NCBI GenBank assembly: GCA_028286865.1 | Contig: JAQBQU010000016.1 | Coordinates: 1-62,358, forward strand | Source of the DNA: Candidatus Kaiserbacteria bacterium | GTDB lineage: Bacteria; Patescibacteriota; Minisyncoccia; Phycocordibacterales; UBA2100 | Direction: 5' to 3' | DNA: 62,358 nucleotides | Shown here: one piece after another, positions 1 to 62,358 of the stretch | Layout: the number at the start of each line of letters is the position of its first letter | How positions within the stretch are numbered: position 1 is the stretch's first letter | Translations under genes and position numbers: made by a program | The notes under the pieces: generated by a model | Told to the model about the DNA's origin: nothing | What the model saw: the letters and a program-made list of their open reading frames with translations, nothing else | Database searches by the model: none

Positions 1-31
1 TTTAAGCATGATTTGAGCCATGGTAGAGATA

Positions 32-59
32 TTGACTTTGGTGCTTTTTGTGCTATAAT
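32..59 (+). promoter_or_regulatory. sigma70-like promoter upstream of the histidine phosphatase gene
   Basis: -35 TTGACT at 32-37, 16-nt spacer, extended -10 TGcTATAAT at 51-59. A GGGGAG Shine-Dalgarno at 109-114 lies 6 nt before ATG 121. Confidence 0.6.
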
Positions 60-120
60 TCCTGTAGTGGACTCAGAGGCCAGAAGCCGATGAGCCAAAA
101 CGAATTTTGGGGAGTAATCG

Positions 121-705
121 ATGCAAATCTTCTGTTTCCGTCACGGCAAGGCTGTCCCGGTGACCGAGGGCGGCAAAGATATCGATCGCGTGCTCGGTGA
201 AATCGGCAAAAATCAAGCGCTGGATCGTCGCGCCAAGATGGGTGATCCAAGGTTCGATCTGGTCATCTCGTCGCCGGCGCCGCGTGCCCTCGACACGGCC
301 GCCATCGTCTCCGGCGGCAACGAGGACACGTTCGTCGTCGTTCCCGACCTGTATCCCGATCCCAGCAAAGAGGTCGGCAAGCAGATCGACAACGCCTTCG
401 CCCGCCTCGCCTATGTGCCGGTCGCGCAGTACCTCGAAGATCCGGAAGGCAAGGCGATCATGACCTGGGCACACAATGTCTGGTACGAGGACATCAAGGG
501 CCGACTCGGCAACGCCGAGTGCGTCGCCATCTTCGGTCATGCCGTCTGTTTGCAGGCGCTCGGGATCCAAATCTGCGAAGATCACGGTTATGCCGCCGCA
601 CAGATAATCCAGCTCGGCAATCTGAACCTCGGCGAATGCGAAGGGTTCGTTATCAACTTCGACGATAACGGAATGGTCGACGGCATCGGACTGATCAACA
701 ACTGA
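121..705 (+). CDS. histidine phosphatase superfamily protein (phosphoglycerate mutase / SixA-like)
   Basis: 194 aa with an N-terminal RHG catalytic motif (FCFRHGKA). Promoter and SD lie upstream, a hairpin terminator downstream. Confidence 0.7.
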   Translation: MQIFCFRHGKAVPVTEGGKDIDRVLGEIGKNQALDRRAKMGDPRFDLVISSPAPRALDTAAIVSGGNEDTFVVVPDLYPDPSKEVGKQIDNAFARLAYVPVAQYLEDPEGKAIMTWAHNVWYEDIKGRLGNAECVAIFGHAVCLQALGIQICEDHGYAAAQIIQLGNLNLGECEGFVINFDDNGMVDGIGLINN

Positions 706-736
706 ACATTACGTATCGCGCAAATGCGCGATATAA

Positions 737-771
737 GAAAGGCCCGGGATGTTCCCGGGCCTTTAACTTTT
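737..771. terminator. bidirectional hairpin terminator between convergent genes
   Basis: GGCCCGGGA-tgt-TCCCGGGCC stem flanked by an A-run and a T-run (TTTAACTTTTT). Confidence 0.7.
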
Positions 772-1853
772 TATATTTTCCGCACCGTCCCCTTCTCGGC
801 ATCCACCTCCACCATATCTCCGTCTTTCAGAACTCTTGAGGCGATCTTCGTCCCCACGACACATGGTTTGCCGAGTTCGCGCGCCGTGAGCGCTGCGTGC
901 GAGAGCATGCCCCCGGTATCGGTCACGATAGCCGCTGCTTTTCTCAGTGCCGGCATCAGATCAGGTGCCGTCGTGGGAGAGACCAGAACATCCCCTTCGT
1001 TCATGGCATCCATCTTTCTCTGCGTCGTTGAGAAGTCGATGTAGTCACTGTTGATGATCCGCACAACGCCGCGAACGACCGGTCCCTTACTCGCACATTG
1101 CCCTCGCAGTTCAAGAGCGGCGCTCACATCCTGCTTCGCTTCAAACGCTTCTATATATGTGTCTGCCTCGTCCCCGACGAGCATCGTGGACGTCCCGTCG
1201 GTGTCCAACAGATATACGTATGATCTCTGGCGCGCCTGCAACTCATCTTTTGAAAGGAATGTGCCTTCGAATGCGCGCGCAAGTTCCGGACCGAAGTACC
1301 AGGAGATATCGTCCGGCTCAATACCGAGCTGGACGGCCAGGCGGCGAAGTACACCGAGAAAATTCTTCGACGTGTCAAAAAAGAGTGCCGAGAATTCTTC
1401 GCGCAATACGTTCTTCTCCTTCTCCGCATACTCGAGCGCAGCGGCGGTCCCCGGCTGATCACGATGAGGATACGCGCCGTCGGTGTACCAGGCGTCAAAA
1501 TGCTCATAATCTTTAAAACATTTTCCCGATATCTCGATCAGTTGCTCGATATCTTTCGGTTCGATCGAATGCGCCTCCATCAGATCCGTGCACAAGTGCT
1601 CAAGTTCCGTTCTTCGTTCACGAAAATTTGTTGCAGCTTTGCGTATCGCTTTGTCATCCTTATAAAGCTCGATGCCCTTTTGATTGAGCCGCGTTATCAC
1701 CGACTTAAAAAGATACTGACGCAGGATACCGTTGCGATAGGCGGTAATTGATCCCGGCTCCATATAATATTCACTCACCAGCCATTCCGTGATCGGCGGA
1801 ATGCCATTGGCTTCGTATGTCATCACCACGTCGTCTTCCTTGAGTTGTCGCAT
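771..1853 (-). CDS. PEP-utilizer mobile (swivel phosphohistidine) domain protein lacking an ATP-grasp domain
   Basis: C-terminal motif GDVLVSPTTAPDL...TDTGGMLSHAALTARELGKPCVVG is typical of the PEP-utilizers mobile domain. I chose the start at ATG 1853 (MRQLKEDD), 1 nt after the upstream TAA stop. The track's longer ORF would overlap the upstream gene by 92 nt. Confidence 0.75.
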   Translation of the reverse strand: MRQLKEDDVVMTYEANGIPPITEWLVSEYYMEPGSITAYRNGILRQYLFKSVITRLNQKGIELYKDDKAIRKAATNFRERRTELEHLCTDLMEAHSIEPKDIEQLIEISGKCFKDYEHFDAWYTDGAYPHRDQPGTAAALEYAEKEKNVLREEFSALFFDTSKNFLGVLRRLAVQLGIEPDDISWYFGPELARAFEGTFLSKDELQARQRSYVYLLDTDGTSTMLVGDEADTYIEAFEAKQDVSAALELRGQCASKGPVVRGVVRIINSDYIDFSTTQRKMDAMNEGDVLVSPTTAPDLMPALRKAAAIVTDTGGMLSHAALTARELGKPCVVGTKIASRVLKDGDMVEVDAEKGTVRKI

Positions 1854-1854
1854 A

Positions 1855-3840
1855 TTATATTTTCCGTACCGTTCCTTTCTCCGCATCCACTTCGACCATG
1901 TCACCATCACTGAAGACCCGTGTGGCGAACTTCGTCCCGATGACACAGGGCTTCTGCATCTCTCGCGCGACGATCGCCGCGTGACAGATCACTCCGCCCT
2001 CGTCGGTCACGAATGCGGCCGCACGTTTCATCGCGCTCATGAAATTCGGCGTTGTCATCGGCGAGATGATGATGTCGCCCTGCGCTACATTAACGGCCTC
2101 GCTCTCTTTTCTCACCAGTCGGGCGGTTCCGCGAACGATGCCGGGATATGCACATTGGCCGCGGACTTCGGCGGTGTTCTCAAGAGCAGGTAGGCCTGCA
2201 AATGTGTAGTTCGAATTTTTTTGCACGAACTCGCTGAGTGTCCCGAGGAACGTGTCTGTACCACCGACATATACAAATGACTTAACTCGCTCATCTAATA
2301 CCCCCGCCACGGGAATATGTTCTATCTCATCGGGCAGAACGACTCCCGCAGCCTCGAACGATATGCCGCCGATCTTCGCGATGCTCTTGCGGATGAATGT
2401 GTCGTTGTCGCCGAAGAGTTCGTAGCTTTCACGGATACGGAGTGCCAGCGCTTTTGATCCGGCCGTGTGCCTCTCATCCGCTCCGATGTAGAAGAAGATG
2501 CTCATAACGAACGCCGCTTGATAGAAGAGCTCGCCGCATTCGCGGACGGATGCGATATCGGAGAGGTATTCTTTCGAGTGGAATGCTTTCAATCGTGCTA
2601 CGAGGGAGCCGTATTCATCGGCGAGCCCGCTGAGCCACTTCGGATCATCTTTCGTCTCTTCAAGGATGCGATCAAAGAGCCACGATATCGCCTGCTTATT
2701 TTCCCAGATCTCCACGACGCCGTCGTTGACATAATGTGCAGCGAACGGCGGGTGCGGATTGTTCCATCCGCATTTCTCCTGTGCAAGGTAGGAGAGTCCC
2801 CTCGCCCAGAGCCCCTGAAGAAAGAGCGTCGTGTCGCGTGTATACGATTTCTCGAAAACAATGCTGATGTTGACGGCTGTGCCAGGTGCTTCCTTTTTGG
2901 AGAGCGTTGTGATCGGTCGCGATTGGGTGATATAGAAATGGCCTGCTTCGTATGCCCATTCGATGTCGCAGGGGAATCCGTAGTGTTGTTCGATCGTGAG
3001 CACGAGTTCCGCCAGTTCGAGCGCCTGCTCGTCGCTGAGCGCCGGCTTGTTCCCCTCTATTTCCGAAAGCTCTCTCCATTCGTTGCCCTCGACGGCTCCG
3101 CGCCAGAGCGCGCGGCTCTGAAATGTGACGTTCTTATCGATGATGCGGCGCGGCTCCTTTTCTATCACGAAGCTGTCGGGCGTGACCTGCCCGCTCACGA
3201 TCGCTTCGCCGAGACCGAAGCCCGCCTCGATGATGAGCTGATTGAGATCTTCCGTCACCGGGTGCACCGAAAAAGCGATGCCCGAAACTTCCGACTGCAC
3301 CATTTTTTGGATAACAACGGCCACGGATATTTTCGAGCCGTGCATTCCCTTTTCAAATCGGTAGAAGATCGCGCGCGGCGTGAAGAGCGATGCCCAGCAG
3401 CGCTTCACATTTTCAAGCAGTGTCTCATCCGTCGTGTTCAGGAATGTGTCGAGCTGCCCTGCCCATGCAGCCGTCGCACCGTCCTCCGCTGTCGCGCTCG
3501 ATCGCACCGCGACGAATGATGCGTTGAGTTTCCGGAAGTCCGCGACGATCGCGGTCGCGATATCTTCCGGCATCTGCGCGGCGAGGATGAGCGACTGTAT
3601 CCGTTCCGATGCGAGCTCGACGGTGCGGATCTCCTGATTGTTGACGGTGTGAAAAATGGCATCGAGTTCTTGTGAGAGATTCGACTCATCAAGAAATTGT
3701 TCGAATGCTCCGGCGAGGATCACGAAGCCGGGCGGGACCGGGATACCTGCTTGCGTCATCTCTCCGAGGGACGCTCCCTTGCCGCCTGCGATACCCGCAT
3801 CACCTTTTGTGAGACGCTCGAACGGTCGGATAAATTCCAT
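1855..3840 (-). CDS. PPDK_N (PEP/pyruvate-binding ATP-grasp) + C-terminal swivel-His domain protein, PpsA/rifampin-phosphotransferase-like
   Basis: The N-terminus FERLTKGDAGIAGGKGASLGEM...PVPPGFVI matches the PPDK_N ATP-grasp. The C-terminus GDIIISPMTTP...TDEGGVICHAAIVAREMQKPCVIG is a mobile His domain. I saw no TIM-barrel PEP-binding domain. Start ATG 3840 (MEFIRPFERL) is preceded by CATACT-N6. Confidence 0.85.
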   Translation of the reverse strand: MEFIRPFERLTKGDAGIAGGKGASLGEMTQAGIPVPPGFVILAGAFEQFLDESNLSQELDAIFHTVNNQEIRTVELASERIQSLILAAQMPEDIATAIVADFRKLNASFVAVRSSATAEDGATAAWAGQLDTFLNTTDETLLENVKRCWASLFTPRAIFYRFEKGMHGSKISVAVVIQKMVQSEVSGIAFSVHPVTEDLNQLIIEAGFGLGEAIVSGQVTPDSFVIEKEPRRIIDKNVTFQSRALWRGAVEGNEWRELSEIEGNKPALSDEQALELAELVLTIEQHYGFPCDIEWAYEAGHFYITQSRPITTLSKKEAPGTAVNISIVFEKSYTRDTTLFLQGLWARGLSYLAQEKCGWNNPHPPFAAHYVNDGVVEIWENKQAISWLFDRILEETKDDPKWLSGLADEYGSLVARLKAFHSKEYLSDIASVRECGELFYQAAFVMSIFFYIGADERHTAGSKALALRIRESYELFGDNDTFIRKSIAKIGGISFEAAGVVLPDEIEHIPVAGVLDERVKSFVYVGGTDTFLGTLSEFVQKNSNYTFAGLPALENTAEVRGQCAYPGIVRGTARLVRKESEAVNVAQGDIIISPMTTPNFMSAMKRAAAFVTDEGGVICHAAIVAREMQKPCVIGTKFATRVFSDGDMVEVDAEKGTVRKI

Positions 3841-3886
3841 ACGCAGAGTATGAAGGAGCAATGCATTTCGGACAATGGATACGACC

Positions 3887-3910
3887 AAAAGCCGGCTTCC
3901 GCCGGCTTTT
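3887..3910. terminator. symmetric hairpin AAAAGCCGGC-ttcc-GCCGGCTTTT
   Basis: Perfect 10-bp stem with A/T flanks, immediately downstream (minus strand) of the 56-codon ORF 3930-4100. Confidence 0.5.
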
Positions 3911-3929
3911 GGTTGAGATGCAATCTATA

Positions 3930-4100
3930 TTATGCCGTTGCAGGTCTGGAGTGATAGCGCTTGATCGGTATCACATTGGTGTAGCGGGGCTGCTCGTGTA
4001 CTGGAGAAGCAACGCGGAACATACCGACCTGATCATATTTGACCGGATCGAATAGCCTCCATTCCCTGCTCCCCTTTTCTGTACTGTTGAATGAATTCAT
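3930..4100 (-). CDS. candidate small protein (56 aa), unknown function
   Basis: Hand-translated ORF, too short for the supplied track: MNSFNSTEKGSREWRLFDPVKYDQVGMFRVASPVHEQPRYTNVIPIKRYHSRPATA. TAA stop at 3930-3932 is followed by the 3887-3910 hairpin. No clear SD or -10 upstream. Confidence 0.3.
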   Translation of the reverse strand: MNSFNSTEKGSREWRLFDPVKYDQVGMFRVASPVHEQPRYTNVIPIKRYHSRPATA

Positions 4101-4213
4101 ATTTTTTGGCGCGAACGGAAGCGTTATCCTCTTCCCTTCGCTGTATTACTTATAACGTACATGCCATGACAATCGTGTGAAGAATCCTGAAGGCATTGTG
4201 GTATCGTAAACAC

Positions 4214-5014
4214 ATGACAAAGCTCGTTTCATGGAACGTCAACGGCATCCGTGCCGTACACAACAAAGGCTTCTTCAAACCGTTTCTCGACAAGATGAAA
4301 CCTGACATCGTGTGTTTGCAGGAGACCAAGGCGATGCAGGGGCAGGCGGAGATCGACATTTCCGGCTACGAGGAGTATTGGAATTCTGCCACGAAGAAGG
4401 GCTATAGCGGGACCGCGATATTCACGAAAATCAAGCCGTTAAGCGTTATTTTGGGTATTCCGGAGGATATTTTGAAGAAATACGATATGTCCAATGACCC
4501 GTATGGTGATCCGAATGGTGAAGGACGAGTGCTCGCGGCCGAATTTAAGGACTATTATGTCGCGACGGTCTATACACCCAACTCTAAAGATGATCTCAGC
4601 CGCATTCCCCTGCGGTACAAGCTATGGGACCCGGCATTTCTGGAGTACATGAAACGCCTTGAATCCAAGAAGCCCGTTATTTTCTGTGGCGATCTCAATG
4701 TTGCACACACAGAGGACGATCTTGCCAATCCGAAGCCGAATGAGGGCAAGAAGGGTTTCACAGACGAAGAACGAGAAGGCATTGATGAGATGATCGCTGA
4801 GGGATTCGTGGATACCTTCCGCAAGTTCAAAGAAGGCAAAGGATTCTACACGTGGTGGTCGCATTTCGCCGCATCGCGTGAGCGCAACGTCGGATGGCGC
4901 ATCGATTACTTCTTTGTGAGCAAAAAGCTGGAGAAGCATGTGAAGGCAGCGAATATCCACCCTGATATCTTCGGTTCAGATCATTGTCCGATATCCCTTG
5001 AGCTTGATATATAG
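4214..5014 (+). CDS. xth: exodeoxyribonuclease III (AP endonuclease)
   Basis: LVSWNVNGIRA...CLQETK...DHCP motifs of the ExoIII/EEP family. Start ATG 4214 (MTKLVSWNVNG) is preceded by TGgTATCGT-N6. Confidence 0.92.
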   Translation: MTKLVSWNVNGIRAVHNKGFFKPFLDKMKPDIVCLQETKAMQGQAEIDISGYEEYWNSATKKGYSGTAIFTKIKPLSVILGIPEDILKKYDMSNDPYGDPNGEGRVLAAEFKDYYVATVYTPNSKDDLSRIPLRYKLWDPAFLEYMKRLESKKPVIFCGDLNVAHTEDDLANPKPNEGKKGFTDEEREGIDEMIAEGFVDTFRKFKEGKGFYTWWSHFAASRERNVGWRIDYFFVSKKLEKHVKAANIHPDIFGSDHCPISLELDI

Positions 5015-5290
5015 GACATCCGCCAGCTGGCGGACAGGCGCGAATCTATAAAGGACAAGTTATCCACACCCATGTCCTTTACACTGTTCTAACGGACATG
5101 TACTCTCTTCTTTAGCGGCTCTTTATCAGATTTCCGTAATACTTAATTACGGGACATAATCATTACAAAGATCACTTTCACACATTCTATTGTTACGGGC
5201 ACCTCCGTGTCCCGATTGAATTAAAAAGTATCTTAGGATAATGTCTCGCGCTCTTTCAGTAAGACGAAGTCTGTACACCGCACAGCTAAG

Positions 5291-5352
5291 TCGCCTGACG
5301 CAGGCGGCCCCAAAAGAAAAAAGGGCCACCCCGTCAGGCGATTTTTCTTTTT
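5291..5352 (+). terminator. long hairpin + T-run, orphan plus-strand terminator
   Basis: TCGCCTGACG ... CGTCAGGCGA stem with an inner GGCCC/GGGCC stem, followed by TTTTTCTTTTT. No annotated plus-strand gene ends here. Confidence 0.45.
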
Positions 5353-5492
5353 CCGGCCTTGTAATATGACCCGCCTGCGTCGTCGAAGTCTGCATTGTCG
5401 CTGTCGTCGTACATCCAGTACGCCTCCATCGCCACTTTGACTTCTTCTAGCATTCGGGCCATCTTCCAAGGCCTTTACAGTACCGAGCGGTA

Positions 5493-6962
5493 CTAATTTA
5501 CATGATGTTTCGAGCGGAGTTTTTGTACTTCGGCCATATCCTCCTCCTCTTTTCTATCCTTTCCTGCAACGCCTAGCTTTTTTAGCTCATCATCAGGCAT
5601 TTGGCCCATCTCCTGAGCCCTTTTTTCAAGATATTCTTCGGTGTTTTTTGCCGGTTCGTCTAGCACCTCTTCGAGGAGCGCATGCAGTATCCAGCCCATG
5701 CGCGGGCCCGGCTTCTGGCCTATTTCCATCAAACGCTTGCCGTCGATCTTGAGCATGCCGACTGATACCGCATCTCGCATCGCTTCGTCGATCATCGACA
5801 TATACTTTCTGAGGCGGAACGGATGCTCCTTGGGGCGTCCGGTACCGATGCGGTCGCACACGCGCAAATTCACGAGGTCATTGATGTTCTCCTTCCCTAC
5901 CCGAGCGATAAGACGGCGTACGGCGGCAAGCGTCACCAGGTCAGGATCGGAGAAGAACATGTGCCACCGCACCAAAAGCACTATTTTAGTCGCCATTTCC
6001 TTCGGAAGCTTCAGGTCGGCCAATATTTTCTTGGCCATACGCGCCGACACGACGTCATGACCATAAAAGGTCCAGTCCCCCTTCTCCGGCGAGTGCGCAC
6101 GGGTCGCGGGCTTGCCGATGTCGTGCAAAAGCGCGGCAAAACGTACATCAAGCGGCCATTCTTTGTCTGCTGCATGCTGAAGACTACGCATCAGGTGTTC
6201 GAATACGTCGAATGAGTGCGCTTGGTTCTGTGCACAGCCGATCCCGTCTTCAAGCTCCGGAATAATATATTTCAAAATACCGAGCTTTTGAGCGACATAC
6301 AGCGCCTGCATCGGGCGCGGGCTCATCAGAATGCGGATGAGTTCGTCACGCACACGTTCGCGTGAAATGTTCTCGAGCTTGGATGACTCTGCGGCGATCG
6401 CACTCATCGCAGTGGAGTCGATCACGAAGTCGAGCTCTGCGGAGAGACGCACGGCACGGAGCATGCGAAGCGCATCCTCCGCAAAACGCTCGCGGGCCTC
6501 CCCCACGGTCGCAATAATGCGTTTCTCGAGGTCCTGCTGACCGTTGTGCAGATCCACCAGCTCTTCCGTACCCGGTTCATACGCGATCGCATTGATCGTG
6601 AAGTCGCGGCGCTTCAGATCGTCCTCGATCTTCTCGCTGAACTTCACGTCGTCCGGATGGCGAGCATTGGAATACTCCCCTTCAATACGATACGGCGTGA
6701 TCTCTATCACTTTCAGGCGCGGATCTTCGGATTGGGTCACGACGCCGACGGTCCCGTATGTATTTTCGTAGAATGTTTCGGTGAAGAGCGCTTGTATCTG
6801 CTCGGGGCGTGCATTGGTGGTAAGGTCCCAATCTTTCGGAACGCGACCAAGCAAGAGATCGCGGACGCATCCACCGACGAGGTACGCTTCAAAACCCGCC
6901 GCGCGAAGCGTGTCATATGCTGATCTGACTTCGGGTGGGATAGAAAGTGAGATCGTTTTCAT
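5493..6962 (-). CDS. cca: CCA-adding tRNA nucleotidyltransferase with HD domain
   Basis: 489 aa. The polymerase-beta head motif GGCVRDLLLGRVPKDWDLTT and an HD domain (LLHDIGKP) are present. Confidence 0.9.
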   Translation of the reverse strand: MKTISLSIPPEVRSAYDTLRAAGFEAYLVGGCVRDLLLGRVPKDWDLTTNARPEQIQALFTETFYENTYGTVGVVTQSEDPRLKVIEITPYRIEGEYSNARHPDDVKFSEKIEDDLKRRDFTINAIAYEPGTEELVDLHNGQQDLEKRIIATVGEARERFAEDALRMLRAVRLSAELDFVIDSTAMSAIAAESSKLENISRERVRDELIRILMSPRPMQALYVAQKLGILKYIIPELEDGIGCAQNQAHSFDVFEHLMRSLQHAADKEWPLDVRFAALLHDIGKPATRAHSPEKGDWTFYGHDVVSARMAKKILADLKLPKEMATKIVLLVRWHMFFSDPDLVTLAAVRRLIARVGKENINDLVNLRVCDRIGTGRPKEHPFRLRKYMSMIDEAMRDAVSVGMLKIDGKRLMEIGQKPGPRMGWILHALLEEVLDEPAKNTEEYLEKRAQEMGQMPDDELKKLGVAGKDRKEEEDMAEVQKLRSKHHVN

Positions 6963-6994
6963 ATATTGCTATTGTAGTGCATTATAGTCGCATT

Positions 6995-7066
6995 GCTCTC
7001 GTGGTGAAACGGATATCACAGCAGTCTTCGGAACTGCTATTCCAGGTTCGAATCCTGGCGGGAGCA
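6995..7066 (+). tRNA. tRNA-Arg (anticodon TCG)
   Basis: Hand-folded cloverleaf. Acceptor GCTCTCG/CGGGAGC with one G-U pair, D stem GTGA/TCAC, anticodon stem GCAGT/ACTGC. Anticodon loop CTTCGGA, T arm CCAGG-TTCGAAT-CCTGG. No encoded CCA. Confidence 0.9.
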
Positions 7067-7145
7067 CAAAAAGTGTCAACAAGAATTGACATATGGGGAT
7101 AATGTTGTCCTTGCGAATACGTAGAGCGCATAGCATATTGCCCTC

Positions 7146-7739
7146 ATGGCCACAGCGGTAGGATCAGTCACGTTAAATCCGGTCTATATCCCCTTTCTGC
7201 AAAAGCCGTCATGCTGTGCGGTGACCTGTCTGCAAATGATCCTCTACCGAAATGGGGTTCGCCTCTATGATCAGGAAGAACTCGCACAGCGCTTCGGCGT
7301 CAAAATAGGCTCTGAAGAGCAGGATGCATTCCGCTCAGGCATGCCGGTGAGGGAACGCCTCAATTACGATGAGGGTATATCGACGATGGAATCGGTCGAT
7401 GCTCTCAACAAGTTCTTCGCTGAAGAAAGTATTGGCATGAAGGCTACGCGATACATGTACTCTCAGATCGAATCCTTGCAGGAGCTGCTCATAGAGAATC
7501 TTCGAAATAATAACGAGATATGGATCGAATATCATTCTCAAGAAATTCATGATAGCGAACATATTCACGACGGGCTTGTTGAATCTGTCGATTTAACGGC
7601 TCAAACAGTCGTTATTATAGATCCAGTACCACGTCGCCGGCAGCGCATCACGGTGCCCATTGCGATGCTTGAACGCGCACTCTCCGCGACATTCGGCAAA
7701 GAATTGGGGGTAATCTCTGTAAAAAAAGTCGATCTCTAA
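7146..7739 (+). CDS. hypothetical protein, possible C39-like papain-fold cysteine peptidase
   Basis: 197 aa. The N-terminal FLQKPSCCAVTCLQMILYRNG resembles the Q...C(G)...L.M motif of C39-like peptidases, and a later HIHDG could supply the His. This is weak motif-level evidence only. Confidence 0.55.
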   Translation: MATAVGSVTLNPVYIPFLQKPSCCAVTCLQMILYRNGVRLYDQEELAQRFGVKIGSEEQDAFRSGMPVRERLNYDEGISTMESVDALNKFFAEESIGMKATRYMYSQIESLQELLIENLRNNNEIWIEYHSQEIHDSEHIHDGLVESVDLTAQTVVIIDPVPRRRQRITVPIAMLERALSATFGKELGVISVKKVDL

Positions 7740-7771
7740 GGGCGATACAGTGTTTGCGGGGCTTATATGGG

Positions 7772-7845
7772 TTCCGAGGGAAGGATTCGAACCTTCACTT
7801 TCAAGTTCCGAACTTGAATGCTCTTCCGGTTTGAGCTACCCCGGT
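7772..7845 (-). tRNA. tRNA-Pro-like (anticodon CGG), atypical
   Basis: RC sequence is ACCGGGGTAGCTCAAACCGGAAGAGCATTCAAGTTCGGAACTTGAAAGTGAAGGTTCGAATCCTTCCCTCGGAA. T arm GAAGG-TTCGAAT-CCTTC, D stem GCTC/GAGC, anticodon loop TTCGGAA. Anomalies are an A1-A72 mismatch, A37 instead of G37, and a 6-bp anticodon stem. Confidence 0.6.
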
Positions 7846-8223
7846 ATCTGTGGTCGCGTCCTATGAAGTTGGTGGGCTGAGGCAAGTACGATCTGTTTTC
7901 ATAGAGGGTTTATATAAAGCGGATAATGTGAGCAATTATTTTCTCGGGATGGGACTTACGGAGGCTTTTCGGTGGTTTCTATTTCCATATTCTTTATTTA
8001 TTGTTAATTCCTACAGCATAAAAAGCGGTTCTTTAGCTCGTTTATGGAGGCCCTGTTTTGTTATTGGTCATAGACATACGTAGTCTATGCCTAGGTATAA
8101 TAATGTCAATGAGTTCTGACAGATATGGTGTGGATAACTACAATATGGCTCTATATAGAGCCATATTTGACATAATATAGTATCAATTTTGTATAACAAA
8201 ACATAGTTATTCACACATAATGC

Positions 8224-8252
8224 TTGCCAATACTCTTTGACAAAGATATACT
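8224..8252 (+). promoter_or_regulatory. sigma70-like promoter of the GC-rich RNA unit
   Basis: -35 TTGCCA at 8224-8229, 17-nt spacer, -10 TATACT at 8247-8252. The predicted TSS near 8259 coincides with the abrupt switch from AT-rich to GC-rich sequence. Confidence 0.55.
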
Positions 8253-8258
8253 CTTCAG

Positions 8259-8585
8259 AGCGGCGGAACCCTTGCCACTGAGGCAGGGTTTCGGGTCGGG
8301 AAAGTCCTAACTCGACAAGATCCGTAGGGATTTATCAAGTAGGAGATAATCCTATGCGTGAAATGTTGACTGCGCTCGAGATGATCGAGCAGCACCCTTG
8401 CCTGCCGGCCGGCATGAAGAAGCGGGCGGCAACCTGGGGCGACGGCGGCTAACGTGCACGAGCCGTTGATCGCCACCTCGGTGGCATCAGGCTACACATG
8501 CTGAGCTAGCAACTCGGAGTGTGACCAAATGGGACCGGGAAATGAATGACAGCATCTGCTGTCAAACATTCCCGGTCTTTTTTAT
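8259..8585 (+). ncRNA. unclassified structured RNA / small-ORF transcription unit (~325 nt)
   Basis: GC-rich block inside a 741-nt non-coding gap, bounded by the promoter above and a strong terminator. The terminator is a GACCGGGAAaTG...CATTCCCGGTC stem (8533-8577) followed by TTTTTTTATTTT. There are several internal hairpins, e.g. 8265-8292. It contains a GGGAAAGTCC motif but no complete RNase P, tmRNA or SRP signature. Confidence 0.5.
8354..8452 (+). CDS. candidate 32-aa peptide inside the RNA unit
   Basis: AGGAG at 8341-8345 lies 8 nt before ATG 8354. Translation is MREMLTALEMIEQHPCLPAGMKKRAATWGDGG, with TAA at 8450-8452. It could equally be a non-coding structured region. Confidence 0.3.
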   Translation: MREMLTALEMIEQHPCLPAGMKKRAATWGDGG

Positions 8586-8586
8586 T

Positions 8587-9342
8587 TTATTCGTCAGACG
8601 GGCCTTCAGCGCGTTCCCACAAGAATTCGAATATCATTTTCATACTGGCCGCTATCTGAGTGCTCTGTACGATCATTGCGAAGAGCGTCCCCTCGAGAGA
8701 AAAGATAGCCGTTTTGTCGTCGTAGATATTAATATCAATCGTCAGCGGCAGGACACTCGGAGGGAGGAATTTGCGCTCGGTAAGGCTGTCGAGCCCGGCA
8801 CGGGTGAAATACTCTTTATGCAGATAGATTCCTTTTGAGTGGATCCCGAGTGCTTTTCGTCTGTCAGAGTATTCGTCTAATTCTTTTGCACTGAAGATCT
8901 TCGCAAGATGCTCGTAAGAGAGCGTAATAAATATCTTCTTATCTTTTGTGGTGAGCACTTCGTCGCGCGCACTGGCGACTCCTTCTTTACCCGGGAAAAA
9001 TCGTACGATCGGTCGCTCTCCTCCCCCTTCGTACTGTCGCAGGAGCGTAGGAAGCAGCACAGAGAGATCCTGTTCGCGACTTACAATGTCGTTTTTTTGT
9101 TTGCTGATGAGTCGAGCAAGCAGCTCCGGAGATTCGGGTGCGAAGAATGTCTTCTTATCCTGCTCATAGGTACTCATGAGGCCCATTTTCATGAGCGATT
9201 CTATTTGAACATAGGTGGTCGAGCGGTTGACCTTCGCATGTTTGGAGAGTTTTTCCGCAGTCGTAGGACCGAGCTCAAGCGCGGCGAAATAGACGCGTGC
9301 CTCTTTTTCTGAAAGTCCGATGTCTTGTAATTCTTTGAACAT
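8587..9342 (-). CDS. TrmB-family transcriptional regulator
   Basis: N-terminal winged-helix MFKELQDIGLSEKEARVYFAALELGPTTAEKLSKHAKVNRSTTYVQIESLMKMGL is typical of TrmB. I prefer ATG 9342 over the track's TTG 9348. TGtTAAAAT lies 9 nt upstream. Confidence 0.85.
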   Translation of the reverse strand: MFKELQDIGLSEKEARVYFAALELGPTTAEKLSKHAKVNRSTTYVQIESLMKMGLMSTYEQDKKTFFAPESPELLARLISKQKNDIVSREQDLSVLLPTLLRQYEGGGERPIVRFFPGKEGVASARDEVLTTKDKKIFITLSYEHLAKIFSAKELDEYSDRRKALGIHSKGIYLHKEYFTRAGLDSLTERKFLPPSVLPLTIDINIYDDKTAIFSLEGTLFAMIVQSTQIAASMKMIFEFLWERAEGPSDE

Positions 9343-9439
9343 TGTCAAAGCATTTTAACATAATTACCTCGTTCCCTTCTCGGGTCACCAAATGCAGTCC
9401 TTGCGCGACTAGGTGAGCCGTTCGCTTCGCTTACTTCTG

Positions 9440-9510
9440 TGCGGATACGGGGAATCGAACCCCGATCCCGTCCTTGGCAAGGACGTGTTCTACCACTAAA
9501 CCATATCCGC
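9440..9510 (-). tRNA. tRNA-Gly (anticodon GCC)
   Basis: RC sequence is GCGGATATGGTTTAGTGGTAGAACACGTCCTTGCCAAGGACGGGATCGGGGTTCGATTCCCCGTATCCGCA. It folds as a canonical cloverleaf with anticodon loop TTGCCAA. No encoded CCA. Confidence 0.93.
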
Positions 9511-9552
9511 TTACACACTATCTGCGGCCGTTGAATGCCGCATTGGGTTGGA

Positions 9553-10467
9553 TTATACAGTATTGGACGGCCCCGACAATAACTCCTTCTTTGGGATAGG
9601 TGCTAATTCCACCATGCGAGCTGCCGGCTCACGCTCCCACAATGCCGCAAGTAAGCTTGCGATCGCGATTATGAACACGACGACCGGTACCCACTGCGGT
9701 CCCCTGCATACCGTGGCGAATGCCCAAAATGCGAGGAGTATGATCGCGGGTACCAGAAGCAGGAGCACCGTATAGTACAGCGGGCGCGACGGGAGCGGGT
9801 CGCGAAGCGCGATGGCAGCTGCCCCAATGAGATAGAGCGTGATAAGAAAGAACCAGAGTTCCAAAGAGCCGTTTTGAGCGCAGATATCGCCCAGTGCGAT
9901 CCCCGAACCACGCACTACCGAAGTGCTGCCCGTAGATGTGGAGGTCGTGCTTCCCGATCCCGATGTCGGGTGTGGCGGGATCACAGGAGTGGGTGGTGTG
10001 TGCGGCACCGTACTCCCCTGCCCGGGCGTGTGCATCGGGCCGCTTCCTGCAACAGAGAAGCTGATGACGCTCATGCAGACGGGCTGTCCGGTCTTTGCGG
10101 AAAGCAGCGTAAGGGTGATGGGAAGCGATGTGCCAATAGGTGTAGTCTGGACGTCAACGTGCTGGCGGACGCTGCCGTCGCTGTTCATCCAGCGCGATAC
10201 ATAGCGGAAGGTGTACGCCGTGTCTCCGATGGAGCTGATCACGACATAGTAAGACGGGTCGTTGACCGTCACATCATATGAATGTACGGCGTTATCCACA
10301 ATATACGGATGGACGTTGAGCACTTGGAGCGGAGCGCATGAGTTCCCTCCCGGCGGTATCACCTGGACGGTATTCACATTCACTTCTTCTGCTGCGGCAG
10401 AGAGTGGCACTGCAAGGCCGATGAGCGTACACACCGCAATAAGGAGTCCGATGTATGCCGCTTTCAT
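9553..10467 (-). CDS. hypothetical secreted/membrane-anchored protein
   Basis: 304 aa. It has a signal peptide (MKAAYIGLLIAVCTLIGLAVPLSAAAEE), a Pro/Thr/Ser-rich linker and C-terminal TM helices. Upstream are TTGACG-N15-TACTAA and an AAGGTGAG SD. Confidence 0.7.
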   Translation of the reverse strand: MKAAYIGLLIAVCTLIGLAVPLSAAAEEVNVNTVQVIPPGGNSCAPLQVLNVHPYIVDNAVHSYDVTVNDPSYYVVISSIGDTAYTFRYVSRWMNSDGSVRQHVDVQTTPIGTSLPITLTLLSAKTGQPVCMSVISFSVAGSGPMHTPGQGSTVPHTPPTPVIPPHPTSGSGSTTSTSTGSTSVVRGSGIALGDICAQNGSLELWFFLITLYLIGAAAIALRDPLPSRPLYYTVLLLLVPAIILLAFWAFATVCRGPQWVPVVVFIIAIASLLAALWEREPAARMVELAPIPKKELLSGPSNTV

Positions 10468-10680
10468 ATAACGCTCACCTTAGTACCCCGAGGGGCTGTG
10501 CGTCAAGCACAATAAATGTTATAAAATGCAGTCTTTAGGCCATATTTTAGCGATTTTTGTCCGTTATATATCGGACGGAGCACCGCAAAATGTCCTCTTT
10601 AGGCACAGAAAGCCAAAAAGAGGGCTTAAAATGTGGAAAACTGTGGACAACCCTGTGGATATGGGGATAAAGGACTGTAC

Positions 10681-10828
10681 GTTACACGTGAAATATGTCC
10701 ATAATTGCGGTAAAATAGCCTTATTTTAAGCCATATTATGAAGGAAATGACAAAGACAGGCTATTTTAGGGCTTAAATCTTCATAATCCACACTATGTGC
10801 TACACGGTCGAGAGATTTCACGTGTAAC
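10681..10828. repeat. 14-nt perfect inverted repeat GTTACACGTGAAAT / ATTTCACGTGTAAC
   Basis: The arms are at 10681-10694 and 10815-10828. Two more direct copies (TGTTACACGTGAAAA) lie inside the YraN gene at 11013-11027 and 11037-11051. Confidence 0.8.
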
Positions 10829-10845
10829 ATGCCTATAATTCAGGC

Positions 10846-11232
10846 ATGTACTCCAAAAAGAGACAATTGGGGAATATTGGAGAAGACATTGCCTGCCAAT
10901 TTCTCGCCCAGAAGGGATTCACGATCATTGAGCGGAATCACCTGCAAACATGGGGCGAGATAGACATTATCGCCGAGAAGGGGGGAATCGTACGGTTTGT
11001 AGAGGTAAAAGCTGTTACACGTGAAAACTTGCCGGATGTTACACGTGAAAATGATGCATATAGACCCGAGGAGCAGGTGCATCCCGCAAAGCTTCGCAAG
11101 ATCGCACGCACTGCAGAGATGTACATGAATGGGAAGGGGGACCAGCGCGATTACCAGATCGATGTTATAGGTGTCTTTATTGACCCTATACGCCGCAAGG
11201 CGCGATGCAGGCTCTTCGAGCAGGTACTTTAG
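10846..11232 (+). CDS. yraN: YraN-family (UPF0102) endonuclease-like protein
   Basis: 128 aa. LGNIGEDIACQFLAQKGFTIIERNHLQTWGEIDIIAEKGGIVRFVEVKA matches the YraN/PD-(D/E)xK-like family. TATAAT at 10834-10839 lies 6 nt before the ATG. Confidence 0.85.
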   Translation: MYSKKRQLGNIGEDIACQFLAQKGFTIIERNHLQTWGEIDIIAEKGGIVRFVEVKAVTRENLPDVTRENDAYRPEEQVHPAKLRKIARTAEMYMNGKGDQRDYQIDVIGVFIDPIRRKARCRLFEQVL

Positions 11233-11235
11233 TCG

Positions 11236-11268
11236 TAAAGGACATAATGTCCTTTAGAATGTCCTTTA
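11236..11268. repeat. TAAAGGACAT palindrome plus an extra half-site
   Basis: A 21-nt perfect palindrome TAAAGGACATaATGTCCTTTA lies at 11236-11256, with a third half-site ATGTCCTTTA at 11259-11268. The same arms flank a TTATCCACA loop at 5049-5081. Confidence 0.75.
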
Positions 11269-11316
11269 ATACTGTGAAATATCTGTGATATGATATGCCA
11301 CGCAGAAATGAAATTA

Positions 11317-11387
11317 CGGGGCGTAGTATACCGGTAGTACGCTTGGTTTGGGACCAAGTAGACCGAGTTCGATTCTCGGCGCCCCGA
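11317..11387 (+). tRNA. tRNA-Pro (anticodon TGG)
   Basis: Sequence is CGGGGCGTAGTATACCGGTAGTACGCTTGGTTTGGGACCAAGTAGACCGAGTTCGATTCTCGGCGCCCCGA. It folds as a canonical cloverleaf with anticodon loop TTTGGGA (G37 present). No encoded CCA. Confidence 0.93.
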
Positions 11388-11409
11388 CACGAGTCAACGT
11401 CATCACGAC

Positions 11410-12225
11410 ATGCATAAAGTAGGAGCATTTCTCGAAGCTGGAGGAAATAAGGTATTTTTCGTAAACGGAATATTAAGTATTCTAAGACGCGAGCAGGTCT
11501 CTGTAGATCTGTTCGTCGGGTCCAGTTCTTCAGCGGCGATAATAGTGGCGACCCTATTGGGCCAAAATAGGGAAGTAATGGAATCCTTCGCACAAAGGCT
11601 GGATTCTAATAAGAGGAATTTTTACGCCTTTAAGCGTCCGCATTTTCCACAGAACAAAATATATAAGGATTCCGTGCGGTCGTTATCAGATGATTACATC
11701 AGGAGTCGCCCGATCGGTGCGTTCAATATCATTGCTGCACGTACGTCGATCCGCCTCGTTTCATTAAAATGTTTTCTGTCCTCGGTTGTGCTTGCGCTGA
11801 GCTTTGGCGCAGGCATCAATGCGATCAGCCTTTTTCGAAAGATGTTCAAGATCACCGAATTACGCATTACGGAAAAAGATAGATTGAGTCCCGAAGAGCT
11901 CTCGAGCTTTATCATGGGTTCTTCAATGATCTATCCGTTCATAAAGCCACATACATTCAAGGATTCATTACTTCTCGAGGGCGCTCTCATGGAGCCAAAG
12001 TTCGAACGAGAGCTTGCTCAGTGTCAGAAACGGATCGTCATACACACGGAGCAAGGTACGAGCCACAAAATAGGGGATACCTTTCATTTTTTCTCAGATC
12101 GTCCTATTCCGAGCAATATCCTGGATTACACCAATGGTGCCGCGGTCCACAATCTCCATGCTATGGGGGAGTCCGTTGCCGAAGCTCAACTCCAATTGTT
12201 GAAGAACTTCCTCGAACAGGACTAA
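11410..12225 (+). CDS. patatin-like phospholipase family protein (divergent)
   Basis: 271 aa. EAGGNKVFFVNGIL resembles the GGGxxG oxyanion motif and VGSSSSA resembles the GxSxG nucleophile elbow. The usual DG(A/G) Asp appears as EGA. It lies 22 nt downstream of tRNA-Pro. Confidence 0.55.
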   Translation: MHKVGAFLEAGGNKVFFVNGILSILRREQVSVDLFVGSSSSAAIIVATLLGQNREVMESFAQRLDSNKRNFYAFKRPHFPQNKIYKDSVRSLSDDYIRSRPIGAFNIIAARTSIRLVSLKCFLSSVVLALSFGAGINAISLFRKMFKITELRITEKDRLSPEELSSFIMGSSMIYPFIKPHTFKDSLLLEGALMEPKFERELAQCQKRIVIHTEQGTSHKIGDTFHFFSDRPIPSNILDYTNGAAVHNLHAMGESVAEAQLQLLKNFLEQD

Positions 12226-12268
12226 AGAAGCTAAACCTCGCGGTCAGCAGGTCGAATGACCAAAATAA

Positions 12269-13441
12269 CTACCGCGCGATCTGATCAATGATCAAGTTGT
12301 AGAGCGCTGGAGCGTCGTTGGCGGTAAATGCTGCTGTTTTTGCCGCCAGGTCACCATTTAAATAATTGAGCAATGTAGAGCCCGTTTGGGCCGCGATATC
12401 GCGGTTGATATAGCTGAGGGTGATGCCGCGCAGGTCGCGATCCGCCGTGGTCGCGCCGGTGCTGGTCGTCGTAATAACGCCGATGAGGCGGCCCCATGCG
12501 TTGACGATGGAGCCTCCTGAGGAGCCGCTCTGCGCTTCGATGACGCTGCCGACCGATATGACATCGACGGACTTCGTCGTGAAGGTAAGTAACTGTGCGA
12601 TGTTGGTGACCGAAGAGGCCGGGTAGAGGTCGTAATTGGCAGAAGCGCCGGTGAACTCCGCCGGATAGCTGGCGGCCAGCACCTGGTCGTTGAGGAAGCC
12701 GATGGCTTCGCGTGTGTCGACGGGGATGGCAGGGAAGGTCGCAGGCAGGGGAGTGCTGTCGGTGGAATCAGTGATGTAGAGGAGCGCGTAGTCATGCTCT
12801 CCGGTTCCGAGCGGGTGTTCCGCGCTGATGTCCGCCGCATGATCGCGCACCCACGTGGCGGGGATATAGAGGACCTTGGGGATCCATTTGGAGGAGGCGG
12901 GCGATCCGGTGCGGATGAAGCACGATAGATTCACGCGCGGGCTCTCCGAAAGAAGTACGTATTGAGCCACGTGTGCGTTGGTGAGGATGACGCCGCGGGA
13001 GTCAATAATGGTGCCACTGCCGGATATCGGCCGGAGACTGCCGCCTTTGGGGGAGCAGAATATGTTCACCAGGGCGCCCCGGGCCCGCGTATTGATAGTT
13101 GAAAATGATTCGGGCTGTGTGGAGTAGGGATTTTCGATGCGGACGATCTCTCCCGATGGTTTCGTAGTGCTTGCGGTGGGTGCTGCTGCAGCAGGGCTTG
13201 TTTGCTTGATAATCGGCGCTTTTTTGACGACCGGTTTCGTAGTTGTCGCCGTGCTTGAGGCAGTAGCAGTGGTAGTGGTACGGGTACTTGTTGCAGATGC
13301 CTGCGTACTGGCAGCGACTTGCTCGCTTGAATTGGTCGGGGAGGCGGCTATTGAATACGAGGAGCGGTGTATTGCGTATGCGAGAACACCGATGATGACC
13401 GCGAGGATGATGATCTGTACCGTGAGCGTAAGGTGTCTCAT
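12269..13441 (-). CDS. trypsin-like (S1/Trypsin_2) serine protease with N-terminal membrane anchor
   Basis: 390 aa. It has a TM helix, a Thr/Ser/Ala-rich linker, GSGTIIDSRGVILTNAHV (His) and SGSSGGSIVNAWGRLIGVI (Ser) motifs. Confidence 0.85.
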   Translation of the reverse strand: MRHLTLTVQIIILAVIIGVLAYAIHRSSYSIAASPTNSSEQVAASTQASATSTRTTTTATASSTATTTKPVVKKAPIIKQTSPAAAAPTASTTKPSGEIVRIENPYSTQPESFSTINTRARGALVNIFCSPKGGSLRPISGSGTIIDSRGVILTNAHVAQYVLLSESPRVNLSCFIRTGSPASSKWIPKVLYIPATWVRDHAADISAEHPLGTGEHDYALLYITDSTDSTPLPATFPAIPVDTREAIGFLNDQVLAASYPAEFTGASANYDLYPASSVTNIAQLLTFTTKSVDVISVGSVIEAQSGSSGGSIVNAWGRLIGVITTTSTGATTADRDLRGITLSYINRDIAAQTGSTLLNYLNGDLAAKTAAFTANDAPALYNLIIDQIAR

Positions 13442-13442
13442 A

Positions 13443-13516
13443 TGGTGCGAGATGGGGGAATCGAACCCCCGCCAAGAGTTTGGAAAACTCCTATTCTGCC
13501 ATTAAACTAATCTCGC
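13443..13516 (-). tRNA. tRNA-Gly (anticodon TCC) with encoded CCA
   Basis: RC sequence is GCGAGATTAGTTTAATGGCAGAATAGGAGTTTTCCAAACTCTTGGCGGGGGTTCGATTCCCCCATCTCGCACCA. It folds as a canonical cloverleaf. It is the only tRNA in the window with a genomically encoded CCA. Confidence 0.93.
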
Positions 13517-13657
13517 TTGTCCGTTCGTGTCCCACAGAGAGGACCTCGTCCATACTCTACACGAATCCTTGGTTTCATACAAAAACCCGCGTAACGCGGG
13601 CTTTCGTATTCTCGAGATGAAAGAAACGGGCTTGCCCTCTACTGTCGAGCGAGCGCT

Positions 13658-13688
13658 GACAGAAAACCATGGGAGAATCCCATGGTTT
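13658..13688 (-). terminator. rho-independent terminator of hup
   Basis: On the minus strand, AAACCATGGGA-ttc-TCCCATGGTTT is followed by TTTTCTGT. It overlaps the stop codon by 2 nt. Confidence 0.75.
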
Positions 13689-13962
13689 ATTTTACAGAGT
13701 CCTTCAGTGTCTTGGATGCGCGGAACTTCGGTACGCGCATTGCCTTGATCTGAATCGTGGCGCCCGTTCGCGGATTGCGTCCGGTGCGTCCTGCGCGGGT
13801 CTTGGCTTCGAAGATACCCAAGCCCGCGATCGATACTTCGTCGCCGTTCTTGAGCGTCATCGTGATCATGTCTATGATCGCTTCGACTGCACGCTCCGCA
13901 TCTGCCTTCGTAGAACCAATCGTCGTCGCGACGCGTTCCACGAGATCCATTTTATTTGCCAT
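13687..13962 (-). CDS. hup: DNA-binding protein HU
   Basis: 91 aa. MANKMDLVERVA...GFGIFEAKTRAGRTGRNPRTGATIQI-type HU/IHF signature (GLGIFEAKTRAGRTGRNPRTGA). Confidence 0.95.
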   Translation of the reverse strand: MANKMDLVERVATTIGSTKADAERAVEAIIDMITMTLKNGDEVSIAGLGIFEAKTRAGRTGRNPRTGATIQIKAMRVPKFRASKTLKDSVK

Positions 13963-14121
13963 ACAAATATTCGATAATTACCGATTAAAATTGCACATTC
14001 GACCTCACCCGACCATTTTGAGCCGTATTTTAGGGCTGTCAATCAGTGCCAGTGCGTTATCCACAGCCAAAATAAGAAGGGCCCGCGTCGATCGCGGACC
14101 CCATTTTTAGCCAGTCACAGC

Positions 14122-14664
14122 CTAGTTCAGATTATTTGGCGGTTTCTTCGGCTTGGATTTCGAAACCATCATCTCTGCCATCAGCCGATAGCCGCTGTGA
14201 ACGGACGTGAAGAGCGCTTTGATGTGCGGTGTTCGCTCCGCGTCATCACGTTCCTTGATGAGAAGCTGCCGAGCATTACGGACCTTAATATCGAGTCCTT
14301 TACTAAGGTCAGACGGTATTGGCGCTGCACTATAAGTCAGGATCGTCATATCAAGGACTCGTTCGCGGGTTGCTGCGACAAGCATCAATAGAACGATTTC
14401 TGCTGCATTGGCCGCTCTGAGGATCTCAAGTGGCGTGATGTGGAGGCATTCATCCGCGCCGTGCATTACGCATTCTGCGATAGCACAGAGCGACGAGGCG
14501 CGTAGTTGCGCGCTGATCTCGTTCGTCTTGACGTTACCGATCGTCGCCAGCGTGAATGCTTCGTGGGGCATTGCGGTCCGCAAGGTGAATTTGAGCGCTT
14601 CCAGGAACACAGGAGCAGTATCGTCCTGCTGTGCTGCGTCAAGCACTATTCGAATTGATGACAT
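14122..14664 (-). CDS. hypothetical protein
   Basis: 180 aa with no recognisable motif. A GGAGAAG SD lies 8 nt upstream of the ATG, with its own hairpin + T-run downstream (GGGGTCCGCG...CGCGGGCCC, about 14078-14101). Confidence 0.6.
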   Translation of the reverse strand: MSSIRIVLDAAQQDDTAPVFLEALKFTLRTAMPHEAFTLATIGNVKTNEISAQLRASSLCAIAECVMHGADECLHITPLEILRAANAAEIVLLMLVAATRERVLDMTILTYSAAPIPSDLSKGLDIKVRNARQLLIKERDDAERTPHIKALFTSVHSGYRLMAEMMVSKSKPKKPPNNLN

Positions 14665-14705
14665 GTCCTACTTCTCCATTGCTTCCGGTTCCCATCCTGC
14701 ATCAA

Positions 14706-14749
14706 AAAGAAAAAAGCCGCAATCCGCCAGGCGGCGGAGCGGCTTTTTT
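14706..14749. terminator. bidirectional terminator downstream of rny
   Basis: GCCGC...GCGGC outer stem with an inner CCGCC/GGCGG stem, flanked by a long A-run and a T-run. Confidence 0.7.
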
Positions 14750-14775
14750 CGGGGCAGGGTCCGTCGGCTGGTGGA

Positions 14776-16305
14776 TTATTTTGCGTATTCGATGACGCGC
14801 ATTTCGCGAATGACCGATACTTTGATCTCTCCTGGATACTGAAGCTCTTTTTCGATCTTATCGGCGATCGTACGAGCGAGCTGACGTGCTTCGAGGTCGG
14901 TGCATGCTTCCGGCTTCACGATGACGCGAAGCTCGCGGCCTGCAGCGATGGCAAAGCTCTTCTCAACGCCCGGCTCTGAATTGGCCAAACCTTCGAGCTC
15001 CTCAAGTCGCTTGATGTAATTCTCTACAGAGTCGCGGCGCGCTCCCGGACGGCCTCCTGAGATGGCGTCGGCGACCTGCACGATCATTGATTCGGGCGTT
15101 TCGTACGGATATTCCTCGTGGTGCGCCTGCATTGCCTTCACGACGGCTTCGGAGATACCGAATTTCTGAAGGATGCGACGTCCGATCTCGACGTGGGTAC
15201 CGGGGACCTCATGGTCTACCGCTTTGCCGATGTCGTGGAATAGTGCGCCGGCACGTGCGACCGCAACGTCGGCACCAAGCTCTTCGGCGAGCATCGCGGC
15301 GAGGTGCGATACCTCAACCGAGTGGTCGAGCACGTTCTGGCCGTAGCTGGTGCGGAAATAGAGCCGACCCAAGATCATGACGAGCTTCGGATCTAGGTTG
15401 GGGACCTTGGCTTCGTATGCGGCCTCGGCACCTTTCTTTTTGATGATGTTGTTGATCTCCTGCTCGGCTTTCTGCACTGCCTCTTCGATCTTCGCAGGTT
15501 GAATGCGGCCGTCGAGAATGAGATTCTCAAGAGCGATACGCGCGATCTGGCGGCGGATAGGGTCGTACGAAGAGAGGGTGAGTGTGCCCGGTGTGTCGTC
15601 GATTATCACATCAACGCCGGTCGCACGTTCGAACGAGCGGATGTTACGGCCTTCCTTACCGATGATCTTTCCTTTGATCTCATCATTCGGGAGCGACACG
15701 GTCGTCGCGAGCACGTCGGAGACGACGGAGTTGCCCAAGCGATGTACAGCGGTCGTAAGGATCTCGTTGGCGCGCTGTTCGAGCTTCTCATCGCTTGATA
15801 TCTCAAGCTTGCGCATGCGGCCTTCGAGATCGGTCTCATACTGCTTCTCGATCGACTGCATGAGATTGGTCTTCGCCTCATCCGCTGAAAGTCCGGCGAT
15901 CTTCTCAAGCTTTTCCTGCTGCGACTGGATCATCTTCTGTGCTTCGTCGCGCGCTCCCTGGACCTCTTCGTTCTTTCGAGAGAGTGACTCCTGTTCTGAA
16001 TCAAGATTGAGCTGACGCTTATCGAGCATCTCTTCCTTGCGGACGAGACGTTCTTCGGTCGTTTTGAGCTCGCGCTCTTTCTCCTTATATTCTCCCGACA
16101 TCTGCTCGGCCTTTTCGCGGCCGCGCTTTTCAGCCTCTGCGACGATCTTCTTGGACTGTTCTTCGGCATCGAGCATCATCTGACGTATCTCGAGTTCCAT
16201 CGATCCCTTTTTGCCGAGGGAAATGATGAGGCGCAGATAGTATCCGATGCCAATGCCTACAACGCCGGCTACGGCGAGGAGGGCCAAAATTATTTTTAAT
16301 GACAT
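14776..16305 (-). CDS. rny: ribonuclease Y
   Basis: 509 aa. It has an N-terminal TM helix, a coiled-coil, a KH domain (GKIIGKEGRNIRSFE) and an HD domain (HSVEVSHLAAMLA...FHDIGKA). Confidence 0.95.
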   Translation of the reverse strand: MSLKIILALLAVAGVVGIGIGYYLRLIISLGKKGSMELEIRQMMLDAEEQSKKIVAEAEKRGREKAEQMSGEYKEKERELKTTEERLVRKEEMLDKRQLNLDSEQESLSRKNEEVQGARDEAQKMIQSQQEKLEKIAGLSADEAKTNLMQSIEKQYETDLEGRMRKLEISSDEKLEQRANEILTTAVHRLGNSVVSDVLATTVSLPNDEIKGKIIGKEGRNIRSFERATGVDVIIDDTPGTLTLSSYDPIRRQIARIALENLILDGRIQPAKIEEAVQKAEQEINNIIKKKGAEAAYEAKVPNLDPKLVMILGRLYFRTSYGQNVLDHSVEVSHLAAMLAEELGADVAVARAGALFHDIGKAVDHEVPGTHVEIGRRILQKFGISEAVVKAMQAHHEEYPYETPESMIVQVADAISGGRPGARRDSVENYIKRLEELEGLANSEPGVEKSFAIAAGRELRVIVKPEACTDLEARQLARTIADKIEKELQYPGEIKVSVIREMRVIEYAK

Positions 16306-16470
16306 ACGCGTGGTATTTCCACGCGCTCGTTATGTACGCGAGAGCATTTTAGCCTTGTTTTGAGCCGTAAAACCCCGTATACCCCAATAAGCGCGAAGAA
16401 AATTTGAAATCATAAATGCTAAGGTGTACCCGTACTATACCACTCGCACTATAGGGGCGCTAGAAGAGAT

Positions 16471-17064
16471 CTAGCTCAACACCTTGTCGACAATGCCGTA
16501 TTCGGCCGCCTCTTTTGCTCCCATGAAGAAGTCGCGGTCCACATCGCGCTCGATCTTTTCCACCTTTTGACCGGTGTTTTTTGCGAGGATCTTGTTGAGC
16601 TGTTCGCGCATTTTAAGGATCTGCTTGGCGGTGATCTCGATATCAGATGCCATACCTTCTGCGCCTCCGGACGGCTGGTGGATCATGATCTCGGCATTTG
16701 GAAGCGCAAAACGCTTGCCTTTTTCACCGGCAGAGAGAAGTACCGCCGCCATGGACGCCGCCATGCCGACACAGGTGGTAGAAACATTCGGCTGGATGTG
16801 GTTCATGGTATCGAGGATCGCGAATCCGGCCGATACATGGCCGCCCGGGGAATTGATATAGAACGAGATGTCCTTCTTCGGGTCTTCCGAGGCCAAGTAG
16901 AGAAGCTGGGCGACGATGAGGTTCGCCACATCGCCGTCGATGGGGCCGCCGAGGAAGATGATGCGCTCTTTGAGGAGGCGTGAGTAAATGTCATACGCCC
17001 GCTCACCGAGCGAGGTTTTTTCGATGACCATGGGTACGAGCATGCTTGCGCGAGGTGTATTCAT
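16471..17064 (-). CDS. clpP: ATP-dependent Clp protease proteolytic subunit
   Basis: [37 protein letters not shown]...[11 protein letters not shown]...MIHQPSGG. The start is uncertain (ATG 17064 or ATG 17043). The track's longer N-terminal extension is not ClpP-like. Confidence 0.93.
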
Positions 17065-17232
17065 ATAATGAGAGTGTATAGAAAAGAGAGTGGCGATGCA
17101 AACGGGGTATCTCGGCCGGACGAGCTTCATTTGCTTTTCATGCGAGAATATGCTATAATATAAAGAGTAATGCGTACTTGTGCTGCGTATAATCATTTGT
17201 CCCATAAACAACAACAGCAGGATACGGTACCC

Positions 17233-17508
17233 ATGAAGAAGGTTACTCGGGAAGACATCGAATCACGCGTCGAAGACGCGGGAAAGCTACTGAAGGAGCG
17301 TACACCGACACTACCGGTTCAGCCGGATGTGCTGCTGCAAGTCGCCGACGAGTCCAAGCTTCCGATCGGCAGCGCCGATCTGGCACGTGACCCCGTCGCC
17401 CGAACTGTGTTTATCGTCGCATTTGCGCCGCAAGCGACGGTCGAACGCCAGGCCGGCATCGACGCGATCTGTCGCTTGTTTCAGCACAGTGAAGCTGCTG
17501 CGGCGTAA
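17233..17508 (+). CDS. hypothetical small protein
   Basis: 91 aa from [11 protein letters not shown]. The same frame is open from ATG 17170, which sits 10 nt after a TGcTATAAT box (17151-17159), so the start is uncertain. A terminator follows. Confidence 0.45.
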
Positions 17509-17531
17509 GACCCGATTGTTCCGTCAAATAA

Positions 17532-17558
17532 AAAACGGCGTCCTTGCGGCGCCGTTTT
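17532..17558. terminator. bidirectional terminator (AAAACGGCG...CGCCGTTTT)
   Basis: 9-bp stem with A/T flanks between the convergent 17233 ORF and tig. Confidence 0.7.
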
Positions 17559-17577
17559 CCATTTTAAAAAAAGATGA

Positions 17578-18675
17578 CTAGTGACTGTGTTCAGTGTGTC
17601 CGACCGGCTCGGTATTTCCTTCAAGAAAGCGAAGGGTCGCTTCGTTGCGCATCGCATGTGTGATGTGAGAGCGCAATGCCTGCTCGTCGGCTTTCGGATA
17701 GTGCTGGCGTGCGTGCACGAGCTCGTGTTCGAGCGCAGCCGGCTCCGGATTGAGATTTTCCTGACGCGCGATCTCGGCGAGGATGAGGCGGACCTTGGCG
17801 CGCTTATCAGCGGCATCTTTCCATTCTTCGCGCATTTCGTCACGTGTCTTCTTCACATCTTTCAGATATGCATCGAACGTCTGGCCCATACGAGACAGGT
17901 CGTCAGTAAGTCGCTGCTCCATTTCTTCGAGCTCGTACTCACGAAGGCTCGCCGGATATGAGATCTTTGCGTCTTTTACGAGTTCATCGAGGATCGCGGC
18001 GCGGACCTTTTCGGTGGCGCGAATCTTCTTCTCTTGCTGGATGTTCGTGCGGAGCGCTTCTCCGAATGCAGCGGTATCGGCATATCCGAGCGACTGTACG
18101 AAAGCGTCATCAAGCTCCGGAAGGTCCTTTACGTCCATCGCCTTGGTCTCATCGGCCGCTTTTTGTGGTTCAGTGCCTGCTTCTATCTTGTCGATACGGG
18201 CGCGCTCGCGGCGGATGTGAGCAAGGGCCTCGGAGTGCTCAGAGTCGGTCACGGCCGTATCCTCCTCCTTCTCGGTGTGTTTCTTAGAGATCTTGGCATA
18301 GTCGGGGAGCTTGATGACCGGTGCGAGTGCCGCGCGTGCAGTGAAAGAAAGGGGCTTTCCCATCTCCGGCACATCGGTCGTCACTTTCGGGGCTTCGACG
18401 ATCGCGATATTCTCCGATGCTACCAAAAGTGGAAGCTCGGCCTGGATCGCTTCTTCAGCTGCCTGGCGCATGATCGCGGACTCTCCGTATACGCGTACGA
18501 TAGCGTCTTCAGGGGCGTGGCCCACGCGAAAACCGTCGAGCTTGGCCGTCTTCTGGATGGTCTTGATCGCTTTGGCTCGGTAGGTAGCGAGGGACTCCGC
18601 CGGGATCTGGGCCTTTATCTCGACTTCCCACGTCTTCTCATCGCGCGTGACCTCTATATTGGTTGCAGTTTTCAT
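17578..18675 (-). CDS. tig: trigger factor, short form apparently lacking the PPIase domain
   Basis: 365 aa. The ribosome-binding signature DGFRVGHAP and the C-terminal chaperone arm (LPELDDAFVQSLG...) are present. TACACT lies 6 nt before the ATG. Confidence 0.88.
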   Translation of the reverse strand: MKTATNIEVTRDEKTWEVEIKAQIPAESLATYRAKAIKTIQKTAKLDGFRVGHAPEDAIVRVYGESAIMRQAAEEAIQAELPLLVASENIAIVEAPKVTTDVPEMGKPLSFTARAALAPVIKLPDYAKISKKHTEKEEDTAVTDSEHSEALAHIRRERARIDKIEAGTEPQKAADETKAMDVKDLPELDDAFVQSLGYADTAAFGEALRTNIQQEKKIRATEKVRAAILDELVKDAKISYPASLREYELEEMEQRLTDDLSRMGQTFDAYLKDVKKTRDEMREEWKDAADKRAKVRLILAEIARQENLNPEPAALEHELVHARQHYPKADEQALRSHITHAMRNEATLRFLEGNTEPVGHTEHSH

Positions 18676-18714
18676 CGCAGGAGTGTACGCGAAATCTCCG
18701 TGAACCGCAATTTA

Positions 18715-18933
18715 TCAGTTCGTGCCGGTGCTGCTCGGGATAAGCGGAAGCTGGTCCTGCTGTTTATTTAACTGTGCGCCCCAGAAATATAAGGCACCAA
18801 ATATAAGAAGAATGACGATAATGATAATGCCGACGGTGGGACCCGCGCCGCCTTTTCGGGGCTGGTCAACATAAGAAAAGCTCGGCCTTTGTTCAGCGGG
18901 CGGCTGGACGGGAGGAGTGACTTGCGGAGGCAT
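18715..18933 (-). CDS. small Pro-rich single-pass membrane protein
   Basis: 72 aa: MPPQVTPPVQPP...GPTVGIIIIVILLIFGALYFWGAQL. TACTAT lies 6 nt before ATG 18933. The longer track ORF (to 19410) would run antisense through the neighbouring gene. Confidence 0.6.
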   Translation of the reverse strand: MPPQVTPPVQPPAEQRPSFSYVDQPRKGGAGPTVGIIIIVILLIFGALYFWGAQLNKQQDQLPLIPSSTGTN

Positions 18934-19032
18934 ATATCTATAGTACACCCTCGTTCCGCTGCCCGCGTACTTCCAAAGCGGGGGATAGGCGCAATTTGAG
19001 TTTTGGACGCAGGCTCGTATACTGCGCACCAT

Positions 19033-19962
19033 ATGGCTACACCTCGAAAAGTCTTCGGACACCTTTCTCCCGACACCGACACGGTCTGCTGTGCCATCTT
19101 GTGGGCGTGGTATCTGAACACGCACGCAAAAATGCCGGCGCTCGCGTATCGCCTCGGAGAACTTAACAAAGAGACGCGCTTCGTGCTCGACCGCTGGCAG
19201 GTGCCGCATCCGGCACTGCTCGAATCGGTGAGCGCGGAAGATGAGGTGACTATCGTCGATACGAACAATCCGCAGGAACTCTTCGAGAATATCAATGACG
19301 CAAAGATCATCGAGATCATCGATCACCACAAGCTCGTGGGCGGCCTCAAGAGCGAGGCTCCGATCATGATGACGATCCGTCCGCTCGCATCGACCGCGTC
19401 GGTGATACATGACCTCATGGCTCCTGCCGCCACCGTGCTTCCGACCGAAATGGCGGGCCTCATGCTCTCATGCATCCTCTCCGACACGCTCGAATTCCGC
19501 TCCCCGACAACGACTCCGTATGACAAAGAGATCGCAACGAAGCTCGCGCTGCAGCTCGGAGTCAATATGACGACCTACGCGAACGAGATGTTCGCGGCGA
19601 AATCGGATGTCTCTGAGTATTCGGGAGCCGCACTCATTACACTCGACAGCAAGGTATTTCCCGTAGGCGAGAAAAATATTCGCGTTTCCGTGCTTGAGAC
19701 AACAACACCGGAAACTGTTCTCGCGCGCAAGGACGAACTCGTCTCTGCGATCAAGGCAAATCTTGCCGCGGAAAAAGGTACAGATGACGTACTCATGTTC
19801 ATTGTCGATATTCTCAAAGAAGAAGCGACCGTACTTGTGTATAACGACCTCACCAAGCAAATAATCAAAGCGTCATTTAATGTCGATGTATCTGGCGAAA
19901 CCGTTGTATTGCCCGGCATCGTCTCGCGCAAGAAGCAGATCGTGCCGGCACTTAAAATATAG
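19033..19962 (+). CDS. DHH/DHHA2-family phosphoesterase (family II inorganic pyrophosphatase-like)
   Basis: FGHLSPDTDTVCCAI, IIDHHKL (DHH motif) and a C-terminal DHHA2-like region. Start chosen at MATPRKVFGH. Confidence 0.8.
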   Translation: MATPRKVFGHLSPDTDTVCCAILWAWYLNTHAKMPALAYRLGELNKETRFVLDRWQVPHPALLESVSAEDEVTIVDTNNPQELFENINDAKIIEIIDHHKLVGGLKSEAPIMMTIRPLASTASVIHDLMAPAATVLPTEMAGLMLSCILSDTLEFRSPTTTPYDKEIATKLALQLGVNMTTYANEMFAAKSDVSEYSGAALITLDSKVFPVGEKNIRVSVLETTTPETVLARKDELVSAIKANLAAEKGTDDVLMFIVDILKEEATVLVYNDLTKQIIKASFNVDVSGETVVLPGIVSRKKQIVPALKI

Positions 19963-19974
19963 ATCTCATATAAC

Positions 19975-20004
19975 AAAAGAGCCCTTTTCGGGGCTCTTTT
20001 GTTT
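19975..20004. terminator. bidirectional terminator AAAAGAGCCC-ttttc-GGGGCTCTTTT
   Basis: Stem-loop with A/T flanks between the convergent phosphoesterase gene and nusA. Confidence 0.75.
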
Positions 20005-20009
20005 GAAAA

Positions 20010-21353
20010 TTATTCGGCGTCTTTTTCTTTATCCTCAGTCGTTTCTTCCTGCTGCTCCTCTACTTTTTCGTCAGCGACGTCGCGGTCTTGTGCGACAGGA
20101 TCGATGTTCGCTTCACCGGTGTCGGACGCTTCATTGTCATCGCCCGAGATATCCTTCTTCGCTTCCTCAAAGGTATCTTCGGTAGCGGAAACATTTTCAA
20201 CATCAGTTGGCTGTGATTTTGTAGCTTCGGCACCGTCGGTCGATGCGACATTTTCACCGCCCATGGAGCGGATATCGATCTTCCAGCCGGTGAGGCGTGC
20301 CGCGAGGCGCACGTTCTGGCCGCCGCGGCCGATCGCGAGCGACTGCTGGTCTTCAGCGACGGAAACGACTGCGCGATTCTCCGATTCGAAGAGTTCGATC
20401 GAAAGGACCTGGGCAGGCTTGAGCGCTTCTTTGACGAAATCTCCGGTGGTCGCAGACCACTCGACGACATCGATCTTCTCTCCGCCGAGCTCCGAGGTGA
20501 CGACGGCAACGCGAACGCCACGCTGACCGACGAGGGCACCTACCGGGTCGACGTGACTGTCATTGGAGAATACGGCGATCTTGGCACGACTGCCCGGCTC
20601 GCGGACGATACCTTTCACTTCAACGACACCGGACGCCATTTCGGGCACTTCGGTCTCGAAAAGCTTGGTGAGGAAGCGTGGGTGTGAGCGGGAAAGGCGG
20701 ATGAATGTGCCGCGGATCCCTTCATCGACGCGCAGCAAGAGTGCGCGGACGCGCTCTCCTTGTCGGTAGCGTTCGCCCGGGATCTGTTCGTCGTACGGCA
20801 AGATGGCGGTCGCGCGACCGAGGTCGATGTAGAGATTACCGCGCTCGAAGCGCTGGACGTGGCCGGTGACGATCTCTCCTTCGCGTGCACCGTATTCCTG
20901 GATGATGGAAGCGCGTTCTGCTTCGCGGACCTTCTGCATGATGACCTGTTTCGCTGCCTGGGCGGCGATGCGTCCGAAATCTTCCTGGGTCTCGAGCGGG
21001 AATGAGATCTCTTCGTCGAGTGCGGCGTCGCGCTTAATGCGGCGGGCATCTTCGATCATGATGTGCTGTTCCGGATTGAAGCGGGAGCGGTGATCGTCAT
21101 CGCCGGAAGACTCTTCGTCCTCTTTGCGGACGAGTGTCGCATCCACGACGATCTTCGCCTGGCGGAATTCCATGTCTCCGGTCTCCGCATTGAAGGTGGC
21201 ACGGATGATCTGGCCGCGCTTTCCGTATTCACGGCGGTATGCGGCGGCGAGTGCCGTCGCAAGGGCGTCGACCACGCTTTCGCGTGAGATACCGCGCTCG
21301 TGCTGCAATTCGTCGAGAGCGGAATTGAGGGTCTTGAGGTCGAAGAGTGCCAT
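20010..21353 (-). CDS. nusA: transcription termination/antitermination factor NusA with acidic C-terminal tail
   Basis: It has a NusA N-domain, an S1 domain and two KH domains (GPGSRAKIAVFS..., AIGRGGQNVRLAARLTGWKIDI). Start at MALFDLKTLNSALDEL. Confidence 0.93.
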   Translation of the reverse strand: MALFDLKTLNSALDELQHERGISRESVVDALATALAAAYRREYGKRGQIIRATFNAETGDMEFRQAKIVVDATLVRKEDEESSGDDDHRSRFNPEQHIMIEDARRIKRDAALDEEISFPLETQEDFGRIAAQAAKQVIMQKVREAERASIIQEYGAREGEIVTGHVQRFERGNLYIDLGRATAILPYDEQIPGERYRQGERVRALLLRVDEGIRGTFIRLSRSHPRFLTKLFETEVPEMASGVVEVKGIVREPGSRAKIAVFSNDSHVDPVGALVGQRGVRVAVVTSELGGEKIDVVEWSATTGDFVKEALKPAQVLSIELFESENRAVVSVAEDQQSLAIGRGGQNVRLAARLTGWKIDIRSMGGENVASTDGAEATKSQPTDVENVSATEDTFEEAKKDISGDDNEASDTGEANIDPVAQDRDVADEKVEEQQEETTEDKEKDAE

Positions 21354-21547
21354 ATTGATTATGTTGTAAGTCTTTGTAATGGGCCTCAGGCCCGGCTTTT
21401 TAAAAAAAGCGCCCGCCAGAGGCGGAACTTGTATATATAGTATACGCCCGCCGGGATAAAACGTCAATAACCCCGAGAACGCCTGTTTATTGCGCTATTT
21501 GCCGCCCGGAGTACTATTTCTGGAGCAAACGCCCCGGGAGGGACACC

Positions 21548-22018
21548 ATGAGCACCTTTGTAACGGCCCCGACCACCGCCGCACCATGCCCCGTCTTCGT
21601 GTCGATGTGCGTCAATTATGGCCCCTTGAAGCTCTATTGGTATCAGGTGAGAGAAGTGGGTACGCCATTGTTCACCGGAGAAGGGTGGCTCGTTCCGATC
21701 CGCTATGGACCGGGCACGCGGTACGCACTCCTTCACTATCGCTTCGGAGAAGGTGCCGCACTGCGGTTCGATAAGCTCATCGAGGTCGCGCCGAACGACG
21801 GAAAAGCAGCCTGGTACCTGCAAAACAGCTCGGCAATGCCGCGTATCATTTCCGCCGACCAACACTCTGTGGTCCTCGAAGTCTATGAAGAGGTGGAAAC
21901 CACCGACGAGGAGTACGCGTTCCACGGAAGCGAAACGAAAGATGTCGCGTCAAAGACAACACTGTTCGGGATCTTGGGTCCGCGCAAAGAGCGGCGCGAT
22001 ACGATCGAGCACGCGTAA
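21548..22018 (+). CDS. hypothetical protein
   Basis: 156 aa. A GGGAGGG SD lies 6 nt before the ATG and a hairpin terminator follows. No recognisable motif. Confidence 0.55.
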   Translation: MSTFVTAPTTAAPCPVFVSMCVNYGPLKLYWYQVREVGTPLFTGEGWLVPIRYGPGTRYALLHYRFGEGAALRFDKLIEVAPNDGKAAWYLQNSSAMPRIISADQHSVVLEVYEEVETTDEEYAFHGSETKDVASKTTLFGILGPRKERRDTIEHA

Positions 22019-22040
22019 AGAAGGACATGTCGAATACTGC

Positions 22041-22079
22041 TGAGGCGCCCCGTGGATCGGAGCGCCTCAAACCTTTTTG
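22041..22079 (+). terminator. rho-independent terminator
   Basis: TGAGGCGC...GCGCCTCA stem followed by TTTTT. A TGaTATAAT box (22081-22089) follows immediately. Confidence 0.65.
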
Positions 22080-22100
22080 CTGATATAATAATGAGGATCT

Positions 22101-23840
22101 ATGTACATTTCTGATACACATCTCAAGTCATTTCTTGCTGATGCGGGGCTCGTGTCGGCAAAAGATTTTGATGCCGCGGAAACTGAGGCAAAAGAGTCGG
22201 GGCGCTCGGTCGGAGATATTCTCACGTCCCACAATGAGATCGGTGAAGACGAGCTGCGCCGTACGTACGCGTACATTCTCGGCATCCCGTTCGTCTCGCT
22301 CGCCGGCATCTCCATCAAATACGAGACGCTCTCGCTCATTCCCGAGCCGGTCGCGCGCCGCAACAACATCATTGCCTACAACCACCGCGGCGACGAACTT
22401 GAGGTCGCCATGCTCGACACCGACGACCTGGCTGCGATCGATTTCATCAAGAAAAAGACGCATTTGAAGGTGCAGGCGCGTCTGACGGATGCGGCATCGA
22501 TCAAATACGCACTCAAGCTCTATCAGCAGTCGCTCAAAGATAATCTCGGCGACGTCATTCAGCGCGAGACGGCGGCACTTGAACACACGACCGGGGAGGG
22601 AAAGGAAGAAGATCTCAAACAGATGGCCGAAGGAGTGCCTGCGGTGCGCATCGTTGATACGCTTCTGCGACACGCTGCGGCGCAGGGCGCATCGGATATC
22701 CATATCGAGCCGCTCGAAGATTCGCTTTTGATCCGCTATCGCATCGACGGCATCCTTCACGACGCGATGTCGCTGCCAAAACACGCGGCTGCCGCGATCA
22801 CCGCGCGTTTGAAAGTGCTTTCGAATCTTCGTCTCGACGAAAAGCGACTTCCCCAAGACGGCCGCTTCGGTACCGAAGCCTCCGGCGAGCGGGTGTCCTT
22901 CCGTGTATCGATACTACCGACATATTTCGGCGAAAAGATCGTGATGCGCCTTTTGCGCGACTCGATATCGGGCTTCACGCTCGAATCGATCGGCTTCCAT
23001 GGAGCGGCACTCGAGCGCATGCACGATGCGATGCGCAAGACCACGGGGCTCGTCCTCACGACAGGGCCGACCGGCGCCGGTAAATCCACAACACTCTATA
23101 CGCTCCTCGATATCATCAATACGCCGGATAAGAATATTTCCACGATCGAGGACCCGATCGAATATCAGATGGCGCGCGTGAATCAGACGCAGGTGCGCCC
23201 CGAGATCGGCTTTACCTTCGCCAACGGACTCCGAAGCCTCGTGCGTCAGGATCCGGACATCATCATGGTCGGAGAAATTCGCGATAAAGAAACGGCGAGC
23301 CTCGCGATCAATGCGGCGCTCACGGGGCATCTCGTGCTCTCGACCCTTCACACCAATTCCGCATCGGGAGCGATCGCGCGCTTGCTCGATATGGGAGTGG
23401 AACCGTTCCTCTTGCTCTCAACGCTTCGTGTGATCATCGGTCAGCGCTTGGTGCGCAAGCTCGCGCCCGATCGAGAGCAGTACGAACTCTCGCGCGACGA
23501 ACAGACGCGACTTGAGAGCGTCGTCGACGCCGGTTCGGTCCTGCGCGCGCTCAAGGAGGAGAAAGCGGTGCCGCCCACCGCGACCTGGAAGAATATTCCT
23601 TTCTATAAGGCCAAAGAGGGCGGGCAATCGCCGAGCGGATACTCGGGGCGCATGGGCATCTACGAGGTCTTGCCGATCACTGCCACGATAAAGGAGCTGA
23701 TCATCGCAAATGCCACGGGAGATGCGATCGAAGCACAGGCACGCAAAGAGGGGATGCTCACGATGAGCGAAGACGGTATTTTCAGAGCTGCTCAGGGCGT
23801 AACTACTATTGAGGAGGTGCTTCGGGTGATCACTGAGTAG
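22101..23840 (+). CDS. pilB: type IV pilus / type II secretion assembly ATPase (PilB/GspE family)
   Basis: 579 aa. It has a T2SSE N-terminal domain, Walker A GPTGAGKSTTLYT, Asp box, Walker B and His box. Confidence 0.93.
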   Translation: MYISDTHLKSFLADAGLVSAKDFDAAETEAKESGRSVGDILTSHNEIGEDELRRTYAYILGIPFVSLAGISIKYETLSLIPEPVARRNNIIAYNHRGDELEVAMLDTDDLAAIDFIKKKTHLKVQARLTDAASIKYALKLYQQSLKDNLGDVIQRETAALEHTTGEGKEEDLKQMAEGVPAVRIVDTLLRHAAAQGASDIHIEPLEDSLLIRYRIDGILHDAMSLPKHAAAAITARLKVLSNLRLDEKRLPQDGRFGTEASGERVSFRVSILPTYFGEKIVMRLLRDSISGFTLESIGFHGAALERMHDAMRKTTGLVLTTGPTGAGKSTTLYTLLDIINTPDKNISTIEDPIEYQMARVNQTQVRPEIGFTFANGLRSLVRQDPDIIMVGEIRDKETASLAINAALTGHLVLSTLHTNSASGAIARLLDMGVEPFLLLSTLRVIIGQRLVRKLAPDREQYELSRDEQTRLESVVDAGSVLRALKEEKAVPPTATWKNIPFYKAKEGGQSPSGYSGRMGIYEVLPITATIKELIIANATGDAIEAQARKEGMLTMSEDGIFRAAQGVTTIEEVLRVITE

Positions 23841-23928
23841 TCTCTTGCCAAAGTAGATTTTGTATGGTTTGCTCCCTCAAGTTACGGGCTTAATGCCCAT
23901 CACTTTAACTTGATGGAAGGTTCATCAA

Positions 23929-24273
23929 ATGGTCAGAAATGTGATCTGGAGCGGTCTGTTGATCGCGCTGCTTAGCTTCTCAGCGGGCTATATCCCCGTA
24001 TTGCACGTCCAAGGTCTGGATCCGGGCCTTGCGCGCAATGTGTGCGCTTTTGCACTGATGCTGTCCATTGTTTTCATTCTCGTCGAATTCAAAGTGCCAG
24101 ACGTGTTGATCGACGTACTCATTATTGCGGCAGCAGGAGTATGCTGGTATTTGAAAAGTACCAGTTTTGCGTCCCTGATGCCGTCGTGGACTGCAGATGC
24201 TTCCGTACTGACCGCCGTCGGAATCTTATTCGCGGTCTTCGCGATCAAAGACCTCCTTGTCTATCGAAAATAA
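23929..24273 (+). CDS. hypothetical integral membrane protein
   Basis: 114 aa with about 4 predicted TM helices. A GGAAGG SD lies upstream and a terminator downstream. Confidence 0.6.
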   Translation: MVRNVIWSGLLIALLSFSAGYIPVLHVQGLDPGLARNVCAFALMLSIVFILVEFKVPDVLIDVLIIAAAGVCWYLKSTSFASLMPSWTADASVLTAVGILFAVFAIKDLLVYRK

Positions 24274-24298
24274 ATAGCGAACTGCGACCGCAAAAAGC

Positions 24299-24329
24299 AA
24301 AGGCCCGGGATTTCCGGGCCTTTTGATTT
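24299..24329 (+). terminator. rho-independent terminator
   Basis: GGCCCGG-gattt-CCGGGCC stem followed by TTTTGATTT. Confidence 0.65.
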
Positions 24330-24387
24330 GTATACATTATTTATTTTTTGTGCACAGCGTTGATGTTTTGCACGATATACTTATGCG

Positions 24388-25605
24388 ATGAGTCGCTTCG
24401 TCTACACCGCAGAAAAAAATGACGGCGAGGTCTACAAAGGCACCGCAGAGGCAAAAGACCGCTTCGAGCTTTATGGCGTGGTTCGCCGCGAGGGCGGTAA
24501 GATCATCTCGGTCAACGAGCAGTCGGGAAGCAAGTGGAGCATCACGTACTGGAACACCAAGCTCACGACCATCAAGGAATACGACAAGATACTCATGGCG
24601 AGAAACCTCGGCGCCATGATCTCCGCCGGGCTCAGTCTTTCGCGCTCTCTGGCCGTGCTTGAGCGTCAGACGAAGAATCCCCGGCTCGGCGCCACCATCT
24701 CTGAGATCGCGAGCGATGTGCGCCGCGGAGAAACATTGCACGGCGCGATGGCGAAATTCCCCCGCATCTTCAGCAATCTTTTCATTGCGATGCTTCGCGC
24801 CGGCGAAGAAGGGGGAGATCTTCCGGCGTCTTTGCAGGTGACGTCGGACCAGATGGAACGCATGTTCGACCTCAAGAAGAAGATAAAAGGAGCCATGATC
24901 TATCCGTGCATCATCCTGGTGGCGATATTCGGCATCGGTATCGTTATGATGATCGTCGTCGTGCCGACATTGGGCTCTACCTTCAGCGAAATGGGTGCCT
25001 CGCTCCCGTCTTCGACACAATTTGTCATCAATCTCAGTAATTTCCTGGTGCAGTATACGGTGCTCGCTCTGGGCATGATCGTCGGAGTCGTGGTCGGTCT
25101 ATACCTCGCGCTGCGTACCCGTATCGGACAGCGCGGCGTCGACTTCGTGCTGCTGCATCTGCCGGGGATCTCGCCTCTCGTGAAAGAAGTGAATGCGGCG
25201 CGCACTGCGCGCACGATGGCGTCACTGCTCACCTCGGGAGTCGACGTGATAACCGCGCTCGATATCACGCACGAGGTCGTGCAGAATTCATATTTCCAGG
25301 CGATCATCGCCGCCGCCAAGACCGGAGTTGCGCAGGGCCAGCCGCTCTCGACCGAATTCGCGCGTAACGAAAAGATGTACCCGCCCTTTGTGGGCGAAAT
25401 GATGGCGGTCGGTGAAGAGACCGGACAGACCGCAGAAATGCTCAAGCGCTTGGCACTTTTCTACGAAGTCGAAGTGGACCGCAAGACAAAAGATATGTCG
25501 ACCATCATTGAGCCGTTCCTCATGCTCTTCATCGGTGCGGCGGTCGGATTCTTTGCGGTCGCGATGATCACACCGATCTATTCGCTTTCGTCCAACAATT
25601 TCTGA
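24388..25605 (+). CDS. pilC: type IV pilus platform protein (PilC/GspF family)
   Basis: 405 aa with two T2SSF repeats and 3 TM segments. TATACT lies 6 nt before the ATG. Confidence 0.92.
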   Translation: MSRFVYTAEKNDGEVYKGTAEAKDRFELYGVVRREGGKIISVNEQSGSKWSITYWNTKLTTIKEYDKILMARNLGAMISAGLSLSRSLAVLERQTKNPRLGATISEIASDVRRGETLHGAMAKFPRIFSNLFIAMLRAGEEGGDLPASLQVTSDQMERMFDLKKKIKGAMIYPCIILVAIFGIGIVMMIVVVPTLGSTFSEMGASLPSSTQFVINLSNFLVQYTVLALGMIVGVVVGLYLALRTRIGQRGVDFVLLHLPGISPLVKEVNAARTARTMASLLTSGVDVITALDITHEVVQNSYFQAIIAAAKTGVAQGQPLSTEFARNEKMYPPFVGEMMAVGEETGQTAEMLKRLALFYEVEVDRKTKDMSTIIEPFLMLFIGAAVGFFAVAMITPIYSLSSNNF

Positions 25606-25609
25606 CCCT

Positions 25610-27340
25610 ATGTCGCGCAGAACTACTGCACGCGGAGTGACATTGATCGATACGATCGTGGCCACATCGCTCATGCTTGTGGTGTTCCTCGGGATCGCGG
25701 CAGCGTTCAATCTGTCGCTCGATATCGTGAGCAACAACAAGGCGCGCGGAGGCGCTATTGCACTTGCCGATGAGCGGATGGAATACATCCGGAGTCTCAC
25801 GTACGCGCAGGTGGGGACCGTCGGCGGGATCCCTTCGGGGGTCCTCGCGCAGAGCGAATCACTTTCGCTCAATGGTGTGTCATATGTCCGACGCACCCTG
25901 GTCTTATACGGCGATGATGCGAGCGACGGGACGGGTGTCGCGGATGGCAACAGCATTACGGCGGATTACAAGCTCGTGAAAGTGGATGTGACGTGGAATT
26001 CGCGCACGGGAGCGCGTCATATTGCGCTCGTCACGAGATTCTCACCGGCACCCGGAGTGGAATCGGCGGTCGCGGGTGGAACACTTACCATCAATGTCAT
26101 CGATTCAGCATCTTCGCCGCTTTTTAATGCGCAGCTGCGCATTGTGAACGCCTCGACCACACCGGCGAGCGCCGCGATCGACCTCACGACCTATACCAAT
26201 GCAAGCGGGACCGCTACATTCATCGGTGCTACATCCACGGGCGCGTACCAGGTGACCGTTACGAAATCCGGATATTCGACCGCGCAGACCTACTCGCTCA
26301 CGGCGGTAAATACGAGTCCGAATCCCGGACACCTGACGGTCTCCACGAATCAGACAACGACCGGCACCTTTGCTATCGACCTCCTGGCGCAGAAGACCGT
26401 GCAGACGCTCAATCAGATCGTGCCCGGTACGTGGACCGACCCGTTCTCTGACGCGGCGAAAATAGCGACGAGTACCAACGTGAGCGTCTCCGGCGGCAAG
26501 GCATCGCTCATTGATACGACAAGTACGGGGGAAGTGCGCTCTATTGCGGTCGCACCCAGCGCACTTATGACCTGGGGGACGCTCACCGTCACCGATACAA
26601 AACCCGTCGGGACGCTGACCCGCTATCGCGTATACGATGCAGCGGGCGCACTCATTCCGGACTCCCAGCTTTCGGGTAACAGCGCCGGATTCACAAGTAC
26701 CAGCATCGATCTTTCGGGGGTCTCGACAAGCACGTATCCGTCGCTTGTCTTCGACAGTGTGCTGACCGGCGCCGCGTCTTCGACCCCGTCGATCGATGTA
26801 TGGAGCGTGGGCTATACGTACGGCGGCGACCCGCTTCCTAACGTCGCATTCACGATGCGCGGCGCCAAAACGACCGGCAGCGGACCGTCGGGAACCGTCT
26901 ATAAATACAACAGCGCACTCTCGAGCGGTTCGACCGGAGTGCTGGTTTTGCCGGGCCTCGAATGGGACACGTACCTCATAACCGTCGCCGGTACCTCGAC
27001 GGGCTACGACATTGCTTCCGCGTGCAGCCCGCAGCCGGAAACGCTCGCGGCGGGAGCGAGTGCGACGACCAGGCTCTATTTCGCGACCCATACGGTGAAT
27101 TCAATTCTCATCGACGTGCACGTAGCATCTTCGGGGGTTCTCTTGCCGGGGGCGACGGTACATTTGTACAAAACCGGATACTCGGCGACCTCAACCGCCG
27201 ATTCCTGCGGCCAGGCGTTCTTCTCCGGGCTCACGAGCGGCACCTATTCGCTCGACGTTTCGAAATCGGGCTACACAACATATACGTCCCCCGCGGCCAA
27301 CGTTGCGGGGACATCGCGTCTCTCGGTCTCACTCAATTAA
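25610..27340 (+). CDS. giant prepilin-type N-terminal domain protein with CarboxypepD_reg-like beta-sandwich repeats
   Basis: 576 aa. The N-terminus RGVTLIDTIVATSLMLVVFLGI is a class III signal-like sequence (G/VTLID). Two segments resemble carboxypeptidase regulatory-like domains (VTVTKSGYS, LDVSKSGYT). Confidence 0.8.
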   Translation: MSRRTTARGVTLIDTIVATSLMLVVFLGIAAAFNLSLDIVSNNKARGGAIALADERMEYIRSLTYAQVGTVGGIPSGVLAQSESLSLNGVSYVRRTLVLYGDDASDGTGVADGNSITADYKLVKVDVTWNSRTGARHIALVTRFSPAPGVESAVAGGTLTINVIDSASSPLFNAQLRIVNASTTPASAAIDLTTYTNASGTATFIGATSTGAYQVTVTKSGYSTAQTYSLTAVNTSPNPGHLTVSTNQTTTGTFAIDLLAQKTVQTLNQIVPGTWTDPFSDAAKIATSTNVSVSGGKASLIDTTSTGEVRSIAVAPSALMTWGTLTVTDTKPVGTLTRYRVYDAAGALIPDSQLSGNSAGFTSTSIDLSGVSTSTYPSLVFDSVLTGAASSTPSIDVWSVGYTYGGDPLPNVAFTMRGAKTTGSGPSGTVYKYNSALSSGSTGVLVLPGLEWDTYLITVAGTSTGYDIASACSPQPETLAAGASATTRLYFATHTVNSILIDVHVASSGVLLPGATVHLYKTGYSATSTADSCGQAFFSGLTSGTYSLDVSKSGYTTYTSPAANVAGTSRLSVSLN

Positions 27341-27341
27341 T

Positions 27342-27941
27342 ATGAAGCAACTCTCACGAACACGGGGATTCACACTTTTGGAAACGGTGGTGTGGGTCGG
27401 CATGTTCACGATGGTCATGGTCGCCATCGTCACGACGCTCATTTTCTTCTATCGCACGAGCAATTACACGATCCAGGAAGCATCCGCGGTGGCTTCCGCA
27501 CAGCATGGCATGGACCTCATGGTCCGCACCATGCGCGAAGCCGCGTATTCGAGCAGCGGCGCGTATCCGATCGTCTCGATCGCACCGGACGATATCGTTT
27601 TCTATGCCGACGTGGATTCCGATTCCGCGATCGAACGCGTGCATTACTATCTTTCGGGCACAAATGTCTTTCAGGGCATCCTTGATCCGAGCGGGGACCC
27701 GCCCGTATATACCGGATCCGAAACGGCCTCCGCCATTTCTGATTATGTGCGCAATACGTCGCAAGGGACCGTGACGTTCTTGTACTACGATTCGGGCGGC
27801 GCGCTCATTTCCGATTACTCAAAGATCGGCTCGGTACGCTTTATTACGGTGAATGTCGGCGTGGACGTCGATACCAACAGGTCGCCGACGCCGATATACC
27901 TGCGCTCGTCGGCGGCATTGCGCAATATCGTGGGAAACTGA
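27342..27941 (+). CDS. prepilin-type N-terminal cleavage/methylation domain protein (pilin/pseudopilin)
   Basis: The start MKQLSRTRGFTLLETVVWVGMFTMVMVAI carries the canonical G/FTLLE motif. The ATG lies 1 nt after the upstream stop. Confidence 0.85.
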   Translation: MKQLSRTRGFTLLETVVWVGMFTMVMVAIVTTLIFFYRTSNYTIQEASAVASAQHGMDLMVRTMREAAYSSSGAYPIVSIAPDDIVFYADVDSDSAIERVHYYLSGTNVFQGILDPSGDPPVYTGSETASAISDYVRNTSQGTVTFLYYDSGGALISDYSKIGSVRFITVNVGVDVDTNRSPTPIYLRSSAALRNIVGN

Positions 27942-27945
27942 TCAT

Positions 27946-29439
27946 ATGCTTTTCTTTTCTTCGACAAAACGAGGTCGCTCCCCACAGGCGGGCATCACGA
28001 CGCTTTTGGTGATCGGCTTCATGGGCGTCTTCATGGTGATACTCGGCACCGTCACGAGCTACGCGCTTGAGCAGGCGCGCTACGGGCGCGGACTCTTCGC
28101 GCGCGAACAGGCGCTCCACATCGCCGATGCAGGCCTCGAGTATTACCGATGGTTCCTGGCGCACAATCCCTCTATTCTCGTTGCGGGGTCCGGGCTCGTT
28201 TCTCCGTACACCTATAGTATTAATGACCCCGAGGCCGCCAACGTCGGAAATGCGGTCATTACGGCTTCGCCGAGTATGCAGTGCGGGGCGCTTCAGTGGC
28301 TCGATGTGACATCGGTGGGAAGATCGATCGCCGGCGTCGGATTTCCGCGCACACTCAATGCGCGCTACATGAAACGCTCCATCGCCGAATATGCGTTCCT
28401 CTATAACAGCGGCGTATGGTTCGGATCGACCAACGTGGGCTCCGGTCCGTATTTTTCGAACAACGGTATTCGCATGGATGGTACGACCAACTCCACCGTT
28501 TCCGCTGCCGTGTCGCAGATGTACTGCGACTCATCATTCGGATGCTCGCCCGCATCGTGGCAAAACGGTGTCTTCGGCAACGGAAGCAACTCAACGCTCT
28601 GGAAATACCCCGCTTCGACCGTCGACTTCTCAGGCATGGCGCTGAATTTCACGACGCTCAAGGCTTACGCACAGGCCACGGGCGTCATGCTCAATCCGAC
28701 ATCGGTGACGGTGGCCGGGATCACTCAGGGAAGTACGTTCTCCTCGGTCGGCGCGTCGGACAACAAAGGGTTTCATCTGGTGTTCAAATCCGACGGCACG
28801 ATCGATGTGTATCGGGTCACCGCAACGAACGGGGACACGGTCTATAGCTACAACGATGTGGTCGGCGACTTTTATTACAGCTATCCGATCATCGCGAGCC
28901 AGACCTTCGTCGCCAATGTGACGCCTCCGTCAGGGTGCGCACTTATTTATTCGCAGGCAAAGACCTGGATCGAAGGAACTGTGTCGGGGAAGATGACCTT
29001 GATCGTGGCCGACACCGGAGCGTATGTGCCAAGCATCATTTTCAATAACAACCTTACCTATGCCACGACCGACGGCACGACCGGGCTCACCGCGGTCGCC
29101 GAAGGGTCGCTCTTGCTCGGCCTAGAGGTCCCCAACAATATGACGCTCCGCGGCATCTTCGTGGCCCAAACGGGGCTCTACGGGCGCGACTACTATATTG
29201 CGTCTTCAGGCTACCTGCCGGCGGCCGATTATCAATATGTGACCCGCACATCTCTGACCGTGGCCGGAACGATCGTTTCGAATCAGCGCGGTGCCGTCTG
29301 CTGGTCGAGCGGTTCGAGCTGTGCCTCCGGCTTTTTGGCTCGCAACAACAGCTATGATCGCGTATTAGCATTTGCGCCGCCGCCTTTCACTCCGGCAGCC
29401 ACGACCGACTTCTCATACGTCCTTTGGAGAGAACAGTAA
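27946..29439 (+). CDS. PilX-N-like pilus-associated protein
   Basis: 497 aa. MLFFSSTKRGRSPQAGITTLLVIGFMGVFMVILG resembles the PilX N-terminal hydrophobic segment. A large extracellular domain follows. Confidence 0.7.
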   Translation: MLFFSSTKRGRSPQAGITTLLVIGFMGVFMVILGTVTSYALEQARYGRGLFAREQALHIADAGLEYYRWFLAHNPSILVAGSGLVSPYTYSINDPEAANVGNAVITASPSMQCGALQWLDVTSVGRSIAGVGFPRTLNARYMKRSIAEYAFLYNSGVWFGSTNVGSGPYFSNNGIRMDGTTNSTVSAAVSQMYCDSSFGCSPASWQNGVFGNGSNSTLWKYPASTVDFSGMALNFTTLKAYAQATGVMLNPTSVTVAGITQGSTFSSVGASDNKGFHLVFKSDGTIDVYRVTATNGDTVYSYNDVVGDFYYSYPIIASQTFVANVTPPSGCALIYSQAKTWIEGTVSGKMTLIVADTGAYVPSIIFNNNLTYATTDGTTGLTAVAEGSLLLGLEVPNNMTLRGIFVAQTGLYGRDYYIASSGYLPAADYQYVTRTSLTVAGTIVSNQRGAVCWSSGSSCASGFLARNNSYDRVLAFAPPPFTPAATTDFSYVLWREQ

Positions 29440-29450
29440 AGTGTCGTTCG

Positions 29451-29548
29451 GCAACTGGCCTATTTTGCCGTCGCTATCTGGCATTGCTATGCCAGCGCTC
29501 GATCTCGCGCCCGTCGGCGCTGCGAAGACGGCAAAATAGGCCGGTTGC
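29451..29548 (+). other. 98-nt branched inverted-repeat RNA/DNA element
   Basis: A 22-bp outer stem (16 perfect pairs, GGCCTATTTTGCCGTC / GACGGCAAAATAGGCC) encloses two inner hairpins (CTGGCAT/ATGCCAG and GCGCC/GGCGC). No T-run follows. Confidence 0.6.
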
Positions 29549-29596
29549 ACTCACCGGTGTCAGGGAATGCAAAACTCGTCGTGATACAATCTGGCG

Positions 29597-30349
29597 ATGA
29601 AATCCATCGTTGTTGCCAACTGGAAAATGAACCCCGTTTCGATGAAAGAGGCAAAAAAGCTCTTTGATGCGACGAAAAAGGCGGCAGATGGAGCTAAGAA
29701 CGTAACGGTCATCGTTGCTCCGCCGGCGCTCTTCCTTCGCGAGCTTCGCGGGGCATACAAGGGAAAAAAGCTATCCTTTGCGCTCCAGAACGCGCATTTT
29801 GAACAAAGCGGCGCTTACACCGGAGAGAATTCACTTACCCAAGCTGACGATGCGAAGATCGAGTATGTGATCGTCGGTCATGCGGAGCGTCGTGCGGCGG
29901 GGGAGACGAATGAAGACACCGGCAAGAAAGTGAGCGCAGCGCTCGCGCTTAAAATGACACCCATTCTCTGTGTGGGGGAAGCGACCCGCTCACATAACGG
30001 CGAGCATTTTGATTTTGTTCGCGAGCAACTCGCGACCGCGCTTGCGCAGGTTCCTCCTGCAAAGCTCGGCAAATTGCTTATCGCATACGAACCGGTATGG
30101 GCGATCGGTGCGTCCACTCCCATGGCGCCGCGTGATATGCACGAAATGGGCATATTTATCCGCAAAGCGATCGTTGATCAGCATGGGCAGGCGGGCATGA
30201 ATATACGTATTCTTTACGGAGGGTCTATCGATGCCACCAATGCAGTCGAGATGCTCCACGAGGGAGATGTCATGGGATTTGTTCTCGGAAGGGCAAGTTA
30301 CGATGCGCAAAAGTTCTCCTTACTCATGAAAGTTCTATCCGACGCATGA
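29597..30349 (+). CDS. tpiA: triosephosphate isomerase
   Basis: VVANWKMN, GHAERR and the GGS...loop motifs are present. TGaTACAAT lies 6 nt before the ATG. Confidence 0.95.
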   Translation: MKSIVVANWKMNPVSMKEAKKLFDATKKAADGAKNVTVIVAPPALFLRELRGAYKGKKLSFALQNAHFEQSGAYTGENSLTQADDAKIEYVIVGHAERRAAGETNEDTGKKVSAALALKMTPILCVGEATRSHNGEHFDFVREQLATALAQVPPAKLGKLLIAYEPVWAIGASTPMAPRDMHEMGIFIRKAIVDQHGQAGMNIRILYGGSIDATNAVEMLHEGDVMGFVLGRASYDAQKFSLLMKVLSDA

Positions 30350-31473
30350 AATCCATCGACGAACTCTCGGCAAGCGATCTGAAAGGAAAGTACGTGATCG
30401 TTCGCGGTGGTCTTGATGTACCGCTCGATGCTCATGGTGAAGTGGCGGACCTCTTCCGTGTGCAGCGTGCGGTACCCACACTTCGTTTTCTTAAAGACTC
30501 GGGCGCACGCACGATCATTCTCTCGCACATTGGTCGCAAGCCGGAAGAGACCAATGCGCCCGTCGCGGCCGCGCTCAAGCATCATCTGCCGGTCGTCTAC
30601 GTGCCGGACCTATTGGGTGCAATGGCACAGGAAGCAAAAAACGCGATGCGCGACGGCGATATCCTGCTATTAGAGAATCTTCGCAGCGATGCGCGCGAGA
30701 CACAAAACGACGATACCTTCGCGAAGGCCCTTGCCGCATTCGGAGACATGTATGTCAATGACGCCTTTTCCGCGGCCCATCGTGCGCACGCGTCGATCGT
30801 CGGCATACCAAAATACATTCCGGCCTACGCAGGGATACTCTTTCGCGACGAAGTGCGCGAACTCGATCTCGCGCGCAAGCCGGAGCACCCGTCATTTGCG
30901 ATCCTCGGCGGGGCAAAATTCGAGACCAAGGCACCGCTCATCCAGCATCTTTTAAAGAATTATGATCACGTGTTCGTGACGGGGGCACTCGCCAACGATG
31001 TTTTTAAAGCAAAGGGCCTTCCGGTCGGACGCTCGCTCATATCTGCCGAATTACCGAGCGCTGAGGTGCTGAATGACCCGCATTTCCTCGCTCCGGTCGA
31101 CGTGACCGTCGAACAGCTTGATCTCCAGGCACGCGTCAAAAAGCCGGACCAGGTTTCGCCGGGCGACAAGATCGTCGACATCGGCCCCGACTCGCTGAAG
31201 GAGATCGCGCCATACATCACCGATGCCAAATTCATTCTCTGGAACGGACCTACCGGGCTCTACGAAGGCGGATACATCTCATGGACGCATGCGATCGCAG
31301 AGCTTATTGCGCAGTCATCCGCACAAAAGGTCATCGGCGGCGGGGATACGATCGCCGCTATAGAAGAGAGCGGCGTCGCGGAATCGTCGCTCGGATTTCT
31401 CTCCACCGGTGGAGGCGCAATGCTCGAATACCTGCTCGATGGGACGCTGCCCGGGATCCAAGCATTACAGTAA
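30346..31473 (+). CDS. pgk: phosphoglycerate kinase
   Basis: 375 aa with PGK motifs (RGGLDVPLD, ILLLENLR, GGGDT). ATGA overlap with tpiA. Confidence 0.95.
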   Translation: MKSIDELSASDLKGKYVIVRGGLDVPLDAHGEVADLFRVQRAVPTLRFLKDSGARTIILSHIGRKPEETNAPVAAALKHHLPVVYVPDLLGAMAQEAKNAMRDGDILLLENLRSDARETQNDDTFAKALAAFGDMYVNDAFSAAHRAHASIVGIPKYIPAYAGILFRDEVRELDLARKPEHPSFAILGGAKFETKAPLIQHLLKNYDHVFVTGALANDVFKAKGLPVGRSLISAELPSAEVLNDPHFLAPVDVTVEQLDLQARVKKPDQVSPGDKIVDIGPDSLKEIAPYITDAKFILWNGPTGLYEGGYISWTHAIAELIAQSSAQKVIGGGDTIAAIEESGVAESSLGFLSTGGGAMLEYLLDGTLPGIQALQ

Positions 31474-31490
31474 CGATCGGCGCGGCTCTT

Positions 31491-31904
31491 TTATTGCAGC
31501 GCTTCGCGTATCTTGCGAAGCATATCTGCTGCCTCGTCGTCCTTGTAGGCGGCATGATGCCACGGCTTTAGTCCGTCGTTCTTGAAACGCGGAATGATAT
31601 GAATATGGGGATGGTCGACGACCTGTCCGGCGGACTCACGGTTATTCATCATGATGTTGACCCCGTCGGCGCCCGTCGCTTTCTCAATGGACGCGGCAAG
31701 GTGATGTACCGCTTTTGTCATCGCGAGCCAGTCCTCGGCGGAGATATCGAAAATGTTGCGCGTCTCGGTATTCTTCGGGATCACGAGCGTGTGCCCCGGA
31801 TTGACCGGATTGATGTCGAGAAACGCGAGCACTTTATCGTCCTCGTATACGATATTCGCTGGCAATTCTCCGCGGATGATCTTAGAGAATACGGTCTCGC
31901 TCAT
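31491..31904 (-). CDS. HIT-family (histidine triad) nucleotide hydrolase
   Basis: 137 aa with the HPHIHIIP histidine triad. Confidence 0.92.
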
Positions 31905-31945
31905 GTAAAGAGTTTATCACAATCGATATTTGCTACACTGCACAC

Positions 31946-33625
31946 GTGAATGAGATCTCTCCCGTGAGTGAACTGGTACTCGACCTGCTCAAAAAGCGGG
32001 GGGTGATAGAGCAAGCAGATATTAATGCGTTCTTAGCCCCTGATTATGCGGTGCATACGCATGCGCCCGAGTTGTTTCATGATATGGATGTGGCGGTGGC
32101 GCGGCTTTTTTCGGCGATCGAACACAATGAGCGCATCGCCGTGTATGCGGATTTTGATTGTGACGGTATTCCGGGGGCAGCAGTGCTTTCTGATTTTTTT
32201 GCGAAGATCGAATATGAAAATGTGGAAGTATATCTTCCGCACCGCGACCGTGAAGGGTACGGATTTCATACTGCCGCGATCGCACAGCTCGCCGCGCGCG
32301 ACGTAAAACTCATTATTACCGTCGATGTCGGGACCGCTGCGATCGAAGCGGTGAAATTTGCCAAAGGTATGGGGGTGGATGTGATCGTGACCGATCATCA
32401 CGAGATACTCGATGTCTTGCCTGATGCCGTTGCGGTGCTCAATCCGAAAATAGCACCGTATCCGTTCCCGCATTTGTGCGGAGCCGCGGTCGCATTCAAG
32501 CTCGTCCAAGCGGTACTCCGTGCGGGAAAAGAGCAAGGCATTGAGCGCTTTATGAGTGTTTCAGACGGCTGGGAAAAGTGGCTGCTGGATCTCGTCGCGA
32601 TCGCGACGGTGGCCGATATGGTGGAACTCACGGGAGAGAATCGCGCGCTCGTGCATTGGGGGCTCACGGTGCTTCGCAAATCGCCTCGTGCCGGGATCAA
32701 TGCGCTCTGCGCCGCGCTTCGTCTGCGCCGCGAGAACCTTACCGAAGATGATATCGGATTTTCTATTGCTCCGCGCGTGAACGCGGCCTCGCGCATGGGA
32801 GAGCCCGCGCTCGCACTGAGATTGCTCACGACCAGGGACCGCGCGGAGGCGGAGGACCTGGCAAAACAACTTGAAAAACTCAATGCGAGCCGCAAAGGGG
32901 TCGTGGCGGGTATCGTACGTGAAGCGCGCAAACGCGTATCCGAAAGATATCGCGACGACCAAAAGGTGGTCGTGCTTGGAGATCCCGATTGGAAGCCGGC
33001 GCTTTTGGGGCTTGCGGCCAATTCGATCATGAACGAGCGCGGTGGAATGGTCTGTCTGTGGGGCCGTGATGCAAACGGCGTCATAAAGGGCTCCTGCCGT
33101 TCCGACGGGGATATCTCTGTCGTCGCATTGTTCGAGGCAGCGACCGAAGCATTCATCGAATATGGCGGGCATTCAGCGTCGGGAGGCTTCTCGGTAAGTC
33201 CCGAGAATATTCATACACTGCCCGAAGTGCTCGAAGCTGCCGCGGTCACACTCGAAAAGAAGGGAGGGAAGGCAGATGTCGTGCACGACGCACACCTAAC
33301 GCTACGAGAATTATCGTGGACTCTTTATAAAGACGTTTCGCGCTTGGCCCCTTTTGGAATGGGAAATCCAAAACCGGTATTCAGAATACTGGGTGCCCAG
33401 GTCCAGGGCATTAAGCGGTTCGGTAAGGAGAAAAATCATGTCGAAGTAGCGCTCGTGTCCCTCGACTCGGGCTCCAATGCACGGGCATTCGATTTTTTCA
33501 GATCTCCGGAGGACTTCACTCATGTGCCCGTGGCGGGAGAATCTGCGGCGATCATTGCGACCATTGAGCGGGATACCTTCCGCGGCGGCCTCGCCCTGCG
33601 TATCATCGACGTACTTCCCACATAG
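31946..33625 (+). CDS. recJ: single-stranded-DNA-specific exonuclease RecJ
   Basis: 559 aa with DHH motifs (DFDCDGIPG, TDHH) and DHHA1. GTG start is preceded by TGcTACACT-N6. Confidence 0.92.
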   Translation: MNEISPVSELVLDLLKKRGVIEQADINAFLAPDYAVHTHAPELFHDMDVAVARLFSAIEHNERIAVYADFDCDGIPGAAVLSDFFAKIEYENVEVYLPHRDREGYGFHTAAIAQLAARDVKLIITVDVGTAAIEAVKFAKGMGVDVIVTDHHEILDVLPDAVAVLNPKIAPYPFPHLCGAAVAFKLVQAVLRAGKEQGIERFMSVSDGWEKWLLDLVAIATVADMVELTGENRALVHWGLTVLRKSPRAGINALCAALRLRRENLTEDDIGFSIAPRVNAASRMGEPALALRLLTTRDRAEAEDLAKQLEKLNASRKGVVAGIVREARKRVSERYRDDQKVVVLGDPDWKPALLGLAANSIMNERGGMVCLWGRDANGVIKGSCRSDGDISVVALFEAATEAFIEYGGHSASGGFSVSPENIHTLPEVLEAAAVTLEKKGGKADVVHDAHLTLRELSWTLYKDVSRLAPFGMGNPKPVFRILGAQVQGIKRFGKEKNHVEVALVSLDSGSNARAFDFFRSPEDFTHVPVAGESAAIIATIERDTFRGGLALRIIDVLPT

Positions 33626-33670
33626 AACAACCGTGTTTGGATTTCAGTCGCCGCATGCTAGCGTTGTGAC

Positions 33671-34324
33671 ATGAATACATTTTCCGTGCGTGGGATGGTC
33701 CGGTTCGGTTGGGATACTTTCAAAAAGCGACCCTGGTTCTTTATCGGAGTAACACTCCTCATCACGGTCATTAATTCGCTCGTCTCGCGCGCGTTCCCGG
33801 GCGTCACCTGGACGCAGCAGACCGGTATGCTCATGAGTGCACCCTATATCTTCGGTACCGTCATCAATTTCATACTGCAGGTCTTCGTCGGCATGGGTAC
33901 TATCGCACTGTACCTGAAAGCGCATGACGACGTGGTGAGCGCTCAGTGGAAAGATCTGTGGCATCCGCAGGCATTCGGCCGCTATTTCATTCTCAGCCTC
34001 CTGCTCATTCTGGTAAGTTTCAGCTTCGTGCTGCTCATCGTGCCGGGCATTATCTTTACGCTGATGTTCCAGTTCGCACCGTATCTCGTGATCGACAAAG
34101 GCATGGGACCGATCGAGGCAATGAAAGAAAGCGCGCGCATGACCAAGGGTCACAAGTGGCAGATGTTCACCTGTGACCTCGCATTTGTCGGAGTCGTCAT
34201 CGTGGGTGCTCTCTGCATCATCGTCGGCCTCTTGGCAGCGATCCCGGTGACCTACCTCGCGATCGCGCATATGTACCGCACGATCTCTTCGCAAGCCGTG
34301 GCCGAGGTGCCCGCGCAGGCGTAG
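33671..34324 (+). CDS. hypothetical polytopic membrane protein (DUF975-like)
   Basis: 217 aa with several TM helices. TGcTAGCGT lies 6 nt before the ATG. Confidence 0.65.
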   Translation: MNTFSVRGMVRFGWDTFKKRPWFFIGVTLLITVINSLVSRAFPGVTWTQQTGMLMSAPYIFGTVINFILQVFVGMGTIALYLKAHDDVVSAQWKDLWHPQAFGRYFILSLLLILVSFSFVLLIVPGIIFTLMFQFAPYLVIDKGMGPIEAMKESARMTKGHKWQMFTCDLAFVGVVIVGALCIIVGLLAAIPVTYLAIAHMYRTISSQAVAEVPAQA

Positions 34325-34331
34325 GCATATC

Positions 34332-35174
34332 ATGATGTACCTTTGGCGCCATATTGCCGTGATAGTCGCCGCAACGATCTGTGCGGTGATCGGATTCATG
34401 GTGTGTATGAGTTGGTACGGACATTGGTACAACCATTTCTCCGGCGCAGACCGCGGTGTCTCCGACGGGGTGTGTAATATCGCGGTCGTTCCGATCCAGG
34501 GCATCGTTACTCCGTATGATGATCCGAACGCTCCGCAGTACGGAGGCACGAATGAACCGTCGGCATCCGGAGACGGCTTTGTGCGTGCGGTACACAATGC
34601 AGAACGCGATCCGAACATTCTGGGCATTATCGTGCCGATCGATTCGGGGGGCGGCTCGGTGGTACCGTCGGTCATGATGATGAACGCGCTCAAGCGCTCA
34701 CCGCTTCCGAGCGTAGCGCTCATCCGAGAAATGGGTGCCTCTGCCGCGTATATGGCCGCGACGGGAGCGAGCACGATCATCGCATCGCCGTATTCTGATG
34801 TCGGCTCGATAGGGGTCACCTATTCATACCTGAGCAACGTGCAAAAGGACAAGCAGGACGGCATTGCTTTCGTGCAGCTTTCTTCGGGTCCGTACAAAGA
34901 CACCGGCAGTCCCGACAAGCCGCTCTCCGACGCGGAGCTTGCGCTCTACGATCGGGACATCAAGATCTATAAGGACCTCTTTGTGAATACGGTCGCTGAG
35001 AATCGGCATATGGCCACCTCATCAGTGGATGCGCTTGCCGACGGCTCGACGTTCCCCGGAGAGATGGCCTTCCAGAACGGACTGATCGATCAGCTCGGCG
35101 ATGAAGAGACGGCAAAGGCATGGTTAGCCGAGAAACTCGGCATGACGGCCGACGAAGTCATTTTGTGCAACTAG
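34332..35174 (+). CDS. sppA: signal peptide peptidase SppA (S49, 36K type)
   Basis: 280 aa. It has an N-terminal TM helix and the GASAAYMAATGASTIIASPYSDVGSIGV motif. Confidence 0.88.
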   Translation: MMYLWRHIAVIVAATICAVIGFMVCMSWYGHWYNHFSGADRGVSDGVCNIAVVPIQGIVTPYDDPNAPQYGGTNEPSASGDGFVRAVHNAERDPNILGIIVPIDSGGGSVVPSVMMMNALKRSPLPSVALIREMGASAAYMAATGASTIIASPYSDVGSIGVTYSYLSNVQKDKQDGIAFVQLSSGPYKDTGSPDKPLSDAELALYDRDIKIYKDLFVNTVAENRHMATSSVDALADGSTFPGEMAFQNGLIDQLGDEETAKAWLAEKLGMTADEVILCN

Positions 35175-35201
35175 ATTTCTGTCGTCGTGTATCATAGGGC
35201 G

Positions 35202-35909
35202 ATGTCTGATGTAATTATTTTTACCGACGGCGCCTCCAAGGGCAATCCGGGAAAGGGCGGCTGGGGTGCGATCGTGGCCGATCGCGAAAAGGTGCGCGAG
35301 CTCGGCGGCTCCGAGGCGAATACGACCAATAATCGGATGGAGCTTCAGGCCGTATACGAAGCACTTGCTTATACCGCGACCCTCTCTACCGACCATATTG
35401 ATATCTATCTCGACTCTTCCTATGTCATGAATGGCGCAAGGTCGTGGGGAAGCGGCTGGCGGCGCAACGGCTGGATCACTTCGACCAAGCAGCCGGTCCT
35501 CAACCGCGATCTCTGGGAACCGATGCTCGATCTCATCGATACGATCGAGGCCCCCATCAAATGGATCAATGTCGGCGGACACGTCGGCATCGCGGGCAAT
35601 GAGCGTGTCGATGTGATCGCGTCGGACAGTGCGCTCGGCAAAGCGGTCGAGCTCTACGACGGGCCGCGAGCCGCATACACAGTCGATATTTCGAACGTCA
35701 CCTTCGACGAAAAGAAGCAAAAAGAAAAATCCGATTCCCGTGCGCGGGCCAAACTCAAGGCGTATTCATATGTGAGCGAAGTAGACGGAAAGGTGGAGGT
35801 TCATAAGACGTGGGGGGAGTGCGAAGCGCGTGTGCGTGGAAAGAAGGCTCGATTCAAAAAAGCAGTGTCAGCCGAAGAAGAAAAGGGCATCGTCCGAGAT
35901 TTCTCTTAG
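35202..35909 (+). CDS. rnhA: ribonuclease HI with C-terminal hybrid-binding-domain-like extension
   Basis: IIFTDGASKGNPGKGGWGAIV...NRMELQAVYEAL...H..G.AGNE is the RNase H core. The C-terminal YSYVSEVDGKVEVHKTWGECEARVRGKKARFKKAVSAEEE resembles the RNase H1/caulimovirus VI HBD. Start ATG 35202 is preceded by TATCAT-N6. Confidence 0.88.
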   Translation: MSDVIIFTDGASKGNPGKGGWGAIVADREKVRELGGSEANTTNNRMELQAVYEALAYTATLSTDHIDIYLDSSYVMNGARSWGSGWRRNGWITSTKQPVLNRDLWEPMLDLIDTIEAPIKWINVGGHVGIAGNERVDVIASDSALGKAVELYDGPRAAYTVDISNVTFDEKKQKEKSDSRARAKLKAYSYVSEVDGKVEVHKTWGECEARVRGKKARFKKAVSAEEEKGIVRDFS

Positions 35910-35949
35910 CCCGGTTCGAACCCTTTCCATTTCTTGATATTCTGGTGGC

Positions 35950-37482
35950 ATGAACGCGGCAGTGTTCTGGGCGATCGTCGGCGGATTCCTGACCGGTGTC
36001 TTTGTGCGTTCGTTCGTGGCACTCTCGTGGCCGTTTGCCGCGCTTTGCGTACTGCTCGGTATCGTCGCGGCACTGTTTGCATACCTTGATCGCACGCATA
36101 TCCGCGCGATCATTATTTTTTCCGTGGCCTGTGTTGCCTTCGGAGCGGGAATACTCCGAATGGATATGGGCACGCGAACCGGCGACCCGCACCTTACTGC
36201 ATACATAGATAAAAAAGTGACGATCGAGGGAGTGGTGAGCGCGGAAATCGATGAGCGAGAGACGGGTGCACGCGTCAGTGTGCGCGCAGAGCGGCTTGTC
36301 GTGGGAAGTACTATTATTTCTGTTGCCTCCGGCGTGCTGGTCCTCGCACAGCCCCATGCACCGGTAGCATATGGCGATGTGGTGCGGGCGACGGGCACGC
36401 TCAGAGTACCGGAAGCGTTCGATACGGGAAGCGGCCGCACGTTCAACTATCCGCAATACTTGGCAAAAGACGGCATCATGTATCAGCTTGCTTTCGCACA
36501 GATAACGGCGGTCGGCGGTAATGAGGCGAACCCCGTACAAGCGGCAGCGATCGGGATAAAGCATGCGTATCTCACGGGGCTCGGCGAAGTGCTTTCAGAG
36601 CCGGAGGCCGGGCTCGCGGGCGGCATCACCGTCGGCGATAAGCGATCGATAGGCTCCGGGCTCTCCGCACAATTTCAGAAAGTGTCGCTCGTCCATATGG
36701 TCGTGCTCTCGGGCTACAACATCACCGTGGTCATCAATTCTGCCGCGAAGCTTTTGTCGTGGGCGCCGAAAATGGCGCAGTTCGGCGGAGGCGGACTGGT
36801 CGTCATGTTTTTCATACTGATGGCCGGAGGTGCCGCGAGTGCGGTGCGTGCCGGAGCGATGGCGCTGCTGGCGATGTATGCGCGCGTTTCGGGCAGAATG
36901 TTCGTCGCCATGCGCGCGCTTGGTTTTATTGCGGTCATTATGGTGCTGTGGAACCCGTTCACGCTGGCATTCGATCCGAGTTTCCAGCTCTCCGCGCTCG
37001 CGACCGTCGGTCTCGTCATGTTCACGCCGCTCTGCAGCGAGTATCTCCTCTGGGTCAGCGAGCGATTCGGCATGCGCGAGATACTTGCCTCGACGATATC
37101 CACACAACTCGTCGTCCTTCCGCTTCTTCTCTATCAGAACGGTAATTTCAGCATCGTGTCGCTGCCGGCCAATTTGTTCGCGCTCATCCCGGTACCGTTT
37201 GCGATGCTCTTCTCGTTCATTGCCGCGATATTCGGAATGATCGCGCATATATTTCCGATCATGAGTATCGTCGCGGTGCCGGTAGCGTTTCCCGCATATA
37301 TCCTCCTCTCGTATATTATTTATACGGCACAATTCTTTGCATCGCTCCCGTTCGCTTCGGTCTCGGTACCCGCATTCGGTATCGGCTGGATGTTCGCCGC
37401 ATACATACTCCTTTTTGGCGGTCTTTGGTATATACAAAAAAGGAAAACGGCCGGGGATGTCCCGGCCGTTTCTGTTGAGTGA
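35950..37482 (+). CDS. comEC: ComEC/Rec2 membrane channel part (DUF4131 + Competence domains), no MBL domain
   Basis: 510 aa. It is polytopic with an N-terminal OB-like DUF4131 region. TGaTATTCT lies 6 nt before the ATG. Confidence 0.85.
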   Translation: MNAAVFWAIVGGFLTGVFVRSFVALSWPFAALCVLLGIVAALFAYLDRTHIRAIIIFSVACVAFGAGILRMDMGTRTGDPHLTAYIDKKVTIEGVVSAEIDERETGARVSVRAERLVVGSTIISVASGVLVLAQPHAPVAYGDVVRATGTLRVPEAFDTGSGRTFNYPQYLAKDGIMYQLAFAQITAVGGNEANPVQAAAIGIKHAYLTGLGEVLSEPEAGLAGGITVGDKRSIGSGLSAQFQKVSLVHMVVLSGYNITVVINSAAKLLSWAPKMAQFGGGGLVVMFFILMAGGAASAVRAGAMALLAMYARVSGRMFVAMRALGFIAVIMVLWNPFTLAFDPSFQLSALATVGLVMFTPLCSEYLLWVSERFGMREILASTISTQLVVLPLLLYQNGNFSIVSLPANLFALIPVPFAMLFSFIAAIFGMIAHIFPIMSIVAVPVAFPAYILLSYIIYTAQFFASLPFASVSVPAFGIGWMFAAYILLFGGLWYIQKRKTAGDVPAVSVE

Positions 37483-37501
37483 AGCCCGAAGGCTTCAAAG
37501 A

Positions 37502-37831
37502 TCAGTGCTGCACGTGAAGCTGTTGTCCCTGGCCGCCGACGATATGGCCATGTTGCCGGTTGATCTCCTCGGTCAACTTGTCGATAGCGATGATGACCGG
37601 ATTGCAGCCAGGCAGGGAAGTCAATACGACCTGCTCGCGGAGCGTCGAAAGGCTCTTCACGAGCGCCGGCCCGTCCGCGAATGCGATCTGGATCTTCGAC
37701 GCGAGCTGCACGAGCGTCAGGATCTCATCGTAGCCGGTGGTGGTATCGAGTCCGGGCGCGTCGATGATGCGTGCTCCCGCCAGATATTGTGCGAGCAGTG
37801 CGCCGGGGGTACCGGGCTCGAATGATTTCAT
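37502..37831 (-). CDS. hypothetical protein
   Basis: 109 aa from MKSFEPGTPG. TAGACT lies 11 nt upstream. The track's TTG-initiated extension is not supported. Confidence 0.5.
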   Translation of the reverse strand: MKSFEPGTPGALLAQYLAGARIIDAPGLDTTTGYDEILTLVQLASKIQIAFADGPALVKSLSTLREQVVLTSLPGCNPVIIAIDKLTEEINRQHGHIVGGQGQQLHVQH

Positions 37832-37942
37832 CGGCAGGCTAAAGTCTATTTTCTTCAAGGGCTCTCTCCGCTGTTGGTTTCGTGCATGCCGATGTGGCAG
37901 GACTGGGGATACTATGCTACTTGTGGAGTATTTTGTCAAAGC

Positions 37943-37970
37943 AAAAAGGACTCTGTAAGGAGTCCTTTTT
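37943..37970. terminator. bidirectional terminator AAAAAGGACTC-tgtaag-GAGTCCTTTTT
   Basis: Perfect stem with A/T flanks. Confidence 0.7.
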
Positions 37971-37990
37971 GCGAGTACTACGTAGATGAA

Positions 37991-38440
37991 TTACATCATC
38001 GGGGCTGCCTTGTGTGAGCGGGACTTCCACCATCCGATAGCCGCTGCAGGCACCATCCAGTAGAGGAGGAGTGCGAGCGTGGACCATGAGGCGATGAACG
38101 GCCAGAAGTTCGGGATGACCTGGAACATCTGCGAGAGCGAGCCGGTCTGGGTGAGGACACCCGAGATACCGGTCACGAACGCGGTCACAAGCGCTACAAC
38201 GAAGCCGACGGCTCCGAAGATGATGCCTGCGCGAAGCGCATTAGCCGGTGTGAATACCTTGAGGTACCACCAGGTAAGGATCGCGACGACGACCGCCGCG
38301 AGGACGACGTACGAGATGTACTGGGCAGTGAAGATTCCCGGCGTTGCGGCTGCAGGCACGAGTGCCACGAGCGCTGCCACGACAGTGTTGGTCAAATAAT
38401 TACCCAAGAATGCAATTAAGATGGAACGTTCAGTGTTCAT
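37991..38440 (-). CDS. hypothetical polytopic membrane protein
   Basis: 149 aa from MNTERSILIAF with about 4 TM helices. TACAAT lies 6 nt before ATG 38440. Confidence 0.65.
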   Translation of the reverse strand: MNTERSILIAFLGNYLTNTVVAALVALVPAAATPGIFTAQYISYVVLAAVVVAILTWWYLKVFTPANALRAGIIFGAVGFVVALVTAFVTGISGVLTQTGSLSQMFQVIPNFWPFIASWSTLALLLYWMVPAAAIGWWKSRSHKAAPMM

Positions 38441-38478
38441 AGATACATTGTAATAGTAATGACTACAGAATATCACGT

Positions 38479-39060
38479 TTAGAGCGCTGTAAAGCGCTTT
38501 TCAACAACCCCCCAATTAAGGTTCTTGAAGAACGCATCGATGTATTTACCCTTACCCTGAGCCCCGTGATCGAGGAGGAACGCATGCTCCCACACATCCA
38601 AAGCGAGCAGGATCGGAAGGGTCGCAAAGACACCCTGATGCTGCTCACCGATGAATCCGGTCTGGAACTGCTTCGTCTGAGGGTCCCAGTACAGGATCGC
38701 CCAGCCCGGACCGCGCATACCCCCGATAACTTTGAAGAATTCCTGGAAATAGCCGTGGTATTCGGTCTTGAATGCCTGGTTGAGCGCCGAATCCTCATTG
38801 AGCGCCTGGGCACCACCCACGAACTGGTCAAAATAATATTCGTGCAATCGCATGCCGTCGAATTCGAACGACTTGCGGCGAATGAGTTCAGAGATCGCGT
38901 GCGCGTTCTTCTCAGTGTCTTTTGCGTATTCCGGTAGGAGTGCCGCGATCGCGTTGAAGTTCTTCACGTATCCTTGATAGAGGCCGAGATGCTCCTCCAC
39001 CGACTTTTGCGATATGCCGTCGAGCACAGGAATGGTAAAGGTCTTTGCTTCGTATTGCAT
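38479..39060 (-). CDS. sod: Fe/Mn superoxide dismutase
   Basis: 193 aa with HLGLYQGYV, QHQGVF and DVWEHAF metal-ligand motifs. Confidence 0.93.
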   Translation of the reverse strand: MQYEAKTFTIPVLDGISQKSVEEHLGLYQGYVKNFNAIAALLPEYAKDTEKNAHAISELIRRKSFEFDGMRLHEYYFDQFVGGAQALNEDSALNQAFKTEYHGYFQEFFKVIGGMRGPGWAILYWDPQTKQFQTGFIGEQHQGVFATLPILLALDVWEHAFLLDHGAQGKGKYIDAFFKNLNWGVVEKRFTAL

Positions 39061-39136
39061 AAAATATCGATAGAATTATTAACAGGCCAAGTATACACCT
39101 GCCTCATGAAGAGCGGGTGAGTATATACTTTTGGAC

Positions 39137-39991
39137 ATGCGCCGCAGTTCGAAATGGATGGGAATCGTTCTTCTCATTGCTCTATGTATCGCCTGCCTCA
39201 TCTGGTATGCAGCTATTCGCGAAGACCGACACGGTCTACTGACAGTCACTTTCCTCAACATCGGCCAGGGAGATTCAATATTCATTGATGCCCCTTCGGG
39301 GAGGCAAGTGCTGATAGACGGCGGACCGGATTCGAGCGTCCTACGCCAACTTTCTGCAGTGATGCCGTGGTATGACCGCTCGATCGACGTGATGATACCG
39401 ACGCATCCCGATGCCGATCATATCTCCGGGCTCATCGATGTACTCGCGCACTATCAGATAGGACTGATCCTACAATCGAGTGTGCTGGGGAGCACCGCCA
39501 CCTGGCACACGCTTGAAAAAGATATTTCGCAGGAGGGGGCACAGATCGTGACGGGGCAACGCGGAGAGATCATTGATCTCGGGAAGGGTGCGTATCTCGA
39601 GGTGCTTTCTCCGGACCGTCCGCTTCCGAACGCAGAAACCAATACGGCGTGCGTCGTCACGCGTCTGGTATATGGGAACACGTCGTTCATGCTCTCATGC
39701 GATGCACCCAAAGAGATCGAGAATTATTTGGTACGACTCGACGGAAAAGCGCTCAGATCCGATGTTTTAAAGGCAGGACACCACGGCTCGAAGAACTCAT
39801 CTTCACCGCTTTTTGTCGGCTACGTCGACCCTACGTATGCGGTGTACTCGCGCGGTTGCGACAACAAATACGGGCACCCGAATCAGGAAACGATCGACAC
39901 CCTTGCGAAATTCAACATCCCGACGCTTGATACGTGCAAGGACGGAGCGATCACTTTTGTGTCCGATGGAGAGACGGTGAAAAGACGATGA
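39137..39991 (+). CDS. membrane-anchored metallo-beta-lactamase domain protein (stand-alone ComEC C-terminal domain)
   Basis: TM helix followed by LTVTFLNIGQGDSIFIDAPSGRQVLIDGG and HPDADHISG (HxHxDH-like). TATACT lies 7 nt before ATG 39137. Confidence 0.85.
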   Translation: MRRSSKWMGIVLLIALCIACLIWYAAIREDRHGLLTVTFLNIGQGDSIFIDAPSGRQVLIDGGPDSSVLRQLSAVMPWYDRSIDVMIPTHPDADHISGLIDVLAHYQIGLILQSSVLGSTATWHTLEKDISQEGAQIVTGQRGEIIDLGKGAYLEVLSPDRPLPNAETNTACVVTRLVYGNTSFMLSCDAPKEIENYLVRLDGKALRSDVLKAGHHGSKNSSSPLFVGYVDPTYAVYSRGCDNKYGHPNQETIDTLAKFNIPTLDTCKDGAITFVSDGETVKRR

Positions 39992-40050
39992 TTTTGTACA
40001 GGTAGTTTTTTCGGGTATGGTGGCTTAGGAAACAGTAGAAGGAAGCAATC

Positions 40051-40410
40051 ATGAGTATCTTTCTCGCAAAGAGGATCCATCGCGGCGATGTTCTGAAGGA
40101 AGTGTTATCGGGAGTACTCATCTCATTCATAGCGCACCTGATTGGTCTTGCTCTATACGAGATGCTTCGGCGGGGCACCCGACTTACATACCTTGAACTT
40201 CAGGAATATACGAGCATTGCCTGTATGGTCATCGCGTTCGCTTTTTTCTTCATTATGCGGTTTCGGGTCATGTCCTCGCTCGGCATTGCCGTGGGCTGTG
40301 GCCTGGTCATTCTCGGACCGTATCAAAGTAATTTCCTGGTCGTGGCACTCGTGGTCCTTCTTGGGATCGCTTCGGTCGTCCGAAGCTTCTCCGATGGACC
40401 GCGCACGTGA
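40051..40410 (+). CDS. hypothetical membrane protein
   Basis: 119 aa with 3-4 TM helices and a GAAGGAAG SD upstream. Confidence 0.55.
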   Translation: MSIFLAKRIHRGDVLKEVLSGVLISFIAHLIGLALYEMLRRGTRLTYLELQEYTSIACMVIAFAFFFIMRFRVMSSLGIAVGCGLVILGPYQSNFLVVALVVLLGIASVVRSFSDGPRT

Positions 40411-40428
40411 ACTGTTCATTTTGAAAAG

Positions 40429-40456
40429 AAAAGGCCGCCATCTCTGGCGGCCTTTT
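40429..40456. terminator. bidirectional terminator AAAAGGCCGCC-atctct-GGCGGCCTTTT
   Basis: Perfect stem with A/T flanks between convergent genes. Confidence 0.75.
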
Positions 40457-40475
40457 GCTTTGGGCAGAGGGATTA

Positions 40476-40718
40476 TTATATGAGGCCCGCTTTCTGGAGG
40501 GTGATGAAGGCACCGCGCTTCTTCATGGTCTTGAGGCCGCGGGCGGAAACGCGCACGGTGACCTTTTTGCCGATCTCAGGGATGAAAAGGGTCTTCTTCT
40601 GGAGATTTACCTGGCGGCGGCGCTTGCCGGTCGGGTTGAATTTGGTAGCACGAACACGGTTGGAGTACCCGCCGCCAACCTGGGATTTCGCACCTGTGAT
40701 TTCACAAACTCGAGCCAT
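40476..40718 (-). CDS. rpmB: 50S ribosomal protein L28
   Basis: 80 aa: MARVCEITGAKSQVGGGYSNRVRATKFNPTGKRRRQVNLQKK...VRVSARGLKTMKKRG. This matches the L28 pattern. It is hidden inside a longer track ORF. Confidence 0.9.
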   Translation of the reverse strand: MARVCEITGAKSQVGGGYSNRVRATKFNPTGKRRRQVNLQKKTLFIPEIGKKVTVRVSARGLKTMKKRGAFITLQKAGLI

Positions 40719-40751
40719 ATCGCGTCGCATGCTACCATTGCCGCTACACAT

Positions 40752-41378
40752 ATGCAAATAACCGACACCATATTCTTCGTTATCGTGCTCATCTTCTCTG
40801 CGGTAATACACGAGGTCATGCATGGCGTAGCCGCGGACCGCCTCGGCGACCCGACCGCCCGCTATGCCGGCCGGCTCACGCTCAACCCCATTCCGCACCT
40901 CGATCCGGTCGGGTCGATCCTCCTGCCACTCCTTTTGGCCTTTTCGGGCTCGCCGCTGTTCTTTGCCTGGGCAAAGCCGGTGCCGTATAACCCTTATAAT
41001 CTGCGCCCGGGACGCTTTTCGGAGGCCATTGTCGCCTTCGCGGGCCCGCTTTCGAACCTCGCGATCGCGCTCCTGACCGGTCTCATTGTCCGTATCGGGA
41101 CGTTTCCCGCCGAGGTGACAGCCGTATTCATCCTTATAATAGTGGTGAATGTCATGCTCTTCCTCTTCAATCTGATACCTATAGCGCCGCTCGACGGCTC
41201 AAAGATCCTCTCGGCTATCCTCTCAGGCAACCTTGCCCGTGAGTACGAAAAGCTCAGATTCCGGCTTGAATCAACGCCGTTTCTCGGTATGGGTATCGTT
41301 CTGCTCATTATATTGTTCTTCGGCAGTCAGTTCGGGAGCCTGGTATTTAGCATCGCCAACTCCATTGCGGGCATATGA
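40752..41378 (+). CDS. M50 site-2 protease family metallopeptidase
   Basis: 208 aa from MQITDTIFF with HEVMHG (HExxH) and NLIPIAPLDGSKI motifs. The start is uncertain. Confidence 0.82.
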   Translation: MQITDTIFFVIVLIFSAVIHEVMHGVAADRLGDPTARYAGRLTLNPIPHLDPVGSILLPLLLAFSGSPLFFAWAKPVPYNPYNLRPGRFSEAIVAFAGPLSNLAIALLTGLIVRIGTFPAEVTAVFILIIVVNVMLFLFNLIPIAPLDGSKILSAILSGNLAREYEKLRFRLESTPFLGMGIVLLIILFFGSQFGSLVFSIANSIAGI

Positions 41379-41485
41379 TCGTGCGCCCGGACCCTCATTT
41401 TAAGGCTTTAGTGCTTGCTACTCTTGCATTGGGGAGAAACACGTAGTACACTCCTCGGACTCCCCATCGGGGTTTTTCATTTGCA

Positions 41486-41902
41486 ATGTCTACAATAAAT
41501 CAACTCGCACGTAAGGGCCGCAATCCGCGCACTTACAAGTCGAAGACCGGCGCACTCGGCCGTGGTTTCAATTCACTCAAGAATCGTCCGAGCTTCTACG
41601 CAGCCCCTTTCAAGCGCGGCGTCTGCACACGCGTCACGACCAAGACTCCCCGCAAGCCGAACTCAGCTATCCGTAAGATCGCCCGCGTCCGTCTTACCAA
41701 CGGCATGGAGATCACGGCATACATTCCGGGCGAGGGACACAACCTCCAGGAACACTCAGTCGTACTCGTACGCGGTGGCCGCGTGAAGGACATCGGTATC
41801 CGTTACACCATCGTTCGCGGTAAGCTCGATGCAACAGGCGTCGATAAGCGCCGCCGAGGACGATCACGATACGGTGCTAAGAAGCCAAAGGCTGCTAAAT
41901 AA
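41486..41902 (+). CDS. rpsL: 30S ribosomal protein S12
   Basis: [12 protein letters not shown]...[10 protein letters not shown]...[10 protein letters not shown]. Confidence 0.97.
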
Positions 41903-41907
41903 TTTAT

Positions 41908-42369
41908 ATGCGACGACCAGTAAAAAACAGAAAACAGCCACAGCCTGACGAGATCTACGGGTCTATGAAGGTTGCAAAGCTCATCAACTACGTGATGGAA
42001 CGCGGAAAGAAGGACACTGCGCGCAAGATCGTGTACAAGGTGATGGACGAGCTCAAGAAGGACGGCGACCCGCTCGTGATCCTCGAAGAGGCGCTCGATA
42101 AGGCAGCTCCTTCAGTCGAAGTTCGCTCACGCCGTGTCGGCGGTGCCAACTACCAGGTCCCACGCGAGGTTCGTCCTGAACGCCGCATGGCACTCGGACT
42201 CCGCTGGATCGTGGAAGCTGCAGAAGGCACCAAAGGTAAGCCGATGCACGAATCACTCCTCAACGAAATTCGCAATGCACACAAAGGTGAGGGAAGCGCG
42301 GTCACCAAGAAGGAGACCACTCACCGCATGGCAGAAGCCAACAAGGCATTCGCCCACTTCGCCTGGTAA
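41908..42369 (+). CDS. rpsG: 30S ribosomal protein S7
   Basis: 153 aa with the S7 signature (VEVRSRRVGGANYQVP). Confidence 0.97.
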   Translation: MRRPVKNRKQPQPDEIYGSMKVAKLINYVMERGKKDTARKIVYKVMDELKKDGDPLVILEEALDKAAPSVEVRSRRVGGANYQVPREVRPERRMALGLRWIVEAAEGTKGKPMHESLLNEIRNAHKGEGSAVTKKETTHRMAEANKAFAHFAW

Positions 42370-42384
42370 TCTCAGAATAGATTC

Positions 42385-42410
42385 AAAGGACCGCCGAAAG
42401 GCGGTCTTTT
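42385..42410 (+). terminator. rho-independent terminator directly after rpsG
   Basis: GGACCGCC-gaaa-GGCGGTCT stem followed by TTTT. Confidence 0.75.
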
Positions 42411-42430
42411 GACATGGCATAATATATTCC

Positions 42431-43597
42431 ATGAAGCGATATTTTATACGGAATCATTTCGCATCGTTGGCCCGCTCAGACTCAAAGTTCCCGATCAAGG
42501 TCGTTTTTGCAAACGGTTCCGTCTATCAGAATCTCGACGGAGAGGCGGAGATCATCGTACGGTTCAATACGAATAAGGGTGAATGGCGCACGATCGTACT
42601 CGACTATATCGGCTTTATCGAAGCCTATCGTCTGGGAGAGATCGACATCGAGGGGAAAGGCGGAAGTGTCGAGGCGCTTCGGAAATTGACGCGGATGAGC
42701 TATGAACTCATCGAAGATCCGCTCGTTGACGGGCTCGGCCCCGTGTCTTGGCTTCTCAAATTGATACAGGAATATCGTCTGAACAACCGCAGCTATCTGA
42801 CAGAAAAGAAAAACCTCTACGCGCATTACAATATGCCCGCAGAGTTCTTCCACTACATGAACGGAGAGTTGTATGGATATACGGAGGGTTACTACGAAAC
42901 GGGGAAGGAGTCTCAGAACGAAGCGCAATTCAAGAAGTACGATTACATCTGCCGAAGGCTTCGTCTGAAGCCGGGGGACAAGGTCGTGGAAGTGGGTTCC
43001 GCGTGGGGAACCATGGCTCTGATGATGGCAAAAAAGTACGGAGCGAATGTGGTCAATTACGGATTGGTGGACGAGCAGAACCGGATCATGGGTGAGCGCA
43101 TCATCAAGATGGGTCTTCAGGATAAAATAAAAATTGAACAGCGGGACTGTCGCGAACTTGGTCATGAAAAAGAGCGATACGATAAATATGTTTCGCTTGG
43201 TGTCTTGGAACACGCGGGGAAAGACTGTGTAGAGGATTGGATCCGCAATATCGCAGAGGCGCTTAAACCGGGCGGGATCGGTGTACTTACAAATGTCGGG
43301 TACATGAGTCGTCATTACGACGATTACCTTATCGGTAAATACATTTGGCGCGGCTGTTACTTCCCGAAGATGGGTGATGTACTGCAGTATCTTGAGAAAT
43401 ATGATCTGCACCTCGTCGATCTTGAGGATACGCACTTGCTCTACGCCGACACGATGGAAGTAATGCTCGCGAAAATGTACGAGCATTGGGATAAAATACA
43501 ATTGATCAACCCAAGGATCTTCGATGACAAGTTCAAGCGTATCTGGACGGTGTACTATATCGGCGCGATAGAAGCGTTCAGAAGTAAAAAAAGTTGA
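42431..43597 (+). CDS. cyclopropane-fatty-acyl-phospholipid synthase-like SAM methyltransferase, truncated by a frameshift
   Basis: 388 aa. HYNMPAEFFHYMNG is the CMAS motif and VVEVGSAWGTMALMMAKKYGANV is the SAM-binding GxGxG-like loop. It ends ...AIEAFRSKKS* inside an A7 tract. TGgCATAAT lies 7 nt before the ATG. Confidence 0.85.
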   Translation: MKRYFIRNHFASLARSDSKFPIKVVFANGSVYQNLDGEAEIIVRFNTNKGEWRTIVLDYIGFIEAYRLGEIDIEGKGGSVEALRKLTRMSYELIEDPLVDGLGPVSWLLKLIQEYRLNNRSYLTEKKNLYAHYNMPAEFFHYMNGELYGYTEGYYETGKESQNEAQFKKYDYICRRLRLKPGDKVVEVGSAWGTMALMMAKKYGANVVNYGLVDEQNRIMGERIIKMGLQDKIKIEQRDCRELGHEKERYDKYVSLGVLEHAGKDCVEDWIRNIAEALKPGGIGVLTNVGYMSRHYDDYLIGKYIWRGCYFPKMGDVLQYLEKYDLHLVDLEDTHLLYADTMEVMLAKMYEHWDKIQLINPRIFDDKFKRIWTVYYIGAIEAFRSKKS

Positions 43598-43827
43598 TGA
43601 GCACTTTCCAATATACGTTCGTAAAAGGTCGGAGTGATGTATACCCGAGAACGCGTGAGTTCTTGTATGAAAAGCCGTTCGATACATCAGATATGCATGA
43701 ATACGAAGTGCCGCTTGGTCAGGACGGTTTTCCGGAACTAAAGAACCGAGTGCCGCATCCCGACAGCAGAACCGGCTTCCCATTTGAAGCGCTGGAGGGA
43801 AAAGAAGTTGAGCCGATGGTGTATTAG
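43594..43827 (+). pseudogene. displaced C-terminal fragment of the CMAS-like methyltransferase (-1 frame)
   Basis: (L)MSTFQYTFVKG continues the family's conserved C-terminal ...FR....Q..F.K segment. One extra A in the run at 43586-43592 would fuse it in frame. Confidence 0.55.
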
Positions 43828-43830
43828 CCG

Positions 43831-44133
43831 TTACCGATACATCAAAATTCCTATCACAATGAGCGCGTAGACCGGCAAATTGATCGCGTTGAGAAATATG
43901 ATCGGCTTTTGTTTGTGTAGGATTCCGTACATGAGGTAGCCTATCGTTCCGAGCAGGTACGATGTCCATGAATACAGCGACACATCCTGTGCGCTTTTGT
44001 GCAGAAAAATTTCAATAAGCTGTGGGAGCGTTGTGATAGGGCCGACGACACCACCGATATAAATAAGTCCGTCGATCGTTTTTGTGAGCCGTCCCTTATA
44101 TGTCTGCGATACCGCAATAGCATGTAAATGCAT
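43831..44133 (-). CDS. PQ-loop / SemiSWEET-like small membrane transporter
   Basis: About 100 aa with 3 TM helices and a TTLPQLIEIF PQ motif. The start is uncertain (ATG 44133 preferred over ATG 44172). Confidence 0.7.
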   Translation of the reverse strand: MHLHAIAVSQTYKGRLTKTIDGLIYIGGVVGPITTLPQLIEIFLHKSAQDVSLYSWTSYLLGTIGYLMYGILHKQKPIIFLNAINLPVYALIVIGILMYR

Positions 44134-44187
44134 GGGTATAGTATTACATACGATGCATGCTCTTAGGTACATGCTAAAGTAATTTAC

Positions 44188-44544
44188 ATGTCACGTGCGA
44201 TGCTGATCCTCCACACTCTTGTTTTTGCGGCACTCGTCGTTGGCTGCTTTACATCGCCTCTATTCGCTTACTATTATCCGGAACTTTTTAAGATATACGT
44301 ACTCTGGGTCTTTGGCGGGATCGGTATCCTGATACTCGGCTCATGGTATTTCTATAGCGGCGCGTGCCCGCTTACCGTATGGGAAAATGACTTTCGCAAG
44401 AAGGAGGGGAAGGAGCCGTATTCGGAAGGCTGTATGGACCGGTATGCAATGCGCTGGTTTGGCTTGAAACTGCCCCCTCATTTTAGCGATATCGTTCCGA
44501 TTGCTATCCTTTTCATCCCATTGATCACTCGAATCTTCGTCTAA
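44188..44544 (+). CDS. DUF2784-like membrane protein
   Basis: 118 aa with TM helices and a GACPLTVWEN motif. TGcTAAAGT lies 7 nt before the ATG. Confidence 0.6.
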   Translation: MSRAMLILHTLVFAALVVGCFTSPLFAYYYPELFKIYVLWVFGGIGILILGSWYFYSGACPLTVWENDFRKKEGKEPYSEGCMDRYAMRWFGLKLPPHFSDIVPIAILFIPLITRIFV

Positions 44545-44750
44545 TCGCGCCAAAGTGCGATTCATTGCGCCCTCATTACAAAGGGGCATAATGACTTCAT
44601 GATGAAGATCATCGCCATTGCAGTCATATTGATCTTCCTGCTGCTCATAGCGGTGCTTGGCCCCACAGTATTCATTGAAAAATTCAAGATAGACGCCTGG
44701 AAGGATGATGAGTGATGGTGTCCGCTTCGTCGCTGCAGTAGAATCACGGA

Positions 44751-45416
44751 ATGAAAGATGTGAAGATCGGCGGCGGGTGGAAGGGGGAGCTGGGGGATCA
44801 ATTCGAGCAGCCGTACTTCAAAGAACTGACGGACTTCGTCCGTGAGGAATATCAGAAAGCGACGGTGTATCCGGCGCCCAAAAATCTCTTCCGCGCATTC
44901 GATGAAACACCGTTCGATTTGGTGAAGGTCGTGATCTTGGGCCAGGATCCATATCATGGGCCGGACCAGGCCAACGGTCTGTGCTTTGCAGTGAATCCGG
45001 GCGTGAAAGCACCGCCATCGCTCCAAAACATTTTCAAAGAACTTGAATCCGATCTGGGACGTCCCGTCGATCGTGACCCGGATCTCATCCGCTGGGCAAA
45101 ACAGGGAGTACTCCTGCTCAATGCGACCCTCACGGTGAATGCGCGGACGCCGGGCTCGCACCAGGGCAAAGGCTGGGAGCAGTTCACCGACGCCGTGATA
45201 AAGAAGCTCAATGATAAGAAGGAGGGAATAGTCTTTATATTGTGGGGCAATTACGCCAAGCAGAAGGGCGTGCACATTGACCGCACAAAACACCTCGTCA
45301 TCGAATCGCCCCACCCGTCGCCCTTCTCGGCACACAGCGGATTCTTTGGCTCAAAACCGTTCTCGAAGGCCAATTCTTATCTCGAACAGCGCGGAGAAAG
45401 AGGGGTCGAGTGGTAG
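44751..45416 (+). CDS. ung: uracil-DNA glycosylase, family 1
   Basis: GQDPYHGPDQANGLCFAV and HPSPFSAHSGFFG motifs are present. TAGAAT lies 6 nt before the ATG. Confidence 0.95.
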   Translation: MKDVKIGGGWKGELGDQFEQPYFKELTDFVREEYQKATVYPAPKNLFRAFDETPFDLVKVVILGQDPYHGPDQANGLCFAVNPGVKAPPSLQNIFKELESDLGRPVDRDPDLIRWAKQGVLLLNATLTVNARTPGSHQGKGWEQFTDAVIKKLNDKKEGIVFILWGNYAKQKGVHIDRTKHLVIESPHPSPFSAHSGFFGSKPFSKANSYLEQRGERGVEW

Positions 45417-45472
45417 GTGACGCTATCCCCATACGGTAATGGCTGGGCGCACGGTCGCGGTATAGTTCATGA

Positions 45473-46102
45473 ATGAAAATGATACGACCGATAGTTTATT
45501 CAATTATTGGAGCAGTTGTCGGACTTATCGCGGGATTCTTGATCGAGGGCCTCATTTTCTCGGATGCCACGACGGGAAATATCTTGCTGGTTGTGCCGCT
45601 CGTGTGCGCGGTCATCCTCGGATATGCGTGTTATCGATTTGGTAACAAAATGAGCGTCATGCAGGACCGGTCGGAAAAGTCGCATGGTTATTTTTCGGTC
45701 GCGAACACGATCGGCGCGTTCATACTCGTGATCCCCGCTGTGATCAGCGTGGGTGCTACTGCCCTCGCGCCGACGCTTACGAACAGCTTCGTGATCTCTC
45801 TCGGAATCACGATTGCTTCGGTCATACTTGCGACATGGCTGGGAGTACGCTACGCCAGTAAGAAAGGCACGCTACTTTCAATACATGACCCCATGAAGAC
45901 CTCCGTATGGGTCACCGGACTTTTTGCAGTCCTCTACGTAATTTTCTACGGCCTTATTGCGGGCTCCCAGCCGAGTGCGGTCGGTACGGTGACTGTGATA
46001 GGTGTGATAGTAAATCTCGTCGTGATCGGTGCAGCAGTCTATTTCTTTGTCCAAGCGGCATTCTCTCGAACTGTGGCGTCCGCCGCAGTCGCATCGCTCT
46101 AA
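45473..46102 (+). CDS. hypothetical polytopic membrane protein
   Basis: 209 aa with about 6 TM helices. TATAGT lies 6 nt before the ATG and a strong terminator follows. Confidence 0.65.
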   Translation: MKMIRPIVYSIIGAVVGLIAGFLIEGLIFSDATTGNILLVVPLVCAVILGYACYRFGNKMSVMQDRSEKSHGYFSVANTIGAFILVIPAVISVGATALAPTLTNSFVISLGITIASVILATWLGVRYASKKGTLLSIHDPMKTSVWVTGLFAVLYVIFYGLIAGSQPSAVGTVTVIGVIVNLVVIGAAVYFFVQAAFSRTVASAAVASL

Positions 46103-46112
46103 GTATCACGTG

Positions 46113-46151
46113 AGGCCGAGGGTCCCTATCAGGGACCCTCGGCTTGTTTTT
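46113..46151 (+). terminator. rho-independent terminator
   Basis: GCCGAGGGTCCCT-atc-AGGGACCCTCGGC stem followed by TTGTTTTTT. Confidence 0.8.
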
Positions 46152-46256
46152 TGCACCGATTTCCGCTACATTACTCATACGCCTAAGGGTTTCCGCCTGT
46201 GTGGCGGCTTCTTTTTTAAACCGTTCTACTATTATTTAGCCCGCTAATACATCTAT

Positions 46257-48398
46257 ATGTCACGCGATTATCCACTCGAAAAAGTACGTAACTTCGGTAT
46301 CGTTGCCCACGTTGACGCGGGCAAGACGACCACGTCCGAGCGCATCCTTTACTACACGGGAGAGAGTCACAAGATCGGTGAAGTGCATGATGGCAACACG
46401 GTCACTGACTGGATGGAACAAGAGCGCGAACGCGGCATCACCATCACCGCCGCCGCGATCACGTGTTTCTGGAACCCGTCGTATATGGGAGCTGACACCA
46501 CCAATAAGGTCCGCTTCAACGTGATCGATACTCCGGGACACATCGACTTCACCTCAGAAGTGAAGCGCTCGATGCGCGTGCTCGACGGCGCGGTCGTCGT
46601 TTTCGACGGCGTTGCCGGAGTGGAGCCGCAGTCAGAGACCAACTGGCGCTACGCTGAAGAAGCGGAAGTGCCCCGCATTTGCTATATCAACAAGCTCGAC
46701 CGCACCGGCGCGTCATTCGAGAAGTCATACGCATCGATCCTTGACCGTCTTTCGACGAAAGCGGTTCGCATGCAGATCCCGATCGGCGAAGAGGAGGGAT
46801 TTGAAGGTGTTATCGATCTTCTCGGCATGAAGGCCTACAAATTCGAAGGCGAAATGGGACGCAATGTGATCGCCTACGACATTCCTGCGCAATATCTCGA
46901 CGAAGCAAAGAAGTATCACACCGAGTTGGTGGAACGCATCGTCGAAAATGACGATGCGATCATGAGCGAGTTCTTGGAAGGAAAGGAAATTCCGTACGAG
47001 ACTCTCAAGAAGACACTCCGCGCAGCGGTCGTGCTGAACAAGATCTTCCCGGTCTACACCGGCTCATCCCTCAAGAACAAGGGCGTGCAGCTCGTGCTCG
47101 ATGCGGTCGTCGATTACCTCCCGTCTCCACTCGATCTTCCCGCTGCCAAGGGCATCAATCCTGATACAGGCGCGGAGGAGACACGTCCATCACTCGATGA
47201 CGGACCGTTCGCGGCGCTGGTCTTCAAGCTCCAGACCGACCCATTCGTGGGTGCGCTCACATTCTTCCGCGTCTATTCCGGATCGATCAATACGGGAGAT
47301 ACGGTCTACAATTCCGCCAACAACAAGCGAGAACGCATCGGCCGTATGGTGCGACTCCAGGCTGACAAGCGCGAAGAGATCAAGTCGGTATATGCCGGTG
47401 AGATCGCAGCGGTCGTCGGCATGAAGGAAGTGAAGATCGGTCACACGCTCTGTGATGCGGATCATCCGATCGCGCTTGAATCGATCGTTTTCCCGGAGCC
47501 GGTGGTCTCGATGCGCGTCGAGCCGAAGACAAAGGCCGACCAGGAGCGCATGGGCATTGCCCTCTCTAAGTTGAGCGACGAGGACCCTACGTTCCGTGTG
47601 CATTCCGACCCTGAAACAAATGAAACGATCATCTCGGGAATGGGAGAACTGCACCTCGACATCATCGTCGATCGTATGAAGCGCGAGTTCAACGTCGAAG
47701 CGACGACCGGCAAGCCGCAGGTCGCATTCCGCGAGACGATCCAAGGAACTGCCGATGTCGAATACAAACACATCAAGCAGACAGGTGGTCGTGGTCAGTA
47801 TGGTCACGTGAAGATCCGTGTGAAGCCACTCGAGGCATTGGTAGAAGGTGAGAAGATCAAGAACAATGTCGAACGAGAAGATCACTTCGAATTCATCAAC
47901 AGCATCAAGGGAGGAGTCATCCCGCAGGAATTCATTCAGCCGGTTAAGAAGGGCTTCAAGGAGGGAATGGAGCGCGGAGTGCTGGCCGGATTCCCTATGG
48001 TGGATGTGTCGGTCGAGCTTTACGACGGATCGTCCCACGACGTCGACTCTTCAGAGATCGCCTTCAAACTCGCCGCACTCAATGCGTTCCAGGATGGGAT
48101 GCGCAAGGCAAAGCCGGTCATTCTCGAGCCGATCATGAAGCTCGAGGTCGTCGTCCCGGAAAAGTTCATGGGTGATGTCACGGGTATGATCAACTCCAAG
48201 CGCGGTACCATCGAAGCGATGGGTGAGCGCGGACAGGCACGTGTCATCACAGCCAAGGTGCCGCTTTCGGAACTCTTCGGCTTTACGACACAGCTTCGCT
48301 CTCTCACAGAGGGCCGCGGCGTCCCGAACCTCGAGTTCTCGCACTACTCGGTGGTGCCACGTAACGTTCAGGACGAGATCATTGCGAGTCGTCAGTAG
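46257..48398 (+). CDS. fusA: elongation factor G
   Basis: 713 aa with GTPase motifs AHVDAGKTT, DTPGH and NKLD, plus EF-G domains II-V. Confidence 0.97.
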   Translation: MSRDYPLEKVRNFGIVAHVDAGKTTTSERILYYTGESHKIGEVHDGNTVTDWMEQERERGITITAAAITCFWNPSYMGADTTNKVRFNVIDTPGHIDFTSEVKRSMRVLDGAVVVFDGVAGVEPQSETNWRYAEEAEVPRICYINKLDRTGASFEKSYASILDRLSTKAVRMQIPIGEEEGFEGVIDLLGMKAYKFEGEMGRNVIAYDIPAQYLDEAKKYHTELVERIVENDDAIMSEFLEGKEIPYETLKKTLRAAVVLNKIFPVYTGSSLKNKGVQLVLDAVVDYLPSPLDLPAAKGINPDTGAEETRPSLDDGPFAALVFKLQTDPFVGALTFFRVYSGSINTGDTVYNSANNKRERIGRMVRLQADKREEIKSVYAGEIAAVVGMKEVKIGHTLCDADHPIALESIVFPEPVVSMRVEPKTKADQERMGIALSKLSDEDPTFRVHSDPETNETIISGMGELHLDIIVDRMKREFNVEATTGKPQVAFRETIQGTADVEYKHIKQTGGRGQYGHVKIRVKPLEALVEGEKIKNNVEREDHFEFINSIKGGVIPQEFIQPVKKGFKEGMERGVLAGFPMVDVSVELYDGSSHDVDSSEIAFKLAALNAFQDGMRKAKPVILEPIMKLEVVVPEKFMGDVTGMINSKRGTIEAMGERGQARVITAKVPLSELFGFTTQLRSLTEGRGVPNLEFSHYSVVPRNVQDEIIASRQ

Positions 48399-48416
48399 AT
48401 AAGCATTGGATGAAGA

Positions 48417-48444
48417 AAACCGCCGGTTCCAGCCGGCGGTTTTC
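48417..48444 (+). terminator. rho-independent terminator after fusA
   Basis: AAAACCGCCGG-ttcca-GCCGGCGGTTTT. Confidence 0.8.
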
Positions 48445-48530
48445 GTACATGAAGTTACTATCCACAACCGGTTCAGGAACGCTTCTTTTCCGTGTCATTC
48501 TAAGGTATTACGAGGTCACTCTTTTTATAT

Positions 48531-50195
48531 ATGTTCAAGCGAATCGCAGTTACAGGTCTCGGTCTAGCACTCCTTGCTACGCCATTCGTTGCCTCAGCGG
48601 ACCTTCTCTCCGACTTGCAGGCAAAACTGGTCGCATTACAGTCACAGCTCACTTCAGTGAATGCGAGTGCGGGCACCAACACGTCAGCGGCATGTCCGTC
48701 GCTGAATGCAGTGCTCTCCGTCGGTGCACGTGGCTCGGATGTTACGACCCTCCAGACGTTCCTCGTCGCACAGGGCTTCCTTTCATCTGATTCAGCGACC
48801 GGCTACTTTGGCCTACTCACGCAAGGTGCCGTGCAGCGATTTCAGGCGCAAGCAGGTATCGTGTCGTCCGGTAATCCGTTTACCACAGGATATGGCAGTG
48901 TCGGCCGTCTCACGAGAGAGGCGATCAGGAACATGTGTAAGGCTATTTCGACAAATCCTCCGGCCGCGCCGAATGTGACCTTTAGCGCTTCGCCTGCATC
49001 GGGCGCTGCACCGCTCAATGTCACCTTCACCGAAAGCGGACTCCCGGCAGGTACGTACCAAGTGAATTTCGGTGACAGCGCAAACGGCACGATCACCGTT
49101 CCGTCAATTATGTGTATTACGACTCCATGTAATCCCGGACCGCAATCCACTTCACACACCTACTCTCTCGCCGGCACCTATACCGTCACACTCAGCGGCA
49201 CTCCGTGTGCTTCGGGCGCAATGTGTGCGCAGGTAATTCGCACACTCGGCACCGCGACCATCACGGTCAGTGGCGCTGTTTCTCAAGCGGACACAACATT
49301 CACCGCCTCACCGACGTCGGGCACGGCACCACTCACCGTTTCATTTAGTGCAAGCGGCCCATCCGGAACCAACTTCAGCAGTATCAGTTATGGCGACGGC
49401 ACGAGCGGAAGTCTCAATGCGGCGCCCGTATGTGCAAGCTGCAATGCGGCCTCAAGTGCAAGTCATGTCTATGCTACAGCCGGCACGTATACGGTGACGC
49501 TCGGCTACATGCCGCCATGTGCTGTCGGTATGGCCTGCGCACAAGTCGTACAGACCAAGACCGTGACGATCACGGTCAATGCTCCCGCTTCTCAAGCGGA
49601 CACGGTATTCTCCGCCTCGCCGACCTCGGGCACGGCACCATTGAGTGTCGCGTTTAGCGCAACCGGCCCCTCAGGAACCAATTTCAGCAGCATCACCTTC
49701 GGTGATGGCACAAGCGGAAGTCTCAATGCTGCACCGGTCTGCGCGAGCTGCAATGCTTCGTCGGCTGCGAGCCATACTTACACCACCACCGGCACCTACA
49801 CCGCAACGCTCGGATACATGCCACCGTGCCCAAGCGGTATGGCATGTACACAAGTGATGCAGACCAAGACGGTTACAATTACGGTGAGTGGTTCGCAAAA
49901 TCCGACGATCGTAATGCCGACGTGCTCTGAAACATTCTCATCGTCGACTACCGGTACCGGGATCTATTTCACCGATTCTTGGACATCATCGACGGACGTC
50001 ACCTCAATGACACTCACCATCACCCGAGGCGGTCAGGTGGTCGTCGGCCCCGGCCCGTCGGGAGTCAATGGCTCATACCAAACGAAATGGGATGTCGCGG
50101 GTACGTACCAGTACAACAGAAAAATAAATAGCGGCAATGCATATGCCGAATGCAACGCGACCCTTGTCGTACAACAAATGTCGCAGACGCAGTAG
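48531..50195 (+). CDS. secreted PG_binding_1 + three PKD-like module protein
   Basis: 554 aa. It has a signal peptide MFKRIAVTGLGLALLATPFVASA and a peptidoglycan-binding-like repeat (GSDVTTLQTFLVAQGFL...GYFGLLTQGAVQRFQ). Three F(S/T)ASP(A/T)SG(A/T)APL(N/T/S)V(T/S/A)F modules carry conserved Cys pairs. Confidence 0.85.
   Translation: MFKRIAVTGLGLALLATPFVASADLLSDLQAKLVALQSQLTSVNASAGTNTSAACPSLNAVLSVGARGSDVTTLQTFLVAQGFLSSDSATGYFGLLTQGAVQRFQAQAGIVSSGNPFTTGYGSVGRLTREAIRNMCKAISTNPPAAPNVTFSASPASGAAPLNVTFTESGLPAGTYQVNFGDSANGTITVPSIMCITTPCNPGPQSTSHTYSLAGTYTVTLSGTPCASGAMCAQVIRTLGTATITVSGAVSQADTTFTASPTSGTAPLTVSFSASGPSGTNFSSISYGDGTSGSLNAAPVCASCNAASSASHVYATAGTYTVTLGYMPPCAVGMACAQVVQTKTVTITVNAPASQADTVFSASPTSGTAPLSVAFSATGPSGTNFSSITFGDGTSGSLNAAPVCASCNASSAASHTYTTTGTYTATLGYMPPCPSGMACTQVMQTKTVTITVSGSQNPTIVMPTCSETFSSSTTGTGIYFTDSWTSSTDVTSMTLTITRGGQVVVGPGPSGVNGSYQTKWDVAGTYQYNRKINSGNAYAECNATLVVQQMSQTQ
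49281..49898 (+). repeat. 2 x 309-nt (103-aa) in-frame tandem repeat
   Basis: The units start at TCTCAAGCGG, at 49281 and 49590. The translated units are highly similar (SQADT(T/V)F(T/S)ASPTSGTAPL...QTKTVTITV). Confidence 0.85.
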
Positions 50196-50225
50196 CCTTC
50201 AAAAAAATACGATACAATAAACCCT

Positions 50226-53200
50226 ATGCGATATGCATGGGGTTTATTGTTTGCCCTTTTTCTCCTCCCGACTTTTGCCGCGGCGGATACGTGCCCCGCG
50301 CTCTCGTTGGGCTCGCGCGGCGCAAGCGTAACAGCAGTACAAAAGATACTGTACGCTGCGTACGCGAACTTTCCTCTGCCCACGGGCACGTTTGATAGCA
50401 CGACTCAAACGGCGCTCAAGCAGTGGCAAAAGGAACACGGCATTTCACAGACAGGCACTGTCGGTCCTCTCACGGGGGCGGCGATGAAGCTCTGTGTTGC
50501 TGCATCAACGGTCGTTGCAAATCCGGTCCCTACCACTACCGCTGTCAGTGGCACCCGCACCCTCTCCCGAGGGCTCTCGGGTTCTGATGTCGTGGCACTC
50601 CAGCAGTTCCTCATTTCGCAGAACCTCCTTGCGGCGGGGAACGCGACCGGCTTCTTCGGCGCGCTCACCGAAGCGGCCGTGCAATCATTCCAGCGCGCCC
50701 GCAACATCGTCTCTACGGGCAGTCCTGCCACGACCGGATACGGTGCAGTGGGCCCGAAGACACGGGGAGTGATCGCGAACTCTACATCGACCACAACGAT
50801 TACAACGAATCCGACTACCGGTCCTACCACTACCTCCGTCCCCCCGGTGACGACTCCTGTTATTACAACAGTTCAACCTATCATTACCACTGTTCCGGTC
50901 AGCGGCCCTACGGCATCTCTCACCGGAAACGGTGCTTCATCACTGACCGTCAGAGTCGGCGATACCGTGAATTTTGTATGGTCATCCAATAGTGGTGCAT
51001 CCGCTCGTTCTACCTATGCAACTGAAGTTCCGAATGTCTGCGGCGCAAGCGGCAGCGGTCCGTTCCCGTGGGTGGCCAATACGCTCTCGGGAACAATTTC
51101 AAGCGGAGCCATTCCTGCGTGCTGGGCAGGGCACACATCGACCGGCACATACATAGTCACAGACAGCGCAGGGAGGTCCGCCTCTGCGAGCTTTGTTCTA
51201 AAAGTGTTGTCTGCGGACAGTGGCCCCACCGCCACACTTACCGCCAACGGATCGAACTCGCTTGCCGTCCATGTGGGCGACTCGATCAATTATGCGTGGT
51301 CATCGACCGGCGGCACTTCTGCGAGATCCACATACACGACCGAATCGCCCAATGTGTGCGGTCAGACCGGCAGCGGTCCGTTCCCGTGGGTCGTCAATAC
51401 ACTCTCCGGCACGCTCTCAAGTGGCGCGATACCGACATGCTGGGGCGGACACACAGTGACCGAAACGTTCACAGTGACCGACAGTGCGGGGCGCACGGCC
51501 TCTTCGGTGGTTACGGCGAACGTCCTGTCCGCGGGTCCCGTTGCATCAGTGTTCGAAGGCGACAGCATCACCGTGAATAACGACGCGACCTCATGGCCCA
51601 ACAAGCTCATGACGATCAACAGCCGTCTTGGCGGAGGTGTACTGTATAATTTTGCGCAAAATGGTGACAACGCGGCCGCTATGGTCGGCGAGTATACGAC
51701 GGAAGCACATCAGAAAAAACCGGCAGCAGGCGGCGAGGCGTATTTCTTCCTCTTCGCCGGCGGCAACGACATCCTCGGTGACGTAACCGCTGCGGCTACG
51801 TATGCGAATTTGAAAACGTTGTGGGCCAATGCGCGGGCCGACGGATACAGGGTCGTGGCTTTCACGATCATGAATCGTACGACATTTACCGGCAGCAAGG
51901 CGACGCAGTGGGCAGCGCTCAACAACCTTATCTTGAGCGATCGTACGCTGTACGATTATGTCGTCCGCGCGGACCTTGCGTTGCCGGATCCGACCAGTAG
52001 CACCAATTTCGCCGACGGCACCCATCCGACCCCGGCCGGCTATGCGGTGATAGCCAATGCGGTCAATAACGCACTTACCGCCTCCGTCGACCTCAAAGGC
52101 AACGGTTCTGACGGCCCCGTGAATGCAAAAGTAGGCGACAGTGTGACCTGGTCATGGACATCTCAAGGGGTCACCTCGTGTGCACAAAGTTATACGGGCA
52201 CGAGTACGGGAGCGCCCGCAGATTGGGGCACATCCGGAACGAAGGTCATTGGTCCGTACCCATCATCCGCCGCGGGCTCCTACACGATCCTCATGGCCTG
52301 TACGACATCGAGCGGAGGTACCGTATCGGACACCGTGCAGCTCAACGTGGCTGCGGCCACGAACGCATCTTGTACGGTGGGCGGCGTCACGATCGCGAGC
52401 GGCGCTTCACAAACATTCTACTCATCGCAGAGCGTCGCATCGGGCTCCTCATGTTCCGCTGTGTCTCAAACCCGCACCTGCACCAACGGCGTACTTTCCG
52501 GTAGTGCTTCATATCAATACGCATCGTGTTCCGCCGCAACTGCTACTGCCGGATGGGATAACGTAAAGACCGCGGTCGGTAACTGCTCCGCTGCGACCGG
52601 CAACGGCTCGACGGACGACACGGCGGCGATGCAATGTCACTTGAACTACATGTACAACACCTACGGCGGCGGCATCGTGTACGTCCCGCCGGGGACATAC
52701 CGCGTCTCCGGCGGCGGCCTTACGATCCAGGGGGGTACTGAACTCATCGGGGAAGGCAAAACGGTCTCTGTCATCAAAACGACCTCGGATTCGCCCGTTC
52801 TCACCTTCGACACCACATGCCGAAGCTATCCGGCTGCGAGTAAGTTGTCCATATATGGATACGAAAATGCCGCCGCGACCTCGGACACGGTCACGATCGG
52901 TTTCAACTGCCCGGTAAATCTCCGTGATGACGATATCCGCTACGGACACAACGGTCTCACCAACAGAGGAGTCGACGGGTTTATCGCGGACACATCAATA
53001 TTCGGCTTCAACGCCTCGGTCGTGTCCTATGGCGCAAATTGGTACCTACGCGACACCTTCGCTTCCGTCGGCGGGTACAGCTCCGCCTACGGTTTTTATC
53101 AGGGCGTATCGCAAGGCGGACTTCAGGAAAATCATCTGACACAAACGACGATCACCGGCAATCAGACATACGGCGTCGTCATTGCCGATGCAGATACCAT

Positions 53201-54272
53201 CAATTCGATCACCTCGTTCTCCGAATCTGTTATTGACACACCCGTCTTGGTCACCAGGGCTCGATGGACGAGTTTCACTAATTCTCGCGTCGCCTCGATA
53301 AGCGGTAATTCCGGGGTCATAACGAACACCGGTTCATACTCCGTAACCCCGATACCGACGGGTACTGCGACACCGCTGGTGCCGGCCGGAGGTTCGACCG
53401 CGGGCGCATGGGTGAATGTGAAAGATCCGGTAGGGAGTTGTGCTGCCGCGCTCGGCAACGGCACCGATGAGACGGCGGCGATCCAGTGTCATCTCACATA
53501 TATGTACCAAACGTACGGGAGCGGTGTCGTCTTTTTCCCGCCCGGCACGTACCGCGTATCGGGCGGCGGTGTCTTCGTACAAGGAGGTGTGCAGATCATC
53601 GGTTCCGGAGGGAACGTCACCTCATTCGTGACCTCTGTAGACTCGACGGTCATCACGTTCGATTCTGCTTCTTGCAATCGTCCTGCAATGGCGAGCGTAT
53701 TCGTCCTTGGCTACGAGAATGAATCTGCTCAAAATCCCGTGGTCACGGTCGGAGAGAACTGCGCGGCAACGATCCGCGACGCCTACATCTGGATGGGCGG
53801 ATATGCGCTCTACAACAAAGGCGTCGGCGGGGTCGTGGAGAACTCATTTATCAACGGATACACGGCGGGCGTCGCATCACTCGGGTCGAACTGGTACGTG
53901 CGCGACAAACTCGACAGTTCGGCATCCCACACCACATACTCGTTCTTGCAGGGATCCCCCGCCCCTGGCGTATCGAGCGCCACCAACTATCTCCTGATGC
54001 CTGATTTTTCCGGAAACTTTTCCTACAGCGTTGCTATCATCGACCCCACGCATACGGCGGTCACCGTGATAGACGGAGGGGTGACCTCTTCTCCGTTCCT
54101 CATAAACGGAGGGGCATCTACAAGCATCATCAACAGCGAACTCGGCGGCGCATTCACGCTCAACAACGGCGGCAACGTGTCGTTCATCGGCTCGTACGGC
54201 TTCTCGCCGTTGAATATCGTCGCCAATGGCAGCAATGTGACCGGCAATACCAACCACAACATTTCGTTCTAG
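50226..54272 (+). CDS. giant secreted multidomain protein: 2x PG_binding_1, 2x Ig-like repeat, SGNH/GDSL hydrolase, 4-Cys module, 2x pectate-lyase-3-like beta-helix
   Basis: 1348 aa with a signal peptide and two PG-binding repeats. GDSIT...GGNDI...DGTHPTPAGY is the SGNH block. Two DDTAAMQCHLNYMYNTYGGGIVYVPPGTYRVSGG-type beta-helix caps are present. TACAAT lies 7 nt before the ATG. Confidence 0.85.
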   Translation: MRYAWGLLFALFLLPTFAAADTCPALSLGSRGASVTAVQKILYAAYANFPLPTGTFDSTTQTALKQWQKEHGISQTGTVGPLTGAAMKLCVAASTVVANPVPTTTAVSGTRTLSRGLSGSDVVALQQFLISQNLLAAGNATGFFGALTEAAVQSFQRARNIVSTGSPATTGYGAVGPKTRGVIANSTSTTTITTNPTTGPTTTSVPPVTTPVITTVQPIITTVPVSGPTASLTGNGASSLTVRVGDTVNFVWSSNSGASARSTYATEVPNVCGASGSGPFPWVANTLSGTISSGAIPACWAGHTSTGTYIVTDSAGRSASASFVLKVLSADSGPTATLTANGSNSLAVHVGDSINYAWSSTGGTSARSTYTTESPNVCGQTGSGPFPWVVNTLSGTLSSGAIPTCWGGHTVTETFTVTDSAGRTASSVVTANVLSAGPVASVFEGDSITVNNDATSWPNKLMTINSRLGGGVLYNFAQNGDNAAAMVGEYTTEAHQKKPAAGGEAYFFLFAGGNDILGDVTAAATYANLKTLWANARADGYRVVAFTIMNRTTFTGSKATQWAALNNLILSDRTLYDYVVRADLALPDPTSSTNFADGTHPTPAGYAVIANAVNNALTASVDLKGNGSDGPVNAKVGDSVTWSWTSQGVTSCAQSYTGTSTGAPADWGTSGTKVIGPYPSSAAGSYTILMACTTSSGGTVSDTVQLNVAAATNASCTVGGVTIASGASQTFYSSQSVASGSSCSAVSQTRTCTNGVLSGSASYQYASCSAATATAGWDNVKTAVGNCSAATGNGSTDDTAAMQCHLNYMYNTYGGGIVYVPPGTYRVSGGGLTIQGGTELIGEGKTVSVIKTTSDSPVLTFDTTCRSYPAASKLSIYGYENAAATSDTVTIGFNCPVNLRDDDIRYGHNGLTNRGVDGFIADTSIFGFNASVVSYGANWYLRDTFASVGGYSSAYGFYQGVSQGGLQENHLTQTTITGNQTYGVVIADADTINSITSFSESVIDTPVLVTRARWTSFTNSRVASISGNSGVITNTGSYSVTPIPTGTATPLVPAGGSTAGAWVNVKDPVGSCAAALGNGTDETAAIQCHLTYMYQTYGSGVVFFPPGTYRVSGGGVFVQGGVQIIGSGGNVTSFVTSVDSTVITFDSASCNRPAMASVFVLGYENESAQNPVVTVGENCAATIRDAYIWMGGYALYNKGVGGVVENSFINGYTAGVASLGSNWYVRDKLDSSASHTTYSFLQGSPAPGVSSATNYLLMPDFSGNFSYSVAIIDPTHTAVTVIDGGVTSSPFLINGGASTSIINSELGGAFTLNNGGNVSFIGSYGFSPLNIVANGSNVTGNTNHNISF
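50904..51539 (+). repeat. 2 x 318-nt (106-aa) in-frame tandem repeat
   Basis: The units start at GPTASLTGNG (50904) and GPTATLTANG (51222). Both contain ...ARSTY.TE.PNVCG..GSGPFPWV.NTLSGT.SSGAIP.CW.GHT... Confidence 0.85.
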
Positions 54273-54321
54273 AGACAGAGCTCACTTATTCAGTCGGGTC
54301 TGCCCCAAGCAGCCAAAAGCG

Positions 54322-54356
54322 AAAGTCCCGGGCCATTGATGGCCCGGGACTTTTCT
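54322..54356. terminator. bidirectional terminator AAAGTCCCGGGCC-attgat-GGCCCGGGACTTT
   Basis: 13-bp stem with A/T flanks between convergent genes. Confidence 0.8.
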
Positions 54357-54610
54357 TAGAACATCGACTTCTCATCCGCTATGGCGGTGCCGGAGTAATT
54401 CACCACGCGCGCCGGGATGAAATAGGCGGTGAGCCCAAGAACGTCCTTTGCTGCCGCGTCCCTGAGCTTCTGTTCGATCGGAGGCAGTTCTTTGCCCGAG
54501 TAGGGGCCTATAAACATCGTCCCCCCGATCAGTCGTTGCGTCAGGCCGAGACTTGAAACGATCTTATCCTGCTCGCCTCCGGCGATAAGGATCAGTGTTT
54601 TTTCCGACAT
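54356..54610 (-). CDS. hypothetical small protein
   Basis: 84 aa from MSEKTLILIAGGEQD. An AGGAG SD lies 9 nt upstream of ATG 54610. Confidence 0.55.
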   Translation of the reverse strand: MSEKTLILIAGGEQDKIVSSLGLTQRLIGGTMFIGPYSGKELPPIEQKLRDAAAKDVLGLTAYFIPARVVNYSGTAIADEKSMF

Positions 54611-54801
54611 GCTCGTGGACTCCTGTGAGAGATTGTTCAATCTGAATAATAACATCTATTGAGTGATTTGTCAATTATATTTAGGATGACGAAAGATACG
54701 CTCTATAAACAACCGAGTTATGCAAATTGCGCCGACGAACCATAGTCACAGGTTTTTCAAAAAAACGCAGAACAGCGTTTCCTGTGCGCTAGAATATACG
54801 A

Positions 54802-55284
54802 ATGACACATCGACAAGAACTATTGCTTGGCATCGTCGCGATACTTATTCTCATCGCCGCGATCTACCTCTTCGGTCACCCGTCCCAAAAAATAAGGGCC
54901 AGATTCAATACAAAGAGCATCGATCTCCCGGTGCCGACGGGCCCGAGCGCCACAGAGGCAGCGCAATTGAAAGCGAGTACCGGATTTCAGGAGCTTGTTT
55001 CGTATACCGATGGGGGATTTGCCCCCGGGAAGCTTTCGGTCAAGAAAGGCGACACGGTCCGATTCACGAATAGTTCAAAAGCAGATCTCTGGGTCGCCGC
55101 GACCGGGGCATCGGGCTCGGTATATCCCGGAAAGACCGTCGATGAATGCGGGCAAAGTGCCTTCGATTCGTGCCGCGTCATCGCGCCCGGAGGATTCTGG
55201 GAATTCACTTTCGACACTGCAGGCACGTGGGGATATCAGAATAACCGTGATACTGCCATGACAGGCATGATCGTTATCCAATGA
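54802..55284 (+). CDS. membrane-anchored cupredoxin-like domain protein
   Basis: 160 aa. A TM helix is followed by GKLSVKKGDTVRFTNSSKADLWVAA...WEFTFDTAGTWGYQN, a cupredoxin/EfeO-N-like pattern. I saw no obvious Cu ligand set. TAGAAT lies 6 nt before the ATG. Confidence 0.65.
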   Translation: MTHRQELLLGIVAILILIAAIYLFGHPSQKIRARFNTKSIDLPVPTGPSATEAAQLKASTGFQELVSYTDGGFAPGKLSVKKGDTVRFTNSSKADLWVAATGASGSVYPGKTVDECGQSAFDSCRVIAPGGFWEFTFDTAGTWGYQNNRDTAMTGMIVIQ

Positions 55285-57122
55285 AAAAGACTCTACTTGT
55301 CCTCCTGCTTCTGATCGTCCCGCAGTTCGTATTCGCAGGCGCTGCTTACTACACAACGCCCGGATCGTATGGTTTTACCGTGCCTGCATACGGTACGCTT
55401 ACCGTTCAAGTATGGGGCGGAGGAGGAGGCGGGTCGTATTGGAATGACGCGCAATCAGGAACGTATTCGGCATTCGATTCAGTCGTCGGATACGGAGGTG
55501 TCGGTCCCCACGGTGTTGTCGGATATATCTCATGTATGCCATGTGCGCAGTTTGAGCCGGGAGGGCCGGGCGGCGGCGCATCAGGTGGTGACATAAACAT
55601 TGCTGGAGACAACGGTCAGGATGGGCCCGCCAGTAGTGGCGGCGCGAGTCCGTATGGCGGCAGCGGTGGCGCTTTTGGAGGCAGAGGTGCGCAGGGCGCT
55701 CCGGGAGGCGCTCCGGGAGGCGGAGGAAGCGGTGCGTCGCCCGCGCAAGGTGGATTTGTTATATATGGTGGCGGTGGCGGTGGCGGTGGATTTTCCCAAA
55801 AGACCTATTCATCCGGAGCACTTCCTCCTGCCGTTACGATCGTAGTTGGTAGCGGTGGAGCCGGTAGCCCAACCTATTATGGCGATCCTACTAGAGGTGG
55901 TGATGGAGCCTCCGGCGCCGTATATGTATATTGGACCGACCTGCCCCCCGCCTCCTGCGTCGTCTCCGTATCTCCGAATCCCGCTTCCTATTCATCGAGT
56001 GGAACGGCGACGCTCTCGTGGTCTTCGAGCAATGCAGATTCGTGGACCTATATAAATAATGTGGGATATCTCACCGGACCCGGTAGCTCATTCCAAGTCG
56101 CCCGTACCGCTTCCACCGATTACTCCTGCTACGCACAAGGTTCAGGCGGCTCCGACGGCTGGCACGCGTATACCTTCACCGTGACCCCTCCGCAACCCAC
56201 CCTCACCATCTCTGCCGATTCCACTTCGATCAACACCGGACAAACGACTGTCATTCACTCGACATATGCAGCCGGGGCGGGGGATTCGATGCAAGACACT
56301 GCATTCAATGAAGTACCGCCCGGAAGCGCGGAAGTGAATCTGCGAGCGGTCGGTGTCGCATACGGCACGTCCCCCGATACCCAGTACAACTACACGTTCA
56401 CACCATCGACTGCCGGAACATATGTTTTCAAACCGTATGCGATCACGTCGGCGTATAATTCATGGAATACATACGGACAGAGTGTTTCGGTCACCGTTAC
56501 TGCAAATGCTCCCTGCACACTCAACGGCGTCACTATGCAAAGCGGCGAATCTCACACCTTCTACAGCTCCCAAACGTCTCCGACCGGCCAGGTCTGCTCA
56601 GCCATATCTCAAACAAGAACGTGCACCAATGGCACACTCTCCGGAAGCTCCTCATATCAATACAGCTCCTGCACGTGCGCACCGCTGTACTCCTGCTCGG
56701 GCAACAATGTGACATACACCAACGGAAGCTGCTCCACCTCCACCGTCGCATCCTGCGTATCTCCGCAGTACTGCTCTCCCGGGACTCCTACATGTGTGAC
56801 GCCGCCACCAACCTTCACGAGCGGTACCTCCACATACAACGGTGTCGTCTTCAACTCCACCGGACATATCATCGCAAAGCCCCAGCTCCTCTCTCCCGGT
56901 GCTACCGCTCGCATCTACTGGAACATCTCAAACGTATCCTCATGCACCACGACCGGAAGCAACGGCGACTCATGGACCGGCGCATCCTCCGGCTCGGCAG
57001 GGAAGGCCACCGCCGCTATCACCCAGCAGACCACGTTCACGCTGCGCTGTACCGGACTCGATGCGTCACATATCAATGAGAGTGCGACGGTGAATGTTAT
57101 TCCGGTGTTTCAGGAGCAGTGA
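55281..57122 (+). CDS. secreted glycine-rich-domain protein with Ig-like modules and a 4-Cys module
   Basis: 613 aa with signal peptide MKKTLLVLLLLIVPQFVFA. A ~190-aa Gly-rich block (VWGGGGGGS...GGGGGGGGF...GGDGASGAVYVYW) is followed by Ig-like segments. ATGA overlap with the upstream gene. Confidence 0.8.
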   Translation: MKKTLLVLLLLIVPQFVFAGAAYYTTPGSYGFTVPAYGTLTVQVWGGGGGGSYWNDAQSGTYSAFDSVVGYGGVGPHGVVGYISCMPCAQFEPGGPGGGASGGDINIAGDNGQDGPASSGGASPYGGSGGAFGGRGAQGAPGGAPGGGGSGASPAQGGFVIYGGGGGGGGFSQKTYSSGALPPAVTIVVGSGGAGSPTYYGDPTRGGDGASGAVYVYWTDLPPASCVVSVSPNPASYSSSGTATLSWSSSNADSWTYINNVGYLTGPGSSFQVARTASTDYSCYAQGSGGSDGWHAYTFTVTPPQPTLTISADSTSINTGQTTVIHSTYAAGAGDSMQDTAFNEVPPGSAEVNLRAVGVAYGTSPDTQYNYTFTPSTAGTYVFKPYAITSAYNSWNTYGQSVSVTVTANAPCTLNGVTMQSGESHTFYSSQTSPTGQVCSAISQTRTCTNGTLSGSSSYQYSSCTCAPLYSCSGNNVTYTNGSCSTSTVASCVSPQYCSPGTPTCVTPPPTFTSGTSTYNGVVFNSTGHIIAKPQLLSPGATARIYWNISNVSSCTTTGSNGDSWTGASSGSAGKATAAITQQTTFTLRCTGLDASHINESATVNVIPVFQEQ

Positions 57123-57186
57123 TGGTGAGTGAGAGATTTCCCCACATCATCCCTGACCTTTCTCGCGGGCATGTCACAATAGGGAC

Positions 57187-58167
57187 GTGAATACCTCTCG
57201 CTCACTCGTTCTCTCGGTCACACTTCTTGCCGGGCTGCTACTGAGTGGCTCCGCCTCCGCCTGGACCGGCCCCACCGCCTCACCGCCGAGTGCCAACGTG
57301 TCAGCTCCCCTCAACGTCAGCACCGCCGACCAGCTCAAGCACGGATGGATCGGACTCGATTCGCTCTCGATCTTCGATCATATGATCATCTCCGGTGCCG
57401 TGAACAGTCCGAACACCGTCCGCTACCTCAACTTCGGATCTACCTGGGACGCAGCAGGATATGGTATCCGTGACAATGCGGGTACTTTGGAATTTAAAAA
57501 CTCCGGCGGCTCATGGACATCGCTGCAGTCGACCATCTACAACTACTGCGCGGACGAGGGATGTGGTGGTAGCACTCCGGACTGGACGAATATCACCGGC
57601 AAGCCCTTCAATTGGGCAGGACAGACCGGCCAGCCGTCATGGCTCTGGGGATCCAATGACGGAGTTGATTATTATGTGTGGAACCCAAGCAATTTCAATG
57701 TTAACTACGCGAACTCGGCAGGTGCTGTCCCGTGGTCGGGCGTCTCGGGCAAACCCTTCAACTGGAATGGCCAAAGCGGCCAGCCGTCATGGCTCTGGGG
57801 ATCCAATGACGGCGCCAATTACTATGTCTGGAATCCGAGCAATTTCAACGTGGCTTCTGTAGGAGGCTATGGTGCCGAAGGATTGCTCAAGTACGACACA
57901 TGGGGGAGAGGATCAACATACTATGCATCCAATGGTGATTCATATCTTGCGTGGCGAGGACAGTGGCTCTCCACCATTGTGGACAATCTTCCCGGACGGC
58001 TGGGCGGTCAGTTCTGGGTGGGTCAAGTCGAGGGCGGGTACAACGCCTGTCCTTCAGGATCTATCATGGTCGGGACCAATCTGTGGCTCAGCTATTATTT
58101 TGGCGGAGAGCCTGAAATGCATATAACTCCATACACAAACGTATTGTGCCAATGGATCAGCCAATAA
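57187..58167 (+). CDS. secreted fibre-like protein, paralog A
   Basis: 326 aa with GTG start (TGtCACAAT-N6) and a signal peptide ending SASA/WTGPTASPPS. The conserved N-domain is shared with paralog B. There are two 50-aa W..(I/V)(T/S)GKPFNW.GQ.GQPSWLWGSNDG..YYVWNPSNFNV repeats. Confidence 0.8.
   Translation: MNTSRSLVLSVTLLAGLLLSGSASAWTGPTASPPSANVSAPLNVSTADQLKHGWIGLDSLSIFDHMIISGAVNSPNTVRYLNFGSTWDAAGYGIRDNAGTLEFKNSGGSWTSLQSTIYNYCADEGCGGSTPDWTNITGKPFNWAGQTGQPSWLWGSNDGVDYYVWNPSNFNVNYANSAGAVPWSGVSGKPFNWNGQSGQPSWLWGSNDGANYYVWNPSNFNVASVGGYGAEGLLKYDTWGRGSTYYASNGDSYLAWRGQWLSTIVDNLPGRLGGQFWVGQVEGGYNACPSGSIMVGTNLWLSYYFGGEPEMHITPYTNVLCQWISQ
57583..57882 (+). repeat. 2 x 150-nt in-frame tandem repeat inside fibre paralog A
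   Basis: A 35-nt identical core GGCCAGCCGTCATGGCTCTGGGGATCCAATGACGG lies at 57628-57662 and 57778-57812. Confidence 0.85.
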
Positions 58168-58168
58168 T

Positions 58169-58735
58169 ATGAAAAGCGAACCAATTATTCAGATATTGAT
58201 TGCTGCCGTTGTCCTACTCGCGCTCGGCGAAGCCTATCTCGTGCACGACAATGCCCAATTGCGACACGTCGCTTCGGTAGCCGGCATCGGGCAATTTCCG
58301 ACAGGAGTCACTACGAGCCCTATAACTGGCTCGAGCACTGTGGCGGGCCCGATCGCTCCCTCGAATATATTGGCGACAATTGTAGGTACCATTACAGCCA
58401 ACAACGATTCGCAGTTTATTCTCAGCGCCGGTATTGTCACCAAAACCATATCAATAGACTCCTCCACGACTATCGTAATGCAAGGGAAACTGAAAGATTC
58501 CGCTCAATATGCCGATGATATGGAAGCCTTTCGTGCGTCATCGATGAAATTAGCAGAGGATCTGTCGAAGAACAGAGCTGCGCTTCAGTCTTTGATCGCA
58601 CCATCATCCCATGTCGAGACGAGTATTCATGCGTCGCAGATCACGGCCGGGAGTATCGCTTCCGTCTATTACACGATCGTCGGCGGCGAAGCGCATGCAT
58701 TCAAAATAATTGTGATGTCTGCCGGCACTAACTGA
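58169..58735 (+). CDS. small membrane-anchored partner protein, paralog A
   Basis: 188 aa with an N-terminal TM helix (IIQILIAAVVLLALGEAYL). The ATG lies 1 nt after the fibre gene's TAA (CAATAATATG junction). Confidence 0.7.
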   Translation: MKSEPIIQILIAAVVLLALGEAYLVHDNAQLRHVASVAGIGQFPTGVTTSPITGSSTVAGPIAPSNILATIVGTITANNDSQFILSAGIVTKTISIDSSTTIVMQGKLKDSAQYADDMEAFRASSMKLAEDLSKNRAALQSLIAPSSHVETSIHASQITAGSIASVYYTIVGGEAHAFKIIVMSAGTN

Positions 58736-58817
58736 GCTGCTTGAGATGGAAATACCGCGGTCACTCCTTCTCCCCATGAGAGCGAATTTGTCAGAAAACG
58801 AGATGTATAATTGCCTA

Positions 58818-59981
58818 GTGAAGAAAGAATTATCTAAGAAGATATTTTCACTCCTCATCGCTGGCTTAATCGGGAGCGTTGCGACCTCCGCCTCCGCCTG
58901 GACCGGCCCCACCGCCTCACCGCCAAGCGGCAACGTCGCGGCCCCGCTGAACGTCAGTACCGCCGACCAGCTCAAGCACGGATGGATCGGACTCGACTCG
59001 ATGTCCATCCTCAATCACCTCATCATCTCCGGCGCAGCAAACACTCCCAACACCGTCCGCTACCTCAATTTCGGTGCGACCTGGGACGCTGCGGGATACG
59101 GTATCCGCGACAATGCCGGCACCCTTGAGTTCAAGAACTCGGGCGGTACGTGGGCGAGCATTCAGAGTACGGTGAATACGCTGGTGGGTAATGGCGGGCA
59201 GTGGACCACCTCCGGATCAAACATTTATTACAACACCGGGAATGTGGGGGTGGGGACGGCGAGTCCGACGTACGCACTGACGGTGACCAGCGGTAACAAA
59301 GCAATCTCCGTGGGAGAAGGGACGGGTAGTGATGCAGATGGTCGGCTGGTCATGGGGTGGACCTCGGCTTCAGGAGCAACACCCGCGTGGGCCAATATCA
59401 GCGCATATCAAGGCGGCTATAGAAAGCTGCAGATCGAAGCGAGTCCGCTGGTTCTTAATAGCAATGGCAGTAACGTGGGCATCGGAACTATGAATCCTGC
59501 AGGAAGATTGGAATCAGACTCAAACGGTGCGGGAGTGTGGGCCGGCATGTTCAACTACGGCGCGGGAGCACCTTCCGGCGCCTATGGAATTTGGACCTAT
59601 GGCACCTCATACGCACTCTATGCGCAGGGCCCAGTCGTAACCACCGGCAATGTGAGTGTAGGCAGTGCCGTTCTTGGAACCAATGGCGATCTCTACATGC
59701 CGTGGAAGGGTCAATGGCTCTCCACGGTCTTGAGTAATCTCCCGGGCAGGCTCGGGGGTCAGTTCTGGGTCGCAGCGTATGCATGGAACGGTATTAGCGA
59801 TCCGAATTGGACGGGGCGTCAGGGATACCTAGACATGTGTCCGTCAGGATCTATTGTGGTGGGGACGTATCAGGAAAATACACAAATTCCTGTCTCGGAT
59901 CCAAATGACGGATACACGAGAGGTCACGCGGCTGTCGACGCCCAGTATAATCAGGTTCTCTGTCAATGGATCACTCAATAA
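58818..59981 (+). CDS. secreted fibre-like protein, paralog B
   Basis: 387 aa from GTG 58818 (TATAAT 58806-58811 + N6) with signal peptide (M)KKELSKKIFSLLIAGLIGSVATSASA/WTGPTASPPS. The N-terminal ~95 aa are near-identical to paralog A and the C-terminal half is different. The track's longer ORF starts at 58746. Confidence 0.78.
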   Translation: MKKELSKKIFSLLIAGLIGSVATSASAWTGPTASPPSGNVAAPLNVSTADQLKHGWIGLDSMSILNHLIISGAANTPNTVRYLNFGATWDAAGYGIRDNAGTLEFKNSGGTWASIQSTVNTLVGNGGQWTTSGSNIYYNTGNVGVGTASPTYALTVTSGNKAISVGEGTGSDADGRLVMGWTSASGATPAWANISAYQGGYRKLQIEASPLVLNSNGSNVGIGTMNPAGRLESDSNGAGVWAGMFNYGAGAPSGAYGIWTYGTSYALYAQGPVVTTGNVSVGSAVLGTNGDLYMPWKGQWLSTVLSNLPGRLGGQFWVAAYAWNGISDPNWTGRQGYLDMCPSGSIVVGTYQENTQIPVSDPNDGYTRGHAAVDAQYNQVLCQWITQ

Positions 59982-59982
59982 T

Positions 59983-60525
59983 ATGCGCTCTCGTACCAAC
60001 ATTCTCATAAGCTTTCTCATCGCAGCAGTCATTGTGCTCGCGATCGCGCAGGTATATACCATCCGCAAACTTTCAAATAACGCAGCGCAAAGTGTCATGC
60101 AGCCAGCACATCCGGGAGGAGTGGCTACACAAGCGGTATCAGCTGTACCTCCGTCGACGATCATGATGCCGATATCAGGTACCGTTATGTCCGCCGACTC
60201 GTCCCATATCGTAATAGGGAATGCGTCTTCGACCAGAGCGTTATCGATCGATCCATCGACCGTTATTGTGCAATTCGGCGCGCTCAAGGATTCTCAACAG
60301 CAGGCCGCTGATATGGAGGCATTCAGGCTTTCTTCAAATGAGCTTGCCAAAGATCCCGAGAAAAATAAATTATTGCTCCAAACGCTTGTGGCGCCGTCAC
60401 CGTTTAAGGAGACAAAGATCGCCGCTTCCGATATAAAGCCGGGTGCAGAGATCGTTGCGTATACCTTTATTCAAGGCGGGTCGGTATATGCCGTTCGAGT
60501 GAATGTATTGTCGGTCGCTCAATGA
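59983..60525 (+). CDS. small membrane-anchored partner protein, paralog B
   Basis: 180 aa from MRSRTNILISFLIAAVIVLAIAQVY. It has the same CAATAATATG junction as cassette A and C-terminal similarity (DMEAFR.SS..LA.D..KN...LQ.L.APS). Confidence 0.7.
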   Translation: MRSRTNILISFLIAAVIVLAIAQVYTIRKLSNNAAQSVMQPAHPGGVATQAVSAVPPSTIMMPISGTVMSADSSHIVIGNASSTRALSIDPSTVIVQFGALKDSQQQAADMEAFRLSSNELAKDPEKNKLLLQTLVAPSPFKETKIAASDIKPGAEIVAYTFIQGGSVYAVRVNVLSVAQ

Positions 60526-60536
60526 GTAGCGCCCAA

Positions 60537-60574
60537 AAGAAAAGCTCCGGCTTGTGGGCCGGAGCTTTTCTTTT
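60537..60574. terminator. bidirectional terminator (AGCTCCGGC...GCCGGAGCT)
   Basis: 9-bp GC-rich stem with A/T-run flanks between the island and rplT. Confidence 0.8.
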
Positions 60575-60579
60575 GATAT

Positions 60580-60924
60580 TTACTTGAGTGTCGCGGTGAA
60601 GCGGGTGAATGCTTCCGGGTAGTCCTTTGCGAGGGTCGCCAGGACCTTGCGGTCGACGGTGATGCCTGCCTTCTTCATTGCTCCGATGAGCGTTGAGTAG
60701 GTGAAGCCTTCCGTGCGAGCTGCCGCATTGATGCGGAGCGCCCAGAGCGTGCGGTAATCACGCTTCTTCTTTCTTCGATCGCGGAATGCGTGTGCGCCTG
60801 CATGATGGATCGCTTCTTTAGCAACGCGCTCTTTGGTAGAGCGGCCGAATCGGTAGCCTTTGGTCTGCGCCAAGATATTCTTGCGGCGCTTGTTCTTCAT
60901 CGTTCCTCGTTTTACTCGTGCCAT
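60580..60924 (-). CDS. rplT: 50S ribosomal protein L20
   Basis: MARVKRGTMKNKRRKNILAQTKGYRFGRS... Confidence 0.97.
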   Translation of the reverse strand: MARVKRGTMKNKRRKNILAQTKGYRFGRSTKERVAKEAIHHAGAHAFRDRRKKKRDYRTLWALRINAAARTEGFTYSTLIGAMKKAGITVDRKVLATLAKDYPEAFTRFTATLK

Positions 60925-60927
60925 ATA

Positions 60928-61113
60928 TTATGCGTTAGAGAGGTAACGGCTGCGGTCTTTTGCTGTCATTTCGACGGACCCTGGGCGGCGATGACGCATA
61001 ACGTTGGAACCCGAGCGCTTTGCGTTGAAATGGTTCTGGCCCGGCGCGCGGGAAATGATCTTGCCGCTTTTGGTTACGCGCAAGCGCTTGGTGAATGATT
61101 TGTTTGTTTTCAT
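60928..61113 (-). CDS. rpmI: 50S ribosomal protein L35
   Basis: 61 aa: MKTNKSFTKRLRVTKSGKIISRAPGQNHFNAKRS. Confidence 0.93.
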   Translation of the reverse strand: MKTNKSFTKRLRVTKSGKIISRAPGQNHFNAKRSGSNVMRHRRPGSVEMTAKDRSRYLSNA

Positions 61114-61118
61114 GGTGT

Positions 61119-61757
61119 TTATTCGGTTGGGGCTTCTGGCTGACTTTCAGGCATTGTACCCTGATCTTTCGATCCGGGGGCCGTAGCCTTGGGCTTTGGG
61201 GGCTTCTTGGCGGCAGACAGATCCCGCTCAAGGACGACCGAGAGGCCCTTAGGGCTTTTCCTGATCTCGTCTGCGATTTTATACGATTCAGGGATTATTG
61301 CAAGAAAACGCTCAAGCCGGTCCTTCAGGAACTCGAATTCCATGTACTTGTATCGTCCCCAGAGAAAGAGGTCGATCTTGACCCGGTGGTTCTCGCGTAG
61401 CCACGAAGCGATCTTCGAGGCCTTGATATTCATGTCGTTCTGACTGGTTCCGATCTTCACCTGGGCCTCTTTGGTCTCGGTCACGTGGGCCTTGGCCTTG
61501 ATATCCTTGTCCTTCTTTTTTTGCTCGTACTTGTACTTTCCGTAGTCGGTGATCTTGGCGACCGGGGGATTGGCATTCGGAGAGATCTCGATGAGGTCGA
61601 GGCCCAATTCCTGGGCTTTTGCCAAAGCATCACGTGAAGAGAGGACGCCGAAGTTCTCTCCTTCGGGGCCGAGCACGCGGACCTCCTTAGCGCGGATACC
61701 CTCGTTCATTCGAACGCGCTCCTTTTCTACCTGCGATGTGTATTTCGTGAATCCCAT
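61119..61757 (-). CDS. infC: translation initiation factor IF-3 with Lys/Pro-rich C-terminal extension
   Basis: NEGIRAKEVRVLGPEGENFGVL...LDLIEISPNANPPVAKITDYGKYKYE. I prefer ATG 61757 (TGgTATAGT 10 nt upstream) over the track's TTG 61766. Confidence 0.9.
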   Translation of the reverse strand: MGFTKYTSQVEKERVRMNEGIRAKEVRVLGPEGENFGVLSSRDALAKAQELGLDLIEISPNANPPVAKITDYGKYKYEQKKKDKDIKAKAHVTETKEAQVKIGTSQNDMNIKASKIASWLRENHRVKIDLFLWGRYKYMEFEFLKDRLERFLAIIPESYKIADEIRKSPKGLSVVLERDLSAAKKPPKPKATAPGSKDQGTMPESQPEAPTE

Positions 61758-61818
61758 TTGTGGCAAAACTATACCACGATACGGCCTATAATCAAAGCCA
61801 AATCGCCCTTCTCGGCAG

Positions 61819-62358
61819 CTATTTGGTAGCTGAGGACGGACTCAGAAAGTGTATTGCCCAGGTCAATGCTGCCGCGAGGTCCGAAAGGAGCTTCATGACC
61901 CCGTTGGTGGATGGCGAACTGTACGTAGAAGGGCCGGTATAGCTTAGGTCGGTCGAGGTAAAGGTCTGCTGCGAGGTGAGCGGCTGGATAGACGCGATGG
62001 TGCCCGGATTTATCGAGGTCGATGCGCTCGCCGCAGAGATGCCTGTAATGTCCGAGGTATTGCTGTTAAGGACGACCGAGATCGGAGTGGCGGTCGCGGA
62101 GTTGCTCGCCGTGAATGAGACCGGATTGGCAAATGCGTTCAGGAGTTCCTCGGTCGTACTGGTATGCGTCGTAGACGTCGATGGATTGGTCACGAGGGTC
62201 GATGTGGCAGGCGTGGTTGCGATATTGGCGCAACTGTTGCCGTTGCAGCCGTTGGTGCATGTCTGGTACACCTGAGTGGTGCACGAGGTCGTCTGGTAGT
62301 ACATGACGTTGTTGGTGCAGGAGAATTGCGGGGAACAAATACCGCCGAGCGCGGTGGT
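61819..62358 (-). CDS. secreted Thr/Ser-rich protein, 5'-truncated by the window edge
   Basis: The frame stays open upstream of the first Met to the window end (TTALGGICSPQFSCTNNV-MYYQTTSCTTQVYQTCTNGCNGNSC...). The Cys-rich segment resembles the island's 4-Cys module. Confidence 0.6.
   Translation of the reverse strand, partial: TTALGGICSPQFSCTNNVMYYQTTSCTTQVYQTCTNGCNGNSCANIATTPATSTLVTNPSTSTTHTSTTEELLNAFANPVSFTASNSATATPISVVLNSNTSDITGISAASASTSINPGTIASIQPLTSQQTFTSTDLSYTGPSTYSSPSTNGVMKLLSDLAAALTWAIHFLSPSSATK

Follow-up and report, generated by a model that had tools for sequence, protein, structure and literature searches.

A hypervariable chromosomal locus of Sec-exported phage-fibre-like and peptidoglycan-binding proteins in a Kaiserbacteria-like Patescibacterium

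The interval from 48531 to 60525 of the window (the whole stretch of DNA analysed here, 62,358 nucleotides) belongs to an ultrasmall bacterium of a Kaiserbacteria-like lineage of Patescibacteria. We consider it somewhat better than an even bet that it represents a hypervariable locus of the chromosome, not of phage nature, whose Sec-exported surface proteins are modules set side by side and not parts of one machine, and whose fibres bind another cell. Its gene structure, export signals, domains, homology to phage modules, gene neighbourhoods and chromosomal slot were observed directly; as to function, we infer that the locus would supply surface fibres for binding the envelope of another cell, plausibly a host, together with wall-bound glycan enzymes.

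Results

The interval comprises nine ORFs, eight on the plus strand and one (G3) on the minus strand, enclosed by two strong bidirectional terminators, as the first-pass annotation had described. To the left, EF-G (fusA, 46257-48398) is followed by an intrinsic terminator at 48415..48446 (GAAAACCGCCGG-ttccag-CCGGCGGTTTTC, no strand assigned), and to the right the island shares a second one (60534..60575, likewise unstranded) with rplT of the rplT-rpmI-infC genes, which run on the minus strand from 60580. Both are hairpins between A and T runs that fold on either strand, the left with free energies of -24.9 (plus) and -22.5 (minus) kcal/mol (z-scores of -6.2 and -5.4 against shuffles) and the right with -32.6 and -31.6 kcal/mol (z-scores of -7.6 and -6.7), which bears out the borders assigned earlier. 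The GC content of the interval is not anomalous, and no ATPase, secretion or assembly machinery was found within the nine-gene island.

Every plus-strand product carries an export signal or anchor, as had been claimed and as the ORF translations confirmed: G1, G2, G5, G6 and G8 have AxA-type signal peptides, and G4, G7 and G9 have N-terminal transmembrane helices. Pfam searches showed the earlier domain calls to be essentially correct, those of a cupredoxin in G4 and Gly_rich_2 in G5 being individually weak, and alignments upheld the proposal that modules are common to several of the genes.

The first two genes encode peptidoglycan-binding proteins whose binding repeats are 56% identical to each other. 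G1 (48531-50195, plus strand, 554 aa) consists of a signal peptide, a PG_binding_1 domain (nt 48729-48875, Pfam 1.4e-9), three PKD repeats (about 48978-49811, Pfam 9.5e-18), also visible as DNA repeat D1, and, at the C-terminus, a domain of some 100 aa that matched nothing. G2 (50226-54272, plus strand, 1348 aa) is a larger multidomain protein, in which the signal peptide is followed by two PG_binding_1 domains (50316-50780, Pfam 3.8e-22), two Ig-like repeats (50889-51485), an SGNH/GDSL esterase (51558-52064, GDSL_2, Pfam 5.3e-14), an Ig-like domain with a four-cysteine module (52089-52538) and two pectate-lyase-like beta-helix modules (52563-53420 and 53448-54269, Pect-lyase_RHGA_epim, Pfam 8.6e-18). 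The SGNH motifs are intact (GDSIT at aa 445, GGNDI at 512, DGTHP at 597), and the protein matches the putative pectin lyase of PDB 7chu at 1.4e-5. G2 probably acts as an enzyme tethered to the wall, removing acetyl groups from a glycan or cleaving it. Its four-cysteine module (residues 669-791) recurs in G5 (residues 377-488) at 47% identity (1.5e-14).

The minus-strand gene, G3 (54356-54655), encodes a small cytoplasmic product of 99 aa from its first ATG and, as annotated before, 84 aa from its second (54610). A sigma-70-like promoter match lies upstream of the 84-aa start on the same strand (54646..54674; TTGACA, 17 nt, TG-TATTAT), agreeing with the consensus at 11/12 positions and being a consensus match only. 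G3 had no matches in Pfam, NCBIfam, PHROG or PADLOC and no tblastn homologs in the 42 fetched loci; it is an orphan, and any role for it is doubtful.

G4 and G5 form one of two conserved sub-modules of the locus and are translationally coupled, the G5 start overlapping the G4 stop. G4 (54802-55284, plus strand, 160 aa) had been called an anchored cupredoxin-like protein. The transmembrane anchor stands, as does a weak domain match (Pfam 0.006, below cut-off; TIGR02656 8e-6), but alignment to plastocyanin shows that the copper ligands are missing, Cys and His both being replaced; the motifs CGQSxFDxC and FWEFTF are invariant. G5 (55281-57122, plus strand, 613 aa) has a signal peptide and a glycine-rich domain (55338-55937) whose Gly_rich_2 match is weak in G5 itself (0.007) and found in 10 of 30 family members (best 3.9e-15). 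An Ig-like domain (55956-56192), the four-cysteine module shared with G2 (56514-56672) and a C-terminal module (56676-57119; alignment A9), composed of a Cys-rich stalk and an Ig-like domain ending in PVFQEQ, complete the protein. The pair recurs directly after fusA in L005 (twice), and in L039 a G4-like gene adjoins G5-like genes. After fusA, the P0212 locus has a small unnamed gene of 173 aa and then a G5 homolog, and the P0197 locus has small unnamed genes of 158 and 204 aa and then a G5 homolog.

The remaining four genes are two copies of a fibre and a small anchored partner, as the first-pass annotation had it: the fibres G6 and G8 are 42% identical (8e-76) and the partners G7 and G9 39% (5e-34). 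G6 (57187-58167, plus strand, 326 aa, 506 homologs) consists of a signal peptide, a conserved N-module (57262-57516), two phage-type repeats (57580-57858; W..I.GKP / GQPSWLWGSNDG) and a two-cysteine knob (57934-58164); its AF2 monomer model was poor (pLDDT 59). G8 (58746-59981, plus strand, 411 aa) has a gene-caller start at 58776 and a likely start at 58776 or 58803. Its N-module (58899-59153) is 83% identical to that of G6 in nucleotides, its shaft differs from the G6 shaft and holds IYYNTGNVGVGT-type motifs, and a knob follows at 59685-59978. In the knob alignment, a conserved scaffold (GGQF-W / CPxGSxMxG / LCQWIN) carries two loops that are hypervariable in both sequence and length (about 2-30 and 5-35 residues). 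The phage-fibre repertoire attributed to these proteins is genuine, since the G6 repeat matches the Ochrobactrum phage vB_OspM_OC tail fibre at 70% identity and the LEFKNSGG motif is present in IMG/VR fibre ORFs. By sequence, the fibres are mosaics of phage tail-fibre modules placed behind Sec signal peptides, with a conserved N-module, an exchangeable shaft and a C-terminal two-cysteine knob.

Each partner gene begins 1 nt past the stop of its fibre. The AF2 model of G7 (58169-58735, plus strand, 188 aa; pLDDT 86) runs from a transmembrane helix (aa 4-37) through a disordered linker of ~30 aa into an OB-like beta barrel, which has a helical insert. For G9 (59983-60525, plus strand, 180 aa; P0122), a TTG at 59854 was considered as start and rejected in favour of the ATG at 59983. 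Members of the partner family share a uniform length and architecture; they are scarce, with 72 representatives in a search of 1.84 billion, and had no Pfam, PDB or viral matches. In all 14 distinct cassettes recovered with a partner HMM, one of them in a Bradyrhizobium mobile element, the partner gene directly follows a fibre ending in C-[QR]-[WYQ]-I, typically 1-3 nt away, and fibres with other C-termini, including the Peptidase_S74 type (L002, L014, L016, L019), had no partner. When seven pairs were compared, identity between partners followed that between the fibre N-modules (rho 0.62) but not that between the knobs (rho 0.10), as would be expected of an anchor, or of phylogeny alone, more than of a chaperone dedicated to the knob.

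In at least seven related genomes (fusA identity 82-87% where measured, in L005, L013, L014 and L016), two to eight exported genes of the same families, in varying combinations, lie in the space that follows fusA and is normally closed by tuf. The order fusA, exported genes of island families, tuf was found in the L005, L013, L014, L016, P0197 and P0212 loci, and the tuf-proximal end of the slot also in L017/L033, L037 and L039; G1-like PG-binding(+PKD) proteins occupy the post-fusA position in L016 and the P0197 locus. Flanking L20 is 99% and EF-G 86% identical, against 40-42% for G5 homologs. A protein with the G5 C-terminal module directly adjoins a fibre in about ten distinct loci: the C-module HMM match neighbours a fibre with an N-module both in the window and in L010/L034, L013, L014, L016, L017/L033, L019, L020, L039 and L040. 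This protein, the fibre and the partner form the second conserved sub-module, and in L010, an unrelated context, a G5 homolog, a fibre, a partner and a G2-like PG-binding/four-cysteine protein occur together. The cassette lacks the C-module protein in L001 and in the Bradyrhizobium mobile element. Of the earlier proposal of a dedicated apparatus, the linkage of the families survives this synteny check (G4 with G5, C-module with fibre, fibre with partner), as does the conserved slot, but the nine genes are not kept as a set between fusA and tuf: position is conserved and content is fluid, so they are not a fixed apparatus.

Discussion

The phage resemblance raises the question of whether the island is what remains of a degraded prophage or tailocin, its leftover receptor-binding and lysis genes. 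The fibre repeats and LEFKNSGG motif of real phage fibres, the PG-binding repeats matching endolysin PHROGs and the tailspike-like combination of beta-helix and esterase all recall such an origin, but this reading is largely refuted and most improbable. All large products carry Sec signal peptides, which virion proteins lack; no capsid, portal, terminase, tail, integrase or att features were found, the PHROGs matches being PG-binding repeats only; GC content is ordinary; and the partner and full fibre are missing from 50,697 phage genomes and IMG/VR. The housekeeping flanks (fusA and rplT), the absence of phage structural matches and the same slot carrying such genes in relatives (at least seven genomes) uphold the earlier view that the island is not a prophage fragment. 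An anti-phage role, in which displayed receptor-binding modules would block or mask the receptors used by the lineage's phages, could draw on the phage origin of the modules, the hypervariability of the locus and the mobile elements among its contexts, but we think it very unlikely: known defence families had no match, no defence-island neighbours lie within the window, and the idea gives no reason for linkage with glycan-active enzymes and with G4-G5.

A toxin-immunity system, in which the fibre would be a secreted or contact-dependent bacteriocin whose knob damages competitors' envelopes and the membrane-anchored partner an immunity protein shielding the producer, much like colicin M-type immunity proteins, is also improbable, though less so. 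It would account for a small membrane-anchored gene strictly downstream of one C-terminal domain type (14/14), for the tandem duplication and for mobile-element contexts with ParE/RelB genes nearby. Against it, the knob is about 50-90 aa of conserved scaffold and variable loops with no toxin or enzyme family match, we saw no orphan immunity arrays, partners are alike in length and architecture, and PADLOC and toxin-domain searches gave no matches. The strongest of these competitors, which we would still give only a minor chance, is that G5 and the fibres are an abundant coat (S-layer-like or fibrillar) of the bacterium's own envelope, with G1 and G2 as autolysin-type enzymes acting on its own wall, where variability would mean escape from phages or grazers and not host recognition. 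In its favour are a slot between fusA and tuf, among the most highly expressed genes and conserved across the lineage, the minimal P0212 locus (the 173-aa gene and G5 homolog), which suggests a core, always-needed surface protein, the typical occurrence of PG_binding_1 in enzymes acting on the producer's wall, and divergence that is fast relative to the flanks, as expected of exposed surface antigens. However, a strong terminator separates the island from fusA, so co-expression with it is not implied, a phage-type receptor-binding architecture with hypervariable loops points to a foreign ligand, and fibre cassettes sit on mobile elements in unrelated bacteria.

We prefer the reading of a fluid set of surface proteins whose fibres bind another cell. 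The fibres would be displayed on the surface, where their N-module may dock onto the C-terminal module of G5-type proteins and the knob would bind a ligand on the envelope of another cell, possibly a host; the partner may fold the knob-type fibre outside the cytoplasm, hold it there, or both, and module swaps between genomes would alter what is bound. Against this reading, the nine genes do not stay together as one unit, some cassettes have no C-module protein, and export by Sec would take a fibre of a diderm no further than the periplasm.

Parts of this locus have precedents. High expression of secreted proteins with PG-binding, Ig and PKD domains is on record for parasitic Paceibacteria (PMC10936435), so this component is not new, and the fibre-partner cassette is not confined to episymbionts, since Bradyrhizobium and other Alphaproteobacteria carry it too. 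That a phage-like fibre is paired with a small partner anchored in the membrane is undescribed. Neither sequence nor fold similarity to known fibre chaperones was found for the partner, and its proposed job is that of the separately encoded tail-fibre assembly proteins of phages; its occurrence only with knob-type fibres mirrors the phage division between intramolecular and separate chaperones.

Organization of the island

The island lies between the EF-G gene fusA (46257-48398) and rplT-rpmI-infC (minus strand, from 60580), and within it we delineated nine genes: those of two PG-binding proteins, G1 (48531-50195, plus strand) and G2 (50226-54272, plus), the minus-strand ORF G3 (54356-54655), the anchored cupredoxin-like protein G4 (54802-55284, plus), the glycine-rich/Ig-like secreted protein G5 (55281-57122, plus), and two copies of a cassette composed of a fibre, G6 (57187-58167, plus) or G8 (58746-59981, plus), and a small membrane-anchored partner, G7 (58169-58735, plus) or G9 (59983-60525, plus), whose start lies in both copies 1 nt past the stop of the fibre gene. 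The first-pass annotation had listed the same nine genes correctly, and two details were altered: G9 was given an ATG start at 59983, and G3 is 84 aa long only when read from its second ATG. Its claim that strong bidirectional terminators stand at both ends of the island was borne out by folding energies, as the two hairpins at the borders, flanked by A/T runs, fold on both strands at -22.5 to -32.6 kcal/mol, with z-scores of -5.4 to -7.6 and none of 200 shuffles being as stable.

Gene spacing suggests two likely plus-strand transcription units, G1-G2 and G4-G9. G3 is divergent from G4 and has upstream of it a near-consensus match to a sigma-70-like promoter (TTGACA, 17 nt, TG-TATTAT; minus strand, region 54356-54674); its product matched nothing in Pfam, NCBIfam, PHROGs or PADLOC and had no homolog among the 42 comparison loci fetched (L001-L042). 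Reading the N-termini from the sequence, we found AxA-type signal peptides in G1, G2, G5, G6 and G8, and single transmembrane (TM) anchors in G4, G7 and G9. Modules are shared within the island, the PG-binding repeats of G1 and G2 being 56% identical and a 4-Cys module recurring in G2 (aa 669-791) and G5 (aa 377-488) at 47% identity; no extra copies of island modules were found elsewhere in the 62 kb.

Wall enzymes and the G4 and G5 proteins

Most of the earlier domain calls were confirmed by Pfam, namely those for G1 and G2, whereas the cupredoxin call for G4 and the Gly_rich_2 call for G5 fell below the Pfam cut-offs. G1 carries PG_binding_1 and three PKD repeats, and G2 two PG_binding_1 domains, a GDSL/SGNH esterase and two pectate-lyase-like stretches. 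The esterase domain of G2 (PF13472, 53.5 bits against a cut-off of 32.9) is probably active, because SGNH blocks I (GDS), III (GxND) and V (DxxH) are all kept, as GDSIT at aa 445, GGNDI at aa 512 and DGTHP at aa 597. The beta-helix match (PF12708, 65.4 bits against a cut-off of 27, in two stretches) aligned only over profile positions 9-74 of 213 and covers just the N-terminal third of the Pfam model; G2 further matched a putative pectin lyase in the PDB (7chu, 1.4e-5). Within an exported surface-protein set, G1 and G2 would be wall-tethered glycan-active enzymes. Outside the island, a trypsin-like peptidase gene (12269-13441, minus) and a patatin-like phospholipase gene (11410-12225, plus) both adjoin a tRNA-Pro/tRNA-Gly cluster and are further candidates for envelope-active enzymes. 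The former ORF had been considered as a tuf gene located elsewhere in the window and was rejected, as it encodes the peptidase and not EF-Tu.

G4 scored 17.4 bits against the cupredoxin profile PF00127, under the cut-off of 21.2, and in an alignment to plastocyanin 1b3i its copper-ligand Cys and His positions were occupied by Gln, Asn or Arg; a type-1 copper cupredoxin was rejected on these two grounds, though a resemblance in fold is plausible. The replaced ligands, together with the invariant CGQSxFDxC and FWEFTF motifs kept in the G4 family, argue for a binding or structural domain and not an electron carrier. G5 itself remained below the cut-off for Gly_rich_2 (PF21722, 16.8 against 24.3 bits) and in this differs from the Gly_rich_2/ALK-LTK domain; the likeness lies in its family, where Gly_rich_2 is matched by 10 of 30 members (best 3.9e-15) and the ALK/LTK glycine-rich domain (PF12810, ALK_LTK_GRD, 6e-10) by one, and in its N-terminal region, which opens with the typical Y..PG.Y.F.VP..V..L.V.V.GGGGGG pattern. 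The middle portion of G5 is Ig-like.

Fibres with phage-like modules

The two fibres, 42% identical overall, have in common an N-terminal part of ~95 aa (the N-module) and a two-Cys C-terminal domain of ~80 aa (the knob), and are unlike in their middles. Their N-modules (57249-57516 in G6 and 58886-59153 in G8) share 83% DNA identity over 268 nt, the rest of the genes being far more diverged, which suggests gene conversion or strong constraint. Homologs of G6 number 506 in the clustered database; most are alike in the N-module only and have at their other ends Peptidase_S74 intramolecular chaperones, collagen repeats, or glycine-rich or small Cys-rich domains. Peptidase_S74 (PF13884), which many N-module homologs do carry, gave no Pfam match in G6 or G8. 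Phage-like fibre domains of bacterial proteins carry generic annotations, and the few named homologs of G6 are labelled 'tail fiber domain-containing protein' (Paceibacterota) or 'hep Hag family' (Kaiserbacteria).

Homology of G6 to annotated phage tail fibres is limited to parts of the protein. Residues 141-222, containing a GQPSWLWGSNDG..YVWNPSNF repeat, share 70% identity with a stretch of the Ochrobactrum phage vB_OspM_OC tail fibre, residues 63-179 are 30% identical to that of Sinorhizobium phage PBC5, and the YLNFG..GYGIRDNAGTLEFKNSGG motif (LEFKNSGG) lies inside large fibre/spike ORFs of three IMG/VR contigs; judging by these matches, parts of G6 are truly phage-derived. Searches of 50,697 phage genomes and 72,556 plasmids gave no match to the fibre over its full length, to its N-terminal start or to its knob. 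A 2612-aa protein of an uncultured bacterium (L025, 3-7841) holds at least five copies of the LEFKNSGG-containing module, and the motif can therefore be an internal repeat in giant proteins.

The alignment of 19 knobs revealed a scaffold of gD.Y....G.W.S followed by GGQF-W, CPxGSxMxG and LCQWIN, interrupted by two loops of ~2-30 and 5-35 residues, a pattern that points to a binding tip and not an enzyme. A diversity-generating retroelement was rejected as the source of knob variation, there being no template/variable repeat pair within the island. The AF2 monomer model of G6 was poor (pLDDT 59), and an exact-sequence look-up of G6 and of the protein P0008 gave no matching contig on record. PDB sequence and profile searches with G5, G6 and alignments of the partner (A4), the fibre (A8) and the G5 C-terminal module (A9) yielded no meaningful match; a weak match of the fibre alignment to hepatitis C virus E2 (0.0085) was taken as chance.

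A membrane-anchored partner of knob-type fibres

A word-indexed homology search with G7 returned G7 alone. The partner family, in which G7 and G9 are 39% identical, came to light in an exhaustive HMMER search of 1.84 billion cluster representatives, of which 72 matched at E<=0.001; almost all of these are 170-200 aa long. The family had no Pfam, NCBIfam or PHROG match, and a profile search of PDB sequences came back empty. Structure prediction, one of the checks proposed for the island's products, was run for the partner and gave a confident AF2 model (33-sequence alignment, pLDDT 86) with a TM helix at aa 4-37, a disordered linker and an OB-like beta barrel with an inserted helical hairpin. 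In a Foldseek search the model matched nothing in the PDB or BFVD at E<=0.001 and nothing viral, the best hits being generic small OB-like barrels (CusF, YgiW and PilY2, E about 0.01).

Gene neighbourhoods were assembled from exact-protein look-ups, a genome scan with the fibre alignment A8, and a metagenome scan with a degenerate DNA pattern for the partner, which was validated on known loci and whose 10 matches on metagenome contigs comprised 8 true and 2 chance ones (L041, L042). In 14 of 14 distinct cassettes (two in the window, and those of L001, L003, L010/L034, the P0003/P0123 contig, L013, L017/L033 and L035-L040) the partner directly followed a fibre with a C-[QR]-[WYQ]-I knob, usually after a gap of 1-3 nt, and it was absent after the fibres with other C-termini, S74 type included, in L002, L014, L016 and L019. 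Phage fibres have either an intramolecular chaperone (Peptidase_S74) or a separate, tip-matched one (Tfa/gp38), and the presence of a partner with knob-type fibres and of none with S74 fibres parallels this split. The role we infer for the partner is to fold the fibre, or keep it in place, outside the cytoplasm. Over seven fibre-partner pairs, partner identity tracked that of the N-module (rho 0.62, p 0.003) and not that of the knob (rho 0.10), a correlation that could reflect shared ancestry, or a partner that anchors the N-module rather than chaperoning the knob.

TM-anchored proteins with the common motif FVSSE[LI][QR]FT[DE] follow Peptidase_S74 fibres in L014 (10768-11211) and L019 (11640-12599). 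They were rejected as remote partner homologs (hhalign probabilities of 3% and 0.3%) and, being unrelated to the partner family, may represent a second kind of fibre-associated anchored protein.

A recurrent three-gene set and a mobile cassette

The last 150 aa of G5 (the C-module) consist of a Cys-rich stalk and an Ig-like domain, and end in P-[VI]-[FYW]-x-E. The C-module also terminates a family of anchored proteins of 300-340 aa with three or four GYAWSDxIGWI(S/D)xN repeats, which always adjoin fibres and have no Pfam or PDB match; members of 317-343 aa lie in L010 (5529-6482), L013 (11816-12802), L016 (8884-9915), L017 (3585-4565) and L019 (8872-9867). Since an HMM of the C-module matched a gene adjoining an N-module fibre in the window and in L010/L034, L013, L014, L016, L017/L033, L019, L020, L039 and L040, the window's G5-G6-G7 represents a set of three genes that recurs in the order C-module protein, fibre, partner. 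Recurrence is likewise seen for the G4-G5 pair, twice in L005 (G4 53% and 39% identical) and also in L039. L010, whose context is unrelated (DNA methylase, DUF3768, RelB), combines a full G5 homolog, a C-module protein, a fibre, a partner and a G2-like PG-binding/4-Cys/PA14 protein.

According to the genome scan with the fibre alignment, the N-module is found mainly in Patescibacteria (Kaiserbacteria, Paceibacterota, Saccharibacteria, Minisyncoccia and Portnoybacteria), and elsewhere in Hyphomicrobiaceae, Rhodospirillales and other Alphaproteobacteria, Omnitrophota and Altimarinota. A complete cassette is present in the chromosome of Bradyrhizobium sp. 200 (L003, CP064689, 566-587 kb), in a region of 54-56% GC that encodes TrwB/TraG, a Replic_Relax relaxase, ParE, DUF3768 and a 1130-aa S74 protein and is probably an integrative conjugative element; in L010, too, the cassette is flanked by DUF3768. 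The neighbours of the cassette in L001 are an S74 protein of 1667 aa and a PG-binding/BNR protein of 920 aa. Given these two loci, the cassette is mobile and not confined to episymbionts.

A variable slot between fusA and tuf

Relatives named by the genome scan were Candidatus Kaiserbacteria, Paceibacterota and 'Patescibacteria group' MAGs, which places the window in a Kaiserbacteria-like member of the Patescibacteria. Four of the relatives' loci have an EF-G 82-87% identical to that of the window, and in each of them surface-protein genes lie between fusA and tuf, in this order from fusA: G4, G5, a minus-strand ORF, a PG-binding protein of 653 aa, a 1121-aa protein, G4 and a G5-like protein (L005); a 600-aa protein with C-module, a 317-aa protein, a 129-aa TM protein, a fibre, a partner and a C-module protein (L013); a 145-aa protein, a minus-strand 370-aa ORF, a 724-aa protein, an S74 fibre and two TM proteins (L014); and a G1-like PG-binding protein of 622 aa, a C-module protein and a fibre (L016). 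In two further loci, named after the proteins P0197 and P0212, a G5 homolog follows fusA with small unnamed genes in between, the former reading fusA, 158 aa, 204 aa, G5, PG-binding+PKD, tuf, and the latter fusA, 173 aa, G5, tuf, with the same left flank as the window (CMAS methyltransferase, UDG and 209-aa protein). Throughout the lineage, therefore, the fusA-tuf gap is occupied by a surface-protein cluster whose contents are shuffled among a small number of families.

The window has no tuf, and the island there abuts rplT-rpmI-infC (60580-62358). L004, in which L20 is 99% identical and the flank shows ~80% DNA identity, carries a homolog of G5 (42% identical) at this rplT junction as well, thus suggesting that the window holds a rearranged version of the fusA-tuf locus with its breakpoint where the surface-protein genes end. 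Divergence is much faster in the surface genes than in their flanks, G5 being 40-42% identical compared to 86-99% for EF-G and L20.

The str operon of the window (41908-48398) is interrupted too, by an insert between rpsG and fusA whose products are a methyltransferase of the CMAS type (42431-43597), a glycosylase of the UDG family (44751-45416) and a 209-aa protein that matches nothing in Pfam (45473-46102); the insert is the same in the P0212 locus, and L005 has UDG alone. At the other edge, a 161-aa ORF (61819-62304, minus) shows 58-60% identity to the N-terminal portions of a Peptidase_M15_3 and a VanY-like wall peptidase, whose genes lie next to each other beside infC in L004; it probably represents the beginning of a comparable secreted peptidase truncated by the edge of the window.

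Discussion

The locus fits best as a variable set of Sec-exported surface proteins, comprising the G1 and G2 enzymes, the conserved pair of anchored G4 and secreted G5, and phage-derived fibres. The N-module of a fibre goes with a C-module 'base' protein and the knob type with the partner, and the fibres would stand on the cell surface and attach to a ligand of another envelope. A wider proposal, which we put forward tentatively and regard as doubtful, is that Paceibacteria-type ultrasmall bacteria have domesticated phage receptor-binding modules as a Sec-dependent three-part surface fibre, made of a base protein with a C-terminal docking module, a fibre with a hypervariable two-Cys knob, and a new membrane-anchored, outward-facing OB-fold chaperone or anchor; that this fibre, encoded in a hypervariable fusA-tuf slot, sets which host cell the episymbiont recognises; and that it has been exchanged horizontally as far as Alphaproteobacteria.

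The main alternative is a coat, in which the surface proteins serve the cell's own envelope; the conserved position beside highly expressed genes points this way, as does the minimal version of the locus, which consists of a 173-aa gene and G5. A toxin-immunity cassette is less likely. The cassette does resemble polymorphic toxin/immunity and colicin M-type immunity systems in coupling a large exported protein to a small membrane-anchored one and in being duplicated and mobile, but no toxin domain was recognised in Pfam, NCBIfam or PADLOC, and where alternating toxin domains would be expected, at the fibre C-terminus, there is one conserved scaffold with variable loops. An anti-phage decoy is likewise less likely, none of the nine proteins having a PADLOC match. 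We also consider a prophage remnant, or a tailocin, less likely: the island's products bear signal peptides and have PHROG matches confined to PG-binding repeats, housekeeping genes flank the island, relatives share the slot in synteny, and the GC content (0.54-0.58) is in line with the remainder of the window. The first-pass remark that no capsid, portal, terminase, baseplate, integrase or tape-measure gene is to be seen held up, as the island shows no structural genes of a phage (capsid, portal, terminase or tail), no integrase and no att features.

What we describe, returning to the exported surface set, is a cluster of putative surface adhesins and wall enzymes built from phage receptor-binding parts. 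To our knowledge, little has been established about the way in which Patescibacteria outside the Saccharibacteria find their hosts and hold on to them. For a large uncultured group, the island supplies concrete candidates for host recognition that can be put to the test: the variable fibre loops could encode specificity, and the partner family, having no known relatives, could be the first fibre chaperone or anchor to act outside the cytoplasm. The fusA-tuf slot can be read in any MAG of the lineage, and its gene content can be compared with ecology or host. More generally, the locus exemplifies the reuse by cells of phage receptor-binding modules via the general secretion pathway, and should the coat reading be true, it still marks the main variable surface proteins of an uncultured lineage. 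A literature search that had most subscription-journal papers outside its scope returned no description of the partner family, the knob, the set of C-module protein, fibre and partner, the G4-G5 pair or the fusA-tuf slot, which is not proof of their novelty; nor did it, within the same mostly non-subscription scope, return tail-fibre-like proteins or the cassette in Patescibacteria.

Among known systems, phage tail fibres share with G6 and G8 a modular layout of conserved N-terminal attachment part, exchangeable shaft and variable C-terminal tip, as well as actual repeat modules. The island fibres differ from those of virions in having AxA-type Sec signal peptides and a chromosomal housekeeping context, outside any phage or tailocin structural cluster and with no virion or baseplate. 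The partner resembles chaperones of the Tfa/gp38 type (lambda/P2/Mu Tfa, T4 gp38/gp57A) as a small downstream gene tied to one tip type and lacking in S74-type relatives; unlike them, it is predicted to be membrane-anchored and outward-facing with an OB-like fold, and has no similarity to any Tfa family or PHROG. G2 combines pectate-lyase-like beta-helix modules with an SGNH esterase as phage tailspikes and depolymerases do, but is Sec-exported, tethered by PG_binding_1 repeats and equipped with two tandem short beta-helix modules.

Closer to the lineage, secreted PG-binding, PKD and Ig-like proteins are already known from the parasitic Paceibacteria Ca. Yanofskyibacterium and Ca. Minisyncoccus, where they are highly expressed and have been proposed for host attachment (PMC10936435). 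These belong to the same bacterial class and, compared by domain type, have the same domains as G1 and G2; the fibres, partners, G4-G5 pairs and fusA-tuf locus are not described there. In Saccharibacteria, type IV pili are the established device for host attachment (PMC12206443). They are made of wholly different proteins, the island having no pilins, ATPases or secretins and relying on Sec only for export; if our inference is right, however, both would be filamentous surface structures with which Patescibacteria recognise and bind partner cells.

Follow-up and report, generated by a model that had tools for sequence, protein, structure and literature searches.

Tandem fibre/helper gene pairs in a Kaiserbacteria-like chromosome: candidate mosaic surface adhesins with a tip-linked, membrane-tethered companion

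What is the role of two neighbouring gene pairs, each built like a phage tail fibre followed by its small helper gene, in a chromosome that looks entirely cellular? We examined this question in a stretch of 62,358 nt, here called the window, from a host that by appearance belongs to the Patescibacteria (candidate phyla radiation) and is Kaiserbacteria-like. The neighbouring genes encode EF-G, PG_binding/PKD surface proteins, a cupredoxin-like protein, rplT-rpmI-infC, ComEC, PGK, TIM, NusA and others. With 62 kb of housekeeping genes and no phage genes among them, the cellular, non-prophage setting proposed in a preliminary description of the locus was confirmed.

The two gene pairs lie in the same direction (cassette A, 57187-58735; cassette B, 58818-60525; Table 1), each comprising a Sec-secreted fibre-like protein (A1 and B1) and a bitopic membrane protein of about 185 aa, referred to as the helper (A2 and B2). 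The fibre/helper junction CAATAATATG (TAA-T-ATG) was found in cassette A and in cassette B, so that the common two-gene organisation and junction described before hold for both. The reading frame of B1 extends further upstream, to 58746, as a longer ORF; the GTG in Table 1 was taken as the start because a normal signal peptide (MKKELSKKIFSLLIAGLIGSVATSASA, followed by W) is obtained from that start only. No Shine-Dalgarno sequence was detected before the GTG of A1 or B1, and a simple promoter scan of the window returned no full sigma-70 site. Of the related loci that were inspected, most have a hexamer comparable to the -10-like ones of Table 1 at 6-7 nt before the start. Judging from these signals, both fibre genes are candidates for a leaderless start, which is plausible.

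Table 1. Positions of the features of the two cassettes and their surroundings, counted from the first nucleotide of the window
Feature	Position	Strand	Remarks
Secreted protein X	55281..57122	+	613 aa; signal peptide, Gly-rich N-part, C-terminal module
-10-like hexamer CACAAT	57175..57180	+	ends 6 nt 5' of A1 GTG; possible leaderless-mRNA promoter
Fibre A (A1)	57187..58167	+	326 aa, GTG start
Fibre A signal peptide	aa 1-25 (57187-57261)	+
Fibre A conserved N-domain	aa 26-118 (57262-57540)	+
Fibre A stalk repeats	about 57571-57870	+	two 50-aa Trp-rich phage-fibre repeats
Fibre A Cys tip domain	aa 248-326 (57928-58164)	+
Helper A (A2)	58169..58735	+	188 aa
TATAAT hexamer	58806..58811	+	ends 6 nt 5' of B1 GTG; putative -10
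Fibre B (B1)	58818..59981	+	387 aa counted from GTG
Fibre B signal peptide	aa 1-27	+
Fibre B N-domain	aa 28-120 (58899-59177)	+
Fibre B stalk, beta-helix-type	about 59178-59678	+	two NVG(V/I)GTxxP capping-loop motifs
Fibre B Cys tip domain	aa 288-387 (59679-59978)	+
Helper B (B2)	59983..60525	+	180 aa; paralogue of helper A
Intrinsic terminator hairpin	60534..60575	+	19-bp stem; ends the unit, facing convergent rplT-rpmI-infC

A1 and B1 showed 42% identity to each other (E 2e-76), and A2 and B2 showed 39% (E 1e-34). The N-domains of the two fibres are 87% identical at the amino acid level and 83-84% at the nucleotide level across 261-268 nt, and two segments of their DNA-level alignment, 39 and 38 nt long, match exactly, in agreement with the near-identical N-terminus reported previously. 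As dS in this domain is about 1.0, with dN of 0.11, and synonymous divergence is saturated elsewhere, the duplication is therefore old; the N-domain similarity is maintained mainly by purifying selection, with gene conversion at most limited. The last 75 residues are 50% identical, and the short C-terminal frame common to A and B was thus recovered; on the other hand, the swapped C-terminus in the title of the preliminary description does not hold for A and B, since the Cys tip is common to both (about 50%) and it is the stalk that differs. The stalk of A1 has the two 50-aa repeats already noted (109 nt at 83% nucleotide identity, spaced 150 nt), and the middle of B1 is, as described, a Gly/Asn/Thr-rich stretch, in which two NVG(V/I)GTxxP motifs were additionally detected.

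The N-domain was identified at the head of at least 506 proteins, mostly from Patescibacteria, followed by many different C-termini, including the endosialidase-type S74 chaperone (Peptidase_S74, PF13884), collagen, Gly-rich (Gly_rich_2), Cys knobs and others. A genome scan likewise found the N-domain genes chiefly in Patescibacteria; tandem arrays of 2-5 such genes were frequent. B1 is colinear with the Kaiserbacteria protein P0008 up to the tip, where the two part abruptly, and A1 is colinear with P0005 and diverges abruptly after residue 195. The hundreds of relatives, and the abrupt distal divergence of the colinear ones, bear out the claim of a constant N-terminal scaffold carrying highly diverse distal parts. 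PF13884 is absent from A1 and B1, which are hence NS74-like, whereas numerous other N-domain proteins have it at their C-terminus. The relative P0008 is named 'Hep Hag family' in one source. We rejected a trimeric autotransporter adhesin, as neither A1 nor B1 gave a Pfam match for YadA-type head repeats or a C-terminal membrane anchor.

No relative of the first half of the N-domain was found outside this fibre family, and the N-domain alone gave no match in GenBank phages by tblastn. Its second half recurs within long proteins encoded by viral contigs, and tail-fibre PHROGs are matched by some of these proteins. In the AlphaFold2 monomer of A1 (overall pLDDT 65.6), the beta-rich N and C domains were confident and the stalk was of low confidence; a Foldseek search of the PDB with this model gave no significant fold match. 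The family was not described in the literature retrieved for Patescibacteria with tail fibre, endosialidase or MAT, and the N-domain fibres apparently represent a large, undescribed family.

The Trp-rich repeat of A1 shares 69-72% identity with a tail fibre, that of Ochrobactrum phage vB_OspM_OC, and the tail fibre of Sinorhizobium phage PBC5 was also among the module matches; together with the proteins on viral contigs, they substantiate the phage-tail-fibre modules suspected in these fibres. The capping-loop motif is present in B1 and in many relatives, while A1 lacks it and has the phage-derived repeat. Through the capping-loop repeat, the family profile matched PDB entries 8OND (Bdellovibrio Bd2133, E 3.8e-7) and 8OL4 (E 1.6e-3); the B1 sequence alone had no match in the PDB.

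These matches lead to the mosaic adhesive trimer (MAT) fibres of Bdellovibrio bacteriovorus (Bd2133, Bd1334, Bd2439, Bd3182 and others) reported by Caulton et al. 2024 (PMC10769870), in the supplement of which the NVGIGTxxPxxKL capping-loop motif is listed. MAT fibres are alike in being encoded by the cell and not by a phage, in the design of the N-terminus, where the signal peptide leads straight into a conserved, beta-rich domain that all paralogues share, in their phage-like beta-helix stalk with the said motif, in their S74 and non-S74 subfamilies with tips swapped in evolution, and in their many paralogues in an organism living on other bacteria. They differ in phylum, the producer here being presumably a monoderm episymbiont, and in size: the N-domain here has about 95 aa versus about 130 aa, and the fibres here, with 280-690 aa, are much shorter than those of MAT type, with about 1000 aa. 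The present fibres also have a new Cys tip, to which a separate gene for a membrane-tethered helper is coupled; the accessible text of the paper describes no such partner for MAT fibres.

The helper gene is present downstream of a fibre gene only where the fibre ends in a tip with the signature GGQFW...CPxGS...C(Q/R)xI, and it lies directly 3' of every assessable tip-bearing fibre (the two of the window, L001, L003, L006, L010, L065, L066, L068, L070 and P0003+P0123; L002 was partial). No helper accompanies about 55 N-domain genes without this tip, seven of them with S74 or coiled-coil tails. Stop-start coupling of fibre and helper is kept in most of 8 loci inspected, and 13 distinct loci uphold the view of the downstream gene as a dedicated, translationally coupled companion. 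The identity of the helpers follows that of the tips, with a Spearman value of 0.74 and a Mantel r of 0.77 (p 2e-4); against N-domain identity the Spearman value is 0.11, yet with a weaker but significant Mantel r of 0.40 (p 8e-4), and N-domain and tip identities are uncoupled (Spearman -0.11). The helper is thus not paired with the conserved N-terminus, as had been supposed, but goes with one tip type (Spearman 0.74 vs 0.11), and tip and helper would form a single evolutionary unit. One fibre/helper pair was seen on a mobile island in Bradyrhizobium.

Helper A has an N-in transmembrane helix (aa 5-36), a flexible linker of about 30 aa and an extracytoplasmic domain (aa 66-185), which was modelled by AlphaFold2 as an OB-like beta-barrel with a helical insert (pLDDT 86.9). 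Its best Foldseek match in the PDB was a CusF-like barrel (TM 0.71, weak E of about 0.01); the PDB search returned generic OB folds only and nothing significant, and no fold match at E <= 0.001 was found in BFVD. The OB-like fold of the helper says little on function. An exhaustive profile search yielded a helper family of 72 cluster representatives; a word-index search with the helper returned the self-match only. With the helper alignment, a genome scan had no match, a metagenome scan found one locus, and an alignment scan of the viral sequences of IMG/VR found no relative. DUF5666 (PF18914), a domain of secreted beta-barrel proteins, was matched by 12 of the 36 aligned family members (best E 4e-9), and a barrel is likewise the fold modelled for the helper; A2 and B2 themselves had no match to DUF5666 or elsewhere in Pfam at E <= 1. 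The helper barrel differs in its conserved helical insert (DMxAF...DPxKN...LIAPS) and in its N-terminal membrane anchor. No functional description of DUF5666 was found in the literature.

The arrangement of a fibre gene followed by a small dedicated gene recalls Tfa-type phage systems (lambda/P2/Mu Tfa, T4 gp38/gp57A), and the stalk modules are homologous to those of genuine phage fibres. Tfa proteins act on fibre tips, and the specificity of the helper for the distal end parallels this. However, the locus lies outside a phage, the fibre is Sec-exported, and the helper is membrane-anchored, extracytoplasmic and without sequence or fold similarity to known chaperones. Pfam, NCBIfam and PHROG searches with the helper gave no relevant (chaperone) match. 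Of the assembly chaperone proposed earlier, the analogy is therefore what stands, while a relation in sequence or fold to phage tail-fibre chaperones was not seen in PHROG, Pfam, BFVD or IMG/VR.

Upstream of cassette A, the secreted protein X (Table 1) has a Gly-rich part with a weak similarity to Gly_rich_2 (PF21722; E 0.007, below the cut-off) and a conserved Cys-rich and Ig-like C-terminal module ending in IPVFQEQ. This module is conserved in 7 loci. With the HMM of this module, 25 of 52 cellular loci, as against 0 of 16 viral ones, had a matching ORF at <=5 kb from the N-domain fibre gene, and in many loci such an ORF directly flanks the fibre gene. Protein X is accordingly a candidate third component of the fibre system, with a role that may lie in docking.

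The modular switching that had been suggested shows no sign of a programmed type. The cassettes are co-directional, the inverted repeats of the window are chance-level ones and the terminator, the direct repeats are paralogous segments only, and no DGR-like template repeat was found; on the grounds of these repeats, a shufflon or DGR was rejected. The diversity of the fibres is mosaicism by evolutionary recombination. In sequencing runs, the locus was present, as contigs, in one soil metagenome only. These contigs break at the repeats, and one minor variant contig was seen.

Taken at a probability of about one half, our main reading is that the cassettes encode MAT-like mosaic surface adhesins together with a trans-acting, membrane-tethered tip assembly factor. 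The fibre would be exported by Sec and cleaved between ASA and W, and its conserved N-terminal domain of about 95 aa would dock it on the surface of the producer. An exchangeable stalk would follow, namely the Trp-rich phage-fibre repeat in A and a beta-helix with capping loops in B, and a small tip domain would close the fibre; its two conserved cysteines (GGQFW...CPxGS...CQWI) may form a disulphide. The helper, a putative outward-facing OB-like protein of DUF5666 type, tethered to the membrane and translationally coupled to the fibre, would assist the emerging tip, on the outer side of the membrane, in its assembly or trimerisation. By analogy, it could take over in trans the task that falls, in other family members, to an intramolecular S74 chaperone in cis. 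Tip and helper would travel together, while N-domain, stalk and tip would be reshuffled by recombination, in which Alphaproteobacterial mobile elements and phages would probably take part as exchange partners.

The strict linkage and co-variation of helper and tip would also be expected if the helper, instead of being a chaperone, anchored the fibre to the membrane or served as its receptor, with the tip held by the OB-like domain, permanently or until release, and the N-domain exposed. The bitopic topology, the long flexible linker and the confident, binding-type barrel fit this as well. Nevertheless, most family members (S74, collagen without the tip, Gly-rich and others) have no helper and would need another anchor, and phage fibres and MAT fibres both have their conserved N-terminus at the proximal end (PMC10769870); we regard an anchor as rather unlikely. 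Structural parts of the envelope or matrix, such as S-layer-associated fibres or a sheath with no part in cell recognition, are a slightly fainter prospect: the fibres have no known ligand, and their genes are clustered with those of other large secreted proteins (PG_binding_1, PKD and Gly-rich), but their extreme distal modular diversity, the several paralogues per genome and the modules in common with phage receptor-binding fibres are typical of recognition proteins and not of scaffolds.

Tandem cassettes in which a constant N-terminus precedes a small dedicated gene could also encode a polymorphic toxin-immunity system, the C-terminal domain being a fibre-delivered toxin and the downstream membrane protein its immunity factor. 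Co-variation of tip and partner with free recombination of the N-terminus is a signature of such pairs too, and the Bradyrhizobium mobile island would suit them. This is improbable, as polymorphic systems have many unrelated toxin and immunity types, whereas the partnered tips here form one homologous family and the partners another with conserved motifs (tips 50%, partners 39% identical between the cassettes). Moreover, the tip has just about 75-100 aa, is beta-rich and has no toxin-domain match, the family's other C-termini resemble adhesins or chaperones, and no dedicated secretion system lies nearby. The homology of the modules to phage tail fibres might finally point to a prophage or tailocin remnant without present cellular function. 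We rejected this as very improbable, given the housekeeping context without phage genes, the intact Sec signal peptides of both fibre genes, the purifying selection on the N-domain, the identical synteny recurring in many genomes, and the absence of the helper and the first N-domain half from viral collections.

Apart from the partial matches to DUF5666 and Gly_rich_2, no Pfam model matched the N-domain, tip, helper or companion modules, and a definition of these modules would give an annotation to hundreds of proteins now called 'hypothetical'. The tip-helper pair offers a compact model of extracytoplasmic fibre assembly. To our knowledge, little is known of how Patescibacteria episymbionts recognise and attach to their hosts beyond type IV pili. 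The fibre family combines a constant base with many phage-like stalks and tips that can be exchanged, and it is present in several copies per genome; it thereby provides concrete, testable candidates for host-cell recognition by episymbionts, a role that may hold. More tentatively, Patescibacteria and some Alphaproteobacterial mobile elements might possess a large, phage-fibre-derived adhesin repertoire that sets the choice of host cell, MAT-like but evolved or acquired independently of Bdellovibrio, with two new components: a membrane-tethered DUF5666-type trans-chaperone co-evolving with the Cys tip, and the conserved secreted companion (PVFQEQ module) as a possible docking platform for the N-domain. 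If the fibres are indeed adhesins, they would carry the 'cell-borne phage fibre' principle from the predator Bdellovibrio, in which it was recently demonstrated, to a second bacteria-dependent lifestyle.

All four ORFs claimed in the preliminary description of the two cassettes were found as described there, namely the fibre-like secreted proteins A1 and B1 and their downstream helpers A2 and B2. The fibre proteins aligned with 42% identity (E 2e-76) and the helpers with 39% identity (E 1e-34). At the DNA level, cassettes A and B were detectably alike in just three parts: the conserved domain that follows the signal peptide (N-domain; 83-84% identity over 261-268 nt, including perfectly matching stretches of 39 and 38 nt), a portion of the C-terminal region (71-82% identity) and the fibre-helper junction, TG(C/T)CAATGGATCA(G/C)(C/T)CAATAATATG. 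The C-terminus, previously described as swapped, is common to both fibre proteins over the last ~75 residues (50% identity), and it is the stalk, between two conserved ends, which differs. In A1 the stalk region includes a tandem 150-nt repeat (83% nt identity). Since dS between the two N-domains was ~1.0 with a dN of 0.11, and dS was saturated for the C-terminal tip and the helpers (Nei-Gojobori), the cassette duplication is old, with the N-domain kept chiefly by selection.

Coordinates of features in the window and in related loci
Feature	Location	Strand	Remarks
PilB-type ATPase, PilC-type platform, 576-aa protein	22101-27340	+	Type IV pilus genes (PilB, PilC), then the 576-aa protein
554-aa and 1348-aa secreted proteins	48531-54272	+	just upstream
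Small cupredoxin/plastocyanin-like protein	54802-55284	+	below family cut-offs
Gly-rich 613-aa secreted protein	55281-57122	+	
-10-like TAnnAT hexamers	57175-57180; 58806-58811		
A1	57187-58167	+	326 aa, GTG start
A2	58169-58735	+	188 aa
B1	58818-59981	+	387 aa counted from GTG
B2	59983-60525	+	180 aa
Strong terminator	60534-60575		after B2
Ser/Thr-rich 161-aa ORF	61819-62304	-	no family match
Secreted proteins with the PVFQEQ-type module in relatives	L002 549-2309; L065 1796-3106; L070 1439-2959; L068 2529-2948; L066 4685-5632; L069 4431-5360		
Consecutive N-domain genes	L023 433-5224; L035 1-6379		four and five genes
L003 fibre and helper pair	L003 8001-9766 and flanks (CP064689.1)		complete Alphaproteobacterial chromosome, Bradyrhizobium sp. 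200

No Pfam, NCBIfam or PHROG model matched A1, A2, B1 or B2. With A1 as query, 5.8 billion proteins were searched and at least 506 matched, most of them over the N-terminal ~100 residues only. The best 120 of these showed a recurrent layout, at which a signal peptide ending in A directly before W is followed by the conserved domain, with W26, P29, N37, P41, N43, Q49, K51 and GYG.RDN.G.LEFKNSGG.W near-invariant. Very different continuations follow the N-domain among the relatives: Peptidase_S74 with coiled coils, collagen triplets, Gly_rich_2, a CTHRC1_C-like region, many small Cys-containing knobs, or the GGQFW...CPxGS...C(Q/R)WI tip of A1 and B1. When one genome per species was scanned, the N-domain was found nearly exclusively in Patescibacteria (Kaiserbacteria, Paceibacterota, Yonath-, Moran-, Taylor- and Saccharibacteria), apart from a few Alphaproteobacteria, one Gammaproteobacteria MAG and one Omnitrophota genome. 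The genes frequently form arrays of 2-5. Two such arrays, L023 and L035, have differing C-termini on single Patescibacteria contigs and resemble the multi-paralogue repertoire of the mosaic adhesive trimer (MAT) fibres of Bdellovibrio. No description of the family was found in the literature searched.

The variants on the same scaffold that the preliminary description proposed to seek in relatives do occur in nature, in both C-terminus and stalk, as comparison with five related proteins revealed. B1 is colinear with Kaiserbacteria P0008 up to ...QWLSTVL, with near-identical N-domains, and beyond this point the tips are unrelated. Likewise, A1 is colinear with P0005 to residue 195, after which P0005 has a different C-terminal region of ~220 aa. 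P0003 equals B1 minus most of the stalk, the A1 orthologue P0002 has a single repeat, and P0009, encoded on the complete Bradyrhizobium sp. 200 chromosome, combines the first half of the N-domain and a beta-helix stalk with the repeat and tip of A1 (79% nt identity over 203 nt). The earlier interpretation was supported in part. The proposed design and diversity of the fibre system were supported. "Switching", on the other hand, was not supported as stated, as the cassettes are co-directional and neither inversion sites nor DGR-type template repeats were found at them; the variation is evolutionary. One soil metagenome contains the locus; a minor contig there (depth 2.8 vs ~24) has 6 listed differences inside the A1 repeat (57679-57827), and a second contig runs from 57149 straight into 57244, omitting 94 nt. 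Strain variation could account for these contigs, as could paralogous copies present elsewhere in the community.

A word-index search with the helper returned itself only, and an exhaustive profile search covering 1.84 billion cluster representatives found 72, nearly all of 170-195 aa. Common to them are a hydrophobic helix of ~22 residues that has E or Q at its centre (ILxxAvvxLAxGExY), a linker of low complexity and a domain with the motif T.IV..GA.KD...DM.AF...S..L..DP.KN..AL..LIAPS..ET. The AlphaFold2 model of A2 was confident (pLDDT 86.9, domain >93) and predicts a transmembrane helix (5-36), a linker (37-65) and a beta-barrel carrying an insert of two helices. The barrel is OB-like, with CusF as the best PDB match (TM 0.71 on target, E ~0.01), and 12 of 36 helper-family members matched Pfam DUF5666.

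A helper homologue was located directly downstream of every assessable fibre with a GGQFW...CPxGS...C(Q/R)WI-family tip, the fibre stop and helper start being usually 1-3 nt apart or overlapping. Such pairs are A1-A2 and B1-B2, P0007 in L001 and P0009 in L003 (each with a 187-aa helper), P0002 in L002 (helper cut by the contig end), P0003 with P0123, a 688-aa fibre in Kaiserbacteria locus L010, and the fibres of L065 (CQWIN tip), of L006 and L066 (CRQILH tip, collagen stalk shown for L066) and of L068 and L070 (CR(A/T)IYYL tip). The ICYK-type tip in L029 is accompanied by more distant helpers. No helper was found with ~55 N-domain genes without this tip family, including P0014 and seven with S74 or coiled-coil tails. 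Across 11 pairs, helper identity followed tip identity (Spearman 0.74; Mantel r 0.77, p 2e-4); with N-domain identity there was no rank correlation (Spearman 0.11), although the Mantel test gave a weaker, still significant link (r 0.40, p 8e-4). N-domain and tip identities were uncoupled (Spearman -0.11). By these correlations, tip and helper are one evolutionary unit, recombined onto differing N-terminal parts.

The helper pairs strictly with the tip and co-varies with it, and the S74 members examined, which have a chaperone of their own, lack it. On these grounds we propose that the helper would be an extracytoplasmic factor, tethered to the membrane, in the assembly of one non-S74 tip. Alternatively, it might serve as the anchor of the fibre. 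A toxin-immunity system would leave the same co-variation signature; however, it is disfavoured, since all tips belong to one homologous family, as do all helpers, and neither a toxin domain nor a delivery system is present. The helper as a "phage-type chaperone" was not supported as stated: it matched no PHROG, IMG/VR contained no relative, and a fold search of BFVD gave no match. Two further rival readings are a purely structural role of the fibres and, less likely, a phage remnant.

The modules of the fibre proteins are fibre modules. The A1 Trp-rich repeat showed 69-72% identity to a tail-fibre segment of Ochrobactrum phage vB_OspM_OC and 42% to the tail fibre of Sinorhizobium phage PBC5. 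The N-domain's second half (YLNFG..GYGIRDNAGTLEFKNSGGSW) lies inside proteins of 500-1780 aa encoded by IMG/VR contigs, and some of these proteins match tail-fibre PHROGs; its first half was not found in viral scans. The 62-kb window itself is ordinary chromosome, with PPDK, CCA-adding enzyme, RNase Y, trigger factor, NusA, PilB/PilC, TIM, PGK, RecJ, ComEC, EF-G, L20-L35-IF3 and five tRNAs, and no phage genes were found in it, which bears out the cellular, non-prophage setting. The order ComEC, metallo-beta-lactamase-fold protein, M50 peptidase is the same in a Kaiserbacteria MAG. The window probably derives from a Kaiserbacteria-like member of the Patescibacteria.

Upstream of the cassettes are large secreted PG_binding_1, PKD and GDSL proteins and the 613-aa Gly-rich protein. 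The 554-aa protein has PG_binding_1 and PKD, and the 1348-aa protein has PG_binding_1, GDSL lipase and a pectate-lyase-like region. As similar PG_binding_1/PKD proteins flank the fibre genes of L001 and L066, the neighbourhood looks like a surface-protein island. The cupredoxin-like protein has a hydrophobic N-terminal segment, and its stop overlaps the start of the 613-aa protein (ATGA). The latter ends in a Cys-rich and Ig-like module of ~150 aa with the terminus (V/I)xP(V/T)FQE(Q/R); N-parts of proteins with this module are variable, being Gly_rich_2-like in the window and having "GYAWSxTIGW" repeats elsewhere. Of 52 cellular loci, 25 had the module no more than 5 kb from an N-domain fibre gene, in many cases immediately next to it and whether or not a helper was there, and of 16 viral loci none had it; its proteins may be general companions of the fibre family. 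A further surface protein may be encoded by the 161-aa ORF, whose N-terminal stretch (QTTSCTTQVYQTCTNGCNGNSC) is rich in Cys. Type IV pili are the other known surface appendage of Patescibacteria; their genes in the window lie ~30 kb from the fibre genes, and the 576-aa protein after them has a CarboxypepD_reg/SpaA-like domain.

In most loci inspected, a -10-like hexamer ends 6-7 nt upstream of the start codon of the fibre gene, and a Shine-Dalgarno sequence is lacking, consistent with putatively leaderless mRNAs. Such hexamers also precede the fibre starts of L002, L004, L066, L068 and L070.

The Bradyrhizobium pair is flanked by TraG/TrwB, relaxase, ParE, DUF3768 and a 1130-aa S74 protein, with low GC (0.54-0.57), and DUF3768 also adjoins the L068 and L069 pairs. 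By its gene content, the island looks like an integrative conjugative element, which, together with the recurrence of DUF3768, suggests that the cassette moved horizontally between phyla.

Among described systems, the MAT fibres of Bdellovibrio come closest. A family profile matched the Bdellovibrio Bd2133 crystal structure 8OND (E 3.8e-7) and, at E 1.6e-3, 8OL4, an entry named "cell wall surface anchor family protein", via the repeat tsGsniYyntGNVGIGTxxPxxkLdV, of which B1 has two copies. In MAT fibres this repeat is the "capping loop" motif. MATs (PMC10769870) start with a signal peptide and an invariant N-domain, which is presumed to keep the fibre attached to the surface of the predator; their stalk is trimeric and phage-like, and their tips, of S74 or non-S74 type, have been swapped in evolution and bind prey ligands. 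In the AlphaFold2 monomer of A1, beta-rich N (60-125) and C (243-326) domains were confident and the stalk was of low confidence; the model had no Foldseek match, and this predicted pattern is as expected for an obligate trimer and proves nothing. We propose that A1/B1-type fibres would follow the same logic as MATs, and we rate the family as MAT-like mosaic fibres with an undescribed tip-helper unit.
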